Below, piece after piece: positions 1 through 64,000 of a stretch of 64,000 bases of DNA. The notes below the pieces were generated by a model. The model was given only the letters and a program-made list of their open reading frames with translations, was not told the origin of the DNA and ran no database searches. The position numbers and the translations under genes were made by a program. Numbering within the stretch: the stretch's first letter is position 1; each line of letters starts with the position of its first letter. This stretch comes from Amphiscolops sp. MND2022 (lineage: Eukaryota). The stretch is from the NCBI GenBank assembly GCA_964187785.1, contig OZ076409.1, positions 42,348,001 to 42,412,000 of the forward strand, written 5' to 3'.

Positions 1-38
1 GTGAATCTGAAAATCAAGCCTCAACATCAAGGCCAACC

Positions 39-1282
39 TTGATGAACGAGTTGCACCCATCTCAGGGTCAACACATGGTGACAGGAGTGTTCCCCCAAAC
101 AGAAGTGCCGCGCCGATCATCAAGCCTACCGCCCCCCAACCAGAAATACCCGGACCACATAGTGGAAAAGCTACTAGAATCGCTAAAGAACGTAACCCAA
201 CAAAATATCGGGCTCCCTAGACTGCCAAAAGCGATGTCAACAACAATGCCTACTTTCAAAGGTAAAAATGACACGTTTGAACACTTCGAAGACCTTTTTA
301 TGACTAGCCTCAAAGTGTATCCCAACATATCCGAAGAAGAGAAAATACACTATTTTCATTCCTTACTCAGGGATGACGCCCTGCAGACATACCGCAATAT
401 GACCGACACAAACCGTGCCAGCCTGGAGGACATCATAACAACCTTCAGACGACGATATGTCCGCCCCCAATCTATCGCAACAGCCCGCTGCAAATGGAAT
501 CAGCTCTATTTTGACCCATCCCAACAAACTTTTCAAGATTTCTTGGAGCAGTATCAAAAACTGGCCCAAGAAGCATACGGAGATGACGCCCCCAAGTTCA
601 TTGAGACCTCCTTCTACGCCAAAATGCCAACCCACCTAAAACGAGTGCTAAACCAGGCAAGGTTAGAAACTGAATCGTACGAAATGATGGTCGAACACCT
701 AGAAAGAGAAATGGAGCTAAACGGACTGTTGGCACCAAACGAGAGCAACATAACAGGAGTGCACCAAATTGACGTGCAAGACCCACAACAAGCTCCGAAC
801 CCCCCAAACCGTCAGGACCATGCTACGGATGTGGGCAATCCGGCCATGTTGTCAAAAATTGCAGAAAAGTAGCCCGCGAAGCTCGCAATCGGGGTAACAG
901 AGTGCCCAACAAAATAGTTGACCCATGCGAAACCTGTGGCAAGAAAAGCTACACAACCGAAGAATGCTACTCAGGCGCCAACTGGGCAAATCGACCACAA
1001 TGGTGGAAAACCCCCAAGGCTACGTCCTCAAACAGCATACCGCTACCACCACAGTCACAAGGTCAGTATGCCAAAACCAATTTACCAGTGACCCAACCGC
1101 CATATCAAAATCAAGCAACCAGCCAATTGGGCTACCTACCTCCTCTTTCAATGACAACCCAACCCCAAACCCAAACTCAGTACCACAACCAGACAACTGG
1201 CCACATGGGATTCATACCTCCCGCGCAAGTGACTACCCAACCTCAAACTCAACCTCAAAACCAAACCCAGTCAAAAAACTAG
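39..1282 (+). pseudogene. gag: gag of element A, one frameshift at the C-run near 800-806
   Basis: ORF 39-872 has a retrotransposon capsid-like region (MPTFKGKNDTFEHFEDLF). The 902-1282 frame read from upstream gives CYGCGQSGHVVKNC and a second knuckle CETCGKKSYTTEEC, then a Q/P-rich tail. Confidence 0.9.
1273..1279 (+). promoter_or_regulatory. -1 ribosomal frameshift slippery heptamer A AAA AAC at the gag/pol junction
   Basis: TCA AAA AAC TAG: X XXY YYZ heptamer in gag phase directly before the gag stop. The -1 frame is the open 925-1674 frame. A small hairpin TGTCG-AAACC-CGACA lies ~30 nt downstream. Confidence 0.75.
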
Positions 1283-2090
1283 CTTTGCCACATCTTCAGT
1301 TTAGGGAGATTGTCGAAACCCGACATTTCACAACATCAGAACCCCCAAATACCTACGACCACGAAGAAAATGACGAGCGACATGAAGAACCATCTCTCGA
1401 CTGGCAGCGAAGATGGCAGATTCACAAGCTCAACAAACAAAATAGACAAAACATGACTAAAAAGAACTACCCCCAATGGTACCTTGACAACCCAACCGAC
1501 TACAGTACCCCAAAACGACCACTACCCGAAAGTACTGCCCCTGAAACCTACATACATGACCCTGACTACAACTGTGACCCCTACCACAATCCCAAAATCT
1601 ACGACCAAACGACTCTAACCTTTAAACAACGAGAGTGTACGCCATTTGAGGAATTTATCAGGAAACTGGGATGAATATCTCGACAGAACCACGTCACAGA
1701 CCGAAGACCGTCCAACCAGTCCCAGAATATGACCAGGACGCGGAACAAGTGACAGAAATAATAGTCGACGAGTCGACTAACAAACCCAAATCCATACTCA
1801 AAGATCACGGATCACAAACAACGGCTCCACAATCGCCACCAAAAAACCAACCAGTTAACCCAATCAGAGCCGGAAGAATACGATCCCCAACAATGGACGT
1901 GGCACCCGACTGCCACCAAAATGAAAATCTCACCGGCAGGACCACGACTGAAGCCGTGGACCTGACCCAAACCACAACAAACACGGAGATAACAATCTCC
2001 ACACCGCAAACAAGGAGAATAAAAAGGTCTCTACTCCTAGAGCCTCTCTCCTACAACGAGGCGTCGTCCTCACTCTCCTCCCCAAGAAGT

Positions 2091-2437
2091 CAGTCCGCAA
2101 ATGAAGTCGAGGACCCTCGGCCCATTACGACTGACGAAACGAACATGCAGTCTCAATCCCTACCCGGTGATGCAAACAGCACACCACCCCAGGACGTACC
2201 TAGGTCCTACCCCAACGAACAGGCTGCAGAATACCCGAATCAAGATCATTCAGGCAGAGGGACACGAGCCCCCCTCTCTTCTAACACCAGGCAGTCCGAA
2301 AATGAGACCGAGAACCCTCGTCCCATTACGATTGCCGCAACCAACATGCAATCTGAATCCCCCTCAGGTGCTGTAAACGACACACCAACCCAGGACGAAC
2401 CCCAGTCCTACCCCCTGGCGCAGATTGCAGAATACCT
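2091..2437 (+). repeat. In-frame diverged direct duplication (201-bp offset) in the pol N-terminal extension
   Basis: QSANEVEDPRPITTDETNMQSQS...AAEY versus QSENETENPRPITIAATNMQSES...IAEY (2091-2236 vs 2292-2437). Confidence 0.85.
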
Positions 2438-4930
2438 CACAAGAGACCCAATCACCAAAGAGGAATGCATCCCAATCTTCTCAGCGGTGACTCTTAAGAA
2501 AAAGAAGAAGATGCTATTCGCCCCAATGGACTTCCAGGACCTGACCCTGGACGCCCTCATTGACTCTGGAGCGCTGGTCAACTGCATCTCCGAAACCGAT
2601 TACAACAAAATCCTTCAGATGTCCCCCAAGGACATAGTCAAAGAAATGGAACCACCCCCGTTCAAACTCCAAGTCGCAAACGGCGATATTGAAGCCCCCA
2701 CCAAAACAATAATCCTCCAATTTGAAATAGGGGACTGGAATTTCAAAGAGACGTTCATTGTTGCAAAACGACTGACAGGCCCAATACTTGGCCTCACATT
2801 CCTGAAAAACAACAGCGCCATTCTGGATGTAAGCCAAGGCCTACTCCACTTCCCCCATCTAACGTACTCAATTGAAACCGACGAGTACACCCGCAACCGA
2901 AAGATGTACAAAGTACAAGTAAAGAATCCAATCACCATTCCTCCTGAAACAACCCAGACAATCACAGCCTACACAGACATAACGTCTACCATCGGCACAA
3001 CCGGTGTCATCAACCCAGCTACCAACCATTATAGCGGTGACCCCCTAGTAGTAGCCAGCTCAATATCTACAGCCTCCAACAGGAAAATTGAGGTAAGGGT
3101 GACCAACACTACCCCCACACCCTACACAATAAAAAAGAACACGACGGTTGCTGAATTCAAAATTATGTCGCCCGAAGAAGCCAAAGAGCTCAAACCGCTC
3201 AACACCGCAGCACTAAAAGTGCTCACGGAGGATGATTCAGAAGATGCGATACTATACATCAACGAACTCCTGAAAACTTCGGACCAACCTTCCCAGAGTC
3301 AAAACTTTTGGTTCCCCACACCAGACAATCCTGGCGACCCTAATACCCACACGCCGATTCAAAGCAGAATACTGAGGGAAATCAAGGAACTGGAAGAGTT
3401 CCAGAAACTGGACCCCAATAACAATGCTGAAGACCGAGAGGCATTCCTCAAAAACTTTAAATGGGATGATTCCCAATTAACAGAAAATGACCAAAACGAC
3501 ATTGAGGAAATCTTGATAGAGTTCAATGACATTTTCGCGAGGCACCGACTAGACATCGGAATCAACCACGACTTTAAAATCAAGCTCACGCCACAAACAG
3601 ACGACCCAGTCTACTCGCAAAGCCTGCCTTGCCCCAATAACTTGAAAGAGGACTTGACGGTGGAACTGGCATTAATGCATTGCTTCGGGATTATAACAAC
3701 CCTCCCGTTCAGCAAGTATGCCAGCCCGATTTTCGCTCAACGAAAGCCGAACGGCCGCCTACGGCTCCTAGTAGATCTCAGAAAGATCAACAACCTGATT
3801 TCCGATGATTACTTCAATAACAATCATCCGGTCAGCACCCTCACGGACGCGGCACAACACCTCGCTGACAAGAAGTTGTTTTGTAAGCTTGATTGCTCAC
3901 AAGCTTACCACGTACTGCAGATGGCAGACCAGAAGTCAGTCCAACTCCTAGCTTTCAACTTCGCCAGCAGGACGTTCGCGTACCTCAGGCTGGCCCAGGG
4001 ACTGAGCCGCTCACTGTCATCCTTCTCAAGCTTCATGAGGGAGTATCTGGACAAAGCCATAAAGGCGGATAAATGCGCCCAATACGTGGACGACATTGGA
4101 ATCGCCACAAACACTCCTGAAGAGTTGAAAAACAATTTGAGAGAGGTCTTCCAATGCATCCGCGCCACAGGACTCCGACTCACAATGGCGAAATGTCAGT
4201 TCGGCGCCAAGGAAGTCGAATTCCTTGGGCGAACGATCTCCCCATCAGGTGTAGCACCCCAGAGCCACAAGATACAGAAATACTTGCAAACACTCAAGTT
4301 CCCCCGAACGAAGAAAGGACTTCAACGATATATCGGATTTGTGAACTATTACAGAAATTACATTCTTCGATTATCCGAGAAGATTGCCCCTTTCCACGAA
4401 CTCATCAAATCTGACAAGCCTGCCAAAATCGACCAAGAGCTCATAGCAAACTTTGAGGCCATCAACAAGTCCTTAGACAACGCGTGCGGGCTCTGGCTCA
4501 AACAGCCGCTGCCAAACCGGCAGTATGTCATGATGACTGACGCCAATTTCAAGAACGCAGGCTACGCCTTAATGACCGAAGAGGACCCAGAACAGAAACT
4601 CACCTCCACCAAGAAAACCTATGCTCCCGTGGCATTTGGATCTAAAACTTTCTCTCCGTCACAATTGAAAATGTCAATTTATGCCAAGGAGTTTTTAGCC
4701 ATCTATTTCGCCTTCATGGAGTATAGTCACATCTTGTGGGGTTCCTCCAAGCCAACCATCGTCCTAACAGACAATAAATCAGTCACAAGGTTTTTTCAAA
4801 CCAAAATGATTCCACCCTCCCTATGGAACGCTTGTGATTTCGTGCTCCAATTCCATTTCAAAATCTTATGTGTTAAGAGATTAAGTGATAAGTGTTAATA
4901 ACTTTAAAGCTATTATCCCATAATTACCAG

Positions 4931-6223
4931 TTAAGATCGATGCATTTTTTCAATAGTGTAGTTGAATTCGTCTAAGGATGTGCGAATGCACAAAGCTGAT
5001 TGGCTAATTCTTGTCGTATCAAATACGATATTTTGTATTATGCTTCGAGCTTGTTCAAGGGTATTTACGATTTCAGCGATTGTTATAAGAATATCTCGGT
5101 TTGGATGATGATACGGTTTTATGATATTCAGAATTTCTGTATATTTCTGTAATTCATCTGTTGGGCGAAAACTTTGTGGTTGAGGAATATCATTTTTGGT
5201 TTTCTTAGGCGATTCTTGTTTTGTCTTTTTATATTCTTTGTGATTTCCATTTGTAAGAAGTGAAAGCAGGTGGGAAATAATGAAAATTAATTCATTATTT
5301 GAATATCCCTTTTTGATCATTGCGTGGAAATAAGACTTTTCACAGTCTCCCAATGGTTGAGAGGCTATTTGTTGAAGTGGAGGAAGAGGATCAGATATAT
5401 GTTGAGGTATATCTTCTTGTAGTAACGAATCGTCGTTTAGAATGAGGTATTCTTGTGGAACAATGATTGGTCTTTTTGGGTTATCATTTGGAAGGAAGAG
5501 AAAACGCTGTTTCAGCGGGTCATAATTTCTAAGTTTTCCTTTTGTTTTGGTATGATCTATTAAATATTCTGAGTTGAAAGTGAATGGCGATGTATATTTG
5601 GAGTTGAAGAATATATAATTATCGGGCTCTTTATATTGAAGGAACTTTTGATAAGTCATATGGTGGGCCTTTTTGATTTGATTTGGCAAAAAATTTGCAT
5701 CATTTTCTTCTGTTCGAAGATCATATGGAGATGGTCTGAGGAAGTTGTATTGAAATGAGAAAATTTTCACTTTATTGTTTAACCACCAATCATATGGGGT
5801 AATCAGTTTTGAAGCAATTGATGTATGATAATCATTTTTAAATTCTCTGATGATGAATTTGTATTTTGTTGGAATCATGTATAACGAAGTTAACTGAGAT
5901 TGAAATGTGAATTGTTTCGACGAGAGAATAGGAACTAATTCACAATCTCTATCTTCATCTTGTTTAATTGGTTTTATGAAAGGAGGGCAAGCGCCAGATT
6001 CCATAAAAGGTTTATCTGCGGTTATATCTGGGTACTTTCTTTTTTGAGATCTTGTGTTAACATGATCTACTTGTTCAATAGGGATATTTATTATAGGATC
6101 TTGAGAGTTGGAGGAAGAGTTATTATCCTCGTTAACATTTTGTTGAATAGTTATATTCAAAGGGGTTGCAAGCAATTCAGAGGGATTAGAGTTAACTACA
6201 TCAATTTCAGGCAATTCTTCCAT
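4931..6223 (-). CDS. ORF5: intact 430-aa orphan accessory protein downstream of env
   Basis: Uninterrupted ATG-to-stop ORF with element-like composition. Acidic/disordered N-terminus, basic KRKYP motif, aromatic-rich core, helical-looking C-terminus. No family recognised. Confidence 0.8.
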   Translation of the reverse strand: MEELPEIDVVNSNPSELLATPLNITIQQNVNEDNNSSSNSQDPIINIPIEQVDHVNTRSQKRKYPDITADKPFMESGACPPFIKPIKQDEDRDCELVPILSSKQFTFQSQLTSLYMIPTKYKFIIREFKNDYHTSIASKLITPYDWWLNNKVKIFSFQYNFLRPSPYDLRTEENDANFLPNQIKKAHHMTYQKFLQYKEPDNYIFFNSKYTSPFTFNSEYLIDHTKTKGKLRNYDPLKQRFLFLPNDNPKRPIIVPQEYLILNDDSLLQEDIPQHISDPLPPLQQIASQPLGDCEKSYFHAMIKKGYSNNELIFIISHLLSLLTNGNHKEYKKTKQESPKKTKNDIPQPQSFRPTDELQKYTEILNIIKPYHHPNRDILITIAEIVNTLEQARSIIQNIVFDTTRISQSALCIRTSLDEFNYTIEKMHRS

Positions 6224-6351
6224 TATTTAAACTTGCGTGTTTTTGTAGAGCTAAAATAATGATTATAACATTTGATTACATTATTTCTAATACTAAGGAA
6301 AAATTTTGTTATGTCTTTTCTATCCATTAAATTGTTTGTTAAAATTAAAGT

Positions 6352-6704
6352 TTAAATTGTACTTACAATATGGGAATACTGGGTCAATGATGGGTTGAAA
6401 ACATCAACAATCACAGTGGCATCTATTCCAGGAATAGAAACTTCTGTGATTTCGGTCGTTTAGATGGACTGAAAATCCAGTTGAAGTCTTCTGGTTGAGA
6501 GTTGAGTTGAGTTGAAAAGGAGAGACCGGTCCGAGTGAGAATTTGGGTGTGAATGAAAGTTGAAACTGAGAAGAATTTGGTTGATAATTTTGTGAACTTT
6601 CTTGAGGTTAATTTGTTTTTTAAATTATTGCTTTTCAGCTAGGAGGGATTGAATTTTTTGAAGACTTTAGCAGGACTTTCCGGTACAGCTATTACATTTG
6701 ACAT
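6352..6704 (-). pseudogene. ORF4: small disrupted ORF overlapping the env tail, paralogous to the ORF3 C-terminal domain
   Basis: Manual translation across at least 2 lesions: MSNVIAVPESPAKVF...FQLSFTPKFSLGPVSPFQLNSTLNQKTSTGFSVHL/TTEITEVSIPGIDATVIVDVFNPSLTQYSHIVSTI*. Confidence 0.55.
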
Positions 6705-9215
6705 TATTGGGTCATAGTCCTGAGAATTAATATCGTTTATATTAGTTGGGTGTGTCTTTTGCGGTGATTGAAATGTTGAATTCTTACTGGAATATTTAGG
6801 AGGTAAATAAGGGGAGTCAGTATCAGAGTGTCTTCGTTTATTGTTTAATTCTTTTTCCGGCAATAGGATATTATCATTTTCACTTGTTGTAATTTTGTGT
6901 TTAGTGTATATCCGTTTTCGTTTTCCTGTATTATTTAAATCGGTTACCATTTCCGATGTAACTATATTAAAAAATCCATGGGCTATTGAACTCAAAATGG
7001 AAATGTTGCTTTGGAGATTATATTTTATGCTAATTGTTCTGTAGAATTTGAGTAAAAATGTTAAAACTTCTCTAATGAAAAGGAATGTTGAAAAATAAAT
7101 TCCACATTGGGTTAAAACATAACATGGGTATCCAAAGAAATTATTGAACGCTTGACTGAACCAGTCAGGGTTAAAAAGTGGTAAAAGATTTAACAAGTGG
7201 TCATGTACTCCAATCCTTAAATGATTATAGGGATTATGTCCTGAGTATGAGTGTTTTTCATTATGCATTGAAATGAAATCATAGCTCAATGATTTTCCAA
7301 GTAATTGAAGAGTTGTGTCTGAATGTTTAGCAAATAATACTCTATTCCAGAATTGATCTAATTCTGCTTTTGAGTATATACCGGCATCTTGGGCGGTAAA
7401 TGTATTAGGAGTGATTGTTGTTTTAATTTGGGTAGGTTTAAACATTTGTGGTGCTTCTCGTTTGAGTGGTTCTGGTGTTAACACATAAAAATCTCCGTCG
7501 TTGGAATCTGGATCTAATTCTATTATATTTTGTGGGTTATTTCCACATTCAATTGGTGTTGCGTAGTTAAAAGTTTGTCTTGTTATTGGGTCAACATACA
7601 TTATCGTTTCTCTGAAGTGTATAGGAATTCTATCAAAGCATTTATCTGCCTTGTATAGTGGTGATATAAAATGAGGGCAATCATACAGCCATGCTGTAGA
7701 TCCTTCAACGTAGAGAAAGTTACTACGATTTCCAGTTAAAAGAAAACCGGCTAATTGGGGATTTTTAACTGACATTGCTAGTATTGCTAACAGTTGAGTT
7801 CTTTCTAGTTCACATATTGTATGAAGAGTGTTTAGTTCTTGTACTGTCATGGATTTAAATACATGATTTATTGTGAAATCAATTTTTGTATTAATGTGGG
7901 CATCATAGTCTAAAGTGGCGAAATTGTTTGATATATTCAATGCAGGGAATATATACCTTTTGTTTGAATCATCATATTTTATATTTCCACTAAATGTTTG
8001 GTCAATTATTGAGTGTGGTTTTGGTAATCCTGTGTTCATATCAAAACCATCTAAGTATGTAACAAAGATGTCATCATATTGTGTTGAAAATAATGGTTCA
8101 GGTTTTCCACAGAAGGTTTGTGCAATTGGGTATATTTCAAATCGAGAAAGGCTTGGATTGCTTACTTTTGATTGTGGTGTTTTTATTTTAGGGTGTTTTG
8201 TTCCTTGTATTCCTTCGGTTTGAAGTTTTTGTGTGATGTTTGAAGTTTCATTGAAGGTATTGGTTTCTATCCAATATCTATCTTTGATTCGTGTCATTCT
8301 ACCAATGAATTCTTGAAGTTGAAATATGAGGCAAAATTTTTCATCAAACCATGTTAATGTATATGGAGTTTTGGTCGTTGGTTTACAAAATCCGTCTGAA
8401 TGATAACATGGTAATATGTGTCCGTCATGTATTAATTGATTGTTTTTATCGTCATAATCTATTGCGGTGTTAACAATTCTAAGTTTCCAACTTTGTCGGG
8501 TAATTAAATGTTCGCGGTCTGATCGACATCTAGAGTATGTATTTTGTGTAACATTAACTATCCAATCAGGATAATTTTTGTCAAATACGAAGGTTCCAAT
8601 ATGCCATGTATTTAATTTTTTTACTCTAAATGGTGTCTGAATTCGTTCAATTGTGTTTTGATAATTATTATCATCGAACAATGAGAAAGAGCTTTGTTTA
8701 TTGTAGTTGTATAATTCTTCGCTATCAGTCGCGTTTAAATATCTGATCATATTTTTGCATTCAATAGGGTCCAATATTTTTGGAAGTTCTAATGTGTTTT
8801 GTCCCCATTGTAAACGATCATATCGTCTACTAGATGTGAATGTTTGTGAACACCAGACTTTCTCAGTCTTTATATTTGCTTCACATTTAAAGGCTTTTAT
8901 TCTTTTGGCTTTTGCTCTAACGTAAACTGTTGCTTGGGTTTTTGTGTGTTGTATATCTGAGGGTGCTTGTTTACATGGTTCTACATTTAATAAACTGAAT
9001 TGTCTTAAGATATTTTGTTTTGCACAATCATAATGAGATACCATTAAGTTTAAAATGTTAGGATCTTGGTTTGAAATATGATTTTCGGAATTGGTGGTGT
9101 CAACTTTGGGAACAGTTGAAGGGTGAACTAAAGAGTGAACTATATTTATTTTATACGTGTATTTAACAATTTGTATTATATATATAAAATGAAAGGTAAA
9201 GGTGATTTGGTTCAT
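6639..9215 (-). CDS. env: Envelope glycoprotein, class III fusogen-like (chuvirus G / herpesvirus gB-type), 858 aa
   Basis: Hydrophobic N-terminus; N-terminal pattern HYDC...FSLLNVEPC...FKC...VWC...PIEC as in chuvirus-like glycoproteins; many Cys and N-x-S/T sites; central coiled segment; C-terminal hydrophobic stretch (YPCYVLTQCGIYFSTFLFIREVLTFLL), then a basic tail. Located 3' of integrase. Confidence 0.82.
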   Translation of the reverse strand: MNQITFTFHFIYIIQIVKYTYKINIVHSLVHPSTVPKVDTTNSENHISNQDPNILNLMVSHYDCAKQNILRQFSLLNVEPCKQAPSDIQHTKTQATVYVRAKAKRIKAFKCEANIKTEKVWCSQTFTSSRRYDRLQWGQNTLELPKILDPIECKNMIRYLNATDSEELYNYNKQSSFSLFDDNNYQNTIERIQTPFRVKKLNTWHIGTFVFDKNYPDWIVNVTQNTYSRCRSDREHLITRQSWKLRIVNTAIDYDDKNNQLIHDGHILPCYHSDGFCKPTTKTPYTLTWFDEKFCLIFQLQEFIGRMTRIKDRYWIETNTFNETSNITQKLQTEGIQGTKHPKIKTPQSKVSNPSLSRFEIYPIAQTFCGKPEPLFSTQYDDIFVTYLDGFDMNTGLPKPHSIIDQTFSGNIKYDDSNKRYIFPALNISNNFATLDYDAHINTKIDFTINHVFKSMTVQELNTLHTICELERTQLLAILAMSVKNPQLAGFLLTGNRSNFLYVEGSTAWLYDCPHFISPLYKADKCFDRIPIHFRETIMYVDPITRQTFNYATPIECGNNPQNIIELDPDSNDGDFYVLTPEPLKREAPQMFKPTQIKTTITPNTFTAQDAGIYSKAELDQFWNRVLFAKHSDTTLQLLGKSLSYDFISMHNEKHSYSGHNPYNHLRIGVHDHLLNLLPLFNPDWFSQAFNNFFGYPCYVLTQCGIYFSTFLFIREVLTFLLKFYRTISIKYNLQSNISILSSIAHGFFNIVTSEMVTDLNNTGKRKRIYTKHKITTSENDNILLPEKELNNKRRHSDTDSPYLPPKYSSKNSTFQSPQKTHPTNINDINSQDYDPIMSNVIAVPESPAKVFKKFNPS

Positions 9216-9217
9216 GG

Positions 9218-10686
9218 TTAAAATATTGATCTATAATTGAGTCCTGAGTAGGGATTAAAAAAGTTTATATGTCCTGTTCCAATATCAGGTAAATCTGCGT
9301 CACAAAGGTAGGAAATGGAGGTAACAATGAATGGTGATGGGGTTGTTTTATGTGCTACTCTTGTTGAAAGAGAGAATGGATGAGGTCCTAACGAGTTGAA
9401 TGTGACTTCTACTTCAAATTTTAATGTGAGTTGTTGTTCTTGTAGTCTTCGTAGTTCTCTTTGTTTTCTTTGAGTTGAGAGTGAACTATTGTTTATAAAT
9501 CTTGCAGGTAATACCGTGTATCGAGGATCTTCGTAAGCGTGCGAACAATTTTTGAGTTAACACGAATAAGATATTCGTGAGGATTTGGCGATGGAGGTCT
9601 TGAGAATTCTTCTAAAAAATATTCAGGTAATTGTATAGAGGAGTTTGATGCTATTGAACTAGGTGAGTAAACTCGTGAAAAATTAGCTGCGCTATCTGAT
9701 ATAGTTGCTGGCTCTTCAGAAAGAAGAGAGGCTGTTTCAAATCCTGATGTGATTTGAAATGGTAGTGATAGAGAAGATGGTATAGTGGGCTGAGATGAGG
9801 AAAGAGAAGAAGTGTCCAATCTGGGTTGGGCGTGTTGTCGAAGTAGTCTTGAGTTTGTACTTGAACTAGTTAAGGATTGTAATTCTTGAGAATCTCTTTG
9901 TTGTTGAGATCGAAGGTTATATTTATGTCTTGGTACTCTAGTACTAGCAGTTGAGTCAGAGTCTTTATCTTTATGATATAAATCAGTTAATGAAGAGGTA
10001 GTTGGTGAATGTACACGTTGTAATTCAAGCTTGGGATATCTTTGAGAAAATGTGAAGGAACTTAGTTCCGATGGTTTAGGAGTTGGGTTTTGTTGTGATT
10101 TTTTCGTTGGTGATTTTAATGAAGGTTCTGGTAAAAATGTTATTGGGATATTACTTGATGATGGTAAATCAAGATTTTGTGGTAATGTAGGAAATGGAGT
10201 TTTTCTTTTTGTTTTCGTTGCAGTTGGTACTTTGTGTGGACAAGAATTTATGTATTGTAGGACTGAGCTAGGATCAGGGATATGAATAGAACGAGTGGTA
10301 GTAATCAATGGAAGAGGAGGTCTATTCAAAATATCTGAAGTATCTTGTGTATTTGGTATTGTAGGTGTTTCATCATTAGAGTCAGAAAGTGGTGAATTTG
10401 TTTCTAAAAATGTTAGATTTCGTGAAATAGGTTGTGATTGAGTTGTTAATATTTGTGGTTGAGTTTGGGATATAGGTGTATTAGTGGGTGTTGTTGGTAC
10501 TCTATCAGGAGTATATGGAGCGGATGGATTGGGATTTGAGGATGAGGAATCCAGTATGTCTGTATCTGAGTTTAAATATGCTGTATATTCAGATAATCTT
10601 TGGAGTGAATGTGTTGAACTAGAAGAAGAGTTATTTGTAGTTGATGATGGTGAGTGAATATGTCTATCAATTTTGAAATCGTTGTG
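9218..10686 (-). pseudogene. ORF3: ~490-aa Ser/Thr/Pro-rich accessory ORF between integrase and env, one frameshift near 9552
   Basis: The 9493-10329 frame is open upstream to 10686 (no ATG found). After a one-base shift at an A5 run it continues AYEDPRYTVLPARF...GHINFFNPYSGLNYRSIF*, with TAA ending 2 nt before the env ATG. Confidence 0.7.
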
Positions 10687-10854
10687 TTATGATAGTTAGT
10701 TTCAGCTTGTAAACTATTTATAGTTTTATATCAATTAGGATTTCTTTTTTTATTCTCATTCGTGAAATAAATTTCATTTATTTTCGCATTAAGCTTCAAA
10801 CTTTTTCTTTCTTTCAAACTTTCTTTGTGTGTATTTCTTTCTGTATTCCGTATT

Positions 10855-12509
10855 TCAGCAGGATTTTTGAGAAAGTGAAATTATATCCTTTTCACCAAGA
10901 AAGAGTCGGTAGTCTTTTCTTGGTTGTGGGCGGAAATTGTATCTATTATAGGAGTGTCTTCGGGGATTAATAAAATTATCATAATCATGAATATCTGATT
11001 GGTTATCCAGGGAGGTATTTTGAGGAATTTGTTCTTTTTGTTTATATGGAAATGAAGAATATTGGTTAAATGGTTCTGGTTGTAAGTCAATCGTGGATGG
11101 TATATCCGTTTCTTTATTAAATGTTGTGGAAGGAAATTGTTCTTCGTCTGTAAATTTGTCTTCATCAGAGTTATATATTTGATCGTTTGTATTTGGATGA
11201 CAGTCATTAAATAAATGAGGGTTATATTGTTGTATGGAAGGGAAAATAACTGGTTCTTTTGGATAATAAGGAATTAAATGATTTCTATGTATGTGCGATG
11301 TATAACCATCTTGATTATCAATTTCATATGTTATATCGGAGAGTTTGTTAATAATTTTGAATGGGCCAATTCTGAGAGGTTTTAATTTATCGGAAAAATG
11401 AACATGGAGAAACTTTCTTTTTAGTACAAATGTACCAATATCTAAGGGTCTTGGATTGTGATATGTTTTGTTAAAATAAGCATAGGAATTAATCTTTCTT
11501 TTTGTGTTTTCATATACCGTATGGAATATCTCTATCATAGCAGTTTCAGTAGCTAAGATCCATTGTGGAATTGGTTTAGCTAAAATTTTATGAAAGAAAG
11601 GGTTTAGATTTGATTTGTCATAGTGTGTATGAAGTGGTAATTCTTGACAATATTGAGAAGTACAATTTCTATATGTATCTCTTTGGAGATTGAGTTCAAA
11701 GTTGATTGGAATTCTGGGTATAGTATGGAATACTATTTCATATGGAGATAAGTTTAATTCAGAAAGTGGTTGTGAATTATGTGCATAAGCATACATATGG
11801 ACTTGAGTTGACCAATTTTCTGGAGTGTTATGTAAGAAAAGTCTGAGATGAGTTCCAAGATTTCTGTTTTGATTTTCAACTAAACCATTTGTCCATGGTG
11901 CATAAGGAGTTCTTGGTGAATGTCTAATTCCCATTGTGGTACAAAGATTTGCAAATTCTGAATTAATATATTCTGTTCCACGGTCGGTAACTAGGTATAC
12001 AGGAGGTCCAAATTTTGTTATCCAATGATGTAGTAATGAGTTAACAGCGTTTTGAGCGTTATTTTGTTTTATCGGTACTGTTACTACAAAGTGACTAAAA
12101 GCGTCTACTATAACGTGAATGTATGAGTTTTGATTTGATGGTGGGTTTATAGGTCCTTTTGTATCCATTGATATTCGGTAATTAAAATATGAAGCATTTT
12201 CTGAGAAGGTATGTATAGATGCAGTTTGTAATTTTTGGTGTTTATTACAACGATGTGTTTATTGTGTTGGCATTCAATGCAATCATGGATGAATATTGAC
12301 ATCCATTTATTCAGGTACGGTATGAAGTAAAATTGGTTGAAAGCTTTGATGGATATTTTTATTCCTGAATGTCCATGAGCATGAAGTTTATTAAAAGCTG
12401 TGTGGAAAAGTTTAAAAGGTAGACATATTTTGTCTCTTTGATTCGGGTTTGAATCGTGAAGATTAGGATAATCTATGTGAATAATTTTTGTATCATGATT
12501 ATTATACAT
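10855..12509 (-). pseudogene. Integrase of element B (HHCC + DDE core + C-terminal domain), frameshift near 12240
   Basis: LHAHGHSG...DCIECQ zinc finger; MDTKGP, VDAFS, VTDRGTEY and NGLVENQN catalytic motifs; KLKPLRIGPFKI. Confidence 0.95.
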
Positions 12510-12837
12510 AATTGGTTGAAGAGTTTGTAATATACTAATAAGAAAAAGTTAGCTGCAATTGTTGGGTCTATTTGTAAGGGTCTTTCATTATTAAGTATCC
12601 ATTGGTAAACCTTTTGTAAAACAGTATCTTGATTTTGTTGAGTTTTTATGGTTTCAATGGTTATTTGTGTATCTTCTGGTAGGAAGAAGTAATTAAAATA
12701 TTTTTTGTATTTGAAAAAGGATGGATCAAAAAATGGAACTTGTTGTGTACAATAGTCAGATTTGGTAGGATATTGTTTAGCAAAGGTGTATTTTTTTACT
12801 ATGTTTGAGTTTTGTTGTTGGATATTATTTGATGGTG

Positions 12838-15744
12838 CTATTTCATCTTCATCACTAAGAATGTCAGTATCATTAAGAATTGTCGATTGTTGTAAAAGAG
12901 ATTTTGCTTGTTTTTTGTAGGTTTTTTATATTTTGATTCGAATGGAACAATAGATTGAAAAGAGAAGGAATCTAAAGGCTTTATATGTATATCTTCTCCT
13001 TTGTTATTTATACGGATGGAGAATTGGTCGTCTCCGTAGTCAGCAAGGATAGGATGACAATCATTCTTTTGATTATATTTTATTTCTTCATGTTTTACTA
13101 AATAATGTACTGGTTTGAGTTGATTATCTTTCATGTTAGAGAAATCTATTTGAGGTGGTAATTGTTTGTGTCGTAATTGGTGTACTTGTAGCTGTTCTTT
13201 TGTAAAGGTTCTTGAAAGCATATCTGCTACAGTTAAATTTTTTCCAGGGGTATGAATGATTTTTAATTTAGAAAATTTGGTTAATTGCATTTGTGCTCTA
13301 TAGAATCTAGGACTAAGATTTCCTTTCTTTGCGAAACAATGTAGTAAAGGCTTGTGATCTGTGAAGAGATATATAGGATGAGGAGATCCAATGATCAAAA
13401 ATTCATACATTTGTCATGCGTAAACTATTGCAAGAAGTTCTCTGTCTAAAGTTGAAAGTTTTTGTTCTTGTGTATTGAGAATTCTGGAGTTATAAGAGAT
13501 TACTTTCATCTTATTTTCTTCGTTCATTTGGAATAGGACTGCGCCTAAACCTACTAACGAAGCATCTACTGTTATAAAAAATGGATGCGTGGTGTTGGGT
13601 TTTGTTAATTCAGTGTTTGCTGTCATTGCGTTTTTAACATTTTGAAATAGTTTTTCTAATTCAGGTGTCCATTGAAATTTAACATCATCATGTAGTAATG
13701 TATACAATGGTTTAAGGTCTATATGAAGTTTTTCAATGAATTTTGAATAAAAGTTAACACTGCCAAGAAATTGCATAACATCTTTCTTTTCTTTTGGTGA
13801 TGGGATTCTTTTAATAGCTTCAATTCTGGATGGAATTGGCTTAATTGTGTTGTTACCAATTTCATGTCCAAGGAATTTTACTTTGAGTAACATGTAGAAC
13901 GATTTTTCAGGTGCAAGTTTGAGATTTTCTCGAGATGCTATTGAATGTAATTCTTTTATAAGTTCAAACATTTCTTGTTTTTCATTTGCGAGTAATATGA
14001 TATCATCTATATAGACTAACGCAGAACGTTTGTCTATAAGTGATCTAAAGAAAGTTGACATTTGTTTTGTGAAAAAGTTTGGAAGTCCTTTTAATCCGTA
14101 AAATCCACGGATAAAGGCGTATAATTTGTCACCGGATGAAAATCCTGTAAGTTTAAATGTTTCTTCATCTAATGGTGTATGAGCATATGCATACATTAGA
14201 TCAATAGTTGATTTGTATTTTTTATTTGCTCTAGCTAATTGAGGAGCTAAAGGTTCAATAGGCCAAGATTCAAGTTCTTGGTTAGTGTTTGAGTTTAGAT
14301 GTCTTGCGTCTAAAACAACTTTTATTGCGTCTCCTTTTGGGATAATAATTAAAGGGTTTAAAAATGTTGTTCCAATAGTATGTTTTTCATCTGTTGTCGA
14401 ACCACTTTGTTTTATGATGTTGTATTTTTCGAGTTCTAGTAAAAGTTTATTTAGTCTATCTCTATAGTGGATAGTTACTTTAGAAGGTCTTTGTGTGTGA
14501 AGTTTACAATTATCTTTTATTCTAATTCGAAAAGGAGTAGAAATCTTTCCTACGTCGTTTTTATGTTTGGCGTAACAATTTTGGTTGTTAATTAGAATAT
14601 TGCAGAGATTTACATATTCTGTATCGGTTAAATCTGAGTATTCGAAATTGAACTTCTTTATGAATTGTTGGTTTTCTGTAGAATAAGGTAAAGGAGGGAA
14701 ATCTTTTCGAATTTTATCTGAAGGTCGAAGGTTTCCAGTAACAGAAGGTATAGGAAGTTGAAGTGTTTTGTCGTTAATTTCTATCTTGTTTATTTCTAAT
14801 AGGGATTGTGGTATTACCCTAGTACATAAGTTCATATCTGTATATGGATTTTGTTGAATCGGGGTTGTGGTATCAGGGTGATATGCATGTATTACAGAGT
14901 GAATGAGTGAATTTACATCGTTAACTCTGTAGTGAGGAGGAGTTGTTTGCGTAATAGGTATTTCTATATATCCAATAATTCCTCGTGGTAATGTAGCTGG
15001 GTAAGATGTAAAGTTTTGAGTTATAGTTGCACATGAGTCTTTGCTTTTTTCATTGACTATCATGTCTAAGAAATGAAAGATATTTTTAAATTTTTGTAAG
15101 AAGTATGTATATGGGTTTGTTGGGTAGAACTTCGTATTATCTTCGAGTTCAAAATGTAGATTTGAATAGTTTTTAATTGGAAAATGTATGGTCTTTCCTG
15201 ACCTTGGTTTAAAGTGAATTGGTTCCTTACATTTAATAGTATAAATGTAAGAAATATATGGATAATCTGTTTCTGTAAATGTAGAAAATGTAGTTTTTGT
15301 TGAAAGCTTTGGATGTTGTTCTGTGTACGTCATAATGTTTTGTTGAAAATCAATATTTTGGATGTGCTTTTTGAAAAAGGGTGTTCCAAGAATGTTGTAT
15401 TTGATATTTGCTACGGCAAAATCGATAATGAAGGATCGTGTTTTGTGATTTACTTCAGTGAAACAGGTCATCGAAATATAATGTATTATTGGTACTTCAG
15501 TTTGGTTTGCAACTGTAAGAGTTTTGGCTCTTTTGTTTTGGAGGTTAGTGGGAACATTGATGTTTAATTGTTTGGAAATTACATGAAATGTTGGTAAATT
15601 CAAAACAGATACGGAAGCTCCAGTATCTAAAAGGAATAAGATTTCTAATTTTGAAGGTAAAATGTTGTCATTTGTTTCAGAGGCGTCAATATATAGTGGA
15701 TAAAACCAACTATAAGGAATGATTGTATTAGCTATTTCAGTCAT
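12838..15744 (-). pseudogene. pol: PR-RT-RNase H of element B, in-frame TGA at 13414-13416
   Basis: FLLDTGASVS; VYIDDII; KFLGH; TVDASLVGLG; DRELLAIVYA*QMYEF...FTDHKPL...VADMLSR. Confidence 0.95.
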
Positions 15745-18700
15745 TTGACAGGTGTGGATTTCAAATTTTGTACTATCATTTTCTTTTGGGGTTTTAACGT
15801 CTACTTGATTTATTCTGTTTTGTTGTCTGTTTCTTGAGGGTGTTCTAGATCTTGATCTAAAATCTCTAGGTCTTGATGGAGATCTAAATGGATAATTATA
15901 TCGTTTAAAGTAGTTTCCTTGTGATTGAGAACGAGATCTGTATCTTGAGCGAGAATTATATCTGTAATTTGAGTTATTTCTGTATGGAGATCTATATGGA
16001 GATCTAGATGGAGTTCTTCTTTGATAATAATTATCAAATCGAGATCTATACGGACTTCGGGATCGATTATAATATCTTTGTCGAGAGTTTGATCTATAGT
16101 TGTTTTGCGAATATTCTCTACTATTGCTACGATATCTATCATTGTTTCTGTATCTATCATTATAGTAGTTTTGATTATATTTATTACGATCATTATCTGA
16201 GGAATAAGAGTTTGTATTTTCATTTCGATTTTCCTGAGGATTATTAGGTTTACTGCGAAAATATTGTACAAAGGATTGTTGAGGAGTTCGTGATCTTTGG
16301 TTATTGTATTTCTGGTATTCGTCATCACGTTGTTTTTGCTAACAATTTGAAATACTATGATAATTTTTATGACAATAGGAACAATATTTTCTATACGCTG
16401 GTTTGCTTTTGTTATTTGGGTCTCCAGTTTGAGTAACCATTATCTGATCTTCGTATTCAAATTCTTTTTTGTTAGTATTCTCTTCAAGCGATACTTTGTT
16501 TATTTCTAGGGCTAAGTCGTTAGTTCTGATTTTTTCATTAGCAATATCTTCTGAATCGACATGTCTAACAAGTGTATGAAATGGTATTGAAGGTTCAAGT
16601 AATGTTGATACATGTTTAACTTGTCGTTTATGGGCAAAATTTTTTAACTTCTTTGGTAACCCTCTTATAAAGATTTCTTTATTTTTGAGATTTATGGTAG
16701 CTGCATTTTCATTACACCATCCCTTTTTAACTAATTGTTTTACTCTAAGGGCGCAGTGGCGAACTGTTTCATTATCCTTTTTCATGAGTGACATAGCTTC
16801 TACTCGAGCGTAGTAAGCAGTTTTTTGAGATGAGAATTGTTTTTTGAATAGTTTTACAAAAGAATTCCATTGTTGTTTATATGATATATGGAGGTTAGTG
16901 TACCAATCGAGAGCTGTTCCTATTAATGAGCATTGTATGTAAGCCATGCGTCTGTTATGCCAAAATTTGTATTTTATAGGATTATTTTGAGGTTCTTCAC
17001 CTATGGCGAAGGTTAATCTTGCTTCGACTTGTTGTAGATATTCTTCGGGGGTGTAAGAATGGTCCAAACCATCAAAAGGTTTCATAGGTTCTGGTATTGA
17101 AGCGGACATGTTTATAAAGGTATCTTGTGGCATTGGTAAATATTGGGGTGGAGGAGCTAATTTTTGTGTGAGTGGTGGAGGTATATGTTGGATTGTATTT
17201 GGTGGTAATGGGTTAGGATTAGGGTTAGGATTTGGATTTGGATGCGTTTGATACAGAGGATCAGTTGGTATGTGTGTAAGTGGAGGATTATGAAGTCTTC
17301 TTTGAGAATCCTGTGTAATATTAGAATAAGAAATTGAAGTACACGAGATTCCTTGATTTTGAGAATATATATTCTGGGATGTATTGGTATTTGATAATTG
17401 TATGAAGGGGTTTGTGTTGTTGAAATTGTAATAATTTGAGAGTGGTTTTGGTTTATATTTGTATTGGTAGTTGTGTTTGATGGAGGATAAAAGTTATAAT
17501 TAAATGGATCGTAATATCGGTTGGAAGTTTGAGGATTATCATTAAAATTGTTACTAGAAGTGGTCGATCGGTTTGAGCGAAAGGCGGAGGGAATTGATGG
17601 AGGATCATATCTAGGTCGAGTAATGTATCTTGTAGAATCAGAGGTAGTTCTTGTTGGAGATGCAACATTAGCAGAAGTATTCTGAGCACTAGATGTAGTC
17701 ATAGTATTATATTGTAATGTATCATGGGTTTCATCGTTTATGTCATCTGTATGTGGAAGGTTAAAAGTTATATTACGGTTTGGAGATGTATCTAAATGGG
17801 ATTGAGGACTATGTATATTTTGTCTTTGATTTACAACTCTAGTGGGAACTCAAAAGGAGTGAGTATGTACTGATGTTGATGTCCCTGTTTGTGATGGATT
17901 ATATGTTGAGATTGTAGATTCTTGGGTAGTAAACTCTTATCGTTATAGTTTTCAGGTTGATTTTGTTGTTGGGTTGTATTTTCCTGATCGGTGATATCAT
18001 CTTCAGTAGAATTGTTAGTGTTAAAATGTAAATTTTGTTGATCTTGAGAATTTTGTTGATAGTGGTAAGGTCTATTATCTGGGAATAGATCATTTTCTGT
18101 AATTAATAGAGGATCGAAACGTATGTAATCTAAGGTTTGTTTTGTAATTAATTGTGGTTTATGAAAGTAAGGATGTTCATTTTGTTTACTGATGACGAAT
18201 GGTAAACATTCTTCTAATGTAAATTGATCTGGAAATTCTGTAAAAGCAGATTGATCTTGTTGAGACCATAATAGTTGATAATTAAATCTGAAAGAGTTTC
18301 TGAGAAATAAAGATATTGTTTTGATCTGAGGAATTGTTTGATCATTTAATGTTAGGTCTTTGAAGTAGTGGTAGATGAAATTTTGAATTCGTAGTATATC
18401 AGCTTGTAACCAATGATGAGGGTTGTCTTCAGGATTAACCAATGTTTCAATAATTTCTACGTCGAAATTGTCTATGTATCGTTGCAGATCGTCGAGTGCA
18501 TTTGGACTATATTTTGGAATTTCGTGTGCTAAATTGTGGTCTTTTACATTATTTAGAAAAGCATGAAAAACTTGTTTAATAGGAACTTGAAGGTTTATTG
18601 GGTTTATTGTTCTTCTGTATATATGAGATGAGTTAAGTTTTTGTTGAGGAAAGGATATTTGAAAAATTGGGTATTCTTCAGTGATTGTTAAAACTTTATA

Positions 18701-18899
18701 TCTAATATAGAAAAGGTATGTGTCCAAATGTTCTCTAATAAGAGGGATTGTTTCAATTGTGTGGTTCATTTTCAAATGGGAGTGGTTGTGTATAAAGTGA
18801 AATAATGTTTTGTAAAAATGGGTTTAGTTCTAATTTTACAACTTTTGCATTTTTAATGACGGGAGTTTGGAAAGGTAGAGGGGTTGTCGTTGAAGACAT
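15745..18899 (-). pseudogene. gag: Very long gag of element B (N-terminal extension, capsid, CCHC, RS-rich tail), in frame with pol
   Basis: ATG at 18899 (MSSTTTPLPF). Fragments 17831-18775, 17157-17702 and 16339-17133 are joined by frameshifts. Capsid-like MKPFDGLDHSYTPEEYLQQVE; knuckle CSYCHKNYHSISNC; TAG at 16339, then an open RS-rich frame running directly into pol. Confidence 0.8.
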
Positions 18900-18935
18900 T
18901 TTTAAAGTTTATCTCTTATCACTGTAAGTATTTTT

Positions 18936-19118
18936 TCAAGAAGAACACAAACAAAAAGTTCGAGCTCTTGGGTAATTTCGTTGTTGATTTATGATAAAGA
19001 AAAAATATCGTTGATATCGTTCAATTAATCTTTCAAAATCGTTTGGTGTAGGGTTTTGAAGTGAGCTAATTGGTGGAATGTAAAAGTTGAAAGGATAAAT
19101 TTCTTGGTTTGGGTTCAT
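18936..19118 (-). CDS. Short upstream ORF (60 aa) in the leader of element B
   Basis: ATG-initiated, same strand and composition as the element, ends 36 nt before the gag ATG. No recognisable motif. Confidence 0.35.
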   Translation of the reverse strand: MNPNQEIYPFNFYIPPISSLQNPTPNDFERLIERYQRYFFFIINQQRNYPRARTFCLCSS

Positions 19119-20144
19119 ATAAGTTGTATTGTAATTTGAAGTTATTTAGAAGTTAATATTTTAGGATAGAGAAGAAATAAGCGGGTGCAGTAGGATCTGT
19201 ATTCAACCTCAAAGGATTGCTAACAGAAACTAAATGTTATTTTAAGTCTGGATCTCTTTAAGGTGTCTAACATAAGGTTACTGACACGTCCAGAAAAAAC
19301 TAAGGTTGTTTTAATTTTAAGTAGGTTGTGTGTTTTAAGACTAAAGGAGTGGAACTCTGAACAATCAACGTCCACTATCCAAAGTCTGATCAATACTGAT
19401 CAAGATCAAAACTTGATCTTTGTTTCTTTTACTTTTACTTTTACTTCCTGAGAATTTTGAAGATTCGAACGTAGTTCGGTTTCCTCTCGATTCTCCTTAA
19501 AAACGTTTACACTTAATTAAGGTTTTTAGTCAGTCTTAGAATCAGAGTACGCTGGTGAGGCTATCTGATTGGCTAAGTCTTACGGGAGGGAATAGCAATT
19601 GTGGGTGCCTGAAAGTAAAAAACTAACTTTACTTTGTTTGTGTTATTTACATGCCTTATTTTAAGTTTTAAAGCAAAAGAGATGTGAAAATTGTATGTTG
19701 TATTTTGTTAAAATAATTGTTTTGTAGGATTATGTTAAAATTATTAGTATTGGAAGTACTTGAGGTAAGTTTGAGTTTATTTGTTATTGTTCTTTTTGTT
19801 GATTATTGAAAACATTTTTGAAGTTATTTGTATTATTTAAGTTTTGTGAATTTATTTGTATTGTTTGTCGACAATAGGGAAAGAAAGGGAATAGTGCGTG
19901 GTTGTTTTTGGTAGTTAGTCTTGGTTGCCTTTTTTTGTTTTCAGAGTCTATTTCTGAAATTTTTTTGTAGGAAATTTTGTAGAAAGGGGATCCGAAACGT
20001 AAAAGTAGAAAATCCAGGTTTTCTGCCAACACGAAGTTGATCTTGAGACGTATGTGCTTATAGGTGAGCGGAGTTGGACATGCACTCAGTCAACTATTAC
20101 ACCAGGAGTCCACCTGACGTTCAATATAGCAGGATTGAAGAAAG

Positions 20145-20820
20145 TTGCTGTGTCAAAGGTGTTAGAAAACCTTGATAAACCAGACAAATGTTGCTGTGTC
20201 AAAGGTGTTAGAAAACCTTGATAAACCAGACAAACATCAGACAACTGTTTCAACAAGCTTCCGGATTAGCTGTGATAAATCAGTATGGAGAACAGAACTG
20301 TGTCACTTTTGATAAATCAGTCTGGAAAAAGAAGAACAAGACGGGAACGTCCCAAGTCGGCGCCATATCTTAGGCTCAAAAATATTCAAGGAACAACTAT
20401 TGGAAAAATTTGGAAAAAATTTTTTTTTCAAAAAAATTTTTGATTTTTTTTCGAAAAAAAGTATTTTTTTAGGTCGCACAATGCCGAAAAACTCAAAAAT
20501 AGGCCATTCAGGCTCATTCAACGTTTTCTACAAACCGACGGATGGAAGATGAACAAATATGAAAGATGAACAAAAATTGTAAGAAAAGTGGACCACTCAG
20601 AGTGAGATTGTCAACTGAAAAAAAAACTGCTCACTGTAAGAGTCGGGCTTTTTTCCTTAAGGGAAAAGGCGCCGACTAAAAACAGAACTGTGTCACAATG
20701 GATAAATCAGTCTGAAATGAAACCGTTTCAACGTATTGGAAAACGTGATAAACCGGTCTGGCTAGAAGAACAGGAAGAAGAACCGTGTCAACGTGTTAGA
20801 AAACGTGATAAACCGGTAGT
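20145..20820 (+). repeat. Degenerate tandem repeat (core TGTCA...GATAAACCAG), interrupted by a HINE-A copy
   Basis: Exact 44-bp duplication 20145-20188 / 20191-20234, with further variants at ~20299, 20689, 20725 and 20785. Confidence 0.75.
20335..20682 (-). mobile_element. Helentron/HINE (DINE-1-like) non-autonomous element, family A
   Basis: Minus strand reads TTTTAGTCGGCGCC ... GGCGCCGACTT-GGGACGTTCCC-GTCTTGTT: asymmetric sub-terminal inverted repeat, 3' hairpin, T-rich insertion site, no TSD. Confidence 0.75.
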
Positions 20821-22672
20821 GAAGAAAATTTGTTATATTAAAGTTGATTGTTGTAGTGGAGAAATAGTGTTTCGAACGATGATGTATTTATTAATGAAAT
20901 TTAGAAAGTCACAGACCAAACTTTCAAGAAATTCTAGAAAGATTTCACTGCAATTCCAGAGAATTTCAAAAATGGAGAGTGGTATTTGTATGATTGTTGA
21001 GAGAAGAGAAATCATCCAGGAGAAAAGGCAAAAGAAAAATTTTACAAGTCGCACCAAATTGTGCTGCTTTTAATGGTTGGTTATTGTTTTTGATGGTCTT
21101 ATACGCAACTACTAAAAGCGGCTGAGAGACAGGCTAGCTAGCTTACTTTATTACAACTATTCCGAGGTGTTAGGAGTAGAACAAAAAGGAAGTCAACTGA
21201 ATACTGATAATTAGTTTTCTCTCTCTGAAGGAGTAGAGATTTACAATCATTCGATAACAAATAAATGTACATTCTAGAACATTCTATAAACATCTAAATA
21301 CTATTGGTTATTAATGTAGGTCAGTACAGTTGAACGATACTGTTAAATCATGCGTCGTGTTCGAATACGAATGTGACTCGAAATTCAGCTAATCCATGTT
21401 TTTTTTCTCAAGTCGGGAAAATAATGTTTCTCACAGGAAACAGTTGGGACCTTAACGCTTGATGCAAGTTACGGCAAAATAGCACTGAATGACGTTGTAG
21501 GAGAGTTGTGCTACCTTGTTGTTCGATACTTTTCACTATCTGAACGATTGCTTAGGAATCGACTCAGGCGTTGACAAAGGACAAGTTTTCAACGAAATTG
21601 AATGACATCGTTGTAATATGTGTCCAGATTGGCTATGACAGGAACAACTCATTGTCGCTGCACTGATTGTATACACTCCTGCCCTTCAAACAAATTCTCA
21701 GTCTCCTGCCCTAAGTTGATTCAACTACGACGTTGACCACTACTTGAGGTTTTTGATTATTAGATAACCATTCTTTTTGTTCGTTTGAAGTAAATGCATT
21801 ATGCGCCTGTTTTAATGACTTCGGCTTTCTGATGCTATCTGTGATTTGATGAAAACAATTTTGACAAATTGTTTCTTCAGTTTCATTGAAGTCGGTTTAA
21901 AAAGTCAGGAGAACTTCAAATAAATTCTCTTAGAACATTCACTATTTTTAAGTGAAAAACAGTAACAGCGGAGAAATTTTTGCGAGGATTTTTGGATCCC
22001 TGAGAACAACAAAAACTGGTTTCTTTTCTTTTCTCTTGTTGCATTTTTTCACATGTGTGTTTTTCTTCCTCTGTTTATTCCTCCACTAATTAGGAAACAT
22101 CAGAGATACAAATGGTACTGAATTCGACTTCATCACACTGTGCCGCAAGAGCTGGAAACTCAAAACAAGACCAATTATGAAATTGAGCATTTCAACCTCG
22201 GTCACAAACCGCTATGCACTGAATAAATTCCGACACAAAATATGTGGAGTTTGCGAGGATCGAAACCCATCCATACTTTGAAAAACAACCAAGGAAAATT
22301 GGGCGATAGGGAGATATACCTGTCACATACTTCCCGAGAAAGCCAAAATCTTCCAGGCTCTTGCCCGGGTTCGAACCTCGTGTGTGTCAGACGGATACAG
22401 TACCAACTGATCCGCGCTAACCTAAATATTCACATGAATATTCATCTTGAATACTAACTAAGAGTAGGAAATGAAGAGTCATTTACGACCGCCTCAGCCT
22501 CCCCTGAGGCCAGATTCACTGTGCAGGTTTTAGTCTCTGAAGTCGAAAACATTTCAATGTTTGAGGTTCAGAGGTCAAACTGATTATTCAATCAGAATGT
22601 GTGCCATTTGTCCAAGTTTCGTTTATATTGCCTTCTATGACTTATCTCAATTTACAACTGATTAATCTGACT

Positions 22673-22913
22673 AATGAGACGCCCGCTGTACACCGCGTTA
22701 TTTTCCGCTTTCTCACAAAAAAGTCAGGCGAAGGCGAGATTCGAACACATAATACTGTCTGATAAGGGGTTGTACTACCAACTGAGTCAAAGTAGCTAAA
22801 ATTGCAACTTTCTGGTTTGGATGGAGATTGTGGCAATTTGGCATAATATGGGAAAAAACTCAACACCTATGACGTTTTCCTCCCCTGCACAATCAATTGT
22901 GGGGGCGGAAAAA
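22673..22913 (-). mobile_element. HINE-like family B copy with tRNA-like cassette
   Basis: Minus strand: TTTTCCGCCC ... TGACTCAGTTGG ... GTTCGAATC ... GCGGAAAATAA-CGCGGTGTACAGCGGG-CGTCTCATT. Confidence 0.65.
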
Positions 22914-23618
22914 CTTAAACTCATATTAGTAGTAGAAGTGCAATGAATATAGTAAAATTACCTTTTAACAATTCCTGAAGCAGTCTATTTTAATGACGTC
23001 ACATAATTTCATAAAATCATGTATAAATTCGAGTCTACATTTTGTCGGCTCTTTATGAGCTTAAGTGACCATTTTCACGCCGAAATGCCAAAATCTAAAG
23101 TACTAGGAAAATTCTCCAGATTGGCAAATTAAGCGGAAGGCATCCTTCTCCCCATCGCTATTTTCTCATGCTTAATCGAAAGAATTATTATTTTTTCAAA
23201 ACTATATGCTGTTTTTGGAACAATGAGAAAAACAATTTGTTAACAGACCCCTCTCGGTTTTTTGATACTTTTGGATAGGGAAAGTCCCACTCTGGATTTT
23301 TCGGCACTGTGCAATTGTTTTTTAAATTTCAATTTCACAAAAGGATTTTCGTTTTGGTTTTATGGTTTCTGTTGGGAAAAAGAAGCAAAAAAGTATGGGT
23401 GTTTCGATGTTTCTGGTGAGAATAAATGCCAAAATTTTTCCAAAGCCTGACGGGCCCCCTTTGCGTTTTTTCGGTACTGTAAAATTGAGAATTTATTCAA
23501 GAGAGAATCATTGAAGCTTTGAAGCACGTTTGCTCTTCTTGAGCCTTGTTCCACCCGCTGCTTGATCCAATGTAGGCTGAAGGTTGAAAGTGGCTGACAT
23601 TCTTTCTCGACTTTCGTA

Positions 23619-24664
23619 CCCGGGTTGACCCTCTTACTAGCATCTTGGCTGTCTTGGCAAGATCTTGCCAAATTCTTAGTACATCTTGGCAGCCATGGAT
23701 CCCATGGCAAGATTCTTATTAAGATCTTACTAAGATAATACTTATTCCAAGATCGTATCTTATCACGATGGACAAAATTTTAAGATTATTAAAAAACACT
23801 ATACCTTCGGTACAAGCAGCCGAGACTCAATCTAAAGGCTCATTTCACCCAACAACGACTATTTCTACTCGTTTTCATAATCAAAATGCTTAAACCTGCT
23901 GAAAAAATTTTGCATGCAAAAATGCGTGAAAAATTACGATAACGTAGTCTGGCTTCAGAATTTCTGACGAGAATCCTAATAATTCTTCACCTGTTTAAGA
24001 CTGAAAAATGCCGAATGTACCAAATGAAAGGTAATTTCAAGGGCTTTTCAAAACTTGTAATTTATCATTCCTGTCGATTCCAGAGACGGAGAAATATGCT
24101 CTCAAACGTCCGATCCACTATCGGAAAGTTACAAAGGAAAGACCTTTAAATCCGGAAATTTTTGTAAATATCATATTTCCAGCTTTCTTTGAGCCTGTTT
24201 CGCAGCCTTATTACGGCTAGAAACGGCGGTCATTGCTCTAATTTGGGTAATGATTCAGCTCAAGGCTTTTCTGACGCCATTGTTGGCGACACTTTTGCAA
24301 TTGAAAAAAAAATCGATATGGAAATGGTTGTAAAAATCATTCAGTAATTTTGTTTTGAGTGATGTCTAGATTATTTTTGCATAACTCTTAATTTAATGGT
24401 TTTCTGATTCTACTTTTTCTCGATATCGAGCAGTTCGTAGCAATTTTTTTATTGCCATATTCGGCTTCTTAGTTAGATTTTTCTTGCCATATTGGGCTTC
24501 TTAGTAAGATTTTTCTTGGAAACATGGCTCTCTTGATAAGATCTTACCATGGCATCTTGCAATTCTTGGCAATATCTTGTCACGATCTTAGCTAAGAATT
24601 TTCCAAGATCTTGGCAAGATCTTGCCAAGATCTTACTAAGATATCCATGGAGGGTCGACCCGGG
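23619..24664. mobile_element. Non-autonomous TIR DNA transposon with TA duplication and sub-terminal AAGATCTT repeats (CMC/EnSpm-like; superfamily uncertain)
   Basis: TA|CCCGGGTTGACCCT ... AGGGTCGACCCGGG|TA, with many AAGATCTTGCC/ACT units at both ends. Confidence 0.85.
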
Positions 24665-27600
24665 TAGACTTTATATTTTCACCTATAAATCAGAGGGGGA
24701 TGATAAGTATTATTTTTCACTCGGTTATTGGCCCACTAATAACTTGCGTTTTGCAATGGAAGTTATGATTTTCAGAGATGAATCGTAAAAAATTACGGAC
24801 AGCAAGGTTTTCTGTAAAACGATTTCAATCGCTGATCGAGACAATATAATCACGTTACGGTTTTGTACGAATCTTTTCTCTGCTTATTAAAAACCAGTTT
24901 TCAGATGCATGAATCAACTTCCAATGAACTTCGAAATTTACGGGCCAAAAATTCTTTTAAGTTGGATAATTCTAATCCCACTTGAAGATATTTCTGAAGT
25001 TTTCATTCAATTAAATGCCTTTCAAAATTTGAACCTTCCTCTTCAATTCAGTATTTTTAAACTTGTCTAGCTTACATATGCAAATGCGTGGTCTACATGT
25101 GCTAACTTGAGGAATTTTAATTACTCTAACTGCAAAGAAACAACTAAAAAGCACTTTACTCAGTTTAAATTTAGTAGGAAAACGTTGCACCAACATCTTT
25201 CAAACAAAAAACAGGGACACTGATACGTTAACACTTTTCAACGTGAAGACCTTTAGAGCGAGCATGGAAAGTGATTTTTCAAGTTTTCGCTGTGGAGGTG
25301 CTTGTTTTTTAGTGGTGGCCGCCAGCCGTGGCGGTGGTAGTCTTGCTTTAGTTTGCGGCTCTGAAGGAAGTTGGTTTATGGAGTGGAAGAGATTTTAGTT
25401 TAAACGAACATGGAGCAGTGTTTAGTGTGTAGTAGCGAGTAGTAGTAATGACGCACTCGGCGATGATGTAAAAGCGGTACTCGCTGTTTGAGAGAGCGAG
25501 CTAGAGAAAAAAGACAGAGCAAAGGTAGTTAAAAAAGAGTTACCGCGTGTTCAAGTGGATTTTGCCATGTGCGAATTGAATTGGCTATTCTACGGACATA
25601 AGAGCCCACTTATTCGGTTCGCACATGCGTCACAAATTCTGTTTTGTCATCGAAAAGATCAATAATTAACAATTGCTCTCAACGCGCGTCTTCTAGTCTT
25701 GCGTTTTTTGCTAGCAAACAGTTTTAATTCGAGCTCCAAACAAATTTTCAAGTGCCCATTCTGTGCTCTTCTAACTCATTCTCAGCATTTTGAGCGCCAT
25801 AGAGCAGCGTTTTAGTTGGCATTGCAAACCTCTCTTTATTATCATCGGATCAATCCTACCCCAAAGACCGATCCCTTTTGCTTTAATCTAGCCATCACCC
25901 ATTGGTTCAGCCGTCAATCAAACATTGAAGGGTGCTACTGTCAACTATCCCTCTCTGTCCATGTATCACTGAAAACACTCAACCAGCTTGCCATAAAATT
26001 CTAAGAAATAAACATAAACTGGATTGGAGCCCACAACACAGTGTAAAAAACTGCAATAGATTCAATATTGATTGGTTGGCAATTTTCAACAAACTTATTG
26101 GGGATTTGCCACAATTTTTTTTCATGTCAATTGAAGAAGAACAGCATAAACTAACTCTTGAGTTTTAAAACACTGAAATTGGCCTCAACTAAAATTATTG
26201 ATCTCAATGAACATTTCAACATGCAAAAGTTGAAATACATACAGCCTCAAGTAACGGCGGCTACTTGTTACATTAACATCTGTTAAATTAAAGATGTCAG
26301 ATGTTTAGAACTGTCAGGTATTCAAGATGAGTTTAAAACACTGGTTTCATGACTCGGTCTTCCTCTTTCCGCCTGCTACGCTTTCGTTAAAAATAGCCAT
26401 TGGGCCAGCATTGGTATATCGCTGCGCTTCAATTCGCTTCTGCTTTCAGATCTCAAGTGAGCTGCGAACGTTGTTAATGTTTCTATGGTTTAAACGATTG
26501 TAACTTTGAAAATTTCGCCGTGATACCTTAAATAGCTGTTCAAAAGACCCATGGAAATGGTAAAAATTAAAATGAAATTCAGCAATAAGAGCCCACAAAA
26601 TAAAAGACAATATCATGTGACATACATGTATAAAAGGCCACAACACCTGTGAAATAAATGAAAGTTTGTGCAAGAGATTTCTGAGAACTGCAGTATTTCG
26701 AGCACTGCGTTACTTAGATACCCAAATTATTTCCTCCTGGTGATTTTAACTTTGAAGCAACGTTCATTGAATGGGTCGAAATTGATGGTAACATAAAAAC
26801 TATACCAGGCTCCCATAAGTGCAAGCATAGCATTTGTCTTTCAGAAACCTTCATAAAAAATTCTTGTTTGCAAAAGGTTATATGGAATTGAAATATTAAA
26901 AAATTGAAACACGGAATATTTAGTTCTAACAGTAGTCAAATGAAACATTCTCGTTAAATATTTCAATTCGTTATAACGAATTGAAATATTTAACGAGCAT
27001 GTTTCATTTGAATCCCGTGTAATTACCTGCATGTGATTGACTAAATACTGTATTTAGCGAGGAAGTTTTATTTCAATTTTCAGAGCACGAAAGTTTCTCA
27101 TCTCAGAGACGGGGAATTTTGCAAAATCATTCATTATACCGAAGACCATGCTCTTATGCTGATATCATTTGCGATGCTTGTCGTTGAGATTCGACCAATG
27201 CTGACGTCACGATCCAATTAGGAATCTCTTGAAGGAATCTCTTCAACTGAAGCTGCTTGCTTTCAACTAGAAACCTCTAAATCCACTCCATGGCGACAGT
27301 GGAGTCGAATCTCCCTGTTCTAAGCTTCCACTCTGGCATACAATTTCACAGCTAACAACTAAAAATAACTGAGTCTTAATGTGCCTTAATGGCGTTTTAA
27401 AAGCATAGAATCAAACCATGGGATAGACCTTTCATTGGGAAGCACGTGATCACCCACAAGACCAAGCTATAAAACCAAGAATGGCTCAACCTGCGACCGG
27501 ATGAAGACTTGGAGACTGCAAACTGTATCGGATGAAAATCTTTAGACTAAGTTTGTCAACGGTTCATACCGGTTCAACCAGGTTTGGGATTATGTAACAA

Positions 27601-28034
27601 ACGAAAATGGTCTAGAGTCGGTACCAGCTATCTGAGAAACTTTTATCCTCACATTAGAATATTAACCTATCAACGCTGTAAAGCATCCCCTACGCAAAAT
27701 TGAACGGTGGAATGCTCATTGTAGGAAAATTCTTTAGTGAAACGTTTTTTTTAGAAAATCAATATAAAATAACCTAATAAAAAGCCAACAAAACCATTGG
27801 ATTCCATGTTTCCATGGATTAAAAAAATGGTTCTGCAGCGCCTGAGTGATTTCACACAACGGAAGCTTCAAAATTGCTCATAATTCTTAATCAATGTTTG
27901 GTTTCTCAAATCGTTAGGATAGAAAATTTTGCTTCAATAAAGCTTCTACTTCTATCGAGAAAATGAAATTTTTACACTGGTTATATTTCTACACTGCATA
28001 CGAAACTTTTGGCGAAAGACCGTTTTTTCAGTTA

Positions 28035-28440
28035 CCGTATATTCCGGCGTATAAGCCGCCCCTTTTTGAATTTTTGGTGGTCAAAGGTTTGGGGAAGTGG
28101 CTTATACGATGAACAGAAAACGAAGACCGTTTTTTTCAGAATCAAAATTTAGGCATGATCACTGTTCACCCATTTGATGACGAGTTGGATGACGTTGCAG
28201 TTGATTTTCTTTTCGAATAAGTTTCAGAGCCAGAGGACATAGCAGATGATGACTCCGATTTTAGTCCCTGAGAATTGAAAATTGAATTGACACCTCGAAA
28301 ATTCATTCAATTCACAGTTAATAAACTTTTAAGTTCTTTTATTTTTCTTGATTTAGGGGGGCTTATATGACGAACATACCGTAAATCAACAAATTCTCTT
28401 TCAAAATTGGGGAGGGAGGCTTATACGCCGGAATATACGG
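28035..28440. mobile_element. MITE of Tc1/mariner-pogo type
   Basis: Perfect 23-bp TIR CCGTATATTCCGGCGTATAAGCC, flanked by TA on both sides; internal GGCTTATA(C/T)G repeats. Confidence 0.92.
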
Positions 28441-29280
28441 TAACACTCGTCAGCTTCATCTCAATATAAGCGCTGCTTAGCTTCTAGAAGTTATTGAACT
28501 AGCTAAAGACTTACAGCAGCGCGAGTCATTTGGCTGACAAAATGGGTCGAGAAATAAGTCTTGGGTAACCTAAAAGATAATTTTTAAAGCAGAACGTCTC
28601 AGGTTCGAATCCTTCCCTCGGCTGTTTTTTTTCGCACTGAGACTTCTATTCGAAGAGCGTTTTGTATTTCACCACAGGGTGAATTTCCCCCTTCAAATTT
28701 TCCCGGAATTAAACGTTATGAAAGACGCTTTTCAAGCCGAAACCTTCCCATCTTTCGGTTTTTACCGGTGTGCATTTTAAAATTTTTTTTTCACTTTAGA
28801 AAAAAGCGTTTTCGATTCCATATAGCACTTCTTGAGATATATTTTGGTAATCTGAAATTTTTGGGAAGTTTCCCAAAGCCATACTGGGCATTTTCGTGAT
28901 ACTTGTGCTTTTTGAACTTCCTGGGTGACTACTGTAGACGGTCAAGTCTTGCTAACTAAACACCTACAAAACGAAGCAACAGACCAGAAAGCGACGATTC
29001 TGAAGCCGATCTCAGGTATTACTCAAACGATCCTTATCACAGCAAATGGTGAAACATTTCACGCTATACATGGACATTAGCCGAGCTGTCTACAGAAGCA
29101 CCGAACCCCATCCAAGTACATAGAGGTCACCAATTGAATTACTTACGATGTTCAGAGTGGGACTAATGGTCAGCAACTCAAGGACTTAAAACCAACACAA
29201 AGGTTGATCAAAAATTTGACAATGAAACCAATGTTCCATTTTCAAACTTGCTCATTTCGGATGAAACTTTCTACAAAATC

Positions 29281-29514
29281 AAACAAGACGCCCGTTAAGC
29301 ACCGAGATACTTACCGTTAAAAATGTAACGCATCAGCACAGGTTCGAACCCACGACCCCGTGTCTGCCAGACAGAAGCAGCCGCACTACCAACTGCGCCA
29401 TGGTCGCTAGAATTTACTAAATGGAGCAATAAAGTGCAGTTTTGGCAGAATTGGGAGAGAAAACGCAACACAGATTATGATTCTCCTCCCCGATCATATA
29501 TGGGCGGAAAATAA
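29281..29514 (-). mobile_element. HINE-like family B copy with the best-preserved tRNA-like cassette
   Basis: Minus strand: TTATTTTCCGCCC ... A box TGGCGCAGTTGG, B box GGTTCGAACC ... CTCGGTGCTTAACGGG-CGTCTTGTTT. Confidence 0.7.
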
Positions 29515-32500
29515 CAAAATCGTTGTCCTGAAAAGACGAATAATCGGATGAAACTTGGCAACGCCAACTCTAGGTTGGACGTATTAGATTGTGTGAATTT
29601 CTGAGCAAACATGAAAACAAAGACGCAGCGACATTTACTTGAATAATATTCTGTTACACTTCCAGAAAGAATGTAACGACAAGCAGTAACCGTCGCATTC
29701 TTCGTTTATGAAGGTGAAGGAACTCATAGGATGGGTATTTGCCCGGGAGAGGTGCGTCTCGTCACGAGAGGATCCCGCTGCTAAGGAGCACTTGTCGACC
29801 AGTTTTTAACTGCTATCAGCAACGGGAATCTTGCTTTTGCTCAATTTCAGGATCACAGCTTAGATAGTATTTAAAAACGTGGGCGATGGTGTAAACGATT
29901 AATTTCTCAAATAAATAGCAGATAGAATTTTGAAAAAGCACAGGAACTAGACATCATGAAAAAACTATAATTTACGGAATTATTGGCTTTGCACTGCACG
30001 ACAACGAAACAGAAGCACCGTTTGCTTATGTAAGCAGAAAGACTCATTTTAAGTAATTACAGTCATGAAAAAAAGTTTTCGTAATGAATGAACGAACTTT
30101 TCACGGTTTCAATATCACTCAGTTTTTTATTTCCGCTGTAACTTTCATATAAATGTTTTTCCATAACATTGAAAAACACCATTTGATTCATAAAATATCT
30201 CTAATTTAGACGCACTAATTTCAATTTCTAATCGGTTTATACAACTTTTGACATGCCTAGAATTGTAGAGTGGAATCAATTTGATGCATATTTTGTAAAA
30301 AGGTCTTCCGCCTCGTTGCCGAAACGTATAGAAACGTAGAACAAGCTCTTTTTAGTCACTATTTCATTTTTCATTTCATTTCATTTCATTTACCCAATAA
30401 GAAGTCACAACGACTTTTATTGATGTCATTTGCAAATTCAATAATTCACTACGAACATTTTTTCCACGACTGTATAGCAATTAGTAGCAATATGCTAAGC
30501 AATGCGCGAGTTTCAGTTTGACTTTTCGGTCTCAGCGTAATTAGCACTCAGCTAAATGAGTCTTTTTCACACAAATCTTGTTTATTTGGTCTGCTTTTCG
30601 GGTTCTCTGTCGTTGCTTTTGTGATTTCGTCCTTTGCAATTCTCTGGACAGGTCTTTGAGCTCACACGGACACCATTTGTGGCATATGATATAAAATTGT
30701 AGTCCCTCGGGATTTTTTCGAAGTTTTCAGACGTGTCCCCAATTATTTATGGTAGATGTTGATATGACAGGGAGATGTTACAGAAACTAGACACCTTCTG
30801 GTCCTATTTCTTTGACCAAAATTCTCAAATTAGTTTCAACTAGAAACTTCTCTTCAGATCTGAAAGCTAACTCAAGCAAAAACTCCGAAAAGCAATTTCG
30901 AAAAAAGTGGCTCCCTTGCGTTTTTCTAGGCAAAACCCTACTCAATTCGCGAAAAACTTCCGTTACAGAAAAAATTGATATTTTTGTTCGAAATGAAAAA
31001 ATAAAAATGTTTGACCTTGATCAGAGTCGTAATCACGTTGGTAAAACGTAGAAAAATACGAACTTAACTTCAGAAGTTCAATTTTAGCGGTTTTTTTCAT
31101 TTTCATCTCAGAGAAAATCAGAAAACGGTATTAACCATGTTGAAATGGTAGTGATAAAAATTTTGAAAAATGGTCAGAGCCTAACACCACGCTCTTTCAG
31201 GCAAAACGTACAGGTATATGGGTATAGCAACAAAAACTCGGATGATGCCCCGTCTTGATCATCGATTCAGATATATTAAAAAAGGGCACTGTTGTAGTTC
31301 ATATTGAGAGATACCAGAATATCAACACTGGCTAGATGCAAACTCCCTTCCGTCCTTGGGAGACTATTTCATGAAAAACAAGTTTGAAAACTGGAGGGTA
31401 ACTTGCTCAGGCTAGAGGTTACTCCAAAAGACAGGAGCAGAAACCTTTGTGGATGAAAAGTAGCCCAAAGCTAAAAGTTCAGAGAAAGGGGTCTTTTAGG
31501 CTCAAAAAAAGGGTTCAAGAAAAGTTACGACGTTCTGTTCTCATTTAAACTTTTACCTCTGTTAAATTTGAGGATTAATTGAAGAAAGCAATAGGATGAA
31601 TTGTTTATATGGTGAAAAGAAGTCAAACTATGACTACTTTTACCGGTTTTAATGAATAAAATTTCTAAATACTCAAAAACTGAATTCTATTCAAAGATTG
31701 ACTAATCTACACTTCATTCACGTTACGGATTTCAGGTTGACTATTCTTGACTGGTTTCCACTTTTCTCTAATTACGCTCAATTATCATATTCCGTAGTTT
31801 CTGATTACACTCTACATCGCAATCCGCGATGAACACGGTGCACTGTTTGACTACAATACGGTTCACTCTCGTTTTACGGAAAATACACAGATTATACTAG
31901 ATGATAAAATCCACTTTTGAGGCAATTGTATCGTAATGGGGATCGTTTAGTACCCTTGGACGTACCGTAGCCCTTAACTCACTTGTCAGCCAAAATTTCT
32001 CTCCGAAAAATAACACACTGCAGAAAAAAAAACTGAAAAGAGACGGGCGACGTTTCTGTTTTATCTACTTTTGCAACATTAAAATGTTACAATTCAATTC
32101 GAACTCACGTACTCTGGATTCCCAGCCCCAGATACGCTCCGACACAATGCATGTTGAAACATCTTGAACTTTGTACATGTTTTCGTAGGTTGCCTTGAAA
32201 ATTTATCGTGAAGTTATAAAATTCTCTCGGAAACTTCTGTGGAATGAATTTTCACTGTTTCAATTGAATTTTATCAAGCAGTCTAAAATATGCAACTTAT
32301 TTTTGGTGGAAATTCGAAGCAATGAAGTTTTGTAAGTTTTATCATGCAATAGTTATATTTTTGAATGCAACTGAGATCTTATCAATTTTACCGCAATATC
32401 ATCAAAGTTTTATTTCATTTTAAACGTAGTTTCAAAAACGTAAGAGCAGCGTCTTATTTAACGTACAGTTTGACTGTGATTACAGATTTTGAATACTTGC

Positions 32501-32983
32501 GCAATTGAAGTATGAAAACTCTTGATCGATACCGTGATGAATCAGATTTATTTTCAGTTTTCATTGAAATTGTGGACACTGCTTTGCCATCCTACAACGT
32601 TTTTTTATGCGCGAAATTATAATTTTCATTAAGGTAACCATGTATGCATGAACGCAGCATGAGAAGCAGCAAATTCAACCATGGGAGATAACAACTAAGC
32701 CACATGAAAACCATTCGAGCATTCTAGTTGTTCCAGGAAGCATTGCTGCTCAAGAAACGAGAAATCCAGGCAGTCTGTTTTGCTTAACACAAACATCGGT
32801 CGGTATACAAAACACAAGTTTCTGGGGGGGGGGGGCAACTGCCTTAAATGTGGGAAGAAGAAAAAAGGCCTGTTATAAAAGCGTTAGTTAGAAGAAATGC
32901 CATTTGCAGTATAGAAAACCCACGCCTACAAAGAGTAACAAGTTGATGCCAAACTGTTTTTCAAATCGAAGGTCAAAATTATT

Positions 32984-33707
32984 TGTAACGTCAACCACCT
33001 AGCAGAGTACATCATAGAAGTGGGACAATGCCTAGATTGCTTGAACAGGAGACCAGTGTCTTACTACAACCTAGACATTAGTTTTTAATCCCAAAATGGT
33101 CTCCTAAAAGGGACTTTTCCTATACGCCTAAGGAGTCTCCTCAGTTAGAGCTCCGAGGCGACGTGCCGGCTCTCTCAAAGTCCGGACACGTCCCACAAGC
33201 CTGTAAAAACAATTCCTAATGTTCCTGCGTGTTCCTACATACCTCCGAGGTCCAAAAACAGGGGTTTAGCCAAAGTACATTCGATTAGTGAATAACGTCT
33301 AAACTGGGTGAAACAAGGGGTAAAACATCACCAAACATCTACAAAAACCGCAAATATGGTACAATAGATTCAGAAAACATCAGGCGTCAGTGTCAGCGAG
33401 CCTTGGTCTTGGACCTACTAGGTGGCACACGCAAAATATGCGAACTTCTGAGTTTCTTCATCTCTTGGGCCATTCTTCGGGTTCTGCTGGCAGCTGGGAC
33501 GTCTTCCGAGGGAGATGACACAACACGGCGATTTCGGGGATACTTCTGTGACGGTGTGTTCTCTCTCGGGTAGGGTGGGGGTGGTTTGCACTATTTTCCA
33601 TCATCCTTTTCAATTTCCAGTACCTGTCAGGTCGGCCATCTTGATTTAGAAATTTTGCTATCGCACATTTCATCGAATTTTTGTGACGTCTTTTGCTGGA
33701 CGTTACA
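32984..33707 (-). repeat. 3' LTR of element C
   Basis: TGTAACGTC...GACGTTACA, direct repeat of 37682-38405, abutted by the PPT. Confidence 0.97.
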
Positions 33708-33715
33708 TCCTCCCC
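33708..33715 (-). promoter_or_regulatory. Polypurine tract of element C
   Basis: Minus strand GGGGAGGA immediately before the 3' LTR start TGTAACG. Confidence 0.8.
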
Positions 33716-35245
33716 GGGCCGTAGTTTGTCGTCCTCGACAAACGAGAGAGGACGTTCACATCTTGGTTGCTACCATCCAGTGATTCAGTGATACTGTTGT
33801 GACATGGTACTTCAGGAATCTAAATGGAAGTCATTGCCCAAGAACATGTTATTGCCCAAAAACACGAGTTTTTGCCAGCCTAGCTGATTCCTTGGATTCC
33901 ACACCAACAATGGGTTCTAGTACTGGAATAGCGTTAGCAACTTTAGACACTTAGCCTTTTATTCAAAACATTTTCAAACTTTTAATTTCGCACCAAGATT
34001 TCAAAATTTCTAGCACCTTATTGCATCTGCATAAAAAGCACACATCACAACATGATTGGCATCAACCTCGGTCCCACCTGATAGGTTAGGTTGTACAAAA
34101 TGCACGATAGCACTAGAAAAGCGAAGAGTAAAAGTAATGGCTGTGGTCTTGCAAAAGTGTCGTAGTTTATGGCCAACAGAAACTGCACAATAAAAAGCAC
34201 AAATAGAGAAATAGATCCCAAAAATTCAAAAATATCACCAAAAGCGAGGACCCATTCAATCTATTGAGTTAGCAGTGTACGCTAAGATAAAGGTGTTGTG
34301 TAGGTAATATAGGCACAAGTGTATATGTAAAAGATGGAAATAAATTGCTTTTCAAAAGGATGATTATGTCGATAGCGATAATAGACTATGACCAAGGGAA
34401 GTTAAAAAATCAGGTATAGTGGATCATTAAAACAATGAAAACAGTCTTTGGCATTAAAAACAAGTTTCAGAGCAATCATTCGAGTTCTAAAAGCACGGCC
34501 GCAGGCCAAGCAGTTCTCAGAGCTTCGAAGCTCCATGTGTTTTATCATGCTTGGTGTTGATTCCTTTCGGCAGAGTACAGGTGCTCCCCGGGCCAATCTC
34601 TTGTCCGGTGTTTTCACATCGATATGGTTCATGCAACTGTGGTACCGAGTACCGAGGTTCACCTTAGGCATGAATCGAGCAACGAACATTGATTGTTTGA
34701 GAAGCCTGCTTGGCTACAGATGTTAGATTGTCTGAAAACTCCGTTTGTCACTCATGCTGCGATATTTCTGGAGGGCACAAGTAATAACAAAAATGTGATT
34801 AGAGACTACGGGTAAACCTTGGGGGTGAGTAGGAGGAGAGACACTGAGTTTGAAGTGGTTTTGTGCCTTACGATCGTAGTACGATCAGAAAAAGCGTTCT
34901 TTTTCAACTATGGTAGTAACTTGTGTACTTGTTGTTCTGTTTTGAGACGCACTGCGTTCAAAGTCTAAACCTCTAAAAGTGCCTATAAACGTGCTCCAGC
35001 ACCCACGGGGTACACAAAACATCGAGCATGCATGTTCACAATGGATAGATTGCACTTGGGTGACTTTGATAGCAGTCAGGATGCGAGTTTCCATTTTCGG
35101 TTTTTCACCTCTATGTCTCGTAGACCGGTTTTCTCAGAGACCCGACATCTTAGGGTCAGCTTAGCACTGATCAAAGTGATTCAAGAAGACGTCCTGAGGG
35201 CGCTTGGTATGCTAATTGGGTCGTCTTGGCCCTCACTGGCACGTA

Positions 35246-37165
35246 CACTGAGAAAAACTATGTGATTTTTTGCAAAAATGCCCAAAATCAACAATTTTTT
35301 CGTCAACATGCACCTCCGGGGAAGGTGAAAATCACTTCTAGCGCTGCTAGCGACCTGAAAATTTCACATCATCTAATACACTGGCTGAATCGTGGGGGAC
35401 AAATCTCTGATTGCGCTAAAATTGACCCTGTGGGTGTCGCGGTCACTTGACAATGTTCACTGAAAATTTGACTATGTCGTGAAATTCACAAAAAGTGGTC
35501 AAACTCGCCTTCTAGCCGTCCCAGCTACCTGAAATTTTGCAAGTGAGCGTAATTTTTGCCCACGTAACAGAAAAACACGGCGGCGAGTTGCCTGAATTAG
35601 TATCTGGCGATTTGAAGTGACAAAACCTTGATGTACCAGAGGTACCACTTTTTCGGGTCAAAAATCACGAAAATGTCAATTTCTCAGCTTTGGCTAGTAG
35701 CCGGCTGCTCAAATTGCACAAATCGTCGTGATCTTGTGCCGTGCACACGAAAATCCAAGAATTTTAGTGTTGGGATACCTGCGAGGTATTGCACTATGCT
35801 CAACTAAAATTCAAATTTTTCGACATTTTCACACGATTTTTGAGCAAAACTTCGGCTAAGATTTCTCGATCACTAGTAATGCTAGCGCTACGAAAATTAC
35901 ACCACTAACGTAACTTTTTATGGTCTACACGCTGGTGCAATCCGTTTGAGGCTGCTCTTACTAGGAGAGATTTCGACCTGTGCTGGAATCACTACTACTT
36001 GGTTCCCAAAATGTCGCAAAAATAACGCGTTTTCGGCTATTTCTCAACAACCACTGGTTGGAATCACTCGCGGTTTTCTTCGTTTGTAACGTTACATTCT
36101 ATAACAACAGAAAATAGGCAAGCGAAACCTGGTAGGTTCCAAATAAGGTCTCTCAAAAATTTCTCAAGTTACACCTTTTACATTCTGGGAACAATGTGAA
36201 AAATACGTATTTTCCCTAGCAACTTTTAATTTCTCGGTTCCCAGATGTTCGGGATAGTTCTAAACGTAACGTAATAAGGTGTAATAACTTTATTCACGGG
36301 ACTGGGATTGTTTCAATTATTAGTTTTGTTGTTGAAATTCTCAGGTCTATGGGGTCCTCTACTCAGGTCTATGTATAACAATAGAAAGTCAAGGGTTAAA
36401 CTATCAATTTATATTGGGGAAGGATAAAAAATGTTTTGGCAGTAGTGTTTTGTACCACCAAGCTCGGGAACAATGTTTTTGAGCAGCTCTGAAAGCTTTG
36501 GAACAAACGCTCAAGGCTTCGCCCTCACCACATTTGGTCTGTTAGGCCAATTTTGGGTCTTCACAAACAAAAATCGCTAATTTTTTTTGTTTTCAAGTAA
36601 ATTAGCGGGGTAAAAAATTTTGTTCCTAGCCTGATAGGTCTAGTGGAACGTGTTTATTGTATTGCCACTGGCCGTACCCTCTTCTGAAAAATTTTGGCTT
36701 TTGTAACTTATGATGACCGATAAATGGCTATTGTATGAAAATGAAAATTGGCTGGTAACTTATTCAATATTTCGTTGGAGGGCCTCAAAAAACTGCTTGA
36801 CGATAACGTTTTCTGTTATCTGGCTCGGGAAAAAGAATTTTAGGTGGCTCGCAATGCTCTGAGAAAAACGAAGAGGGCTTCGCTCTCACCATTTTTCGTC
36901 TCAAAGTCCAAAGTTGACGTTTTCAAACAAAAATCGCTATAGTTTTCGGTGTTTTTGACACTTTAGCTAAACAAATTTTTCTGTTCCTGACCTGATAGGC
37001 CTAATGGAACGTTTTTGTTGCATTCCCATTGGCCGTACTATCTTCTGAAAAATTTCGACTTTTAAAAGTAACCAAATCGATATTTGAGCTATATAGGGTG
37101 TTATGGCTAGCTCGCTATATTTTTTCAGAAAACAATCGGAATACCCAGTGGGTATTTTTCTCAGT
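35246..37165. repeat. Degenerate ~180/360-bp periodic array inside element C
   Basis: TTCTC motif at 35681, 35863, 36041 and 36231; clear 360-bp-offset duplication (GCTCGGGA ~36463/36823, AAAAATCGCTA ~36569/36929, CCTGATAGG ~36631/36991). Confidence 0.6.
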
Positions 37166-37648
37166 TCTTACTAATGGGAATACACCTGGGAATAGGCTTT
37201 TAAAGCCACAAAAACTAAAAAAGGAGATTGTAACCCAGCCGATTCGTAGTGATCCACCAGTGGGTCAAGAGGGTGTTGCCGTGAAGGACGTCGCACCGTC
37301 GTCACAGCTAGTGGAGGCGCTCACATCACGTCCCTGCAGTCCCAATACATTACAACTAAGCTGAAATGAGACTACAAAACCCTTTACAACAGGTTCCGGT
37401 TAAGCCGGATGGTTAATCTCGGTACAGAGAAACGGTGTCGAAACGGTAATTTGTAATTAAACAGTTATTTCTCTTCCCAGACCCCGGAAACATGCAGGAA
37501 ACGCAGGAATTCAGCTAGAAGAAAGCCTACCAGGCTTGACTAAGGCAATAAAATTAACCTAGGACTCTCCAACAAATTTTCCTAGATCCAGACCTAGCAG
37601 GGCCGGAAAGCAAGAAAAACTCCAATTATGGCGAAAAGATGGAAAAAT

Positions 37649-37666
37649 GTCTCTTGTGGGGCGCCA
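37649..37666 (-). promoter_or_regulatory. Primer-binding site, tRNA-Lys-like, 15 nt from the LTR
   Basis: TGGCGCCCCACAAGAGAC matches the standard tRNA-Lys(UUU) PBS TGGCGCCCGAACAGGGAC at 14/18 positions. Confidence 0.65.
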
Positions 37667-37681
37667 TAAAACTATTCTAGA

Positions 37682-38405
37682 TGTAACGTCAACCACCTAG
37701 CAGAGTACATCATAGAAGTGGGACAATGCCTAGATTGCTTGAACAGGAGACCAGTGTCTTACTACAACCTAGACATTAGTTTTTAATCCCAAAATGGTCT
37801 CCTAAAAGGGACTTTTCCTATACGCCTAAGGAGTCTCCTCAGTTAGAGCTCCGAGGCGACGTGCCGGCTCTCTCAAAGTCCGGACACGTCCCACAAGCCT
37901 GTAAAAACAATTCCTAATGTTCCTGCGTGTTCCTACATACCTCTGAGGTCCAAAAACAGGGGTTTAGCCAAAGTACATTCGATTAGTGAATAACGTCTAA
38001 ACTGGGTGAAACAAGGGGTAAAACATCACCAAACATCTACAAAAACCGCAAATATGGTACAATAGATTCAGAAAACATCAGGCGTCAGTGTCAGCGAGCC
38101 TTGGTCTTGGACCTACTAGGTGGCACACGCAAAATATGCGAACTTCTGAGTTTCTTCATCTCTTGGGCCATTCTTCGGGTTCTGCTGGCAGCTGGGACGT
38201 CTTCCGAGGGAGATAACACAACACGGCGATTTCGGGGATACTTCTGTGACGGTGTGTTCTCTCTCGGGTAGGGTGGGGGTGGTTTGCACTATTTTCCATC
38301 ATCCTTTTCAATTTCCAGTACCTGTCAGGTCGGCCATCTTGATTTAGAAATTTTGCTATCGCACATTTCATCGAATTTTTGTGACGTCTTTTGCTGGACG
38401 TTACA
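37682..38405 (-). repeat. 5' LTR of element C
   Basis: Direct repeat of 32984-33707. Confidence 0.97.
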
Positions 38406-38478
38406 ATTTGAATCGAACAAACGGTCTCATTGGACAGTTGATAAACAAGGTAAAAGTACAACTTTAGAATCGTCAACA

Positions 38479-39772
38479 AAACAAGCCGGGAACAGCATAA
38501 GTCGGCGCCCCGCTTAAGGCTCAAAAAAGCGAAAGTTATCCAAAGCGTCAAGGAATCATTTTTCTCAATCTCAATCTCACAGTGCGAAAAAAAATTCGAA
38601 ATGGGTATCCATTGGAGTTGAAATTTTTTTGCTTTTTTACCACCAGAAAAAATCAACGCTTTTCTCCTGTTTTTTTTTACCAGAAACATCAAAGGACAAA
38701 AGTGAGAAACTTTTTGCGAAATGAAAATTTAAAATAGGTAAAAAGGTAGCACAGTGCCGAAAACACCAAAAAAAGAAGACCTCTTGGGCTTGAAAACATT
38801 TTTCGTTTCCATTTGTATTAAAAAGAAAACAGAATGGGGACCTGAAAAGACACATCGCCCGTCAAAACACATCAAACAAGACGGGAACGTCTAAAATCGG
38901 CGCTATATCTCAGGCTGAAACAGCGCAAAGTTTTTAAAATTGTAAAAGGGAGACCCTTTGTGGTTTTTGAAAATCCAGTATGTTGCAAAAGATCAAAAAT
39001 CAAAAAAAATTGAGGGCGACCCTTTAGAGACAAAAAATTTACGAAAAAAAAGTCGCACAGTGCCAAAAAAATGAAAGGGGGGACCCTTTAGTCTTGTCCA
39101 GTTTGTTTTGTATGTAACGTCAGAAATGGAAAACTTGAAGGGGACCCTTTGCACTAACTTAGATGCGTTTCCGAGGTATGAGATGAGGTATCTGTTTAGT
39201 TGAACAAACTGAACAAAAATTTCGTCGCTTCGAGTCTGTCTTAAAGAAAACAAGACGGGAACGTCTAAAGTCGGCGCCATATCTAAGGCTCAAAAAGCTC
39301 AAACTTTTTGAAATTGTAAAAGGGGGGACCCTTTGGATTTTTTGAAAAAAAAAGAAAAATCGAAAAATAAGAATTTTGAGCCAGTCTCATAGAGCCGAAA
39401 AACTTGAAAGGGGAGACCCTTTGGGCTTTTTGAAACTTCAATTTGCTGTAAAATATCAAAAAACCTGAAGGGGGGACCCTTTGGAGACAAAAAAATTTCG
39501 AAAAAAAGTCGCACAGTGCCGAAAAAAACTCAAACCCTATAGTCTCGTCCTGTTTTGTATCTTACGATAAAAAAGGAGTAACTGAAAGGGGGGACCCTTT
39601 GCACTATCCTAAATGCGCTCCCCGTTTGCCTTTGCCGGTCCAGTAGTTTAGTACTGTATTTAGTAGTTGAACGTTAATTTTAACGTTCGTCGCTTCGAGT
39701 CTGTCTTAAATTAAAAAAAACGAGTGACTGTAAAGTTCGGGTTCTTTTATCAATAAAAGCGCCGACTAAAAA
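38479..39772 (-). mobile_element. Cluster of three tandem or nested HINE family A copies
   Basis: AAACAAG(A/C)CGGGAAC...TCGGCGC ends at ~38479, 38874 and 39248; GCGCCGACTAAAA end at ~39772; internal GGGGACCCTTT repeats. Confidence 0.75.
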
Positions 39773-41087
39773 CATGACGAAAAGTCACTAAAAAGTCGGG
39801 ATTAAGAATACTGGATGTAGACAAGACAGTGATAAAATCAATCGGTTGAAGTAACTCACATACGAATAAAATAACTAGATTTTGAACTAAGTTGTCCTAA
39901 CACATTGATGAACAAACCGTTTCGTTGAACAAAACGGACAACGAAACAGCTGTTAGAAAGGTGTGCCAAATTCCACAACAATTAAGAAACAATTCGGACA
40001 AAAAAACGATTTGAAAAGCGCCAACAATTGAATACTTGCCCAAATAACAAAGCAGAACCCATAATGTTTAATACATACAAAAAACAGTCGGAAAGGTAAT
40101 AAATGAAAATGGACAAAACTGAATGGAAACCCTCCGATGATTAATCCACATTTTTTTCCAGCCAATCCTAACAAACTGTTTCCCTACTAGGCATTTGGCG
40201 AGACTGGTCGACTATGCTGTCATTTCAGAAAGAAGTCAGCCGTTGTCAGAAGAAACCGAAGACGTTGATTAAATTCTTGAACCGAACTTACCGTTGGAAA
40301 ACCCGATGCCGATAGTTTGGATCTGGATTATGTCCTGCTCAAGACTCAAAGATAGCTGAGTCTTCTCAATATGCCCACGTACCTTTGCTTTGAAAAATTT
40401 TGAAAAACTTCAAAGTGCCAAAAAATTTGCTTAGGTTCTCAAAATGCCTTTTTACCTGGAAGCAAGAATGGCCTCCTTTATTGAAAGTGAAACGGTTTCG
40501 GGAAAATGCACAGTGTCAAAAAACAAAAGTTTGTGGAGCTCCGAAAACAACGGAAGAGTACACAGTTTGCACGCCGCGGCAGCATGAAAAACAATGAAGT
40601 TTTTGGAAAATATGAAATCAGTCAGTTGAGAGGTCTTTCAGCACAAAGTCTATTGTACTTTCTAAGAATATTTCTCAGACTAATAACAGACCGATCTGTG
40701 TAGATGGGGAAGGCGTAGAAGTTATAGACATGAACTAATATGATCTCCATCCCTTGTACCGTCTAGACTATAGACTGTACAAAGCTATTACTTTGCTATT
40801 ATTCCGTCTCGAATGATCGGTTTTTTAGACGAGATTCGAGTACAAGACTTGTAATCGGTGTTTCCAGTTTTATTTTTATCAAGATGAAGTAAAATTTTAT
40901 GTTATTGGTAAGATAAGATTTTTCGGAGTTTTGCGGCGATGCCATTGATAAACGTTATGACCCAAATTGAAAAAACCAGATTAGCAATATCAGGTATCTG
41001 CAGAAAGTTGTGCTGGAAAGGAGCTTTAAAAAGCTGAACTTATCGATGGAAGTTTAATGAAGTACCTCCGATTACATAACGATATAT

Positions 41088-41301
41088 CTTGTGTTTTTTT
41101 TGATTTTCAGAGATTGATGACAGTTTCCTCGACAATTGTTTTCCAATTTAGTTCAGAAACTTTTCACCTTTCGAGGTAAATCTGTTGAAGTATACTTCTC
41201 CAACAGATTTACCTCGAAAGGTGAAAAGTTTCTGAACTAAATTGGAAAACAATTGTCGAGGAAACTGTCATCAATCTCTGAAAATCAAAAAAAACCACAA
41301 G
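41088..41301. repeat. Near-perfect inverted repeat, ~100-bp arms
   Basis: 41088-41187 is the reverse complement of 41201-41301 apart from one indel; 13-nt spacer. Confidence 0.95.
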
Positions 41302-44300
41302 GTCCCTAAACTGGAAAACCTTTTTGGAACTGAGGGCGTTAAAGACCTAAATGCGGACGTTTTGGTAGAAAACAAATCAGACGCCCGCTAACCAGCTAGA
41401 TACTTTGCGCCCCAAAAGGTTCTAAAACAACATAAGCAGCCAATGCACTATGAAAATGCAAAAAAGTTCAAAGAAAAGAAATTTTTGATTCAAACTAGCC
41501 CATTTTCAAAGTAAACACCTAAGTTACAAACACGCAAAGCAACAAGTACCTAATAGTTTTGTTGTTGAACTATGTGGATACCGTGTTCAACATACCAAAT
41601 ATTTGTAATTTTGCACAAAATGTCACCAAAAATCTCATATACTGAAAACTTTTATAATTTTTGGACAACTTTTGGTTCATTTTGAGGAACGTTTTCAACA
41701 ATAAACTTCATATGTCACGTCTGAAAGGACTACTGGATACCAAGTCGTTGTTGAAAGTTCACTCTAAGCCACAGAAAAGCTCGAAACTTTTACAAACATT
41801 GCATCAAATTCGACATTTTTCAAGTTTGGGTCATTCTGAGGTTTTCTTCCTACAGAAGAGATTTCGCTTCGAGCTTATTTAAAACTAAGTATTTGACAAA
41901 TGATGTTCGAAAAAGGAAGGTTTCGAGCATACTTTTCAACATTTTGGCAAATAAGATTGTCTGACAAATACTTGAAACAATACTGGTAGCGACACGTTTC
42001 AATCTTCAACCTTTGGACTGTCTCGTGAATGGGTTCATAATGGCTCTCGAGACGTTCATAATGGGTCCAAATTAGAGACTGTGTTGTCGAAATATGAGAA
42101 AACTCACAATTTTTGAAACAGTCGATGTCCAATTAGATGAATTCTATCTGACATTCTTTCCGAAATGGAAGTTCTATCCTACAAAAATGCATGTGGATTA
42201 ACAAAGTTGATATTATTTTCTGTCATTTTTTGAATTCTGGGGTATTTTTGAGGCCTATTCTAACACACACAAAAAGCTGTTACATCTACAGAAACGCTCA
42301 CTGGACACTGGTCATAGTCATTGCCGAGTTTCCTGAACCATTAATGTATGCCTAGCAATTACTCAAAAATATATATAAAAAGCTGCAAAAAATGTCGAAC
42401 ACATGAAAAGATAGAGTTTTTTGCCAGTTCTGGGTCTTTCTGTGGTAATTTTAATCAATAAAATCTTCAAATATCTCTCTATTGCGGGTGCTGTGAACAT
42501 AATTAAATTATTGGGAGCTTTTTGATGCTTTTATTTTACCAAATGTTCCTAATCTCTAGTAAAAAACAACCTAATTGTCAAATATCAACCAAACATTTAG
42601 ACAATTTGGTCATTTTGTTGTCGATTTGAGGCATTTTTCTACAGAAGCCTGCAATCATGTTTTCGAAAAGCCTACTTGATAACGCGTTCAATCATCGTTG
42701 AACTTTTCCATCAAGCTGACTACAAAAAATTTTCAAAGGTACATATATGGTGCAATAAAACGCAGAAATGGTAAAATCTTTCGGTTTTTCGTGCCTCATT
42801 TGAATCCATTCTGAGGTATTTTTGAAGCCTATTCATCAAAAATGGTTACTCAACAGCTGAATACCAAAGATTATTTTGAATTGTGTCTTGGCTCAAAGAA
42901 TCCGTTGCCCTTGGTTGGAATGGAAGGACAACATCTGGTTTGTTTTGAGGTGGAACCTTCAAGCTGTTTAAGAAAAGTTTTTGTCACTTGAGAAATGTGA
43001 AAGTGCTTGAGAAAAGTTTTCATAAGTGTCATGAAAAAACAGTTTCTAACCTTATGCTATTAAAAACTTCTTTCAAATGATGTGCAACAGTTAAAACAAG
43101 CCGAGAACGGCATTAGTCGGCACCTGAAGTTTTTTGGCCTGAAGCTCAAAACGAGCAATAGTTCATGGACGTTGTGAAGTGTTCTTCAGTGTTATGACTG
43201 ATGTTCGATTTTTGAAAAGTGTAATACTCAATTAATATTTGCTTATTTTTTTTATTTCTTCTTTTTTTGGTTTGAACTCTCAAAGTATTATTGTACAAAA
43301 AATTGCATCAATAGTGCCTTACTACACTTCAACAAAGGTCGCCTCAGGTGTGACTTCGCATGGAAGTATTTTATTTCTACGGCTCGGGAGAAAGAGTATT
43401 TTGGCCCAGAACAATGTGAATGGAACTTTTCTTTGATAAATCTAAAATTGTGATAAATTGTATACCATAGCACCCACAAAACAGAAAAAAAAACAAAATA
43501 CAATGAAATGAAAATCTGTAGCTATCCTGAATAAGTCATATAAAAGAGAAAATACTTCCTTAGGTACGTTGATGTTTTACCAGATCAAGAGGTTGAACCT
43601 CTTTCTAAAATGCGGCAAAAAATTTCACGTTGTTTATTGTTCAACAAAATTTCCTGACTGGTAAAGAGCGCGAGTCGCTACGCTTTGGTTAAAGAACAAC
43701 ATATCGTTGTACTAAGTTCATAGAGTGCTTTTCGATTACTCATTGTCTTTAATTGAGAAACTGTTTAGCTTGACGAGTCAAACAGAAACTAAACTATATA
43801 AAGCTCTTATAACCCAGCGGAAGCTGAGGTTTCAAACTTGAGTCAGCAAATATTACCAGATTTCATTTTAGAATCCACTATGAAACAAGGACTAATCTAA
43901 TTTTGTTCAACAATGACGGTATGGTATCTTCGGTCTGAAGCAATACTGAAACGAATCTCTGATGAAGTGAAGGTTTTCTTCAACTTGAAAACATGCTCGA
44001 TATTATTTTAGATTGAAATTAATTGGGACTAAATTTATTTGTGCTTGAAAGCAGTGTTGAAAAGAATTTAGGCTTTAATTGCTTCTACTTAAGAGCTGGG
44101 TTGAAAAGCTCACGACTTCACTAGCTTTTGCTTGAAAGCAGCATAGAAAATAGTTTAAGACTTCATTTGCTTCTGTTTGAAATAGTTTGAGACTCTGAGA
44201 CAAAGTACACTACGACAAAATGAGCTAAGAAACAAGTAGAGATTTGTTTTTCGAAAATGACGTAACATGACATCAAGTTGAATGTCATTCAAATTTTGTT

Positions 44301-44589
44301 TTTTTTTCGTAGGCATAGCTTCTACGACAATATGTTATAGCGTCGCGGAGCAAAGGAGTGGACACAATCAAGCGTGTTCAGAATTCAGAGTTTGAAGGAA
44401 GAATCAAGGAACATGAAATAAAACTGCGCTTGTTATTAAGTTCGTTGTGTAATGCTTGGAACGAATTTACACAAGATATGTTTTTGGTTTTTCACAGTCA
44501 GTTTCTTCATTTCTATTTGCCATCAGTCGCACACGACGAAGTATAGCTAAAATTCGGATTAAGCGAATTATTTCCCAGACTCTATCCCT

Positions 44590-45600
44590 CCTTAATAAAA
44601 CCCAATTCACTTCGGGTTCGGGTAAACTTTCAAAGATTCGGATGAAGCACAATAGTTTCGAACATCGGCTCTTCTGCAATGAAACCCACACGAAAGTTCC
44701 GAAATAGTGTGTCGTGCCAAATGGGAGTGCTTCAAATTTGAATTTAGCGCTCTGTTTTCAAACTATCGCCTCCTTTTAACATAACGCAAAAAACTTATTC
44801 CTCTGCATTGGGAACTATTTTACTTTGTATATAACGTCGAAAGTTCAGATATCGCTCAATCTTTTTGATCCTTCGCCTCCTCTGGTCCTCTATAAAACGC
44901 AATTTATTGGATATTACGTCAAAAACGGATATGGTGAAATATTGCCGAGTCTCCGGTTCCTCCGTAGTAAAACGCAATTTATGAAGAGATACTCGGGTAT
45001 ATTGCAAAGTAGGGAAAAGACCTTTACTATGGACAACCTCAAAACTTAGAATATAGAGAAATGTTTATGAACTTTCGGCTCCTCGGTTGTAAAATTCAAA
45101 TTACGTCGGATAGAATGAGAATCTCTGTTGTAAAACTCAATTTAATTTCGATAAAATGACAAAGTTCTGGATTTAGCGCGTTTTATTATCGAGCATACGA
45201 CTCCATTTTAGTAAACTCAATTTACTCCGGCTATAGCGTCAAATTCTTGGATACAATGTGCTGGGCAAACAGGAGCACTTACAAAACTTGGATTTAGCGC
45301 AGTTTTTTTCGAAACTGTGTTTCTTCATTAGTAAATTCAATTTACCTCTGACTTAACGTAAAAAGTCGGATATGTTACAATACTTTTGGAACCTTCGCCT
45401 CCTCCTTAGTGAAACGCAATTTACTTCGGATATTCTGTCAAGAATTCGATTGAAGCGCAAATTGTGTGAACATTGTTTGAACCGTCGCTTCCGCAATAAA
45501 ACGCAATTTACTTCGGAAATAACGTCGAAATCTAGAATATAGCGTACTGGGTCAACTGGGAGCGCTTTTTCCGAACCTCCGCTTTCGCCTTAGTAATGGG
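44590..45600 (+). repeat. Degenerate minisatellite, core TAAAACGCAATTTACTTCGGATATAACGTCAAAA
   Basis: About nine or more variant units; the same core occurs inverted at ~60670-60910 and 63960-64000. Confidence 0.75.
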
Positions 45601-46196
45601 CTGTGTTCGTGTGGATTGAAAAGTTTTTTCAAAAACGACGAAAAACCACTATAATTTTCGCTTTATATTTGCAGTAAAGCGTTAACTGAAAATGAAACGG
45701 AGCAAAATGTGATTGGTTAGTTTATTTGGTGAGAATGTAACCAAATTTTTTCAATATTGAATCTTCTGGATCGGTCTAGTCGCTTTATTTCAAGATTTCG
45801 ATGTCTTTCCCAGTTTGTTGTGAGGTGCCCAAAACTAACGATACCATCTGACAGACACAGTTGACAATTTCGACAGTTGCGGATGAACATGTCTAATTCA
45901 TTATTTATTTCGCAATGATCTGTGCAGTTTTTTATACAATAAGGAATCCTTCAGATCCAGCTGCTGATCAAGTATCTGCGATCCATATTGCTGGCAGTCA
46001 CATCGTTTTCACAGCAGTCAAGGAAAAACTACTTGGTGGGTTTTTGATTTTTCGAATGTAGCAAGTGATACTGTGTCGTTCGAAAGCGTACTTTCTTGTT
46101 TTCTATATACCCTCCCGAAGTTCTTATTGAGTGATGACAGTAAGTAAGTTGCCACACCAGCTGAGGACATTAGCTGAATCTAACCGTTTCATGTCA

Positions 46197-46860
46197 TTAG
46201 TCGGCGCCTTTTACCTTAAAGAAAAAGCCCGACTCTTACAGTGGGTACTTTTTTACTCGGCTCTTTTCTAGTGAAAAGAGCCCGACTATTACAGTGGCTA
46301 ATTTTTTTCTTTTTTTTCACGTCAGACCACAGACCTCATCGTGTATGTACCACTTTTTACAGAAACTACTAAAACTACTAAGGCCAACACCGGCCAATGC
46401 AAACTTAGTGCAAAGGGTCCCCCTTTCATGTTTTACCTTTTTAACGTAACCTACAAAACCGGACGAGACTAAAGGGTCCCCCTTTCGATTTTTTTGGTCA
46501 CTGTGCGACTTTTTTTGAAAATTTTTTTAATGTCTCAAAAGGATCCCTCCCCCCTTCGGAGGTTTTTGATATTTTGCAACAGAATGTATGTTAATAAACC
46601 CCAAAGGATCCCCCCTTTACATTTTCGGCACTATGCGACATTTTCCAAAAAAAATACGAAGTTTTTTTTCCAAAAAATGTTCTTTTTTTCAAAAAAAAAT
46701 GTTTTTTGTTCCCAGTCTTATCGAGCATGAAAAACCCCCTTTGGGGGTCTCGAAGCTGTTTTCAAAGCGTTCCATAAATACTTCCTGGGCATATTTAAAA
46801 AACTTTGCGCTTTTTGAGCCTTAGATATAGCGCTGACTTTGGACGTTCCCGTCTTGTTTT
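46197..46860 (+). mobile_element. HINE family A, full-length copy
   Basis: TTAGTCGGCGCC at the start; AGCGCTGACTTT-GGACGTTCCC-GTCTTGTTTT at the end. Confidence 0.78.
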
Positions 46861-47329
46861 CTTTTTCAGCCTACAATCTCACTCTGAATGGTCCACTTTT
46901 CTTACAATTCTTACAATCTTGAAATTTTTACAGTTCTTACTTAGTTTACGAAGTAGTATTTTTACACCATCGAAGAAGCGTACTCCCTTAGAGTATTTTT
47001 TGCTCGAAAAAAATTCACCAAAGGGTCCCCCTTCAATTTTTTGAAATTTCCGACCGAATGAATGTTGAAAAATTCCAAAGGGTCCCCCTTTCAGTTTTTT
47101 TTCGGCATTGTGAGACTTTTAAAAAAAATTTCATAAAAGTGCTAACAACTATACTAGTTCACAGCAATTTTACTGACTAAACGCAGTTTTTGCGGGTCAC
47201 GTTATAGGTCGAGAATCCAGTCCACACTTTGGTGTATACAACAAGCTCCTAAAACTCGGAAACTGAAAAAGAACTTTAGAGCTGAGCCCGAAAAGAAATT
47301 AATGCAACCTCCAGTCGATCTCAGGAACA

Positions 47330-48130
47330 TCAACTGAAGAGCAAAAGTTCCTTTTTTTGCCCATACAGAAATAATCGAGCCAAATACAGCCGAGTGAGGA
47401 CAGCGAATTTTTGTGCGCTACTTTTGATCGAATTTCTGGTAATTTTTTGGTCACCAGGACGTAACATATCGAACATTTCTAACCAAAAATCTTCGGATTT
47501 ACAAATATCTTGCTCCATGCAGTGACGTTTGTTGAAATATGCAAAACAATGCAAAAATAATGCAAAAACAAAATAATATGCAAAAAAAACAAACAAATAA
47601 TATCACGCAGTTCTTTCAAAACCTTCCAAATGAAAATGCTTTGTTTTGAGTGCTGAAAAAAGCCGCTGCGCTTACAAAAATTTTTCTATGAAAATTTGAA
47701 AAAACACATTCATGGAAAGGAAAAGTTTCCGAAAAGAATATATATGACTTGGAAAAGCATGTTAAAAATCAAAGAGAGGATCTGATGGATGATTCGGGAG
47801 ATTTTTAGTTTTTGGCATTTTGGCATTCGACACGTTTATGGTTGTTTCGACCCACAACAAAAATCCACTAAATTAGTCGAGTTTTATCGAATACAAAGCG
47901 TCGGCTAGAAAAATGTGGGTATGGGTAAAGGTATCCTCGAAGCCTACTGGTGCTTTTCTTTTGTTTTGATTGCATACAAAGCTTTTTGAGAAAATCAAAA
48001 ATCTTAGTTTTCGACCAGTTATTTTTAATTGTTCGTTTTCTTAGACAACGAAAACTCCCATTTTTGGTCGGGAATTGTTTCGTCCACCAGCTTCCGCCAT
48101 AACGTCCAAGTCTTTTCTGTAACATTTCTA
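47330..48130 (-). pseudogene. Decayed PP2A regulatory subunit B'' (PPP2R3-like, EF-hand) remnant
   Basis: EDFWLEMFDMLRPGDQKITRNSIKSSAQKFAVLTRL resembles the B'' C-terminal DEIFDMVKPKDPLKISLQDL region. Upstream MLQKRLGRYGGSWWTKQF resembles MLSKEELSRYGTATMTNVF. Order is correct, with an intron-like T-rich tract between. Compared from memory only. Confidence 0.45.
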
Positions 48131-48828
48131 CAACTTCACATCAGTTGGATTGGGGGTTATAACCTCATTCTTCAGCTGTGGTTTTTCGGTACTTTGCCAC
48201 TTTTTTTTACACAGCTTTTATTTTTTTTGAGGTTTCTCTTAAGCAAAACAATTTTAAAAGTCCTAGGGTTGGCCTTTTGGTCATTTTTGGTCCTGTGGGA
48301 CTGATTCCAGTTGTCTCAATAATTGGGGCAAGGCCTGCTGTCTGAGCAGAAATTCTATAATTTTTTCACCCTACTTTCGATTTTTTAAAACGCGTTTTTC
48401 GTGACCAGATGATCACATCTTTGGGTAATTTGGGCACTTTATTGCTTTTGTTGAGAAAAAATTGGGGAAAATTACGAGTTTCTGTAGTGATAACAGTTGA
48501 GAAAAAGTCTTCTCTTTACACTAAAAGGTTCTCCCTTTGATTATTTCCGCTGTAAAAGTATGCAAAAACTTGCAGTGCCACTGCTCCTTTTGTTTCATTT
48601 ATGCGGTTTATTCTGTCCAAAATTACTGGAACGATGAAAAGTTAGCCCAAGGGGTTAGAGTGCGAAGTTTGGAAGTAAGATGTTGTAGATTCGAATCCCA
48701 CTTGAGGTAAGTAGTTTTAACTTCTCCGAAATGAACTGAATCCATACTCTGATTTTATCGTTTCAAACAAAATAAAAGTCTGTATTAGCCCAATTCAAAA
48801 GCTTAATTATATCTGAACTGATATATCT

Positions 48829-49209
48829 AAAACCAGACGCCCGCTAAGCAGCGGGATATTTTCGCCTTCTTCGCCTTCGCCAACTGAGCCATAGCTATTT
48901 TAGGAGGGGGAATAGGATTTAAGGTATAAGATCTAAAATTTAGTGATTTTAGATCTTTTTCCCTATATATCTTATTCCCGTTCTGAAATTTTAGATCTTT
49001 TCTCTTTAAGATCTTATTCCCATTTTTGACTTCAGATTTTGTTCGCCCCTCTAAGCTGTTTTAGTTACTTGACTATTTTAGTTACTAGTAACTAAAATAG
49101 TCAAGTCACTATAGGTGAGGTCGAAGAAAAAACTGGAGGAGATTTGGCAGAATATGGAAAAAACGCAACACAAATTATGATCCCCCATGATATATGGGCG
49201 GAAAATAAA
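48829..49209 (-). mobile_element. HINE-like family B copy with shortened tRNA-like part and a ~150-bp insert
   Basis: Minus strand: TTATTTTCCGCCC ... TGGCTCAGTTGG ... GGCGAAAATAT-CCCGCTGCTTAGCGGG-CGTCTGGTTT; AGATCT-rich insert at ~48903-49051. Confidence 0.7.
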
Positions 49210-49263
49210 CAGTGTTATATTTGCAGTGAGAAGTTGGGTATTTGAAATTAAAGACTGTTTTTT

Positions 49264-49527
49264 TTATTTTCCGCCCTCACAAGTTTACTTGATTAGAGGG
49301 AGGAAAATCACCGACTGCATTCCAATTTCTGCAAAAAAAACTTTTTAAAGATATAATCCATTTAGTTACTGTAGTGAGTGAGGAGTTAATTAATCAAAGT
49401 GGATATTTTAGACACGGTGGCCCAGTTGCTAGAGCGATCGCCTGCCAGTCAGTAAGAGGTGGGTTTGAAACCTGGCTAGAGCCTGAAATTTCCCGAAAAT
49501 ATCCCGATGCTTAGCGGCTTTGTATTT
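49264..49527 (+). mobile_element. HINE-like family B copy, head-to-head with the previous one
   Basis: TTATTTTCCGCCC ... TGGCCCAGTTGC ... GGTTTGAAACC ... CGAAAATAT-CCCGATGCTTAGCGG-CTTTGTATTT. Confidence 0.65.
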
Positions 49528-50903
49528 AATTTTTTGTAATCTGAATATTGCATCAAACTAAGTCTTATTGGAACCGCTTTCTAATTGAAAGGTTTCAACC
49601 AAACTAAAGATGCTCATTGTCCGAATTATTGACGATATGTCCGAATCATGTAAAGGGAAGAAGGTGGTTGTTCGAAACTAACTAAATTACAACTTTTGTA
49701 TTCATTCAAATTTAAAGATGAGAACATTGTTTTCCGATACAACGTATAGGCTACTTTTTTTGTTTGTTTAGTTGTTCCCTCAGTTTTGTTTAACATTGAA
49801 AACTCTTGCAAGTTTTTCAATTCACAGTTGATAGACCCTGTTGACGCATGACATCACAATGATTGCGCAATAATTAATAGAGCACTTACCATAGTTTCAG
49901 TCCTTAGGTTCAGTCCTTTCTTTCGAACCAGTCTGTGTGATTTCGAATCTGTGACGGCGGTTCTTTTTTGACATGTTTATATTTCTCCCTGTTTACAATT
50001 TATTGACCTGTATAAAAATCATTGCTCTTTTCGTATTCACACAATTAAGGGAGCAATGATATGAAATCTGATGACACATATATTATATAAACAATCTGCT
50101 GAGTTCTTTTTGTTGTCCCTTTGGCTGTAAATGCTTCACTAAGTAGCCTACAATCAGTTTCCTACCAGTCCCCCAACTCGCCCTTTCTACATCATTTATA
50201 TTACATTCATACCGTCAATAAACGTTATCAAATGTAGTCCTCTTCTTTTGAGACAAGAAGCTTTAGAAGTTTGAACTCTATCTTGAGTACCCTCAATCTC
50301 TCTAGTTCAAACTTTTTCTTGAGTTACCCCGTTGTAGCTTAAGAGCTACCCCGAAACAGACTTGATGAGAAAGCATTTAGTTCAAGTGTTATTTTTCAAA
50401 AGCCAGACAGTTCGACAGATGTTTTAGACAAAGCTCATAGGTTAGTTTCTGGCCAGAACGCTGGACATTAAACAAGATTACTTCTACATAATCTCTCCTG
50501 ATCTTTCCACATTTATTGTTCCTTACATATTTCTAAAGCCCTACTGTAAGATTATACGAAAATTATCGCAGTGTCACTGCGCCTATTGTTACTATTTTCT
50601 GTCGAATAGTTATGGTTTATTTGAAGTGTTGCCATTATCAGTTAGTGAAAAACACGATGATTAAGTTAGCTTGTGCTGGATTAATATTAACCTTGAATCT
50701 TCATGTTTATTTTCGGTGCCGTGTTTTGCTTAGGAAAAACTACTGATCAAACAGGGAGCGGGACAAAACAGATTATCAAAATAGGACAAAATAGCTGATT
50801 ACCAAATCACGTGTATGCATCAGTCTAAGTTAACTGACACAAATGGGACTCCTAATTACGAAATAAACATAGCAAAAAAAGATACATTGAGTATTTTTTC
50901 CAT

Positions 50904-51185
50904 GTGGTTTTTGTCTCTGTTTAAATGGTTAATTATGTTGATCAGGTTGTTAGAATTTTGTTTCTGTTCAAGAAAAAGTGTAATTGTTGAATAATAAAAG
51001 TGATATCTCAACCGTTATTTAGAACAAAAGTGTATCAATGATTATAATCATTGATACACTTTTGTTCTACATAACGGTTGAGATATCACTTTTATTATTC
51101 AACAATTACACTTTTTCTTAAACAGAAACAAAATTCTAACAACCTGATCAATATAATTAACCAATTAAACAGAGACGAAAACCAC
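50904..51185. repeat. 282-bp spacerless palindrome
   Basis: Centre ATTA|TAAT at 51044/51045; 141-bp arms with 5 mismatches counted by eye. Confidence 0.95.
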
Positions 51186-52279
51186 GTATTATAATATGTG
51201 TCACTTCTTTCAGAGTTTGTTGATAAACAACTCGCTTGTCTTCAGACGGATATTCGGTAAATGTCATGACGGATAAACGGTATAACAGATAGAGCAGCCG
51301 AATTTCAAAATGTGACAAACTCGTCGATTTTGATGAGGTACGTACTTGCTTCATTTGAATACAGAATAAAACAGATGGTGTGAAAAATGAATGGTAATGA
51401 GGAAAGTAGTGTACCATACTGTAATAAATGAATTGGACCTCTGATTGTAAAAAATGATTTGGACTCGATTAAAGGAAACCAAAATCTTCTAAACGAAAAA
51501 GTATTTTGGAAAACTGTAAAACTAAAAGTTAACTAAATTTCAATGTTGATTACAAACATTTTCGTTTGAAAATTCTGAGATCAGTATACAAAAACTTAGA
51601 AGCTATGCATTTTACTAGTGATTTCGTTTCTAACCTATTTTAGTTCAAATTTCGAAAGCCTTGAGTGTAGAAAAAAATTCATTTTCAATCTTTCATACGC
51701 TTTTTCAACAAAAGTATCCACTGAAATACTTTTTATTACCGAACTTTGTAAAGAAACCTTCTTGAACAGGACATATCAGAGAAAGAAACTTGAATGCAAT
51801 GTATTAAGATACGGCACACAAATTCGATTTGAAAGAACCCTTATATAATAATAGTTTCCTTCAAGTTTTCTGTCAACAAAGCATATTATCGTCATTAGTG
51901 GATGGATTAGTCTCTGTCAATATTACAAAATTGCAAAAGTGCGTCTGTGAGACGTCTAATTTTGCAAAAATTGCTCCTATATCAAAATTCAGTAGGAAAT
52001 ACACATTGCTGAAAGTGATATTACAAAGCTCCAAAATTGTTTGCAAAACTGATTCTGAAGTGTTTTCACAAATTTATTTTCTTAACTTTCATAGTTTAGA
52101 ATAGCACTTCGCCCAGTCAGCCATTTTTCGAAACTTAACCGAAATACTTATCAAAGAAACAGACAACTGAACATTGCAGAGAACATTACCCTAACGAACC
52201 TACAAGGGTAAGCCTCCGACTCGCAACCGGTATTTACACGAGACAATGGTTGCAAAGATTTCGTCAATTTAGCAAAAGA

Positions 52280-55200
52280 GAACATGAAATGGATATTTCC
52301 CCATTACTGGAAGGAGGAGACGAAGTCAAAAAACAAGATGTCCGAAAAAAATGAAGTTCCAGAGAGTTCATATGTGGGATTGGCCTTCGAGTACTTTACC
52401 AAAGAAGGGGAGCTTGATACAGACCAGAACCAGGTGAGACAGGAAGAACACAAAACAGGAAGCACTACTTCAACCAAAAATGACATACGGTAAAAAAGAA
52501 CCAAGACGCGAAAAATTCTAATCTAATCATAATAATTGCAAATCGACAAGTCAGGTTCTGTAATGCCCTGAATTGGATCCCATTACACAAATATCCCGCA
52601 TTGGAATTCAACTGCAACAAATGCGGAAAGAAAAGCCACTTCGCAAAAGCATGTAGACCAAGAATCAACGTTAATTGAACAGTGAGAAAACCCATTAAAG
52701 AAGAAATAAATGAACCGAACGTATCATTGAGCGATAACACGAAACCATACAACACATGATGGAAACAAAGACAATCGAAGAAAAGAACAAACATTACACC
52801 ACAACAGTGAAATAAAACGGAGTGAAGAGAGAATTGGTAATAAACAACGGATCACCTAAACCAATAACGGCACCGGTCGATTAAAAACAAATTTTACCGG
52901 AACACAGAAAACAGCGGACAGGTACCTGAACGGATACAAAATTTCGGTGAATTTTACTAGGAAAAACTTCCTAGTAAAATGGAATCTGAACACAACAAAC
53001 CAAAGATGGCAATAACAATAATGGAAAACGCTAAAACAACGAGATTACTTGGAATGGACTAGATCGAAAAATAGGAAATCACGATGTTAAGAATACAATT
53101 GCCCAAGAACAACCAATCAGTATCAGAGAAAATTTTCGAAAACCTTCCGTATCTATTAGAGAATAACGTTTCAATGGAATACACCAAGATAGACATTCAA
53201 CTGGAGTCGGAACAATGCTCGGCGGTACACAGAAAAACAGAAAGATACCATTACACCTACAAGAAGGCGTGGGCGAAATAGAGATACTAATAAAAACCGG
53301 AAACTTGGAAACTATGAATGACGTTGATGTTGACTGTTTGGTATCTCCAGTGGCAAACACCCTGAAAAGCGATAAACCGTGAAAACATGATTCACGGAAA
53401 TGACAACGACATTTGCAATTTTTTCGATATCGCCTACAAACGCGAACAGAAGTATCCGAAGAAACAAGATGACAATGCGTAATTGAATTAACTAGGGGAA
53501 AACTTAACGTATTCTGTAGATTTACAAAATCATTTTAAGGACTTTCTCATATACCCACATTATTCCAAGAAACAATTAACCGAACCCTTACAGCTGCACA
53601 CCGGCTTGGCCACACAATATTATAGTGGTAACCCTGGGGTATAATCAGGTGCACAAAAGAAACTTTTCGATATCCTGAGAAAACTAAAAGTATCGGTTGA
53701 AGAGCAAGCTAAATCCATTCGAACAACGAAAGTGGCTAGGACATGAAACGGACGCGAACGGGGCAAACTTGAACAAAGAAAATCACGAAACAATGAAGAA
53801 TTTGAAACCAACTGAAAAAACAGAATGGCCAATTTCATACTAGAACTATGGAACGGACGACCCGACTTAGAAAATCACTCGCGAAAATTGGACCATGGAA
53901 ATGGCGACTGGGTAAACAAATGACTTCAACCAAAACTGATGTCTAGCACAATACTCGAAAGATAAAGACAATAGTAACTACCAATGCTAGCTCAACTGGA
54001 CTCACAAAAACACTTAGACAAAAAAAAGATGACGGAAACATAAAACTGTTAGCGTACGGAAGTCGATGTTTAAACGACACCAAGCGGAATTAATCAATCG
54101 GTGAATTAGAACGTCTGGCCGTTGTGTGGGGATTTTACAAAAACGTATTTTAGTTTTATTGGGAAAGATATATTTGATAAACAGACCACCAAGCAATAGA
54201 AGCTGTTGAAAAATGAAACTGATACAATATATTGCGAGATGATCACCGCGGTTAAACTGGCTGGCGCAGTTCGATATCGCAATTCAACTGTCGTGTGCCA
54301 ACTAACAAAAAATTTTACAAATAAACTTAACTGCCAGCAAGTGAGCCCGAAGAGAATACACATCGCATAAAAGAAAGGCGAACGACGAAAAAAATACAAG
54401 ATTGTTGAAAATAAACGAAAGAATGAAAGATTTCTTCATACAAAGTGGATCATCAACAATGACACTATTGCCGCTGGACGAGCGAACATTGAGTTTAACG
54501 GCGTTTCATACATCAACAAATCGGTGAAAAGGTGTAAACAAAATCGAAGTATTATTCCGGAGAAAAGTACCGTCAGTGTTGGATATGAACTTACCAAGCG
54601 ATGAAAAAATCCTAGCAACCGGCAGAGCAGACATAACACCCTTATTCGGAATGAACTGATTGAAAATATTCTGACTTTCCGTTGAAAGAACAGCTGAACA
54701 GAACAAAAGCAAATATTCCAGCCAGCTTCCAAATTGATTTGAGAATAACGAAACGAGCAAATAATGAAACGAGCAAATCGACTAAGCCAAGGCAAAACCA
54801 GTTCCATTGAACAGCAATACCGATACCGCTACTTTTACGAGATTATATGAGAAAGCAATGAACAAAAATTGGATTCCCAGAGGAAATTAGCAACATTTAC
54901 AAGGATTGTTTTGTGTCTCAGGCAAAAGTTCCACGAAACACCTGGCAAACATTTCACGAAACACTAGATAAATCCGTTGACAACGCGTAAGACTAGTTGC
55001 TACTAAGTAATGATTGCATAAATAATGAGACAACACATGCCAATCATGGAGGAACTGATAAGATAAACCAAATTTCTGTTGAAATACAGAGGTCCCCAAT
55101 ACCAAAACTACTCATTGCAAAAACGAATTAGAATATGAATATGAATACGGACAAATGAACTGTTTCGAAGAATAAACGAGACAATCCATATTCGATTTAA

Positions 55201-55300
55201 ACGGGGAAAAATTACTGCGTACTCTGAAGTCCGAGAAAAAGCTTTAAAAAAAAACAGAACAGGCGAAGTTAAACCCGAACTCGTTATGAACTGAAACAAG
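52280..55300 (+). mobile_element. Highly decayed Ty3/Gypsy internal region; boundaries approximate
   Basis: CNKCGKKSHFAKAC at 52613; protease relic ELVINNGSP at ~52830; IPLHLQE...CLVSPV at ~53245-53355; RNase H LAYGSRCLND...GELERLAVVWG and TDHQAIE at ~54050-54200. Confidence 0.85.
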
Positions 55301-55722
55301 TAGTATGGACGCGGAGTAGATGAACACTGAATCAAAAGTGAATGAAGAAATTTGCGAGCAGTAAAGAACTTGAAACCACAGGAAAATACAAATGCTCATT
55401 GCAGTATACCGTTGTGGTCATCGGAGATTAAAGAGGTAATATACTTCTTCCTGACCTATATGTGTAACTTTCTGCAACCCCAAATGCACACGAGAAACGG
55501 TGTAGTTGCAACAGCCATACAGTCTCGCATAATACATTTTACCGAATGTAGCGGGAAACACCATTTGAAATTCAACACGGTAAGTACTGAGATTCGAGTT
55601 GACAAACCTTGTTGAGGACGGGAAAACTCACATAACAGATTGGTCAGAAATGTCTCCTTTAGGATATTTTACCGGGAAACATGAGGCCACCCTCACATTC
55701 ATCATGTCTGTTCAGGAGAACC

Positions 55723-55935
<213 letters not shown>

Positions 55936-57931
55936 TCTGTGTTTTTAAAATCGGCTGTTTTATCCGCGTCCATCCTAAAGTTGATAACTAACAAACAATA
56001 AAGCAAAGTGATATAATCTTCAAACACGGAGTGACCTTGAACCGTAACAGATGACGTGATAGACTTTGGAAACAAAGATTTTGCAAGAGTTTTGATATAA
56101 AAATCATTTCTTTTTGACAACACAGTTCTCGCAACGATAAAATGTATGAACATTTGAACATTCAGTGCCTTTGAAGCTTTTTCGTGTCATTTAATCACCA
56201 TATAGGCCGGAATATAGGTGTTCCTAGAGTTAATGGAACCTAGAGTTAATGGTTTCCGCGGTTTTACGTAATGCGATTACCCGCTGTTCGGGTATAGATA
56301 CAACTTTAGGTTCGGTCGCATTCAACTACTTTAGATTTTGAGATATCACAAGCCAACGTCGAGTGTCTTTCTTCAACCGAGCTCAACTGTCCGTGTCCGC
56401 GTACCTCAGATTACCACTGCTCCTCATTACCAATGCAAAAAGCTGTTTCAAACTTCCGTGGACTGTCTATTTCATTTATTTCATATGATTTTCTACGTAG
56501 CATTGCCAACGCGCTGTGACGCAGGGTCGACATAGTGCACTATTGTTGCTAATAGCCCGCAGCCGAGGGATTCCAACGGGGTTCCAGTTTAGTGTCCTCA
56601 CAAATTTTTGTTCAGAAGTGAAACGTTACAAGTTTTCTCTTAATTTTTAGCTCAGCTTCCACCAATTAGAGCCATTATCTCGCTGACGTCAATTCATGAC
56701 GTGTATTTAAAGTTGTGATAAGTATCCTCTGCTTTGATAGACACCAGTTTTGATAAATAAAAAACACCGGAGTACACTATGGTTAGCTTTCTCAACTGAC
56801 TTTTTTGAATCCTCCTAGCTGGAAACGTAGTAAAAGTGGTTCTGCTTAGAGTCTGGATATCACGCGAAAGTAATGTCATTTTCACAAAAATTCGACAATA
56901 AAAAACCCTAAAGAGGGATATTTGAGTCATTAAACGTATTATTTGAATGAAGCCGGCTTTCCGCCAAAACTATACCAAGTGGAAGTTATTCACTAAAGAT
57001 CGAATCTAATTGCACTCGGAAACAAGACTCAATGAGTGAACAAAATTTCGATGAACCTCATGTTCCAATGGACGAAAACTGATCTGAAACAAGAAAAGTC
57101 GCCTAAGAACCATGAACTTAGTCCCGACACAGTGTGTTATTGAAAAACTTGAAAAAACATTTATGTCAAAGCAGACTCATATTACTGCATAAGTTCTCAC
57201 GTGATTGTTTAGAAACAAACAGCCGTTTGAGCAGCCCAATCTGTATTCAACAACACGGCACTGTCTGAAAACGGTGCTTCGCTCAAAGTCAAAAAAACAA
57301 GGACCCATCAAAATGCTCAAGGTCTTTTTAGGAAGAACTATTAACTTTCGGAGTTGTCAAAACACTTAAGGAGTGTCCTGTGGCCTGTAAAAATGCTTCT
57401 GTCTCGATGAAAACATCAGAAAATGCCCACCTTGATGTATTTGTTTGCAAAATTTGAATTGCGCCAAACTCCAAAACGAACCTGAAGAGTGCAGTCGTGT
57501 GCATTCTGACAATTTTTGCGCTGTTTCTAAGACGTAAGTTTTTGCTTGAAGTGAGAATGGACAGCCTTAATGCCGCAACTGAAGCCCTTACAAATGAAGA
57601 AATTGAACTTGTCTTGAGCAAATTTACAGAATTAATTGTAAAAAACAGGTGGTGATTTGAAGTCACGCAATAGACTGACTGATCTGGAAGAAAAGTTTAG
57701 CGATCGGAAATTGTACACGTGAGAGGATTGTGTTATGCTCGAAAATATGCCTCATTGCACATAAAGCTTCATGTACGGAGCAGGTTTGTTTTTTTTTGAA
57801 AAAGATAATTGGAATTTTCTACAAATGCGTCAAAATCAAATGACGTGATGAAATATTTCCTCCGGCCATCGTCGTCAAATTTTTGTACTTCGATGAAAAA
57901 ACACTGCACGGCCGAAAATCAAACTTGCAGG

Positions 57932-58470
57932 GATAAGCCGGGTGTGGCCAAAGTCTGCAGTGCGCTATATCTAAGGCTCAACTAGCGCAAAGTTTTTGAA
58001 ATGGTGAAAGGGGGACCTCTTGGGTTTTTTGAACCTCCAGTTTGTTGCAAATTATGAAAACAATTGAAAAAGGGACCCTTCGGAGACTTTTAAAAAACTT
58101 CTTTTAAAAGAGATTTTTGAACAGTGCCACAGTGCCAAAAATATTACTGAAGACTTTGACAATTTTAACAGCAATACTGTTGCAAAATATCAAGTCAAAC
58201 TGAAAGAGACCCTTTCCTGCAATCCACCAAAGTCCAAAAAAAGTCTCAAAGTGCCGAACAACAACCAAAGGAAAAACACCAAAATACCCAAAAGGGGATC
58301 CTTAGTATGTTTTCGAGGTTCTTGACGCCGGTTTTGTTTCTATTTGTATTATACGAATTTCTGAGGGTTCGATTCTTTTGGACCTCCATAGTTCAAGATG
58401 TTGAACAAATGAACTAAACTGTGGACCCATTGTAAGAAATGGGCAACTTCATTCAAAGGCGCCGACTAAA
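57932..58470 (-). mobile_element. HINE family A copy inside the LINE
   Basis: GCGCTATATCTAAGGCTCA near the start, GGGGACC repeats, ends AAAGGCGCCGACTAAAA. Confidence 0.7.
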
Positions 58471-60413
58471 AGCACACTGTTAAGCCTAAACGGGTATCTC
58501 TGAAAAAACGACTGTCCCGTTTCCTGAAAAGTTTTGAACACGCAAAGCAAAATGGTCTCGACGCTGCAACTTGAAAATGCTAGGTGAAATTTTCCATTTG
58601 AACTTAAAACAAGCAATTTCAGAGCGTGCTCATGAATTCCAATAAGGTGTCGACAACATTAAAGAGGAAGCCATGAACAAAGACCGCCAAAGCTGCGAAA
58701 ACTCGTCACTAAAGTTGTTCCAAAAACCATGACTCGAAAAGACTCGAACTTCACTTGAAAAGACTACCTGGGAAAGCAAGTAAGAAACAGAACGCTCCTC
58801 GTCAAGACGATAAACCCGCAGAACCATCAAAAAAGCATCACGGTTCAGAAAAACATTTGCAGTCTTAAAATAGGTTAACTTATACAGCTACACAATTTTG
58901 CGAAGCCGACAAAGATGAAACAGGTACTTACAACAACTATTGATTGCAAAATCACCCGAAAGCAAACACTTGAAGTTTTTCAAATCAATGTGGCAAAACA
59001 TAAAAGAAGATAAAATTTTGTCGAAAATAGTTTTTTGTTGGAATTCTACCTTTAAATACTCCGATTTCTTCATGAGAAGCTAGAGATTGAGCGTGATTCA
59101 TATACTCATAAAGCAAAACTTACTGCACTTTCGGAAACCTGGCTGACTAAATCTGCAACTGAATACTTAAATACTACCGGCAAAAAGTTAGAAAACCAGA
59201 AAGATTATTCAATCGCTAGTTACCATCCCATTAAGTCCAAACTGCGGAAAAACTACAAAGAAAAGCAAAACCTGTTGTATCCTTTTACTTGAAGTGAACT
59301 TCGGAATATTTGGTGAGTTGAGTACGACACCAACGTCGAGTATGCAGTTATTAAAGTAGATTTCAAGAATTCAAAGTCCAAAAATTTTTGCGTCAAGTGC
59401 AGACAGCATGCAAAGATGCCTAATGCACTTCTTCCGGAATTCGAACTGTTAAAACAGGTTTTGATACGTTTCGAAGACTTCGACGATACTAATTGAGACT
59501 CAGATGAAAACATCATTAACGAAATCTTCGTTCGGTCTACAACGTCAGGAGGCAAAACGTTGAGCTGCTACGGCTGAAACCAACATCATCAAAATGTCTC
59601 GAACATTACATTACTATATACCACACCACCTATCGAACTGAAAAAAACGCTAAGTGAATAATGAATAAGACTATTTGATTTTCTGGATGTTAAAATTGAA
59701 GAAACAACAGCAAGTCCAAATAAAATTCGAATAAGAAACTTGACAAACATTAAAGGCGACAGAGCTATAAATATTCCTTTTTTTCTCGAGCAAAGGATAT
59801 TGTATCTAGATTAAAACAAATCACATTATACAGAACAAATTTCAAGATGTGTTTCTGAATGCAATGTGCGAATCGCATCACTAACAGAAATTAAGACAAA
59901 GGAAACTCCTACTACCAATACAGCAAAAAATGCCACTACCAAACGAAACAATTTTTGTAAAACTGGATGAATGCGCCTGTGAAAACAAACTAAAGAATAA
60001 CAAGAAAATAAATAAAAGTGATTACATCAGTTCACCACAGTTTATTAGGAAATTCTTACGCAATCCATGAACCAGTACTAATCACAGAAATTTGAAAAAC
60101 CTTGTTTCAAAAAAAACAAAAACACTTGCATTCAAAGTGCAGATATCAAACATATCAAACAATTGAACGAACATATTGCAACCATGGGTTCTTTCATGTC
60201 AACAAAATTCTCATGCACGACGGAACTGTGAAAGTGCTGAACAACAACAAAACAATGTTTTATCACACACTAATTCGAAGTTTCAAGAAAAAAGTCTGAC
60301 CATCATGGCTTCAGCACTGAAATGGTAAAATGCTGCTTCCCCATGCCAGAGAATAATATAGTGAAACATTCATAGAGTGTGTGAAAATAAATTTCAATGG
60401 CAAGTTTTTTCCT

Positions 60414-61056
60414 TTTTAGTCATGCAACAGAAAGTTTTCTTACTTATTTTTTTACAGAACTTTTAACTACTGGACCGGCAATCGGAAAACCATCAAAATG
60501 AATGCAATGGGTCCCTCTTTCATTTCTTCCAATTTTAACGTGAAATACAAAACCGTGGAGACTATAGGATTCACCTTGTGGTGTACTCAAGGTGAGAGTG
60601 TTCAAATTGTCTAAACAAACTGTTCATTTTTGTGTGAATAATTGGTTTTTCCAGTTGCACAGCAAGCTTTGACGTTATATTCGAAAAAAAGTTGCTTCTC
60701 ATTAAAATGTTGGCCGAGGCGATGTTCGATTACAATGCGATAAATCCGTTGTTCTGAATTCATATCCGACGTAAATTGCGTTACACTTACGATGAAGCAG
60801 AGGTTCGCGAAGCTCCTACTTATGACATTATATCTGAATTGAATTCGGTTTTACAAAGGGGGAGGCTGAGCGCTCCCATGGGACCCAGCAAGCTATATCC
60901 GAACTTTTGAAGCAGTTTCCGAGCACTGAAGCCACCTTTTGGGTGTTTTGACACTTTACTGAGCTTTTCATGAAAAACTTCATGCGCATAATTTTCGAAC
61001 TTTGCACTTTTTAGGCCTCAAGTATAGCCCTAACTTTAGACGTTGCCCCCTTGTTT
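60414..61056 (+). mobile_element. Diverged HINE family A copy inside the LINE
   Basis: TTTTAGTCATGC start; ends TATAGCCCTAACTTTAGACGTTGCCCCTTGTTT; carries units of the minisatellite. Confidence 0.6.
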
Positions 61057-62576
61057 GGACCTTTTAGAAAACCAGTTGAATTATACTGTACTGATGGACA
61101 AACTGTATTCGTACGGGTTTAGTGGTCAATTTTGCAAATTGATTGAAGCTTGCTTCAGTAAGAGATGGCAACTTGTGGAAGTCAATAAAAAGAAAACATT
61201 ATATCAATAAATTAAAAGAGGCGTTCCTCAAGGATCTATTCTCGGATTTTTCCTTGCGTACCAAGTTATGTTCAAAATAAAAATAAGATAGCTATCTTTG
61301 CTGACGACACATCAATTCTTACATCAGGAAAGAATGGAATCACGAGTAGAACCCGATTTAGACACCATTAGCGTTTGGTTTTGTATAAAACATTGTCGCT
61401 CAAAATTTCCAAATATGTAGTTATGACGTTTGCCTGACGAAATTGTACCCAATTGACTTCATTGCAAAAGCAGCTTCCATTAAAGGACTCGTGTAAAAAC
61501 TACGGGCTTGTTTAGACAATAAATTCAATTTCGGTGATCACAACGAACATGTTACAAAACAACTGAATCAACTGAGAGGCGTGATAGATAAAGTCAGAGA
61601 TATGTATCCCGTTAAAGGCCTTTTTACAACTCGTTTGCTAAATTAGTGATCACATTTCGTTTGGTTGATTATGGCATTGTTGCAAATACCAGTTTTAAAA
61701 GATTGAAAGTTCGCATTGGAGATACTTGAAAGCGAGTGTCTGAAAAACTTCGTTCTCAAGTTGGAATCGGTTTTTACCAATATAATACAAAAAGCGAAAG
61801 AGCACCTTTGACTGAATGTCTTACATTTACCCGCGCCAAATCAGCGTACATCAGATTGAGGAAAGTCTATAATTGGTTGAAAGACCATTCTATAATACCG
61901 ACTGACTTAACCAAATCACTCACAGCCCAACCACAATCACATTTGAAGAAAATATCAGAGCTCCTATGGAAGTCACCTATGCCTAACTTTTTTCGGATAA
62001 TTAACAAATATTTCGTTTTTCAATCCGAAATTTGAACTCACCGAGAATAATACAGTTTCGACACATCAATGGCGTTGCAACTTTTCCCTTTTTGTTTTTC
62101 ATGTTTGGGGAGTAGCTAGAATAGCTGTTTAGGCTAATCCTCTCTCCTGGCTGATAAAAATTTAGTCGTTCTTCCATAAATAAATAAAGAAATTGTATTT
62201 TTTCAAGTATCTACTCTTATAAACTTTCCTTCCTTTTCCTTGGCAGGAATCAAGACTGTAATGATCCCTGTAACATTCTGTTTTAACTCATAAAATATTG
62301 AACTTTTTGTTTAGATAGAGTAAGAGCTAGACTGAGAGAAGATCTGACATTTTTAGATGCGAAACTCCTTTTCGACATACTTTCTTTTGTTATCTCTTTT
62401 CAGTCAGCGCTTTTGAAGAAAAGTGCCCAACTCTTACCTTTGGTAGTTTTTTTATTACGCGTAAGTCCACTTTTTTTGTTCAAAAACTTGAACTACGGAT
62501 GTACAAAACATACTCGAACCATCAGAACCTCGTCCAAAACCAAAAACCGTCGTCCAGAAGCTTGAAAACATACTAT

Positions 62577-63298
62577 TGTAACGTCCAGCTAGCAGCGTAC
62601 ATCATAGAAGTGGGAAAATGCCCAGGGTGCTTAAACACGAAACCGTTGTCCTATTACAGCCCTAGACATCAGTTTCTGTCCCAAAATGGTCTCCCAGGGG
62701 GACTTTCTATACGTCAAAGGAGGCTCCTCAATTTAGAGCTCCGAGGCGACGTGCCGGCTCTCTCAAAGTCCGGACGGACACGCCCCACAAGCCTGTAAAA
62801 ACGAATCCTAAGATTCCTAACGTTCCTGCGACTTCCTACATAATCTCGAGGTCTAAAACTCTGGTTCAAGTAAATTACATTTTATTGAGGGAATAAGATC
62901 TAAAAAAGAGACCTATTAGGTCAAACATCATCAAATACCCGCAAATACGGAACAACAGACTAAGGAAACATCAGGCGTCAGTGTCAGCTAGTCTTGGACT
63001 TGCGAGGTGGCACATGCAAACTATGCAAACTTCTGAGTTTCTCTATCTTTTGGGCCATTCTTCGGGTTCTGCTGTTAGCTGGGACGTCTTCCGAGGGGGA
63101 TGGCACCGCACAGTGTTTTCGGGGATACTTCTATGGCGGGGTGTTCTCTCTCAGGCAAGGGTGGGGGTGTTTTCTGTCTTTTCTGTCTTTCTGCCTGCTT
63201 TCAAGTACCTGCCAGGTCGGCCATTTCGAATTGACTTATTTGATATCGCACACTTTTTGAATTTCAACGAAATTTCATTTCCACTGCCTGACGTTACA
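62577..63298 (-). mobile_element. Solo LTR (722 bp) related to the LTRs of element C
   Basis: TGTAACGTC...GACGTTACA; shares long blocks such as TTAGAGCTCCGAGGCGACGTGCCGGCTCTCTCAAAGTCCGGAC; flanks TAT|...|TAT. Confidence 0.93.
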
Positions 63299-63658
63299 TA
63301 TGGATCCCTTTTTGCTATCTTGATGTTTGTCACTTTGATTTGTTTCGGCATTATGAGACTTATTTTGAAAACTTTGAATTGCATCAAAGGGTCCCCCTTT
63401 AATTTTTTATATTTTGCAACATAATGGATATTCAAAAGTTCCAAAGGGTCCCCATTGCTTACAATTTTTAGCATTTTGACATTTTTGACTCGTGAGTTTT
63501 TTGTCTTTGAGGCATAATTCTAATGAAAAACTGTATTTAGCTCTTCGAAAAGCCTACTGCACAACAAAAGTATTTTTTTGTTCAACTGTTTCGTAGTTCA
63601 AGTTCGGAAAAATTTACGGAAATTGCGTTAAAATGGTCAAGAAGTGAAAAATTTTGTG

Positions 63659-64000
63659 TTTTTAGTCGGCGCATTTTCCTTTAGTGACCTTTTTTTCTTC
63701 AGACCATATTCCTCACACTGAAAGGTCCACTTCTTACAGAAACTACTGAGGCCGAGTCCGGCCAGCGGAAACTTAGTACCGGCCAGCGGAAACTTAGTGC
63801 AAAGGGTTTTAACGTTACCTTCAAAACCGGATGAGACCAAAGGGTCCCTCCCCCTTTCAATTGTTTTTCAGCGCTATGAGACTTTTTTCGAACTTTTTTT
63901 TCTGTCTCCAAAGGGTCCCCCTTCGATTTTATTGAAGTCCCCCCTCGTACTATTCGAAGTGAAGCGCTATTTCTGAACTTTTGACGTTATATCCGAACTA
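63659..64000 (+). mobile_element. HINE family A, 5' part
   Basis: TTTTTAGTCGGCGC start; AAAGGGTCCC repeats. Confidence 0.7.

Follow-up and report, generated by a model that had tools for sequence, protein, structure and literature searches.

A long Ty3/gypsy element with a predicted class III-type env and conserved flanking ORFs in the genome of Amphiscolops sp.

Introduction

Complex vertebrate retroviruses, such as foamy viruses and lentiviruses, carry accessory genes around env. Env-carrying elements of Ty3/gypsy type, with an HSV/gB-type env, were described by Chary and Hayashi as 'ancient errantiviruses' (PMC13524379); the screen covered regions of up to 10 kb and, outside insects, pol-env distances of up to 1 kb, with manual extension for some groups. 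Its available text does not mention 'accessory' or 'extra ORF', and its table includes a ctenophore element whose two LTRs are separated by about 13 kb. The available excerpts on the planarian Burro elements (PMC6431247) describe giant gypsy elements of more than 30 kb, in thousands of copies, with accessory ORFs, a MATH/TRAF domain and an env homologous to mononegavirus fusion glycoproteins, located in frame between gag and pol within a polyprotein of about 5,000 aa. Gypsy-like LTR retrotransposons of bdelloid rotifers captured env or other genes after pol, each family having a single additional ORF (F-type env, GDSL or DEDDy) (PMC5408684, excerpts), and the Cer1 element of C. elegans encodes the accessory regulator CERV from a spliced RNA (PMC10309623, excerpts). 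CUG starts with leaky scanning and budding through PSAP-TSG101 are established in other viruses (PMC3542737 and PMC3705263, in the parts available). Env-bearing gypsy elements and gypsy elements with extra ORFs are both known; their combination in the layout described here was not found in the literature.

The present element resembles the ancient errantiviruses in its Ty3/gypsy pol, gag-pol-env order, multiple copies in an invertebrate, unconserved furin site and class III-type env, kin to chuvirus and BEL glycoproteins, and it fits the broad errantivirus definition of the available text, under which an F-type or gB-type env accompanies gag and pol in one element; it differs in its length of 18.5 kb, its single Gag-Pol frame of 2,700 codons, its pol-env gap of 1.6 kb occupied by a conserved gene, and its genes after env (PMC13524379). 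With Burro it shares giant size, a copy number in the thousands, an invertebrate host, accessory ORFs, the kinship of env and, in its sister families F4 and F5, the MATH/TRAF domain, but its env is separate and after pol, and its ORF3 and ORF5 match no known domain (PMC6431247, excerpts). Assignment to Burro was rejected, since env is not between gag and pol in a polyprotein. Unlike the bdelloid elements, it shows env plus several conserved flanking genes (PMC5408684, excerpts), and Cer1, which has a different layout, may serve as a descriptive model for ORF5 (PMC10309623, excerpts). Rice tungro bacilliform virus ORF I-III, with a non-AUG start and long-distance leaky scanning in a reverse-transcribing virus, and the CUG-initiated Gag extension of gammaretroviruses are comparable to ORF3 in their starts, but these examples from Caulimoviridae and Retroviridae do not concern an ORF preceding env in a gypsy element (PMC3542737, available part). 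The earlier reading of the sequence likened the element to complex vertebrate retroviruses, and the analogy of layout, with accessory genes around env, and the PSAP motif (PMC3705263, available part) stand, whereas the RT resembles that of Ty3, the env is of class III type and the PSAP lies outside Gag, in an ORF of its own. Membership of Retroviridae was rejected, there being neither a retroviral RT nor a class I env.

Extent, copies and related lineages

The window, the whole 64,000-nucleotide stretch that was analysed, contains on the minus strand, from 21328 to 4871, a damaged copy of an abundant, unusually long Ty3/gypsy provirus of about 18.5 kb. As the sequence-only reading had proposed, it is a single-strand unit, with uniform composition between about 5,000 and 20,000 (GC 30-36%, constant skew), and its LTRs, PR-RT-RH-IN order and Ty3-like RT agree with the Ty3/Gypsy assignment. 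The invertebrate host likewise proposed is consistent with 71 innexin and 0 connexin matches, the connexin search being one without a positive control. The ends of the copy and its secondary insertion are:

21060..21328, minus strand: 5' LTR of 269 bp, TGT...ACA; sister copies carry these 269 bp at either end
21048..21056, minus strand: primer-binding-site-like motif starting with TGG, 3 nt past the LTR; in 16/17 F1 copies, with one variant
20340..20677, no strand assigned: 338-bp secondary insertion of a dispersed repeat; sister copies align across this point without it
4866..4876, no strand assigned: breakpoint; homology to sister copies stops at 4871, where the pol of another gypsy element, on the plus strand, starts

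The border is put at 21328 and not, as proposed earlier, at 20030, and the proposed size of about 15 kb gives way to 18.3-18.6 kb, the length of 14 of the 17 whole copies measured. About 2.2 kb are gone from the 3' end of the window copy, with ORF6, a doubtful ORF7, the putative polypurine tract and the 3' LTR, and the 338-bp insertion, kin to repeats elsewhere in the window, is private to it. Eighteen copies are colinear at 96-98%, with common LTRs (269 bp, TGT...ACA; intra-copy identity 97.8-100% in 17/18) and target-site duplications of 4 bp in all 17 copies having both ends; in sister copies a short purine-rich tract precedes the 3' LTR. The gene order is LTR, long leader with small ORFs, Gag-Pol, ORF3, env, ORF5, ORF6 and LTR.

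The genome contains at least four sub-lineages, F1, F1b, F2 and F2b (17.6-18.5 kb in the three measured). The gene order of F2 and F2b matches that of F1, the 9-mer of the primer-binding-site-like motif is identical in F2 and F2b leaders, and ORF3, ORF5 and ORF6 recur in identical order in the four lineages of this one genome. Three other env-bearing families show different extra ORFs, with a TRAF/MATH domain in F4 and F5. In all lineages env is a separate ORF 3' of pol, and the RT and env trees, containing families of this genome alone, are congruent across six families.

Leader and Gag-Pol

20833..21015, minus strand: putative small leader ORF, 60 aa, amphipathic; open in 16/16 leaders parsed
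18936..19118, minus strand: small leader ORF, measuring 54 aa in sister copies; all 15 sister leaders parsed contain one ORF of 54 aa and one of 36-37 aa
10855..18899, minus strand: Gag-Pol, a single frame of about 2,680 codons, from Pfam matches and mapped pieces

The leader ORFs are all small (37-60 aa), and the copies are too alike for a selection test on the 60-aa ORF. In the window copy, a deletion of about 110 bp near 18954 changes the end of the 54-aa ORF and removes a third, hydrophobic ORF of 37 aa. A 312-aa frame before gag, formerly taken for an upstream ORF, is instead the N-terminus of Gag-Pol.

Gag-Pol shows an N-terminal domain, an S/T/P-rich linker, Retrotrans_gag, a protease motif, RT, RNase H, a bridge of about 290 aa without match in a Pfam search, and integrase. 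Its Pfam order in pol (RVT_1, RT_RNaseH, Integrase_H2C2, rve) confirms the domain order read earlier from the sequence; the PR-RT-RH-IN order, with integrase last, sets Ty3/Gypsy apart from Copia and Gmr1. The F1 protease is visible only as an LDTG motif before RT, and that of F4 as a weak Pfam match. Among solved structures, the RT is by sequence closest to Ty3 (chains at E 2e-34 to 2e-33; next chain 8e-24; Pr125Pol 1e-18) and not to retroviral RTs. Gag-Pol of the window copy is broken by six frameshifts and at least two stops; it is uninterrupted over at least 2,598 codons in 1/6 F2, 1/2 F2b and 0/18 F1 copies. The skewed, A/C-rich DNA also yields long spurious frames, such as a 209-codon alternate frame within gag.

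Env

6639..9215, minus strand: env, 858 aa, uninterrupted in the window copy; PF24664, E 7.9e-26

The frame at 9215-6639 has the length of 858 aa first reported. By PF24664, which matches in five env lineages (E 4e-24 to 7e-41), env would be a class III-type (Monjiviricetes) fusion glycoprotein. It contains a transmembrane segment at 704-722, followed by a long tail with PPxY, and 13 cysteine columns common to six env lineages, and no RxK/RR furin site was found; in F1 env, no N-terminal segment exceeds the hydropathy threshold. The dN/dS of env between lineages is 0.10-0.18 (F2 vs F2b, 0.13; F1 vs F1b, 0.10), and that of RT is 0.03 for F2 vs F2b.

Replication could be entirely intracellular, env and the accessory ORFs being used for steps within the cell or for manipulating the host, with the PSAP and YPxL-like motifs of ORF3 incidental. 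The very high copy number, the env broken in 16/18 F1 copies, the TRAF/MATH gene of sister families, which points to interference with host signalling, and the statement in the available text of PMC13524379 that transmission mechanisms of most such elements remain unknown all fit this reading. It is nevertheless held to be rather improbable, as the low env dN/dS, the shared cysteines and the retained transmembrane segment oppose it, and the env breaks in F1 fit decay after insertion, with a within-family dN/dS of 0.70.

ORF3 and its start

9218..10554, minus strand: ORF3, with about 445 aa counted from a conserved CTG, supported by dN/dS and F1-F2 identity; one frameshift in the window copy

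The gap of 1.6 kb between pol and env is occupied by the conserved ORF3, whose stop is followed by CC and the env ATG, a spacing already noted and seen in the window. The length of about 490 aa first given holds for sister copies, open over 489 codons, but the window copy has its frameshift and ORF3 shows no in-frame ATG and no Met; absence of Met is weak on its own, since the 316-aa S/T/P-rich Gag linker of one F1 copy is also Met-free. From the CTG, ORF3 is intact in 13/18 F1, 5/6 F2 and 4/4 F2b copies. F1 and F2 proteins are 41% identical, with a conserved, putatively alpha/beta domain of about 135 aa at the C-terminus; no known domain was matched, and a fold model made as a check for a C-terminal matrix fold was weak (pLDDT 48.5). 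The dN/dS between lineages is 0.17-0.55 (F2 vs F2b, 0.17 [0.12-0.23]; F1 vs F1b, 0.30), synonymous sites being close to saturation in F1 vs F2 comparisons.

At the first conserved residue, all 35 sequences show a CTG whose -3 position is A and whose +4 position is G. In gag-pol and env, CTG accounts for 0.9-3% of the Leu codons; in ORF3, the CTG at this position is the sole one among 47 (F1) and 42 (F2) Leu codons. Of the first 30 residues, 21 are identical between F2b and F2, nine of them with silent changes. From the CTG to env only 2-3 ATGs are observed, compared with 7-8 in codon shuffles (p 0.007, 0.019, 0.056 and 0.027, values that, like the motif occurrences, lack independence given the kinship of the four lineages; F2 by itself does not reach significance), whereas the other ORFs show an ATG surplus. 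These ATGs mostly open just 1-17 codons (two out-of-frame ATGs in F1 ORF3 open 15-16), and in one F2 copy 158 codons are open from a new ATG. Homology starting at a rare, strong-context CTG, together with AUG depletion before env, suggests CUG initiation with leaky scanning: ORF3 and env would probably be read from one subgenomic RNA, ORF3 being initiated inefficiently at the CUG and the remaining ribosomes scanning AUG-poor RNA for about 1.2-1.3 kb until they reach the env AUG.

Alternatively, splicing could join ORF3, as a second exon, to an exon from the leader or gag, giving an accessory gene for a regulator such as an RNA-export factor, the CTG being conserved for another reason; CERV of Cer1 is encoded by a spliced RNA (PMC10309623, excerpts), in F1 there are 44 open codons upstream of the CTG, along with several AG dinucleotides, and the signals around ORF5 (below) suggest that the element splices. 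However, the open stretch there is just 8 codons long in F2 and 6 in F2b, F2b shows no AG between the upstream stop and codon 29, the first 30 codons are conserved as protein, and a fused exon needs no AUG depletion before env, which leaves this origin of ORF3 distinctly unlikely.

Late-domain motifs in ORF3

A PSAP is located at ORF3 residue 9-10 in all four lineages, with differing codons and 0.04-0.07 expected per protein by chance; it is absent from Gag-Pol (without any P[S/T]AP), env and ORF5. A YPxL-like motif follows at about 140-180 in the four lineages. PSAP is altered in 3/35 copies and the YPxL-like motif in 1/7 full-length ORF3s. ORF3 is 36-41% S/T/P, a composition in which short proline motifs arise easily. 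The motifs lie in the disordered N-terminus of a protein encoded directly before the glycoprotein gene, and in these motifs and this position ORF3 would resemble a mononegavirus-type matrix protein gene. It is conceivable, at somewhat less than even confidence, that ORF3 is a separately encoded budding adaptor with a matrix-like role, which would recruit ESCRT through both motifs and couple capsids to Env-bearing membranes, permitting cell-to-cell spread. The three other env-bearing families show neither an ORF3 homologue nor PSAP, so such a gene is dispensable for some elements with this env type.

Region downstream of env

6224..6638, minus strand: env-ORF5 spacer, supposed site of ORF4; no long ORF
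4931..6223, minus strand: ORF5, 430 aa, uninterrupted in the window copy; at least 98 genome matches at 97-100%

Accessory genes had been placed on both sides of env. ORF3 and ORF5, inside the LTR pair and under purifying selection, bear this out, but an ORF4 of about 115 aa is found in 0/21 F1 sequences, in each of which the stop-free runs between env and ORF5 peak at 65-91 codons, or at no more than 46 when counted from a Met. The spacer contains a conserved segment of about 29 codons (6453-6367) and, just upstream of ORF5, a 116-nt intron-like stretch GTAAGT...TTTTAG (6366-6251), whose signals are present in 20/21 F1 sequences; GGTAAT lies just past the ORF5 stop in F1, F2 and F2b.

ORF5 occupies the frame previously read (6223-4931), is 41% identical to its F2 counterpart and has a basic KRK/KKR patch near residue 60; it showed no known domain in Pfam, no Atlas match and no usable fold model. 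Its dN/dS between lineages is 0.15-0.25 (F2 vs F2b, 0.15 [0.11-0.21]; F1 vs F1b, 0.16). Tentatively, ORF5 may be a regulator that works in the nucleus, in RNA export or transactivation, and is made from spliced RNA. ORF6 is probably kept by purifying selection, and its F1 and F2 versions do not align. ORF7 shows a dN/dS of 0.82 [0.43-1.56] and is open in 3/18 copies.

A dN/dS near 1, or a separate insertion, had been set beforehand as evidence against ORF3 and ORF5. The ratios found, far below 1, indicate real genes, and both share the LTRs of the element. That the extra ORFs are neutral cargo, artefacts of A/C-rich composition or a separate insertion accords with the spurious frame in gag and with the unsupported ORF7 and ORF4 as described; yet ORF3, ORF5 and ORF6 lie inside the same LTR pair in every complete copy and their divergence is biased to third positions, so the probability of this explanation is negligible, and for ORF3 and ORF5 LTR linkage and dN/dS rule it out.

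Discussion

The explanation moderately favoured overall is a Ty3/gypsy lineage that amplified recently and has an organisation like that of a small enveloped virus, in which ORF3, env, ORF5 and probably ORF6 are maintained under purifying selection. A bolder proposal, on balance doubtful, is that the copies are endogenous forms of undescribed complex enveloped invertebrate retroviruses that evolved within Ty3/gypsy, in which budding would have moved from Gag to a CUG-initiated matrix-like protein before a class III fusogen, possibly as a matrix-glycoprotein cassette from a negative-strand RNA virus, with spliced 3' regulators and, in sister families, captured TRAF-like immune modulators.

Env-bearing gypsy elements are now known across animals, and for their cell exit and regulatory genes this lineage offers a concrete candidate, a conserved, apparently non-AUG gene with late-domain motifs whose translation would be coupled to that of env. 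Annotation that requires an ATG overlooks ORF3, and screens that stop at 10 kb or allow no more than 1 kb between pol and env would tend to miss the element, so that counts of such complex forms may be too low. The presence of several young families with differing accessory sets in one genome makes convergence on a complex-retrovirus layout testable.

Structure and copies of the element

The Ty3/gypsy core with an envelope gene proposed in the sequence-only reading was confirmed: Retrotrans_gag, reverse transcriptase (RT), RNase H, integrase, an 858-aa env and the 430-aa ORF5, a frame 3' of env, are all on the minus strand of the window, and the nearest relative of the RT among solved structures is Ty3. 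Between approximately 5,000 and 20,000 this strand shows a uniform low GC content and constant skew, and the flanks differ. The genome contains at least 98 matches to ORF5 at 97-100% identity, 83 of those listed without a stop, in a list of best-scoring candidates only, which is biased and gives a lower bound. Of the ORF5-bearing copies, 20 were compared over their 3' parts and 18 over their middle and 5' parts. Most of these copies are colinear with the window at 96-98%, and two of the 20 end before ORF3, the frame between Gag-Pol and env. The terminal repeat is the following:

21328-21060, minus strand: LTR of 269 bp, at both ends in 17 of 18 copies, 97.8-100% identity

A 4-bp target duplication is found in 17 of 17 copies, and 14 of the 17 measured range from 18,346 to 18,564 bp. 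The window copy shows a private 338-bp insertion and a deletion of about 110 bp, and it stops at 4871 against another gypsy element, with about 2.2 kb missing. Because of the LTRs, target duplications, copy lengths and this missing segment, the element is about 18.5 kb, instead of the approximately 15 kb first estimated, and the extra ORFs sit within one LTR-bounded element and are not a separate insertion. A long LTR enclosing ORF5 is ruled out by the 269-bp LTR. The core is real and ordinary-looking, with an unusual, selection-supported accessory layout; this layout resembles that of a complex retrovirus, as had been suggested, but the element is not a member of Retroviridae. The host genome shows 71 innexin matches and, in a search without positive control, no connexin match, which fits a non-chordate invertebrate.

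Other repeats are present in the window. Positions 1-4871 (plus strand) belong to another Ty3/gypsy element, of higher GC content (about 48%), in which gag, zinc knuckle, protease and RT are present and RNase H is cut at the junction with the studied element. In region 32984-38368, a direct repeat occurs twice in identical form at a distance of 4,698 bp, the interval contains no long ORF, and a related copy (79-100%) is near 62585-63255; this arrangement probably represents either a recent duplication or a non-autonomous LTR element of very young age. Near-perfect hairpins at 41093-41295 (98-bp arms), 50904-51185 (141-bp arms) and 26929-27018 (45 bp) are probably foldback or MITE-type repeats.

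Gag-Pol and leader region

The 312-aa upstream ORF, taken at first as a gene of its own, is the start of Gag-Pol, since the frames of sister copies continue through it into gag and RT. Gag-Pol is a single unbroken frame of at least 2,598 codons in one of six F2 and one of two F2b copies (F2, F2b and F1b are lineages of the same genome related to F1, the lineage of the window element). The window gag-pol is interrupted by six frameshifts and a minimum of two stops; none of the 18 F1 copies has a whole gag-pol and two have a whole env, as expected of post-insertion decay, to which assembly errors may contribute. The true leader ORFs are small (60, 54 and 37 aa). The F2 and F2b leaders (L063:1508-1860 and L099:1743-2204, plus strand) show two small hydrophobic ORFs of 39-40 and 70-79 aa, with 17 of 37 and 29 of 74 residues identical and second codon positions conserved. 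They are present in three and four, respectively, of the four F2 leaders parsed (six in all), and are candidate small membrane proteins.

Related lineages and selection on the additional ORFs

F1b is an older lineage, with an ORF5 80% identical to that of F1. The F2 ORF5 is 41% identical to F1 and has at least 94 matches in the genome; F2b is 70% identical to F2, with at least 90 matches. F2 and F2b measure about 17.6-17.8 kb, have LTRs of 412-420 bp, and keep the order Gag-Pol, ORF3, env, ORF5, ORF6. Pairwise Nei-Gojobori dN/dS on natural open frames between F2 and F2b is 0.03 for RT, 0.05 for integrase, 0.13 for env, 0.17 (0.12-0.23) for ORF3 and 0.15 (0.11-0.21) for ORF5; ORF6 shows a pN of 0.26 against a saturated pS of 0.83. 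Between F1 and F1b, the values are 0.10 for env, 0.30 for ORF3, 0.16 for ORF5, 0.82 (0.43-1.56) for ORF7 and, in one of two pairs, 0.23 for ORF6, the other frame being aligned over 47 codons only. With silent sites near-saturated, ORF3 shows 0.42 for F1 vs F2 and 0.55 for F1 vs F2b. Within F1, env (0.70) and ORF3 (0.75) show the near-neutral drift expected of a control. Between lineages, the ORF3 and ORF5 values are well below 1 and not near it. The ORF6 of F1 and F2 gave no alignment. ORF6 and ORF7 lie 3' of the break of the window copy; in 13 of 18 copies the ORF6 frame runs for 190 codons or more without a stop, and ORF7 is open in three of 18. Because of the between-lineage dN/dS, ORF3 and ORF5 are considered genes and ORF6 is probably a gene; ORF7 is unproven as such.

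Proposed start codon of ORF3

ORF3 contains no Met in 489 (F1), 418 (F2) and 420 (F2b) open codons. In 35 of 35 sequences, its between-lineage homology starts at a CTG-coded Leu that has A at position -3 and G at +4. CTG represents 0.9-3% of the Leu codons in gag-pol and env, and this CTG is the only one among 47 (F1) and 42 (F2) ORF3 Leu codons. From the CTG to the env ATG, two or three ATGs are observed vs seven or eight in codon shuffles (p 0.007, 0.019, 0.056 and 0.027), and the other ORFs show ATGs above the shuffled level. Stops lying between pol and ORF3 in F2 and F2b rule out readthrough or frameshift from one into the other. A standard splice from an upstream exon is disfavoured, because F2b, with six open codons before the CTG, shows no AG before codon 29 although 21 of its first 30 ORF3 residues are identical to F2, nine through silent changes. 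For viruses, PMC3542737 reports both CUG starts in such a context and leaky scanning over long distances. It is fairly probable from these codon patterns that ORF3 is initiated at CUG, with leaky scanning to env, with the caveats that a Gag linker of similar make-up is also Met-free (F1 linker as only control), that the lineages are not independent and that short AUG frames persist between CTG and env. In listings of the open-licence literature, neither this layout nor any gypsy element whose env is preceded by a CUG-initiated or late-domain ORF was found.

Possible functions of ORF3 and ORF5

ORF3 consists of 36-41% S/T/P and has a conserved C-terminal domain (dN/dS 0.10, F2 vs F2b). All four lineages have a PSAP motif at residue 9-10, encoded by differing codons, and there is a YPxL-like motif at about 140-180. 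P[S/T]AP is absent from Gag-Pol, env and ORF5, and Gag-Pol has scattered PPxY and YPxL-like matches. In negative-strand RNA viruses, the matrix gene precedes the glycoprotein gene. ORF3, with its late-domain motifs, directly before a class III glycoprotein is reminiscent of this order. In foamy virus Gag, TSG101 is recruited by PSAP, according to PMC3705263. These motifs suggest, tentatively, that ORF3 could be a budding adaptor. The model of the C-terminal domain, a possible matrix fold, is weak (pLDDT 48.5): its best Z among 48,161 chains is 4.8, with none at 5 or more, and it had no viral match below E 0.001.

ORF5 shows a basic patch near residue 60 in F1, F2 and F2b and no membrane segment; its AlphaFold model, from 21 sequences, reaches pLDDT 33. 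A nuclear regulator like CERV (PMC10309623) would be a guess by analogy, and a rather doubtful one. Pfam gave no family for ORF3, ORF5, ORF6 or ORF7, PDB sequences no match for the ORF3 profile or env, and the Atlas no usable match for ORF5 or ORF3; no ORF3 relatives were found in metagenome contigs and no env relatives in viral contigs. The ORF5 matches (best 120 of 303 and best 120 of 277) and all 91 ORF3 matches are 62-99% identical to the query, and these listed homologues are probably from the same genome or a near one.

Region between env and ORF5

An ORF4 of about 115 aa had been placed here, and no such open frame exists in 21 of 21 sequences, where open stretches reach a maximum of 65-91 codons, or of no more than 46 when counted from a Met. 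The spacer contains a segment of about 29 codons, conserved in F1b and echoed in F2, and directly after it, in 20 of 21 F1 sequences, comes a stretch of 115-116 nt with GTAAGT and TTTTAG at its ends; both together are probably what was read as ORF4. In F1b the flanks of this stretch are in phase with ORF5, with 100-104 open codons there in three copies, and F1 has a stop two codons upstream of the ORF5 ATG. The segment may be an exon, with few silent changes (2-4 of 28-29 codons), and its splicing would be putative.

Envelope and sister families

The env matches PF24664, the Monjiviricetes fusion glycoprotein (E 7.9e-26). Six env lineages share 13 cysteine columns and retain the transmembrane segment, and none shows an RxK/RR site; infectivity of the element would be a prediction. 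The cytoplasmic tail shows a PPxY at residues 805-819 in F1 (window 6639-6900 region), F2 and F2b, possibly a second budding or trafficking signal. Env relatives at 26-36% identity are on other contigs. A distant env query found three other env-bearing gypsy families (F3, F4 and F5, two copies examined of each), 45-47% identical to F1 in RT and 26-30% in env. For the six families, the tree from RT and the tree from env are in agreement; the former also included the gypsy next to the studied element, on a long branch that is not reliable. Neither tblastn nor blastp matched any extra ORF of F3-F5 to ORF3 or ORF5. Because F3-F5 carry their own extra ORFs without ORF3/ORF5 homologues, accessory gain around this env type is read as having occurred more than once in this genome.

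Extra ORFs and LTR regions of the sister families

L084:5572-7143, plus strand: F3, 519-aa ORF 3' of env
L085:5356-6507 and L087:5570-6340, plus strand: F4 and F5, TRAF/MATH protein 3' of env (PF21355, E 9e-23 and 8e-22)
L085:573-1805 and L087:531-2351, plus strand: F4 and F5, pol-env gap of 4-4.7 kb
L091:8316 to L085:2900 and L093:7697 to L087:2900: F4 and F5, LTR regions of at least 0.7-1.2 kb with tandem repeats (about 86 bp in F4)

F3 is about 12.3 kb, with a 508-bp LTR and env directly after pol; its 519-aa ORF shows a coiled-coil-like C-terminal half, no Pfam match and weak similarity to the F4 post-env ORF (E 2e-4). F4 and F5 have total lengths near or above 20 kb. Their TRAF/MATH protein is possibly a captured immune-signalling modulator, and ahead of its gene there is an ORF of 153-169 aa, 40% identical between families, in both examined copies of each. 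The pol-env gap contains two or three paralogous ORFs of about 105-155 aa (25-57% mutual identity, no Pfam match), another accessory family directly 5' of a class III-type env.

Comparison with known elements

According to PMC13524379, gypsy elements whose env is of gB type occur widely among invertebrates; its screen favoured regions of up to 10 kb with up to 1 kb between pol and env. In the excerpted text of that report accessory ORFs of the found elements are not discussed, and similar elements could be among the entries of its tables. As described in the respective reports, Burro elements have env homology together with MATH/TRAF and accessory ORFs, in another arrangement (PMC6431247), rotifer elements captured single extra ORFs (PMC5408684), and Troyka has other termini (PMC12440569).

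Follow-up and report, generated by a model that had tools for sequence, protein, structure and literature searches.

A predicted class III envelope glycoprotein encoded by a large Ty3/Gypsy element of Amphiscolops sp.

The env gene and its carrier element

The stretch of DNA analyzed here (64,000 nucleotides, hereafter the window) harbors the intact env gene of a Ty3/Gypsy copy of about 15 kb with a broken pol, and the predicted class III glycoprotein that it encodes likely serves to fuse particles of the element with target cells. All three genes, gag, pol and env, belong to a single element with env behind gag-pol, and its parts are as follows.

18824..20100, reverse strand: 5' non-coding part of the element; the base skew falls back to the background level near 20.1 kb
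17831..18823, reverse strand: frame upstream of gag, about 312 aa from its ATG; a separate ORF or the 5' part of a long Gag
16339..17849, reverse strand: gag, with a Retrotrans_gag domain and a zinc knuckle; split between two frames and interrupted by an in-frame stop near 16339
10855..16338, reverse strand: pol, in the Gypsy order of protease (DTG), reverse transcriptase (YIDD), RNase H and integrase (H2C2, core, GPF-type C-terminus)
9218..10686, reverse strand: frames rich in Ser/Thr/Pro (9493-10686 and 9218-9556) that separate integrase from env, matching no family
6639..9215, reverse strand: env (P0001), 858 aa, uninterrupted; class III (gB/chuvirus-G-like) glycoprotein by prediction
4931..6223, reverse strand: ORF behind env (P0131), 430 aa, of no known family, with predicted C-terminal helices
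4869..4930, reverse strand: 3' end of the element, adjoining a second Gypsy element whose own sequence is cut inside RNase H; no 3' LTR

The Gypsy nature of the carrier, already proposed in a first-pass annotation of this DNA, was borne out by the Pfam domains, by the PR-RT-RH-IN domain order and by a comparison of the reverse transcriptase with 11 PDB sequences, in which Ty3 came first (2e-35), followed by the CaMV-type (6e-25) and foamy (2e-18) enzymes. The integrase C-terminus matched the Pfam families Integrase_p58_C and SH3_Tf2-1, and the protease of the window was recognized by its DTG motif, a Pfam protease match being obtained only in a related element (L001) that carries gag, pol and env in the same order and is 27-36% identical (env 27%, gag 28%, pol 35-36%). 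No BEL/Pao-type pol was encountered, the RNase H, integrase and reverse transcriptase matches being all of the Gypsy type.

The env frame runs from an ATG at 9215 to a stop at 6639 on the reverse strand with no interruption over its 858 codons, and the following features were recognized in its product.

9132..9215, reverse strand: likely signal peptide (aa 1-28), by hydropathy alone; weakly hydrophobic here, clear in relatives
8973..9032, reverse strand: YDC-x8-FSLLNVEPC (aa 62-81), its cysteines kept in 31/34 and 32/34 relatives
8016..8960, reverse strand: fusion domain nested, by prediction, in a PH-like domain (aa ~86-400, 8 Cys), the best-modelled region
7764..7898, reverse strand: predicted central helix (aa 440-484), containing the conserved Cys468
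7050..7118, reverse strand: predicted TM segment (aa 700-722), preceded by an aromatic membrane-proximal stretch (aa 678-697)
6948..7004, reverse strand: second hydrophobic stretch (aa 738-756), amphipathic, with basic residues flanking both sides
6642..6944, reverse strand: predicted disordered tail (aa 758-858)
6792..6803, reverse strand: PPKY (PPxY) motif (aa 805-808), in register across sub-families with tails 16-21% identical

The N-terminal motif had been described with a seven-residue spacer; the motif is present, but its spacer is one residue longer (x8). The spaced cysteines reported downstream of it are likewise found, with 16 cysteines in the whole protein and 14 in the ectodomain, each of the latter being conserved in 30-34 of 34 long relatives. 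By hydropathy only, the best 19-mer of the N-terminal signal scores 0.97, versus 1.26-1.58 in three sibling copies. Hydropathy also agrees with the annotated TM segment (Kyte-Doolittle 19-mer of 1.59) plus second hydrophobic stretch (mean hydropathy 1.09, moment 1.24). The second stretch likely lies along the inner leaflet, with a second TM as the alternative; in several distant relatives its hydropathy is TM-like (1.6-2.1), which would place the tail outside the cell. The long basic tail of the annotation is indeed long (about 100 aa) but only mildly basic (16 K/R versus 10-11 D/E), its basic residues clustering beside the membrane. No furin site (R-x-[KR]-R) is present in the protein.

The predicted layout would comprise a signal peptide, a fusion domain in a PH-like domain and a central helix, followed by a single TM, an amphipathic helix and a tail on the cytoplasmic side. 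By analogy with class III fusogens, Env would stand as a trimer on the particle and refold to a hairpin once triggered, and the behavior of Drosophila errantiviruses suggests that cell-to-cell spread towards the germline may follow.

Assignment to class III

The Pfam family PF24664 (Monjiviricetes_fusion) matches the window Env with 90.6 bits against a cut-off of 27 (E 8e-26), and is the sole Pfam family to do so at E<=0.1, with no F-type family match. Atlas returned PF24664, herpes gB and rhabdovirus G at 0.93-0.95. In Foldseek searches against the PDB, herpes gB occupied every row among the matches listed (best E 5.7e-8), with low TM-scores (0.08-0.21), and the top match in BFVD was a chu-like G (E 4.8e-20), the chu-, xinmo- and qin-like G proteins ranking ahead of herpes gB among viral proteins. 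Finally, a VIA search of 48,161 chains yielded seven rows with Z>=5, all of them class III fusogens or their domains (for instance 4ot1_A, rmsd 2.9 over 79 residues), at Z values of 6.1-6.6 that fall below 8, a range which that tool itself words as common. Sequence searches of the PDB with the protein and with an env profile returned nothing meaningful.

The model behind these fold searches is weak (mean pLDDT 51, pTM 0.32, 463/858 residues below 50) and leaves the C-terminal half of the ectodomain without a resolved structure. The long central helix anticipated by the first-pass annotation is seen in it as two segments (H440-455 and H458-484) of low pLDDT, and this region is the best-conserved sequence block of the protein. 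At its first predicted tip (aa ~123-132), the hairpin is polar in the sub-lineage of the window env, and hence hydrophobic fusion loops are not evident; a Trp at aa 218 is common to some relatives. Taken together, the PF24664 match and the fold matches to herpes gB, chu-like G and rhabdovirus G identify the product, by its predicted fold, as a class III membrane glycoprotein and not an F-type envelope. Pfam, Atlas and the three fold searches thereby agree with the class III, chuvirus-G or gB-type call made earlier for this gene, and the Foldseek comparison that had been proposed for it gave herpes gB and chu-like G as best matches among those listed.

Motifs of the cytoplasmic tail

The PPKY motif lies exactly where it had been annotated, and PPxY is present in 48/55 tails of the window env's own sub-lineage. 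When PPxY, P[TS]AP and YPxL are considered jointly, seven of nine independent tails in a first set carry a motif (0.44 expected), with 1/9 in the ectodomain control (1.05 expected). A held-out set gave 10/22 (1.32 expected; control 1 versus 1.92) after prior removal of 14/36 tails that were at least 45% identical to another row, half of which (7/14) had a motif. Pooling the independent tails, one of the three motifs occurs in 17/31, versus 4 when reversed and 2.5-3.3 expected from block shuffles, and a count of 17 was attained in none of 6000 shuffles; the remaining 14/31 tails have none of them. The commonest motif is hydrophobic-Y-P-x-hydrophobic (15/31, 0 reversed), P[TS]AP is found in 6/31 (0 reversed, decoys 0-2), and PPxY was rejected as a clade-wide signal (4/31 forward versus 2 reversed, with 0-5 for decoy last residues). 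Judging from the tail sequences, the enrichment is carried by YPxL and P[TS]AP, PPxY being kept only in the window sub-lineage. From lineage to lineage, one of the three motifs largely takes the place of the others, which is typical of late domains, and such motifs also occur in 3/11 other frames of the elements, including the window Gag, which has a PPxY of its own.

PPxY motifs are bound by WW-domain ligases of the NEDD4 type, P[TS]AP by TSG101 and YPxL by ALIX, whereas YxxPhi is the tyrosine signal recognized by AP-2. PPKY is therefore a plausible NEDD4 ligand and, if the motif statistics are a guide, the window tail would bind a WW-domain NEDD4-type ligase through it, while in the tails of relatives YPxL would engage ALIX or AP-2 and P[TS]AP would engage TSG101. 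The host trafficking factors so bound may sort Env to endosomal or budding membranes.

Somewhat short of an even chance should be given to the motifs serving instead the internalization or turnover of Env, through an AP-2 tyrosine signal and NEDD4 ubiquitination, with no part in particle budding. The commonest motif doubles as YxxPhi, which is found in 28/31 tails versus 11 reversed, and the PPxY of the window Gag also favors this explanation. Conversely, P[TS]AP is a TSG101 ligand and not an AP-2 signal, the fixed proline after the tyrosine fits ALIX better than AP-2, and the interchange of motifs between lineages is late-domain-like. Late domains have been attributed to Gag and to other structural proteins (PMC8402826), which again favors a turnover role for motifs in Env.

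A role of the tail in budding enters a broader proposition that we advance as tentative and consider rather doubtful, namely that the window element represents a deep clade, hitherto undescribed, of large and complex Gypsy retroviruses. In such a clade, interchangeable ESCRT late domains (PPxY, P[TS]AP, YPxL) in the Env tail would drive or direct particle budding, an accessory gene would follow env, and expansion would have led to thousands of copies in the host. The enrichment of tail motifs in this envelope lineage was not met in the literature searched, and the text of PMC13524379 mentions neither tail motifs nor ESCRT nor accessory genes; the enrichment goes beyond the account of Chary & Hayashi (eLife 2026), and so does the conservation of an ORF of the P0131 type after env.

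The ORF behind env

A counterpart of the ORF that follows the window env is found behind env in two other families. Neither Pfam nor Atlas assigns it to a family, its predicted fold is poor (mean pLDDT 37), and neither a signal peptide nor a TM was recognized on inspection of its sequence. It is not matched by the downstream ORFs of L001 and of another related element (L002), and hence this accessory gene is not clade-wide.

The conservation of this ORF bears on whether the Env of this sub-lineage is a stand-alone fusogen at all. That it serves attachment, or depends on a partner, for instance the product of the ORF behind env, would be congruent with the polar loop tip, with the domain I insertions relative to distant relatives and with the need of herpes gB for partners (PMC13524379). 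We nonetheless deem this improbable, for this Env retains all 14 ectodomain cysteines as well as the predicted central helix, membrane-proximal stretch and TM, and the candidate partner lacks a recognizable signal peptide or TM.

Relationship to known systems and origin of env

Ty3/gypsy elements with a gB-type env, including a chuvirus-like form, have been described across animals (Chary & Hayashi, eLife 2026, PMC13524379), so that the occurrence of such env genes in LTR retroelements, mentioned in the first-pass annotation, is already published for Gypsy. The closest system is that of these Ty3/gypsy "errantiviruses" with HSV/gB-type ENV, in particular the C1 cysteine type of insects and Schmidtea. 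The window element shares with them the GAG-POL-ENV order, a Ty3/gypsy reverse transcriptase and integrase, multiple copies, a gB-type ectodomain between a putative signal peptide and a predicted TM, the lack of a furin site and, as far as the supplement sequences extend (domains I-II only), the identical run of eight domain I-II cysteines of the C1 type. It differs in that its env is a remote branch with no close row in the part of those domain I-II sequences that was compared, and in its length of about 15 kb, its pol-env gap of 1.6 kb (versus a 1-kb prefilter in PMC13524379), the ORF behind env, the frame before gag, clusters in the thousands and a copy that is not intact.

Anakin, a mosquito BEL/Pao element (Dezordi et al. 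2020, PMC7642597), has the same kind of glycoprotein, and the cysteine spacings 111-122 (11), 270-277 (7) and 277-295 (18) equal, by eye, those of three mosquito BEL gB-type rows in the domain I-II sequences of the eLife supplement; the carrier here, however, is Ty3/Gypsy and not BEL/Pao, and nothing here suggests that its env is close to present-day chuvirus G. With the Chuviridae-, Xinmoviridae- and Qinviridae-like G proteins the window Env shares PF24664 above cut-off, the best predicted-structure matches and a predicted TM followed by a second hydrophobic stretch, but it differs in its identity of at most 16%, its retroelement context, a longer tail and longer insertions in domain I. Herpesvirus gB, rhabdovirus G and thogotovirus GP resemble it in the predicted nesting of the fusion domain in a PH-like domain, the long central helix and the membrane-proximal aromatics, and differ in an identity of about 10%, in fusion loops that are not evidently hydrophobic here and in the lack of a PDB sequence match. 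Like the F-type env of Drosophila gypsy and ZAM, the window env is the third ORF of a Gypsy element with a presumed role in entry; unlike these and baculovirus F, it is of another fold class, has no furin site and matches no F-type family. Lastly, Troyka/Kuafuorterviruses present IADD/VADD/LADD in the reverse transcriptase, no GPF/Y and no env, whereas the window element has YIDD, GPF and env, and Odin/lokiretroviruses possess a tether and a second RNase H; in the window element and in L001, Pfam marks one RNase H region.

Capture of an RNA-virus fusogen by this Gypsy lineage had been put forward for the window env. Its capture from a chuvirus-like negative-strand RNA virus after the split from other env-bearing Gypsy lineages would be in line with the ranking of the viral G proteins in BFVD and with the comparable capture published for mosquito Pao elements (PMC7642597), but we regard it as unlikely. 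Structural identity to viral G amounts to only 8-16% over the 50 rows listed, and 17 other env proteins that match PF24664 score 27-163 bits on it versus 614 for the arthropod-type L004. A quick tree (built with no viral rows) shows a deep set of relatives, with L004 on a very long branch. Moreover, env and gag-pol are equally diverged from L001, and no relative turned up in viral_contigs when it was queried with the env profile, with the env of L004 or with the pol of L001. Given the low identity to viral G and the parallel divergence of env and gag-pol, a capture that is recent or peculiar to this lineage is unsupported. The association of env and pol is likely old, and may go back to an ancient capture or to a transfer in the opposite direction.

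Copy families and integrity of the window copy

The window env cluster comprises 1,585 members, and further env clusters 1758, 603, 424 and 4561. Full-length env was found in 23/60 of the listed members of four clusters, and in 4/15 of those listed for the window cluster.

The gag-pol of the window is interrupted by two in-frame stops and shifts frame at least three times; in pol, the stop lies near 13414 and the shifts near 12.9, 12.5 and 12.25 kb. On account of these stops and frame changes, the copy lacks the continuous ORFs for full-length reverse transcriptase and integrase that define an intact errantivirus in the sense of Chary & Hayashi, and it could not replicate alone. Host domestication of this env copy would explain an open env, with an open ORF behind it, beside such a gag-pol, but is highly improbable in a copy that is one of 1585 near-identical cluster members, in which the whole element is still in place, pol itself keeps a 2.9-kb unbroken stretch and some of the frame changes may be assembly errors.

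No LTR pair was detected within the window by repeat search and self-BLAST. The word TGGCGCC near 20350 was considered as a primer site and rejected because it sits in a dispersed repeat present at three other places. In L001, a purine tract is followed by TG, and a short repeat is common to both contig ends. No host gene was recognized by eye among the frames of 24-64 kb of the window. Three sequencing runs cover 27/30, 29/30 and 18/30 window bins and are uninformative on expression or ends.

Implications

The class III assignment adds one very divergent lineage to a picture already known, in which gB-type env has long belonged to the Gypsy elements of animals. The assembly and cell entry of gB-type errantiviruses have been stated to be unknown (PMC13524379), and motifs that point to NEDD4, TSG101, ALIX or AP-2 provide a first handle on where their particles form. 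If Env does supply late-domain function, this would depart from the Gag-centered rule that applies to reverse-transcribing viruses. Whether env aids the expansion of such elements could, in addition, be well addressed in a host that has env-bearing copies by the thousand.

The envelope gene and its predicted fold

The envelope gene (env) is a single uninterrupted frame of 858 aa on the minus strand, running from an ATG at 9215 to a stop at 6639, the interval that the first-pass annotation gave to an envelope. Of its N-terminal pattern, given there as YDC-x7-FSLLNVEPC, both halves are present (YDC at aa 62), with a spacer of eight residues, not seven. The transmembrane (TM) segment and second hydrophobic stretch noted at the same time lie at aa 700-722 and aa 738-756. 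The product contains 16 cysteines, and each of the 14 in the ectodomain is present in 30 to 34 of the 34 long relatives; inspection of the sequence revealed no furin site. Hydropathy gives the window env a weak N-terminal signal, 0.97 where three siblings reach 1.26-1.58; that of more distant relatives is clear. One relative (P0069) carries an extension of ~260 hydrophilic residues ahead of a strong N-terminal TM in place of a short signal peptide, and in a cluster member (P0074) env is partly duplicated in tandem within one frame of 1323 aa.

The class III (chuvirus G/gB-type) reading is the one to which Pfam, Atlas, Foldseek and VIA all point. The sole Pfam family for env is PF24664 (Monjiviricetes_fusion, E 8e-26), and its Atlas matches at 0.93-0.95, which come with a recognition value under the tool's comfort level, are to clusters of PF24664, herpes gB and rhabdovirus G. 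Built on 18 sequences, the AlphaFold2 model scores poorly as a whole (pLDDT 51, pTM 0.32) but is good across much of aa 86-400. With this model Foldseek, a check proposed in the first pass, gave herpes gB alone among the PDB matches listed (best E 5.7e-8), and chu-, xinmo- and qin-like G proteins on top in BFVD (best E 4.8e-20), the latter being 8-16% identical to env among the 50 matches listed. A VIA search of 48,161 chains gave 7 rows at Z>=5, every one a class III protein or domain (Z 6.1-6.6). Because TM-scores are low and VIA Z values below 8 are common, the class III case rests on the agreement of methods. Counted by eye, three domain I-II cysteine spacings equal those of mosquito BEL gB-type rows in the portion consulted of the eLife supplement of Chary & Hayashi (PMC13524379). 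The first predicted hairpin tip of the window sub-lineage is polar, not hydrophobic as fusion loops would be. Env is a real class III envelope of a known kind on a Gypsy element, its fold and topology being predicted.

Organization and state of the element

Base skew delimits a minus-strand unit from ~20.1 kb to 4.87 kb. It opens with an unassigned frame of 330 codons, then come gag and protease-RT-RNase H-integrase, and after these the Ser/Thr/Pro-rich frames, env and the 430-aa ORF.

Frames flanking gag-pol and env
17831-18823, minus strand: frame upstream of gag that matches no Pfam family; either a gene of its own or the 5' portion of a long Gag
9218-10686, minus strand: frames rich in Ser/Thr/Pro that separate integrase from env; PSAP and YPKL occur in the longer one (chance of any motif 0.28)
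4931-6223, minus strand: 430-aa ORF behind env (P0131)

The RT is nearest to Ty3 among 12 PDB sequences, and Pfam identifies the integrase C-terminus as Gypsy-type. Two in-frame stops (near 16339 and 13414) interrupt gag-pol, as do frame changes at about 12.9, 12.5 and 12.25 kb, so the window copy could not replicate alone; assembly errors may account for some of the frame changes. A repeat search of the 64-kb window detected no LTR pair. The 3' end adjoins another Gypsy element, itself cut in RNase H. This second element (1-4868, plus strand) is more GC-rich and encodes gag, protease, RT and RNase H, with a pol ~26% identical to that of L001, a related locus; it stops inside RNase H at the junction, and its remainder is absent from the far side.

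Elsewhere the window holds a dispersed repeat of ~58 bp with a TGGCGCC word (20325-20382, 38875, 39243, 46811), a 46-bp tandem pair (20141-20232), MITE-like 31-bp inverted arms 352 nt apart and a hairpin with 45-bp arms and a perfect turn (28031-28444 and 26929-27018), a unit some hundreds of bases long that recurs as near-identical translated frames (33292-33769, 37990-38470, ~62960) and an AG microsatellite (near 55700-55950).

For P0131, which is open in many copies, 303 relatives were found (E<=0.001); it has no Pfam or Atlas family, and its structure prediction is too poor for use. Two read-through/deletion products of env that belong to other families resemble it in their C-terminal parts (43% and 28%, E 9e-12), and four contig sizes recur in both the env and P0131 match lists, which indicates that it is a fixed part of the window sub-lineage. 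In the related loci other ORFs take its place, a pair of paralogues 35% alike in L001 and a single, weakly related one in L002, ending in probable coiled coils.

Relatives and age of the envelope gene

This is a very large family: 1585 members fall into the window env cluster, and related clusters contain 1758, 603, 424 and 4561, all from ENA and from one assembly or several; 23 of the 60 members listed, across four clusters, are full-length. A metagenome scan confirmed 4 loci out of 124 pattern matches. L001, a gag-pol-env element plus two further ORFs, is 28% (gag), 35-36% (pol) and 27% (env) identical to the window element. Searching 1.84 billion representatives with a profile yielded 348 proteins at E<=1e-30, and all 16 long proteins tested match PF24664 at 27-154 bits; L004, whose env is of arthropod type, reaches 614 bits. 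In a quick tree of 38 rows the window sub-lineage falls inside a deep set of PF24664-matching env proteins, and the branch leading to L004 is very long; with no viral rows, the tree is silent on donor or direction. Taken together, the L001 divergence, alike for env and gag-pol, the PF24664 scores and the tree argue against a recent capture of env and fit an old env-pol association. The first-pass proposal that this Gypsy lineage captured an RNA-virus-related fusogen is not supported as stated. In L004 (886-6055), the chuvirus-like env comes first and is followed by a Ty3-capsid gag and a protease, in the order env-gag-pol.

Motifs in the envelope tail

The tail, previously described as long and basic with PPKY, is ~100 aa long and does carry PPKY (nt 6792-6803), but is only mildly basic (16 K/R versus 10-11 D/E). 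In most rows the TM is followed by basic residues, and in the window env such residues also stand on either side of the second stretch. This speaks for a cytoplasmic tail, though the second stretch could be another TM pass in relatives where it is strongly hydrophobic. PPxY occurs in 48/55 tails of close relatives. Across four sub-families compared, all of the one lineage, tails are 16-21% and ectodomains 63-73% identical, and three of the four keep PPxY in register. Among independent tails (one row per group below 45% identity), 7/9 contain PPxY, P[TS]AP or YPxL (0.44 expected), against 1/9 ectodomain controls (1.05 expected). The motif set had been picked after viewing these nine tails and was therefore retested on proteins found later: after prior removal of 14/36 tails for similarity, 10/22 held-out tails had a motif (1.32 expected), as did 1 ectodomain (1.92 expected). 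Pooled, 17/31 tails have a motif, compared with 4 reversed and 2.5-3.3 in block shuffles. In these 31 independent tails the enrichment is carried by YPxL (10 versus 2 reversed) and P[TS]AP (6 versus 0), PPxY not being enriched clade-wide (4 versus 2). A YxxPhi signal is present in 28/31, and the YPxL sequence also fits a YxxPhi internalisation signal. We take these motifs to be putative ligands of NEDD4, TSG101, ALIX and AP-2.

Comparison with published elements

In the parts consulted, Chary & Hayashi (PMC13524379) describe Ty3/gypsy elements with gB-type env from across the animals, count 114 gypsy elements whose glycoprotein is chuvirus-like, and hold that the origin is ancient; their eLife text mentions neither late domain, PPxY, ESCRT, cytoplasmic nor accessory. 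Excerpts of earlier work describe Pao elements with chuvirus-like glycoprotein (Dezordi 2020, PMC7642597), Gypsy fragments beside such glycoproteins (Dezordi 2023, PMC10084718) and extra ORFs of LTR elements in rotifers (PMC5408684). Descriptions in the available parts of PMC12440569 and PMC11673190 exclude a Troyka/Kuafu identity. No paper on PPxY, P[TS]AP or YPxL in Gypsy or chuvirus-like Env tails was found among the papers listed, which come mostly from outside the subscription literature, so absence is unproven; the portion consulted of PMC8402826, on late domains, shows none.

For env, the analysis establishes its sequence and family, its context and copy number, and the enrichment of motifs in the tail. 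Env would be produced in the secretory pathway, assemble as a class III trimer and be directed by its tail to endosomal or budding membranes. Intact family members could then take it into their Gag particles, and it might fuse these with neighbouring, possibly germline, cells. What sets this variant apart is its divergent branch, its large and complex layout and its tail motifs, which make a modest follow-up worthwhile.
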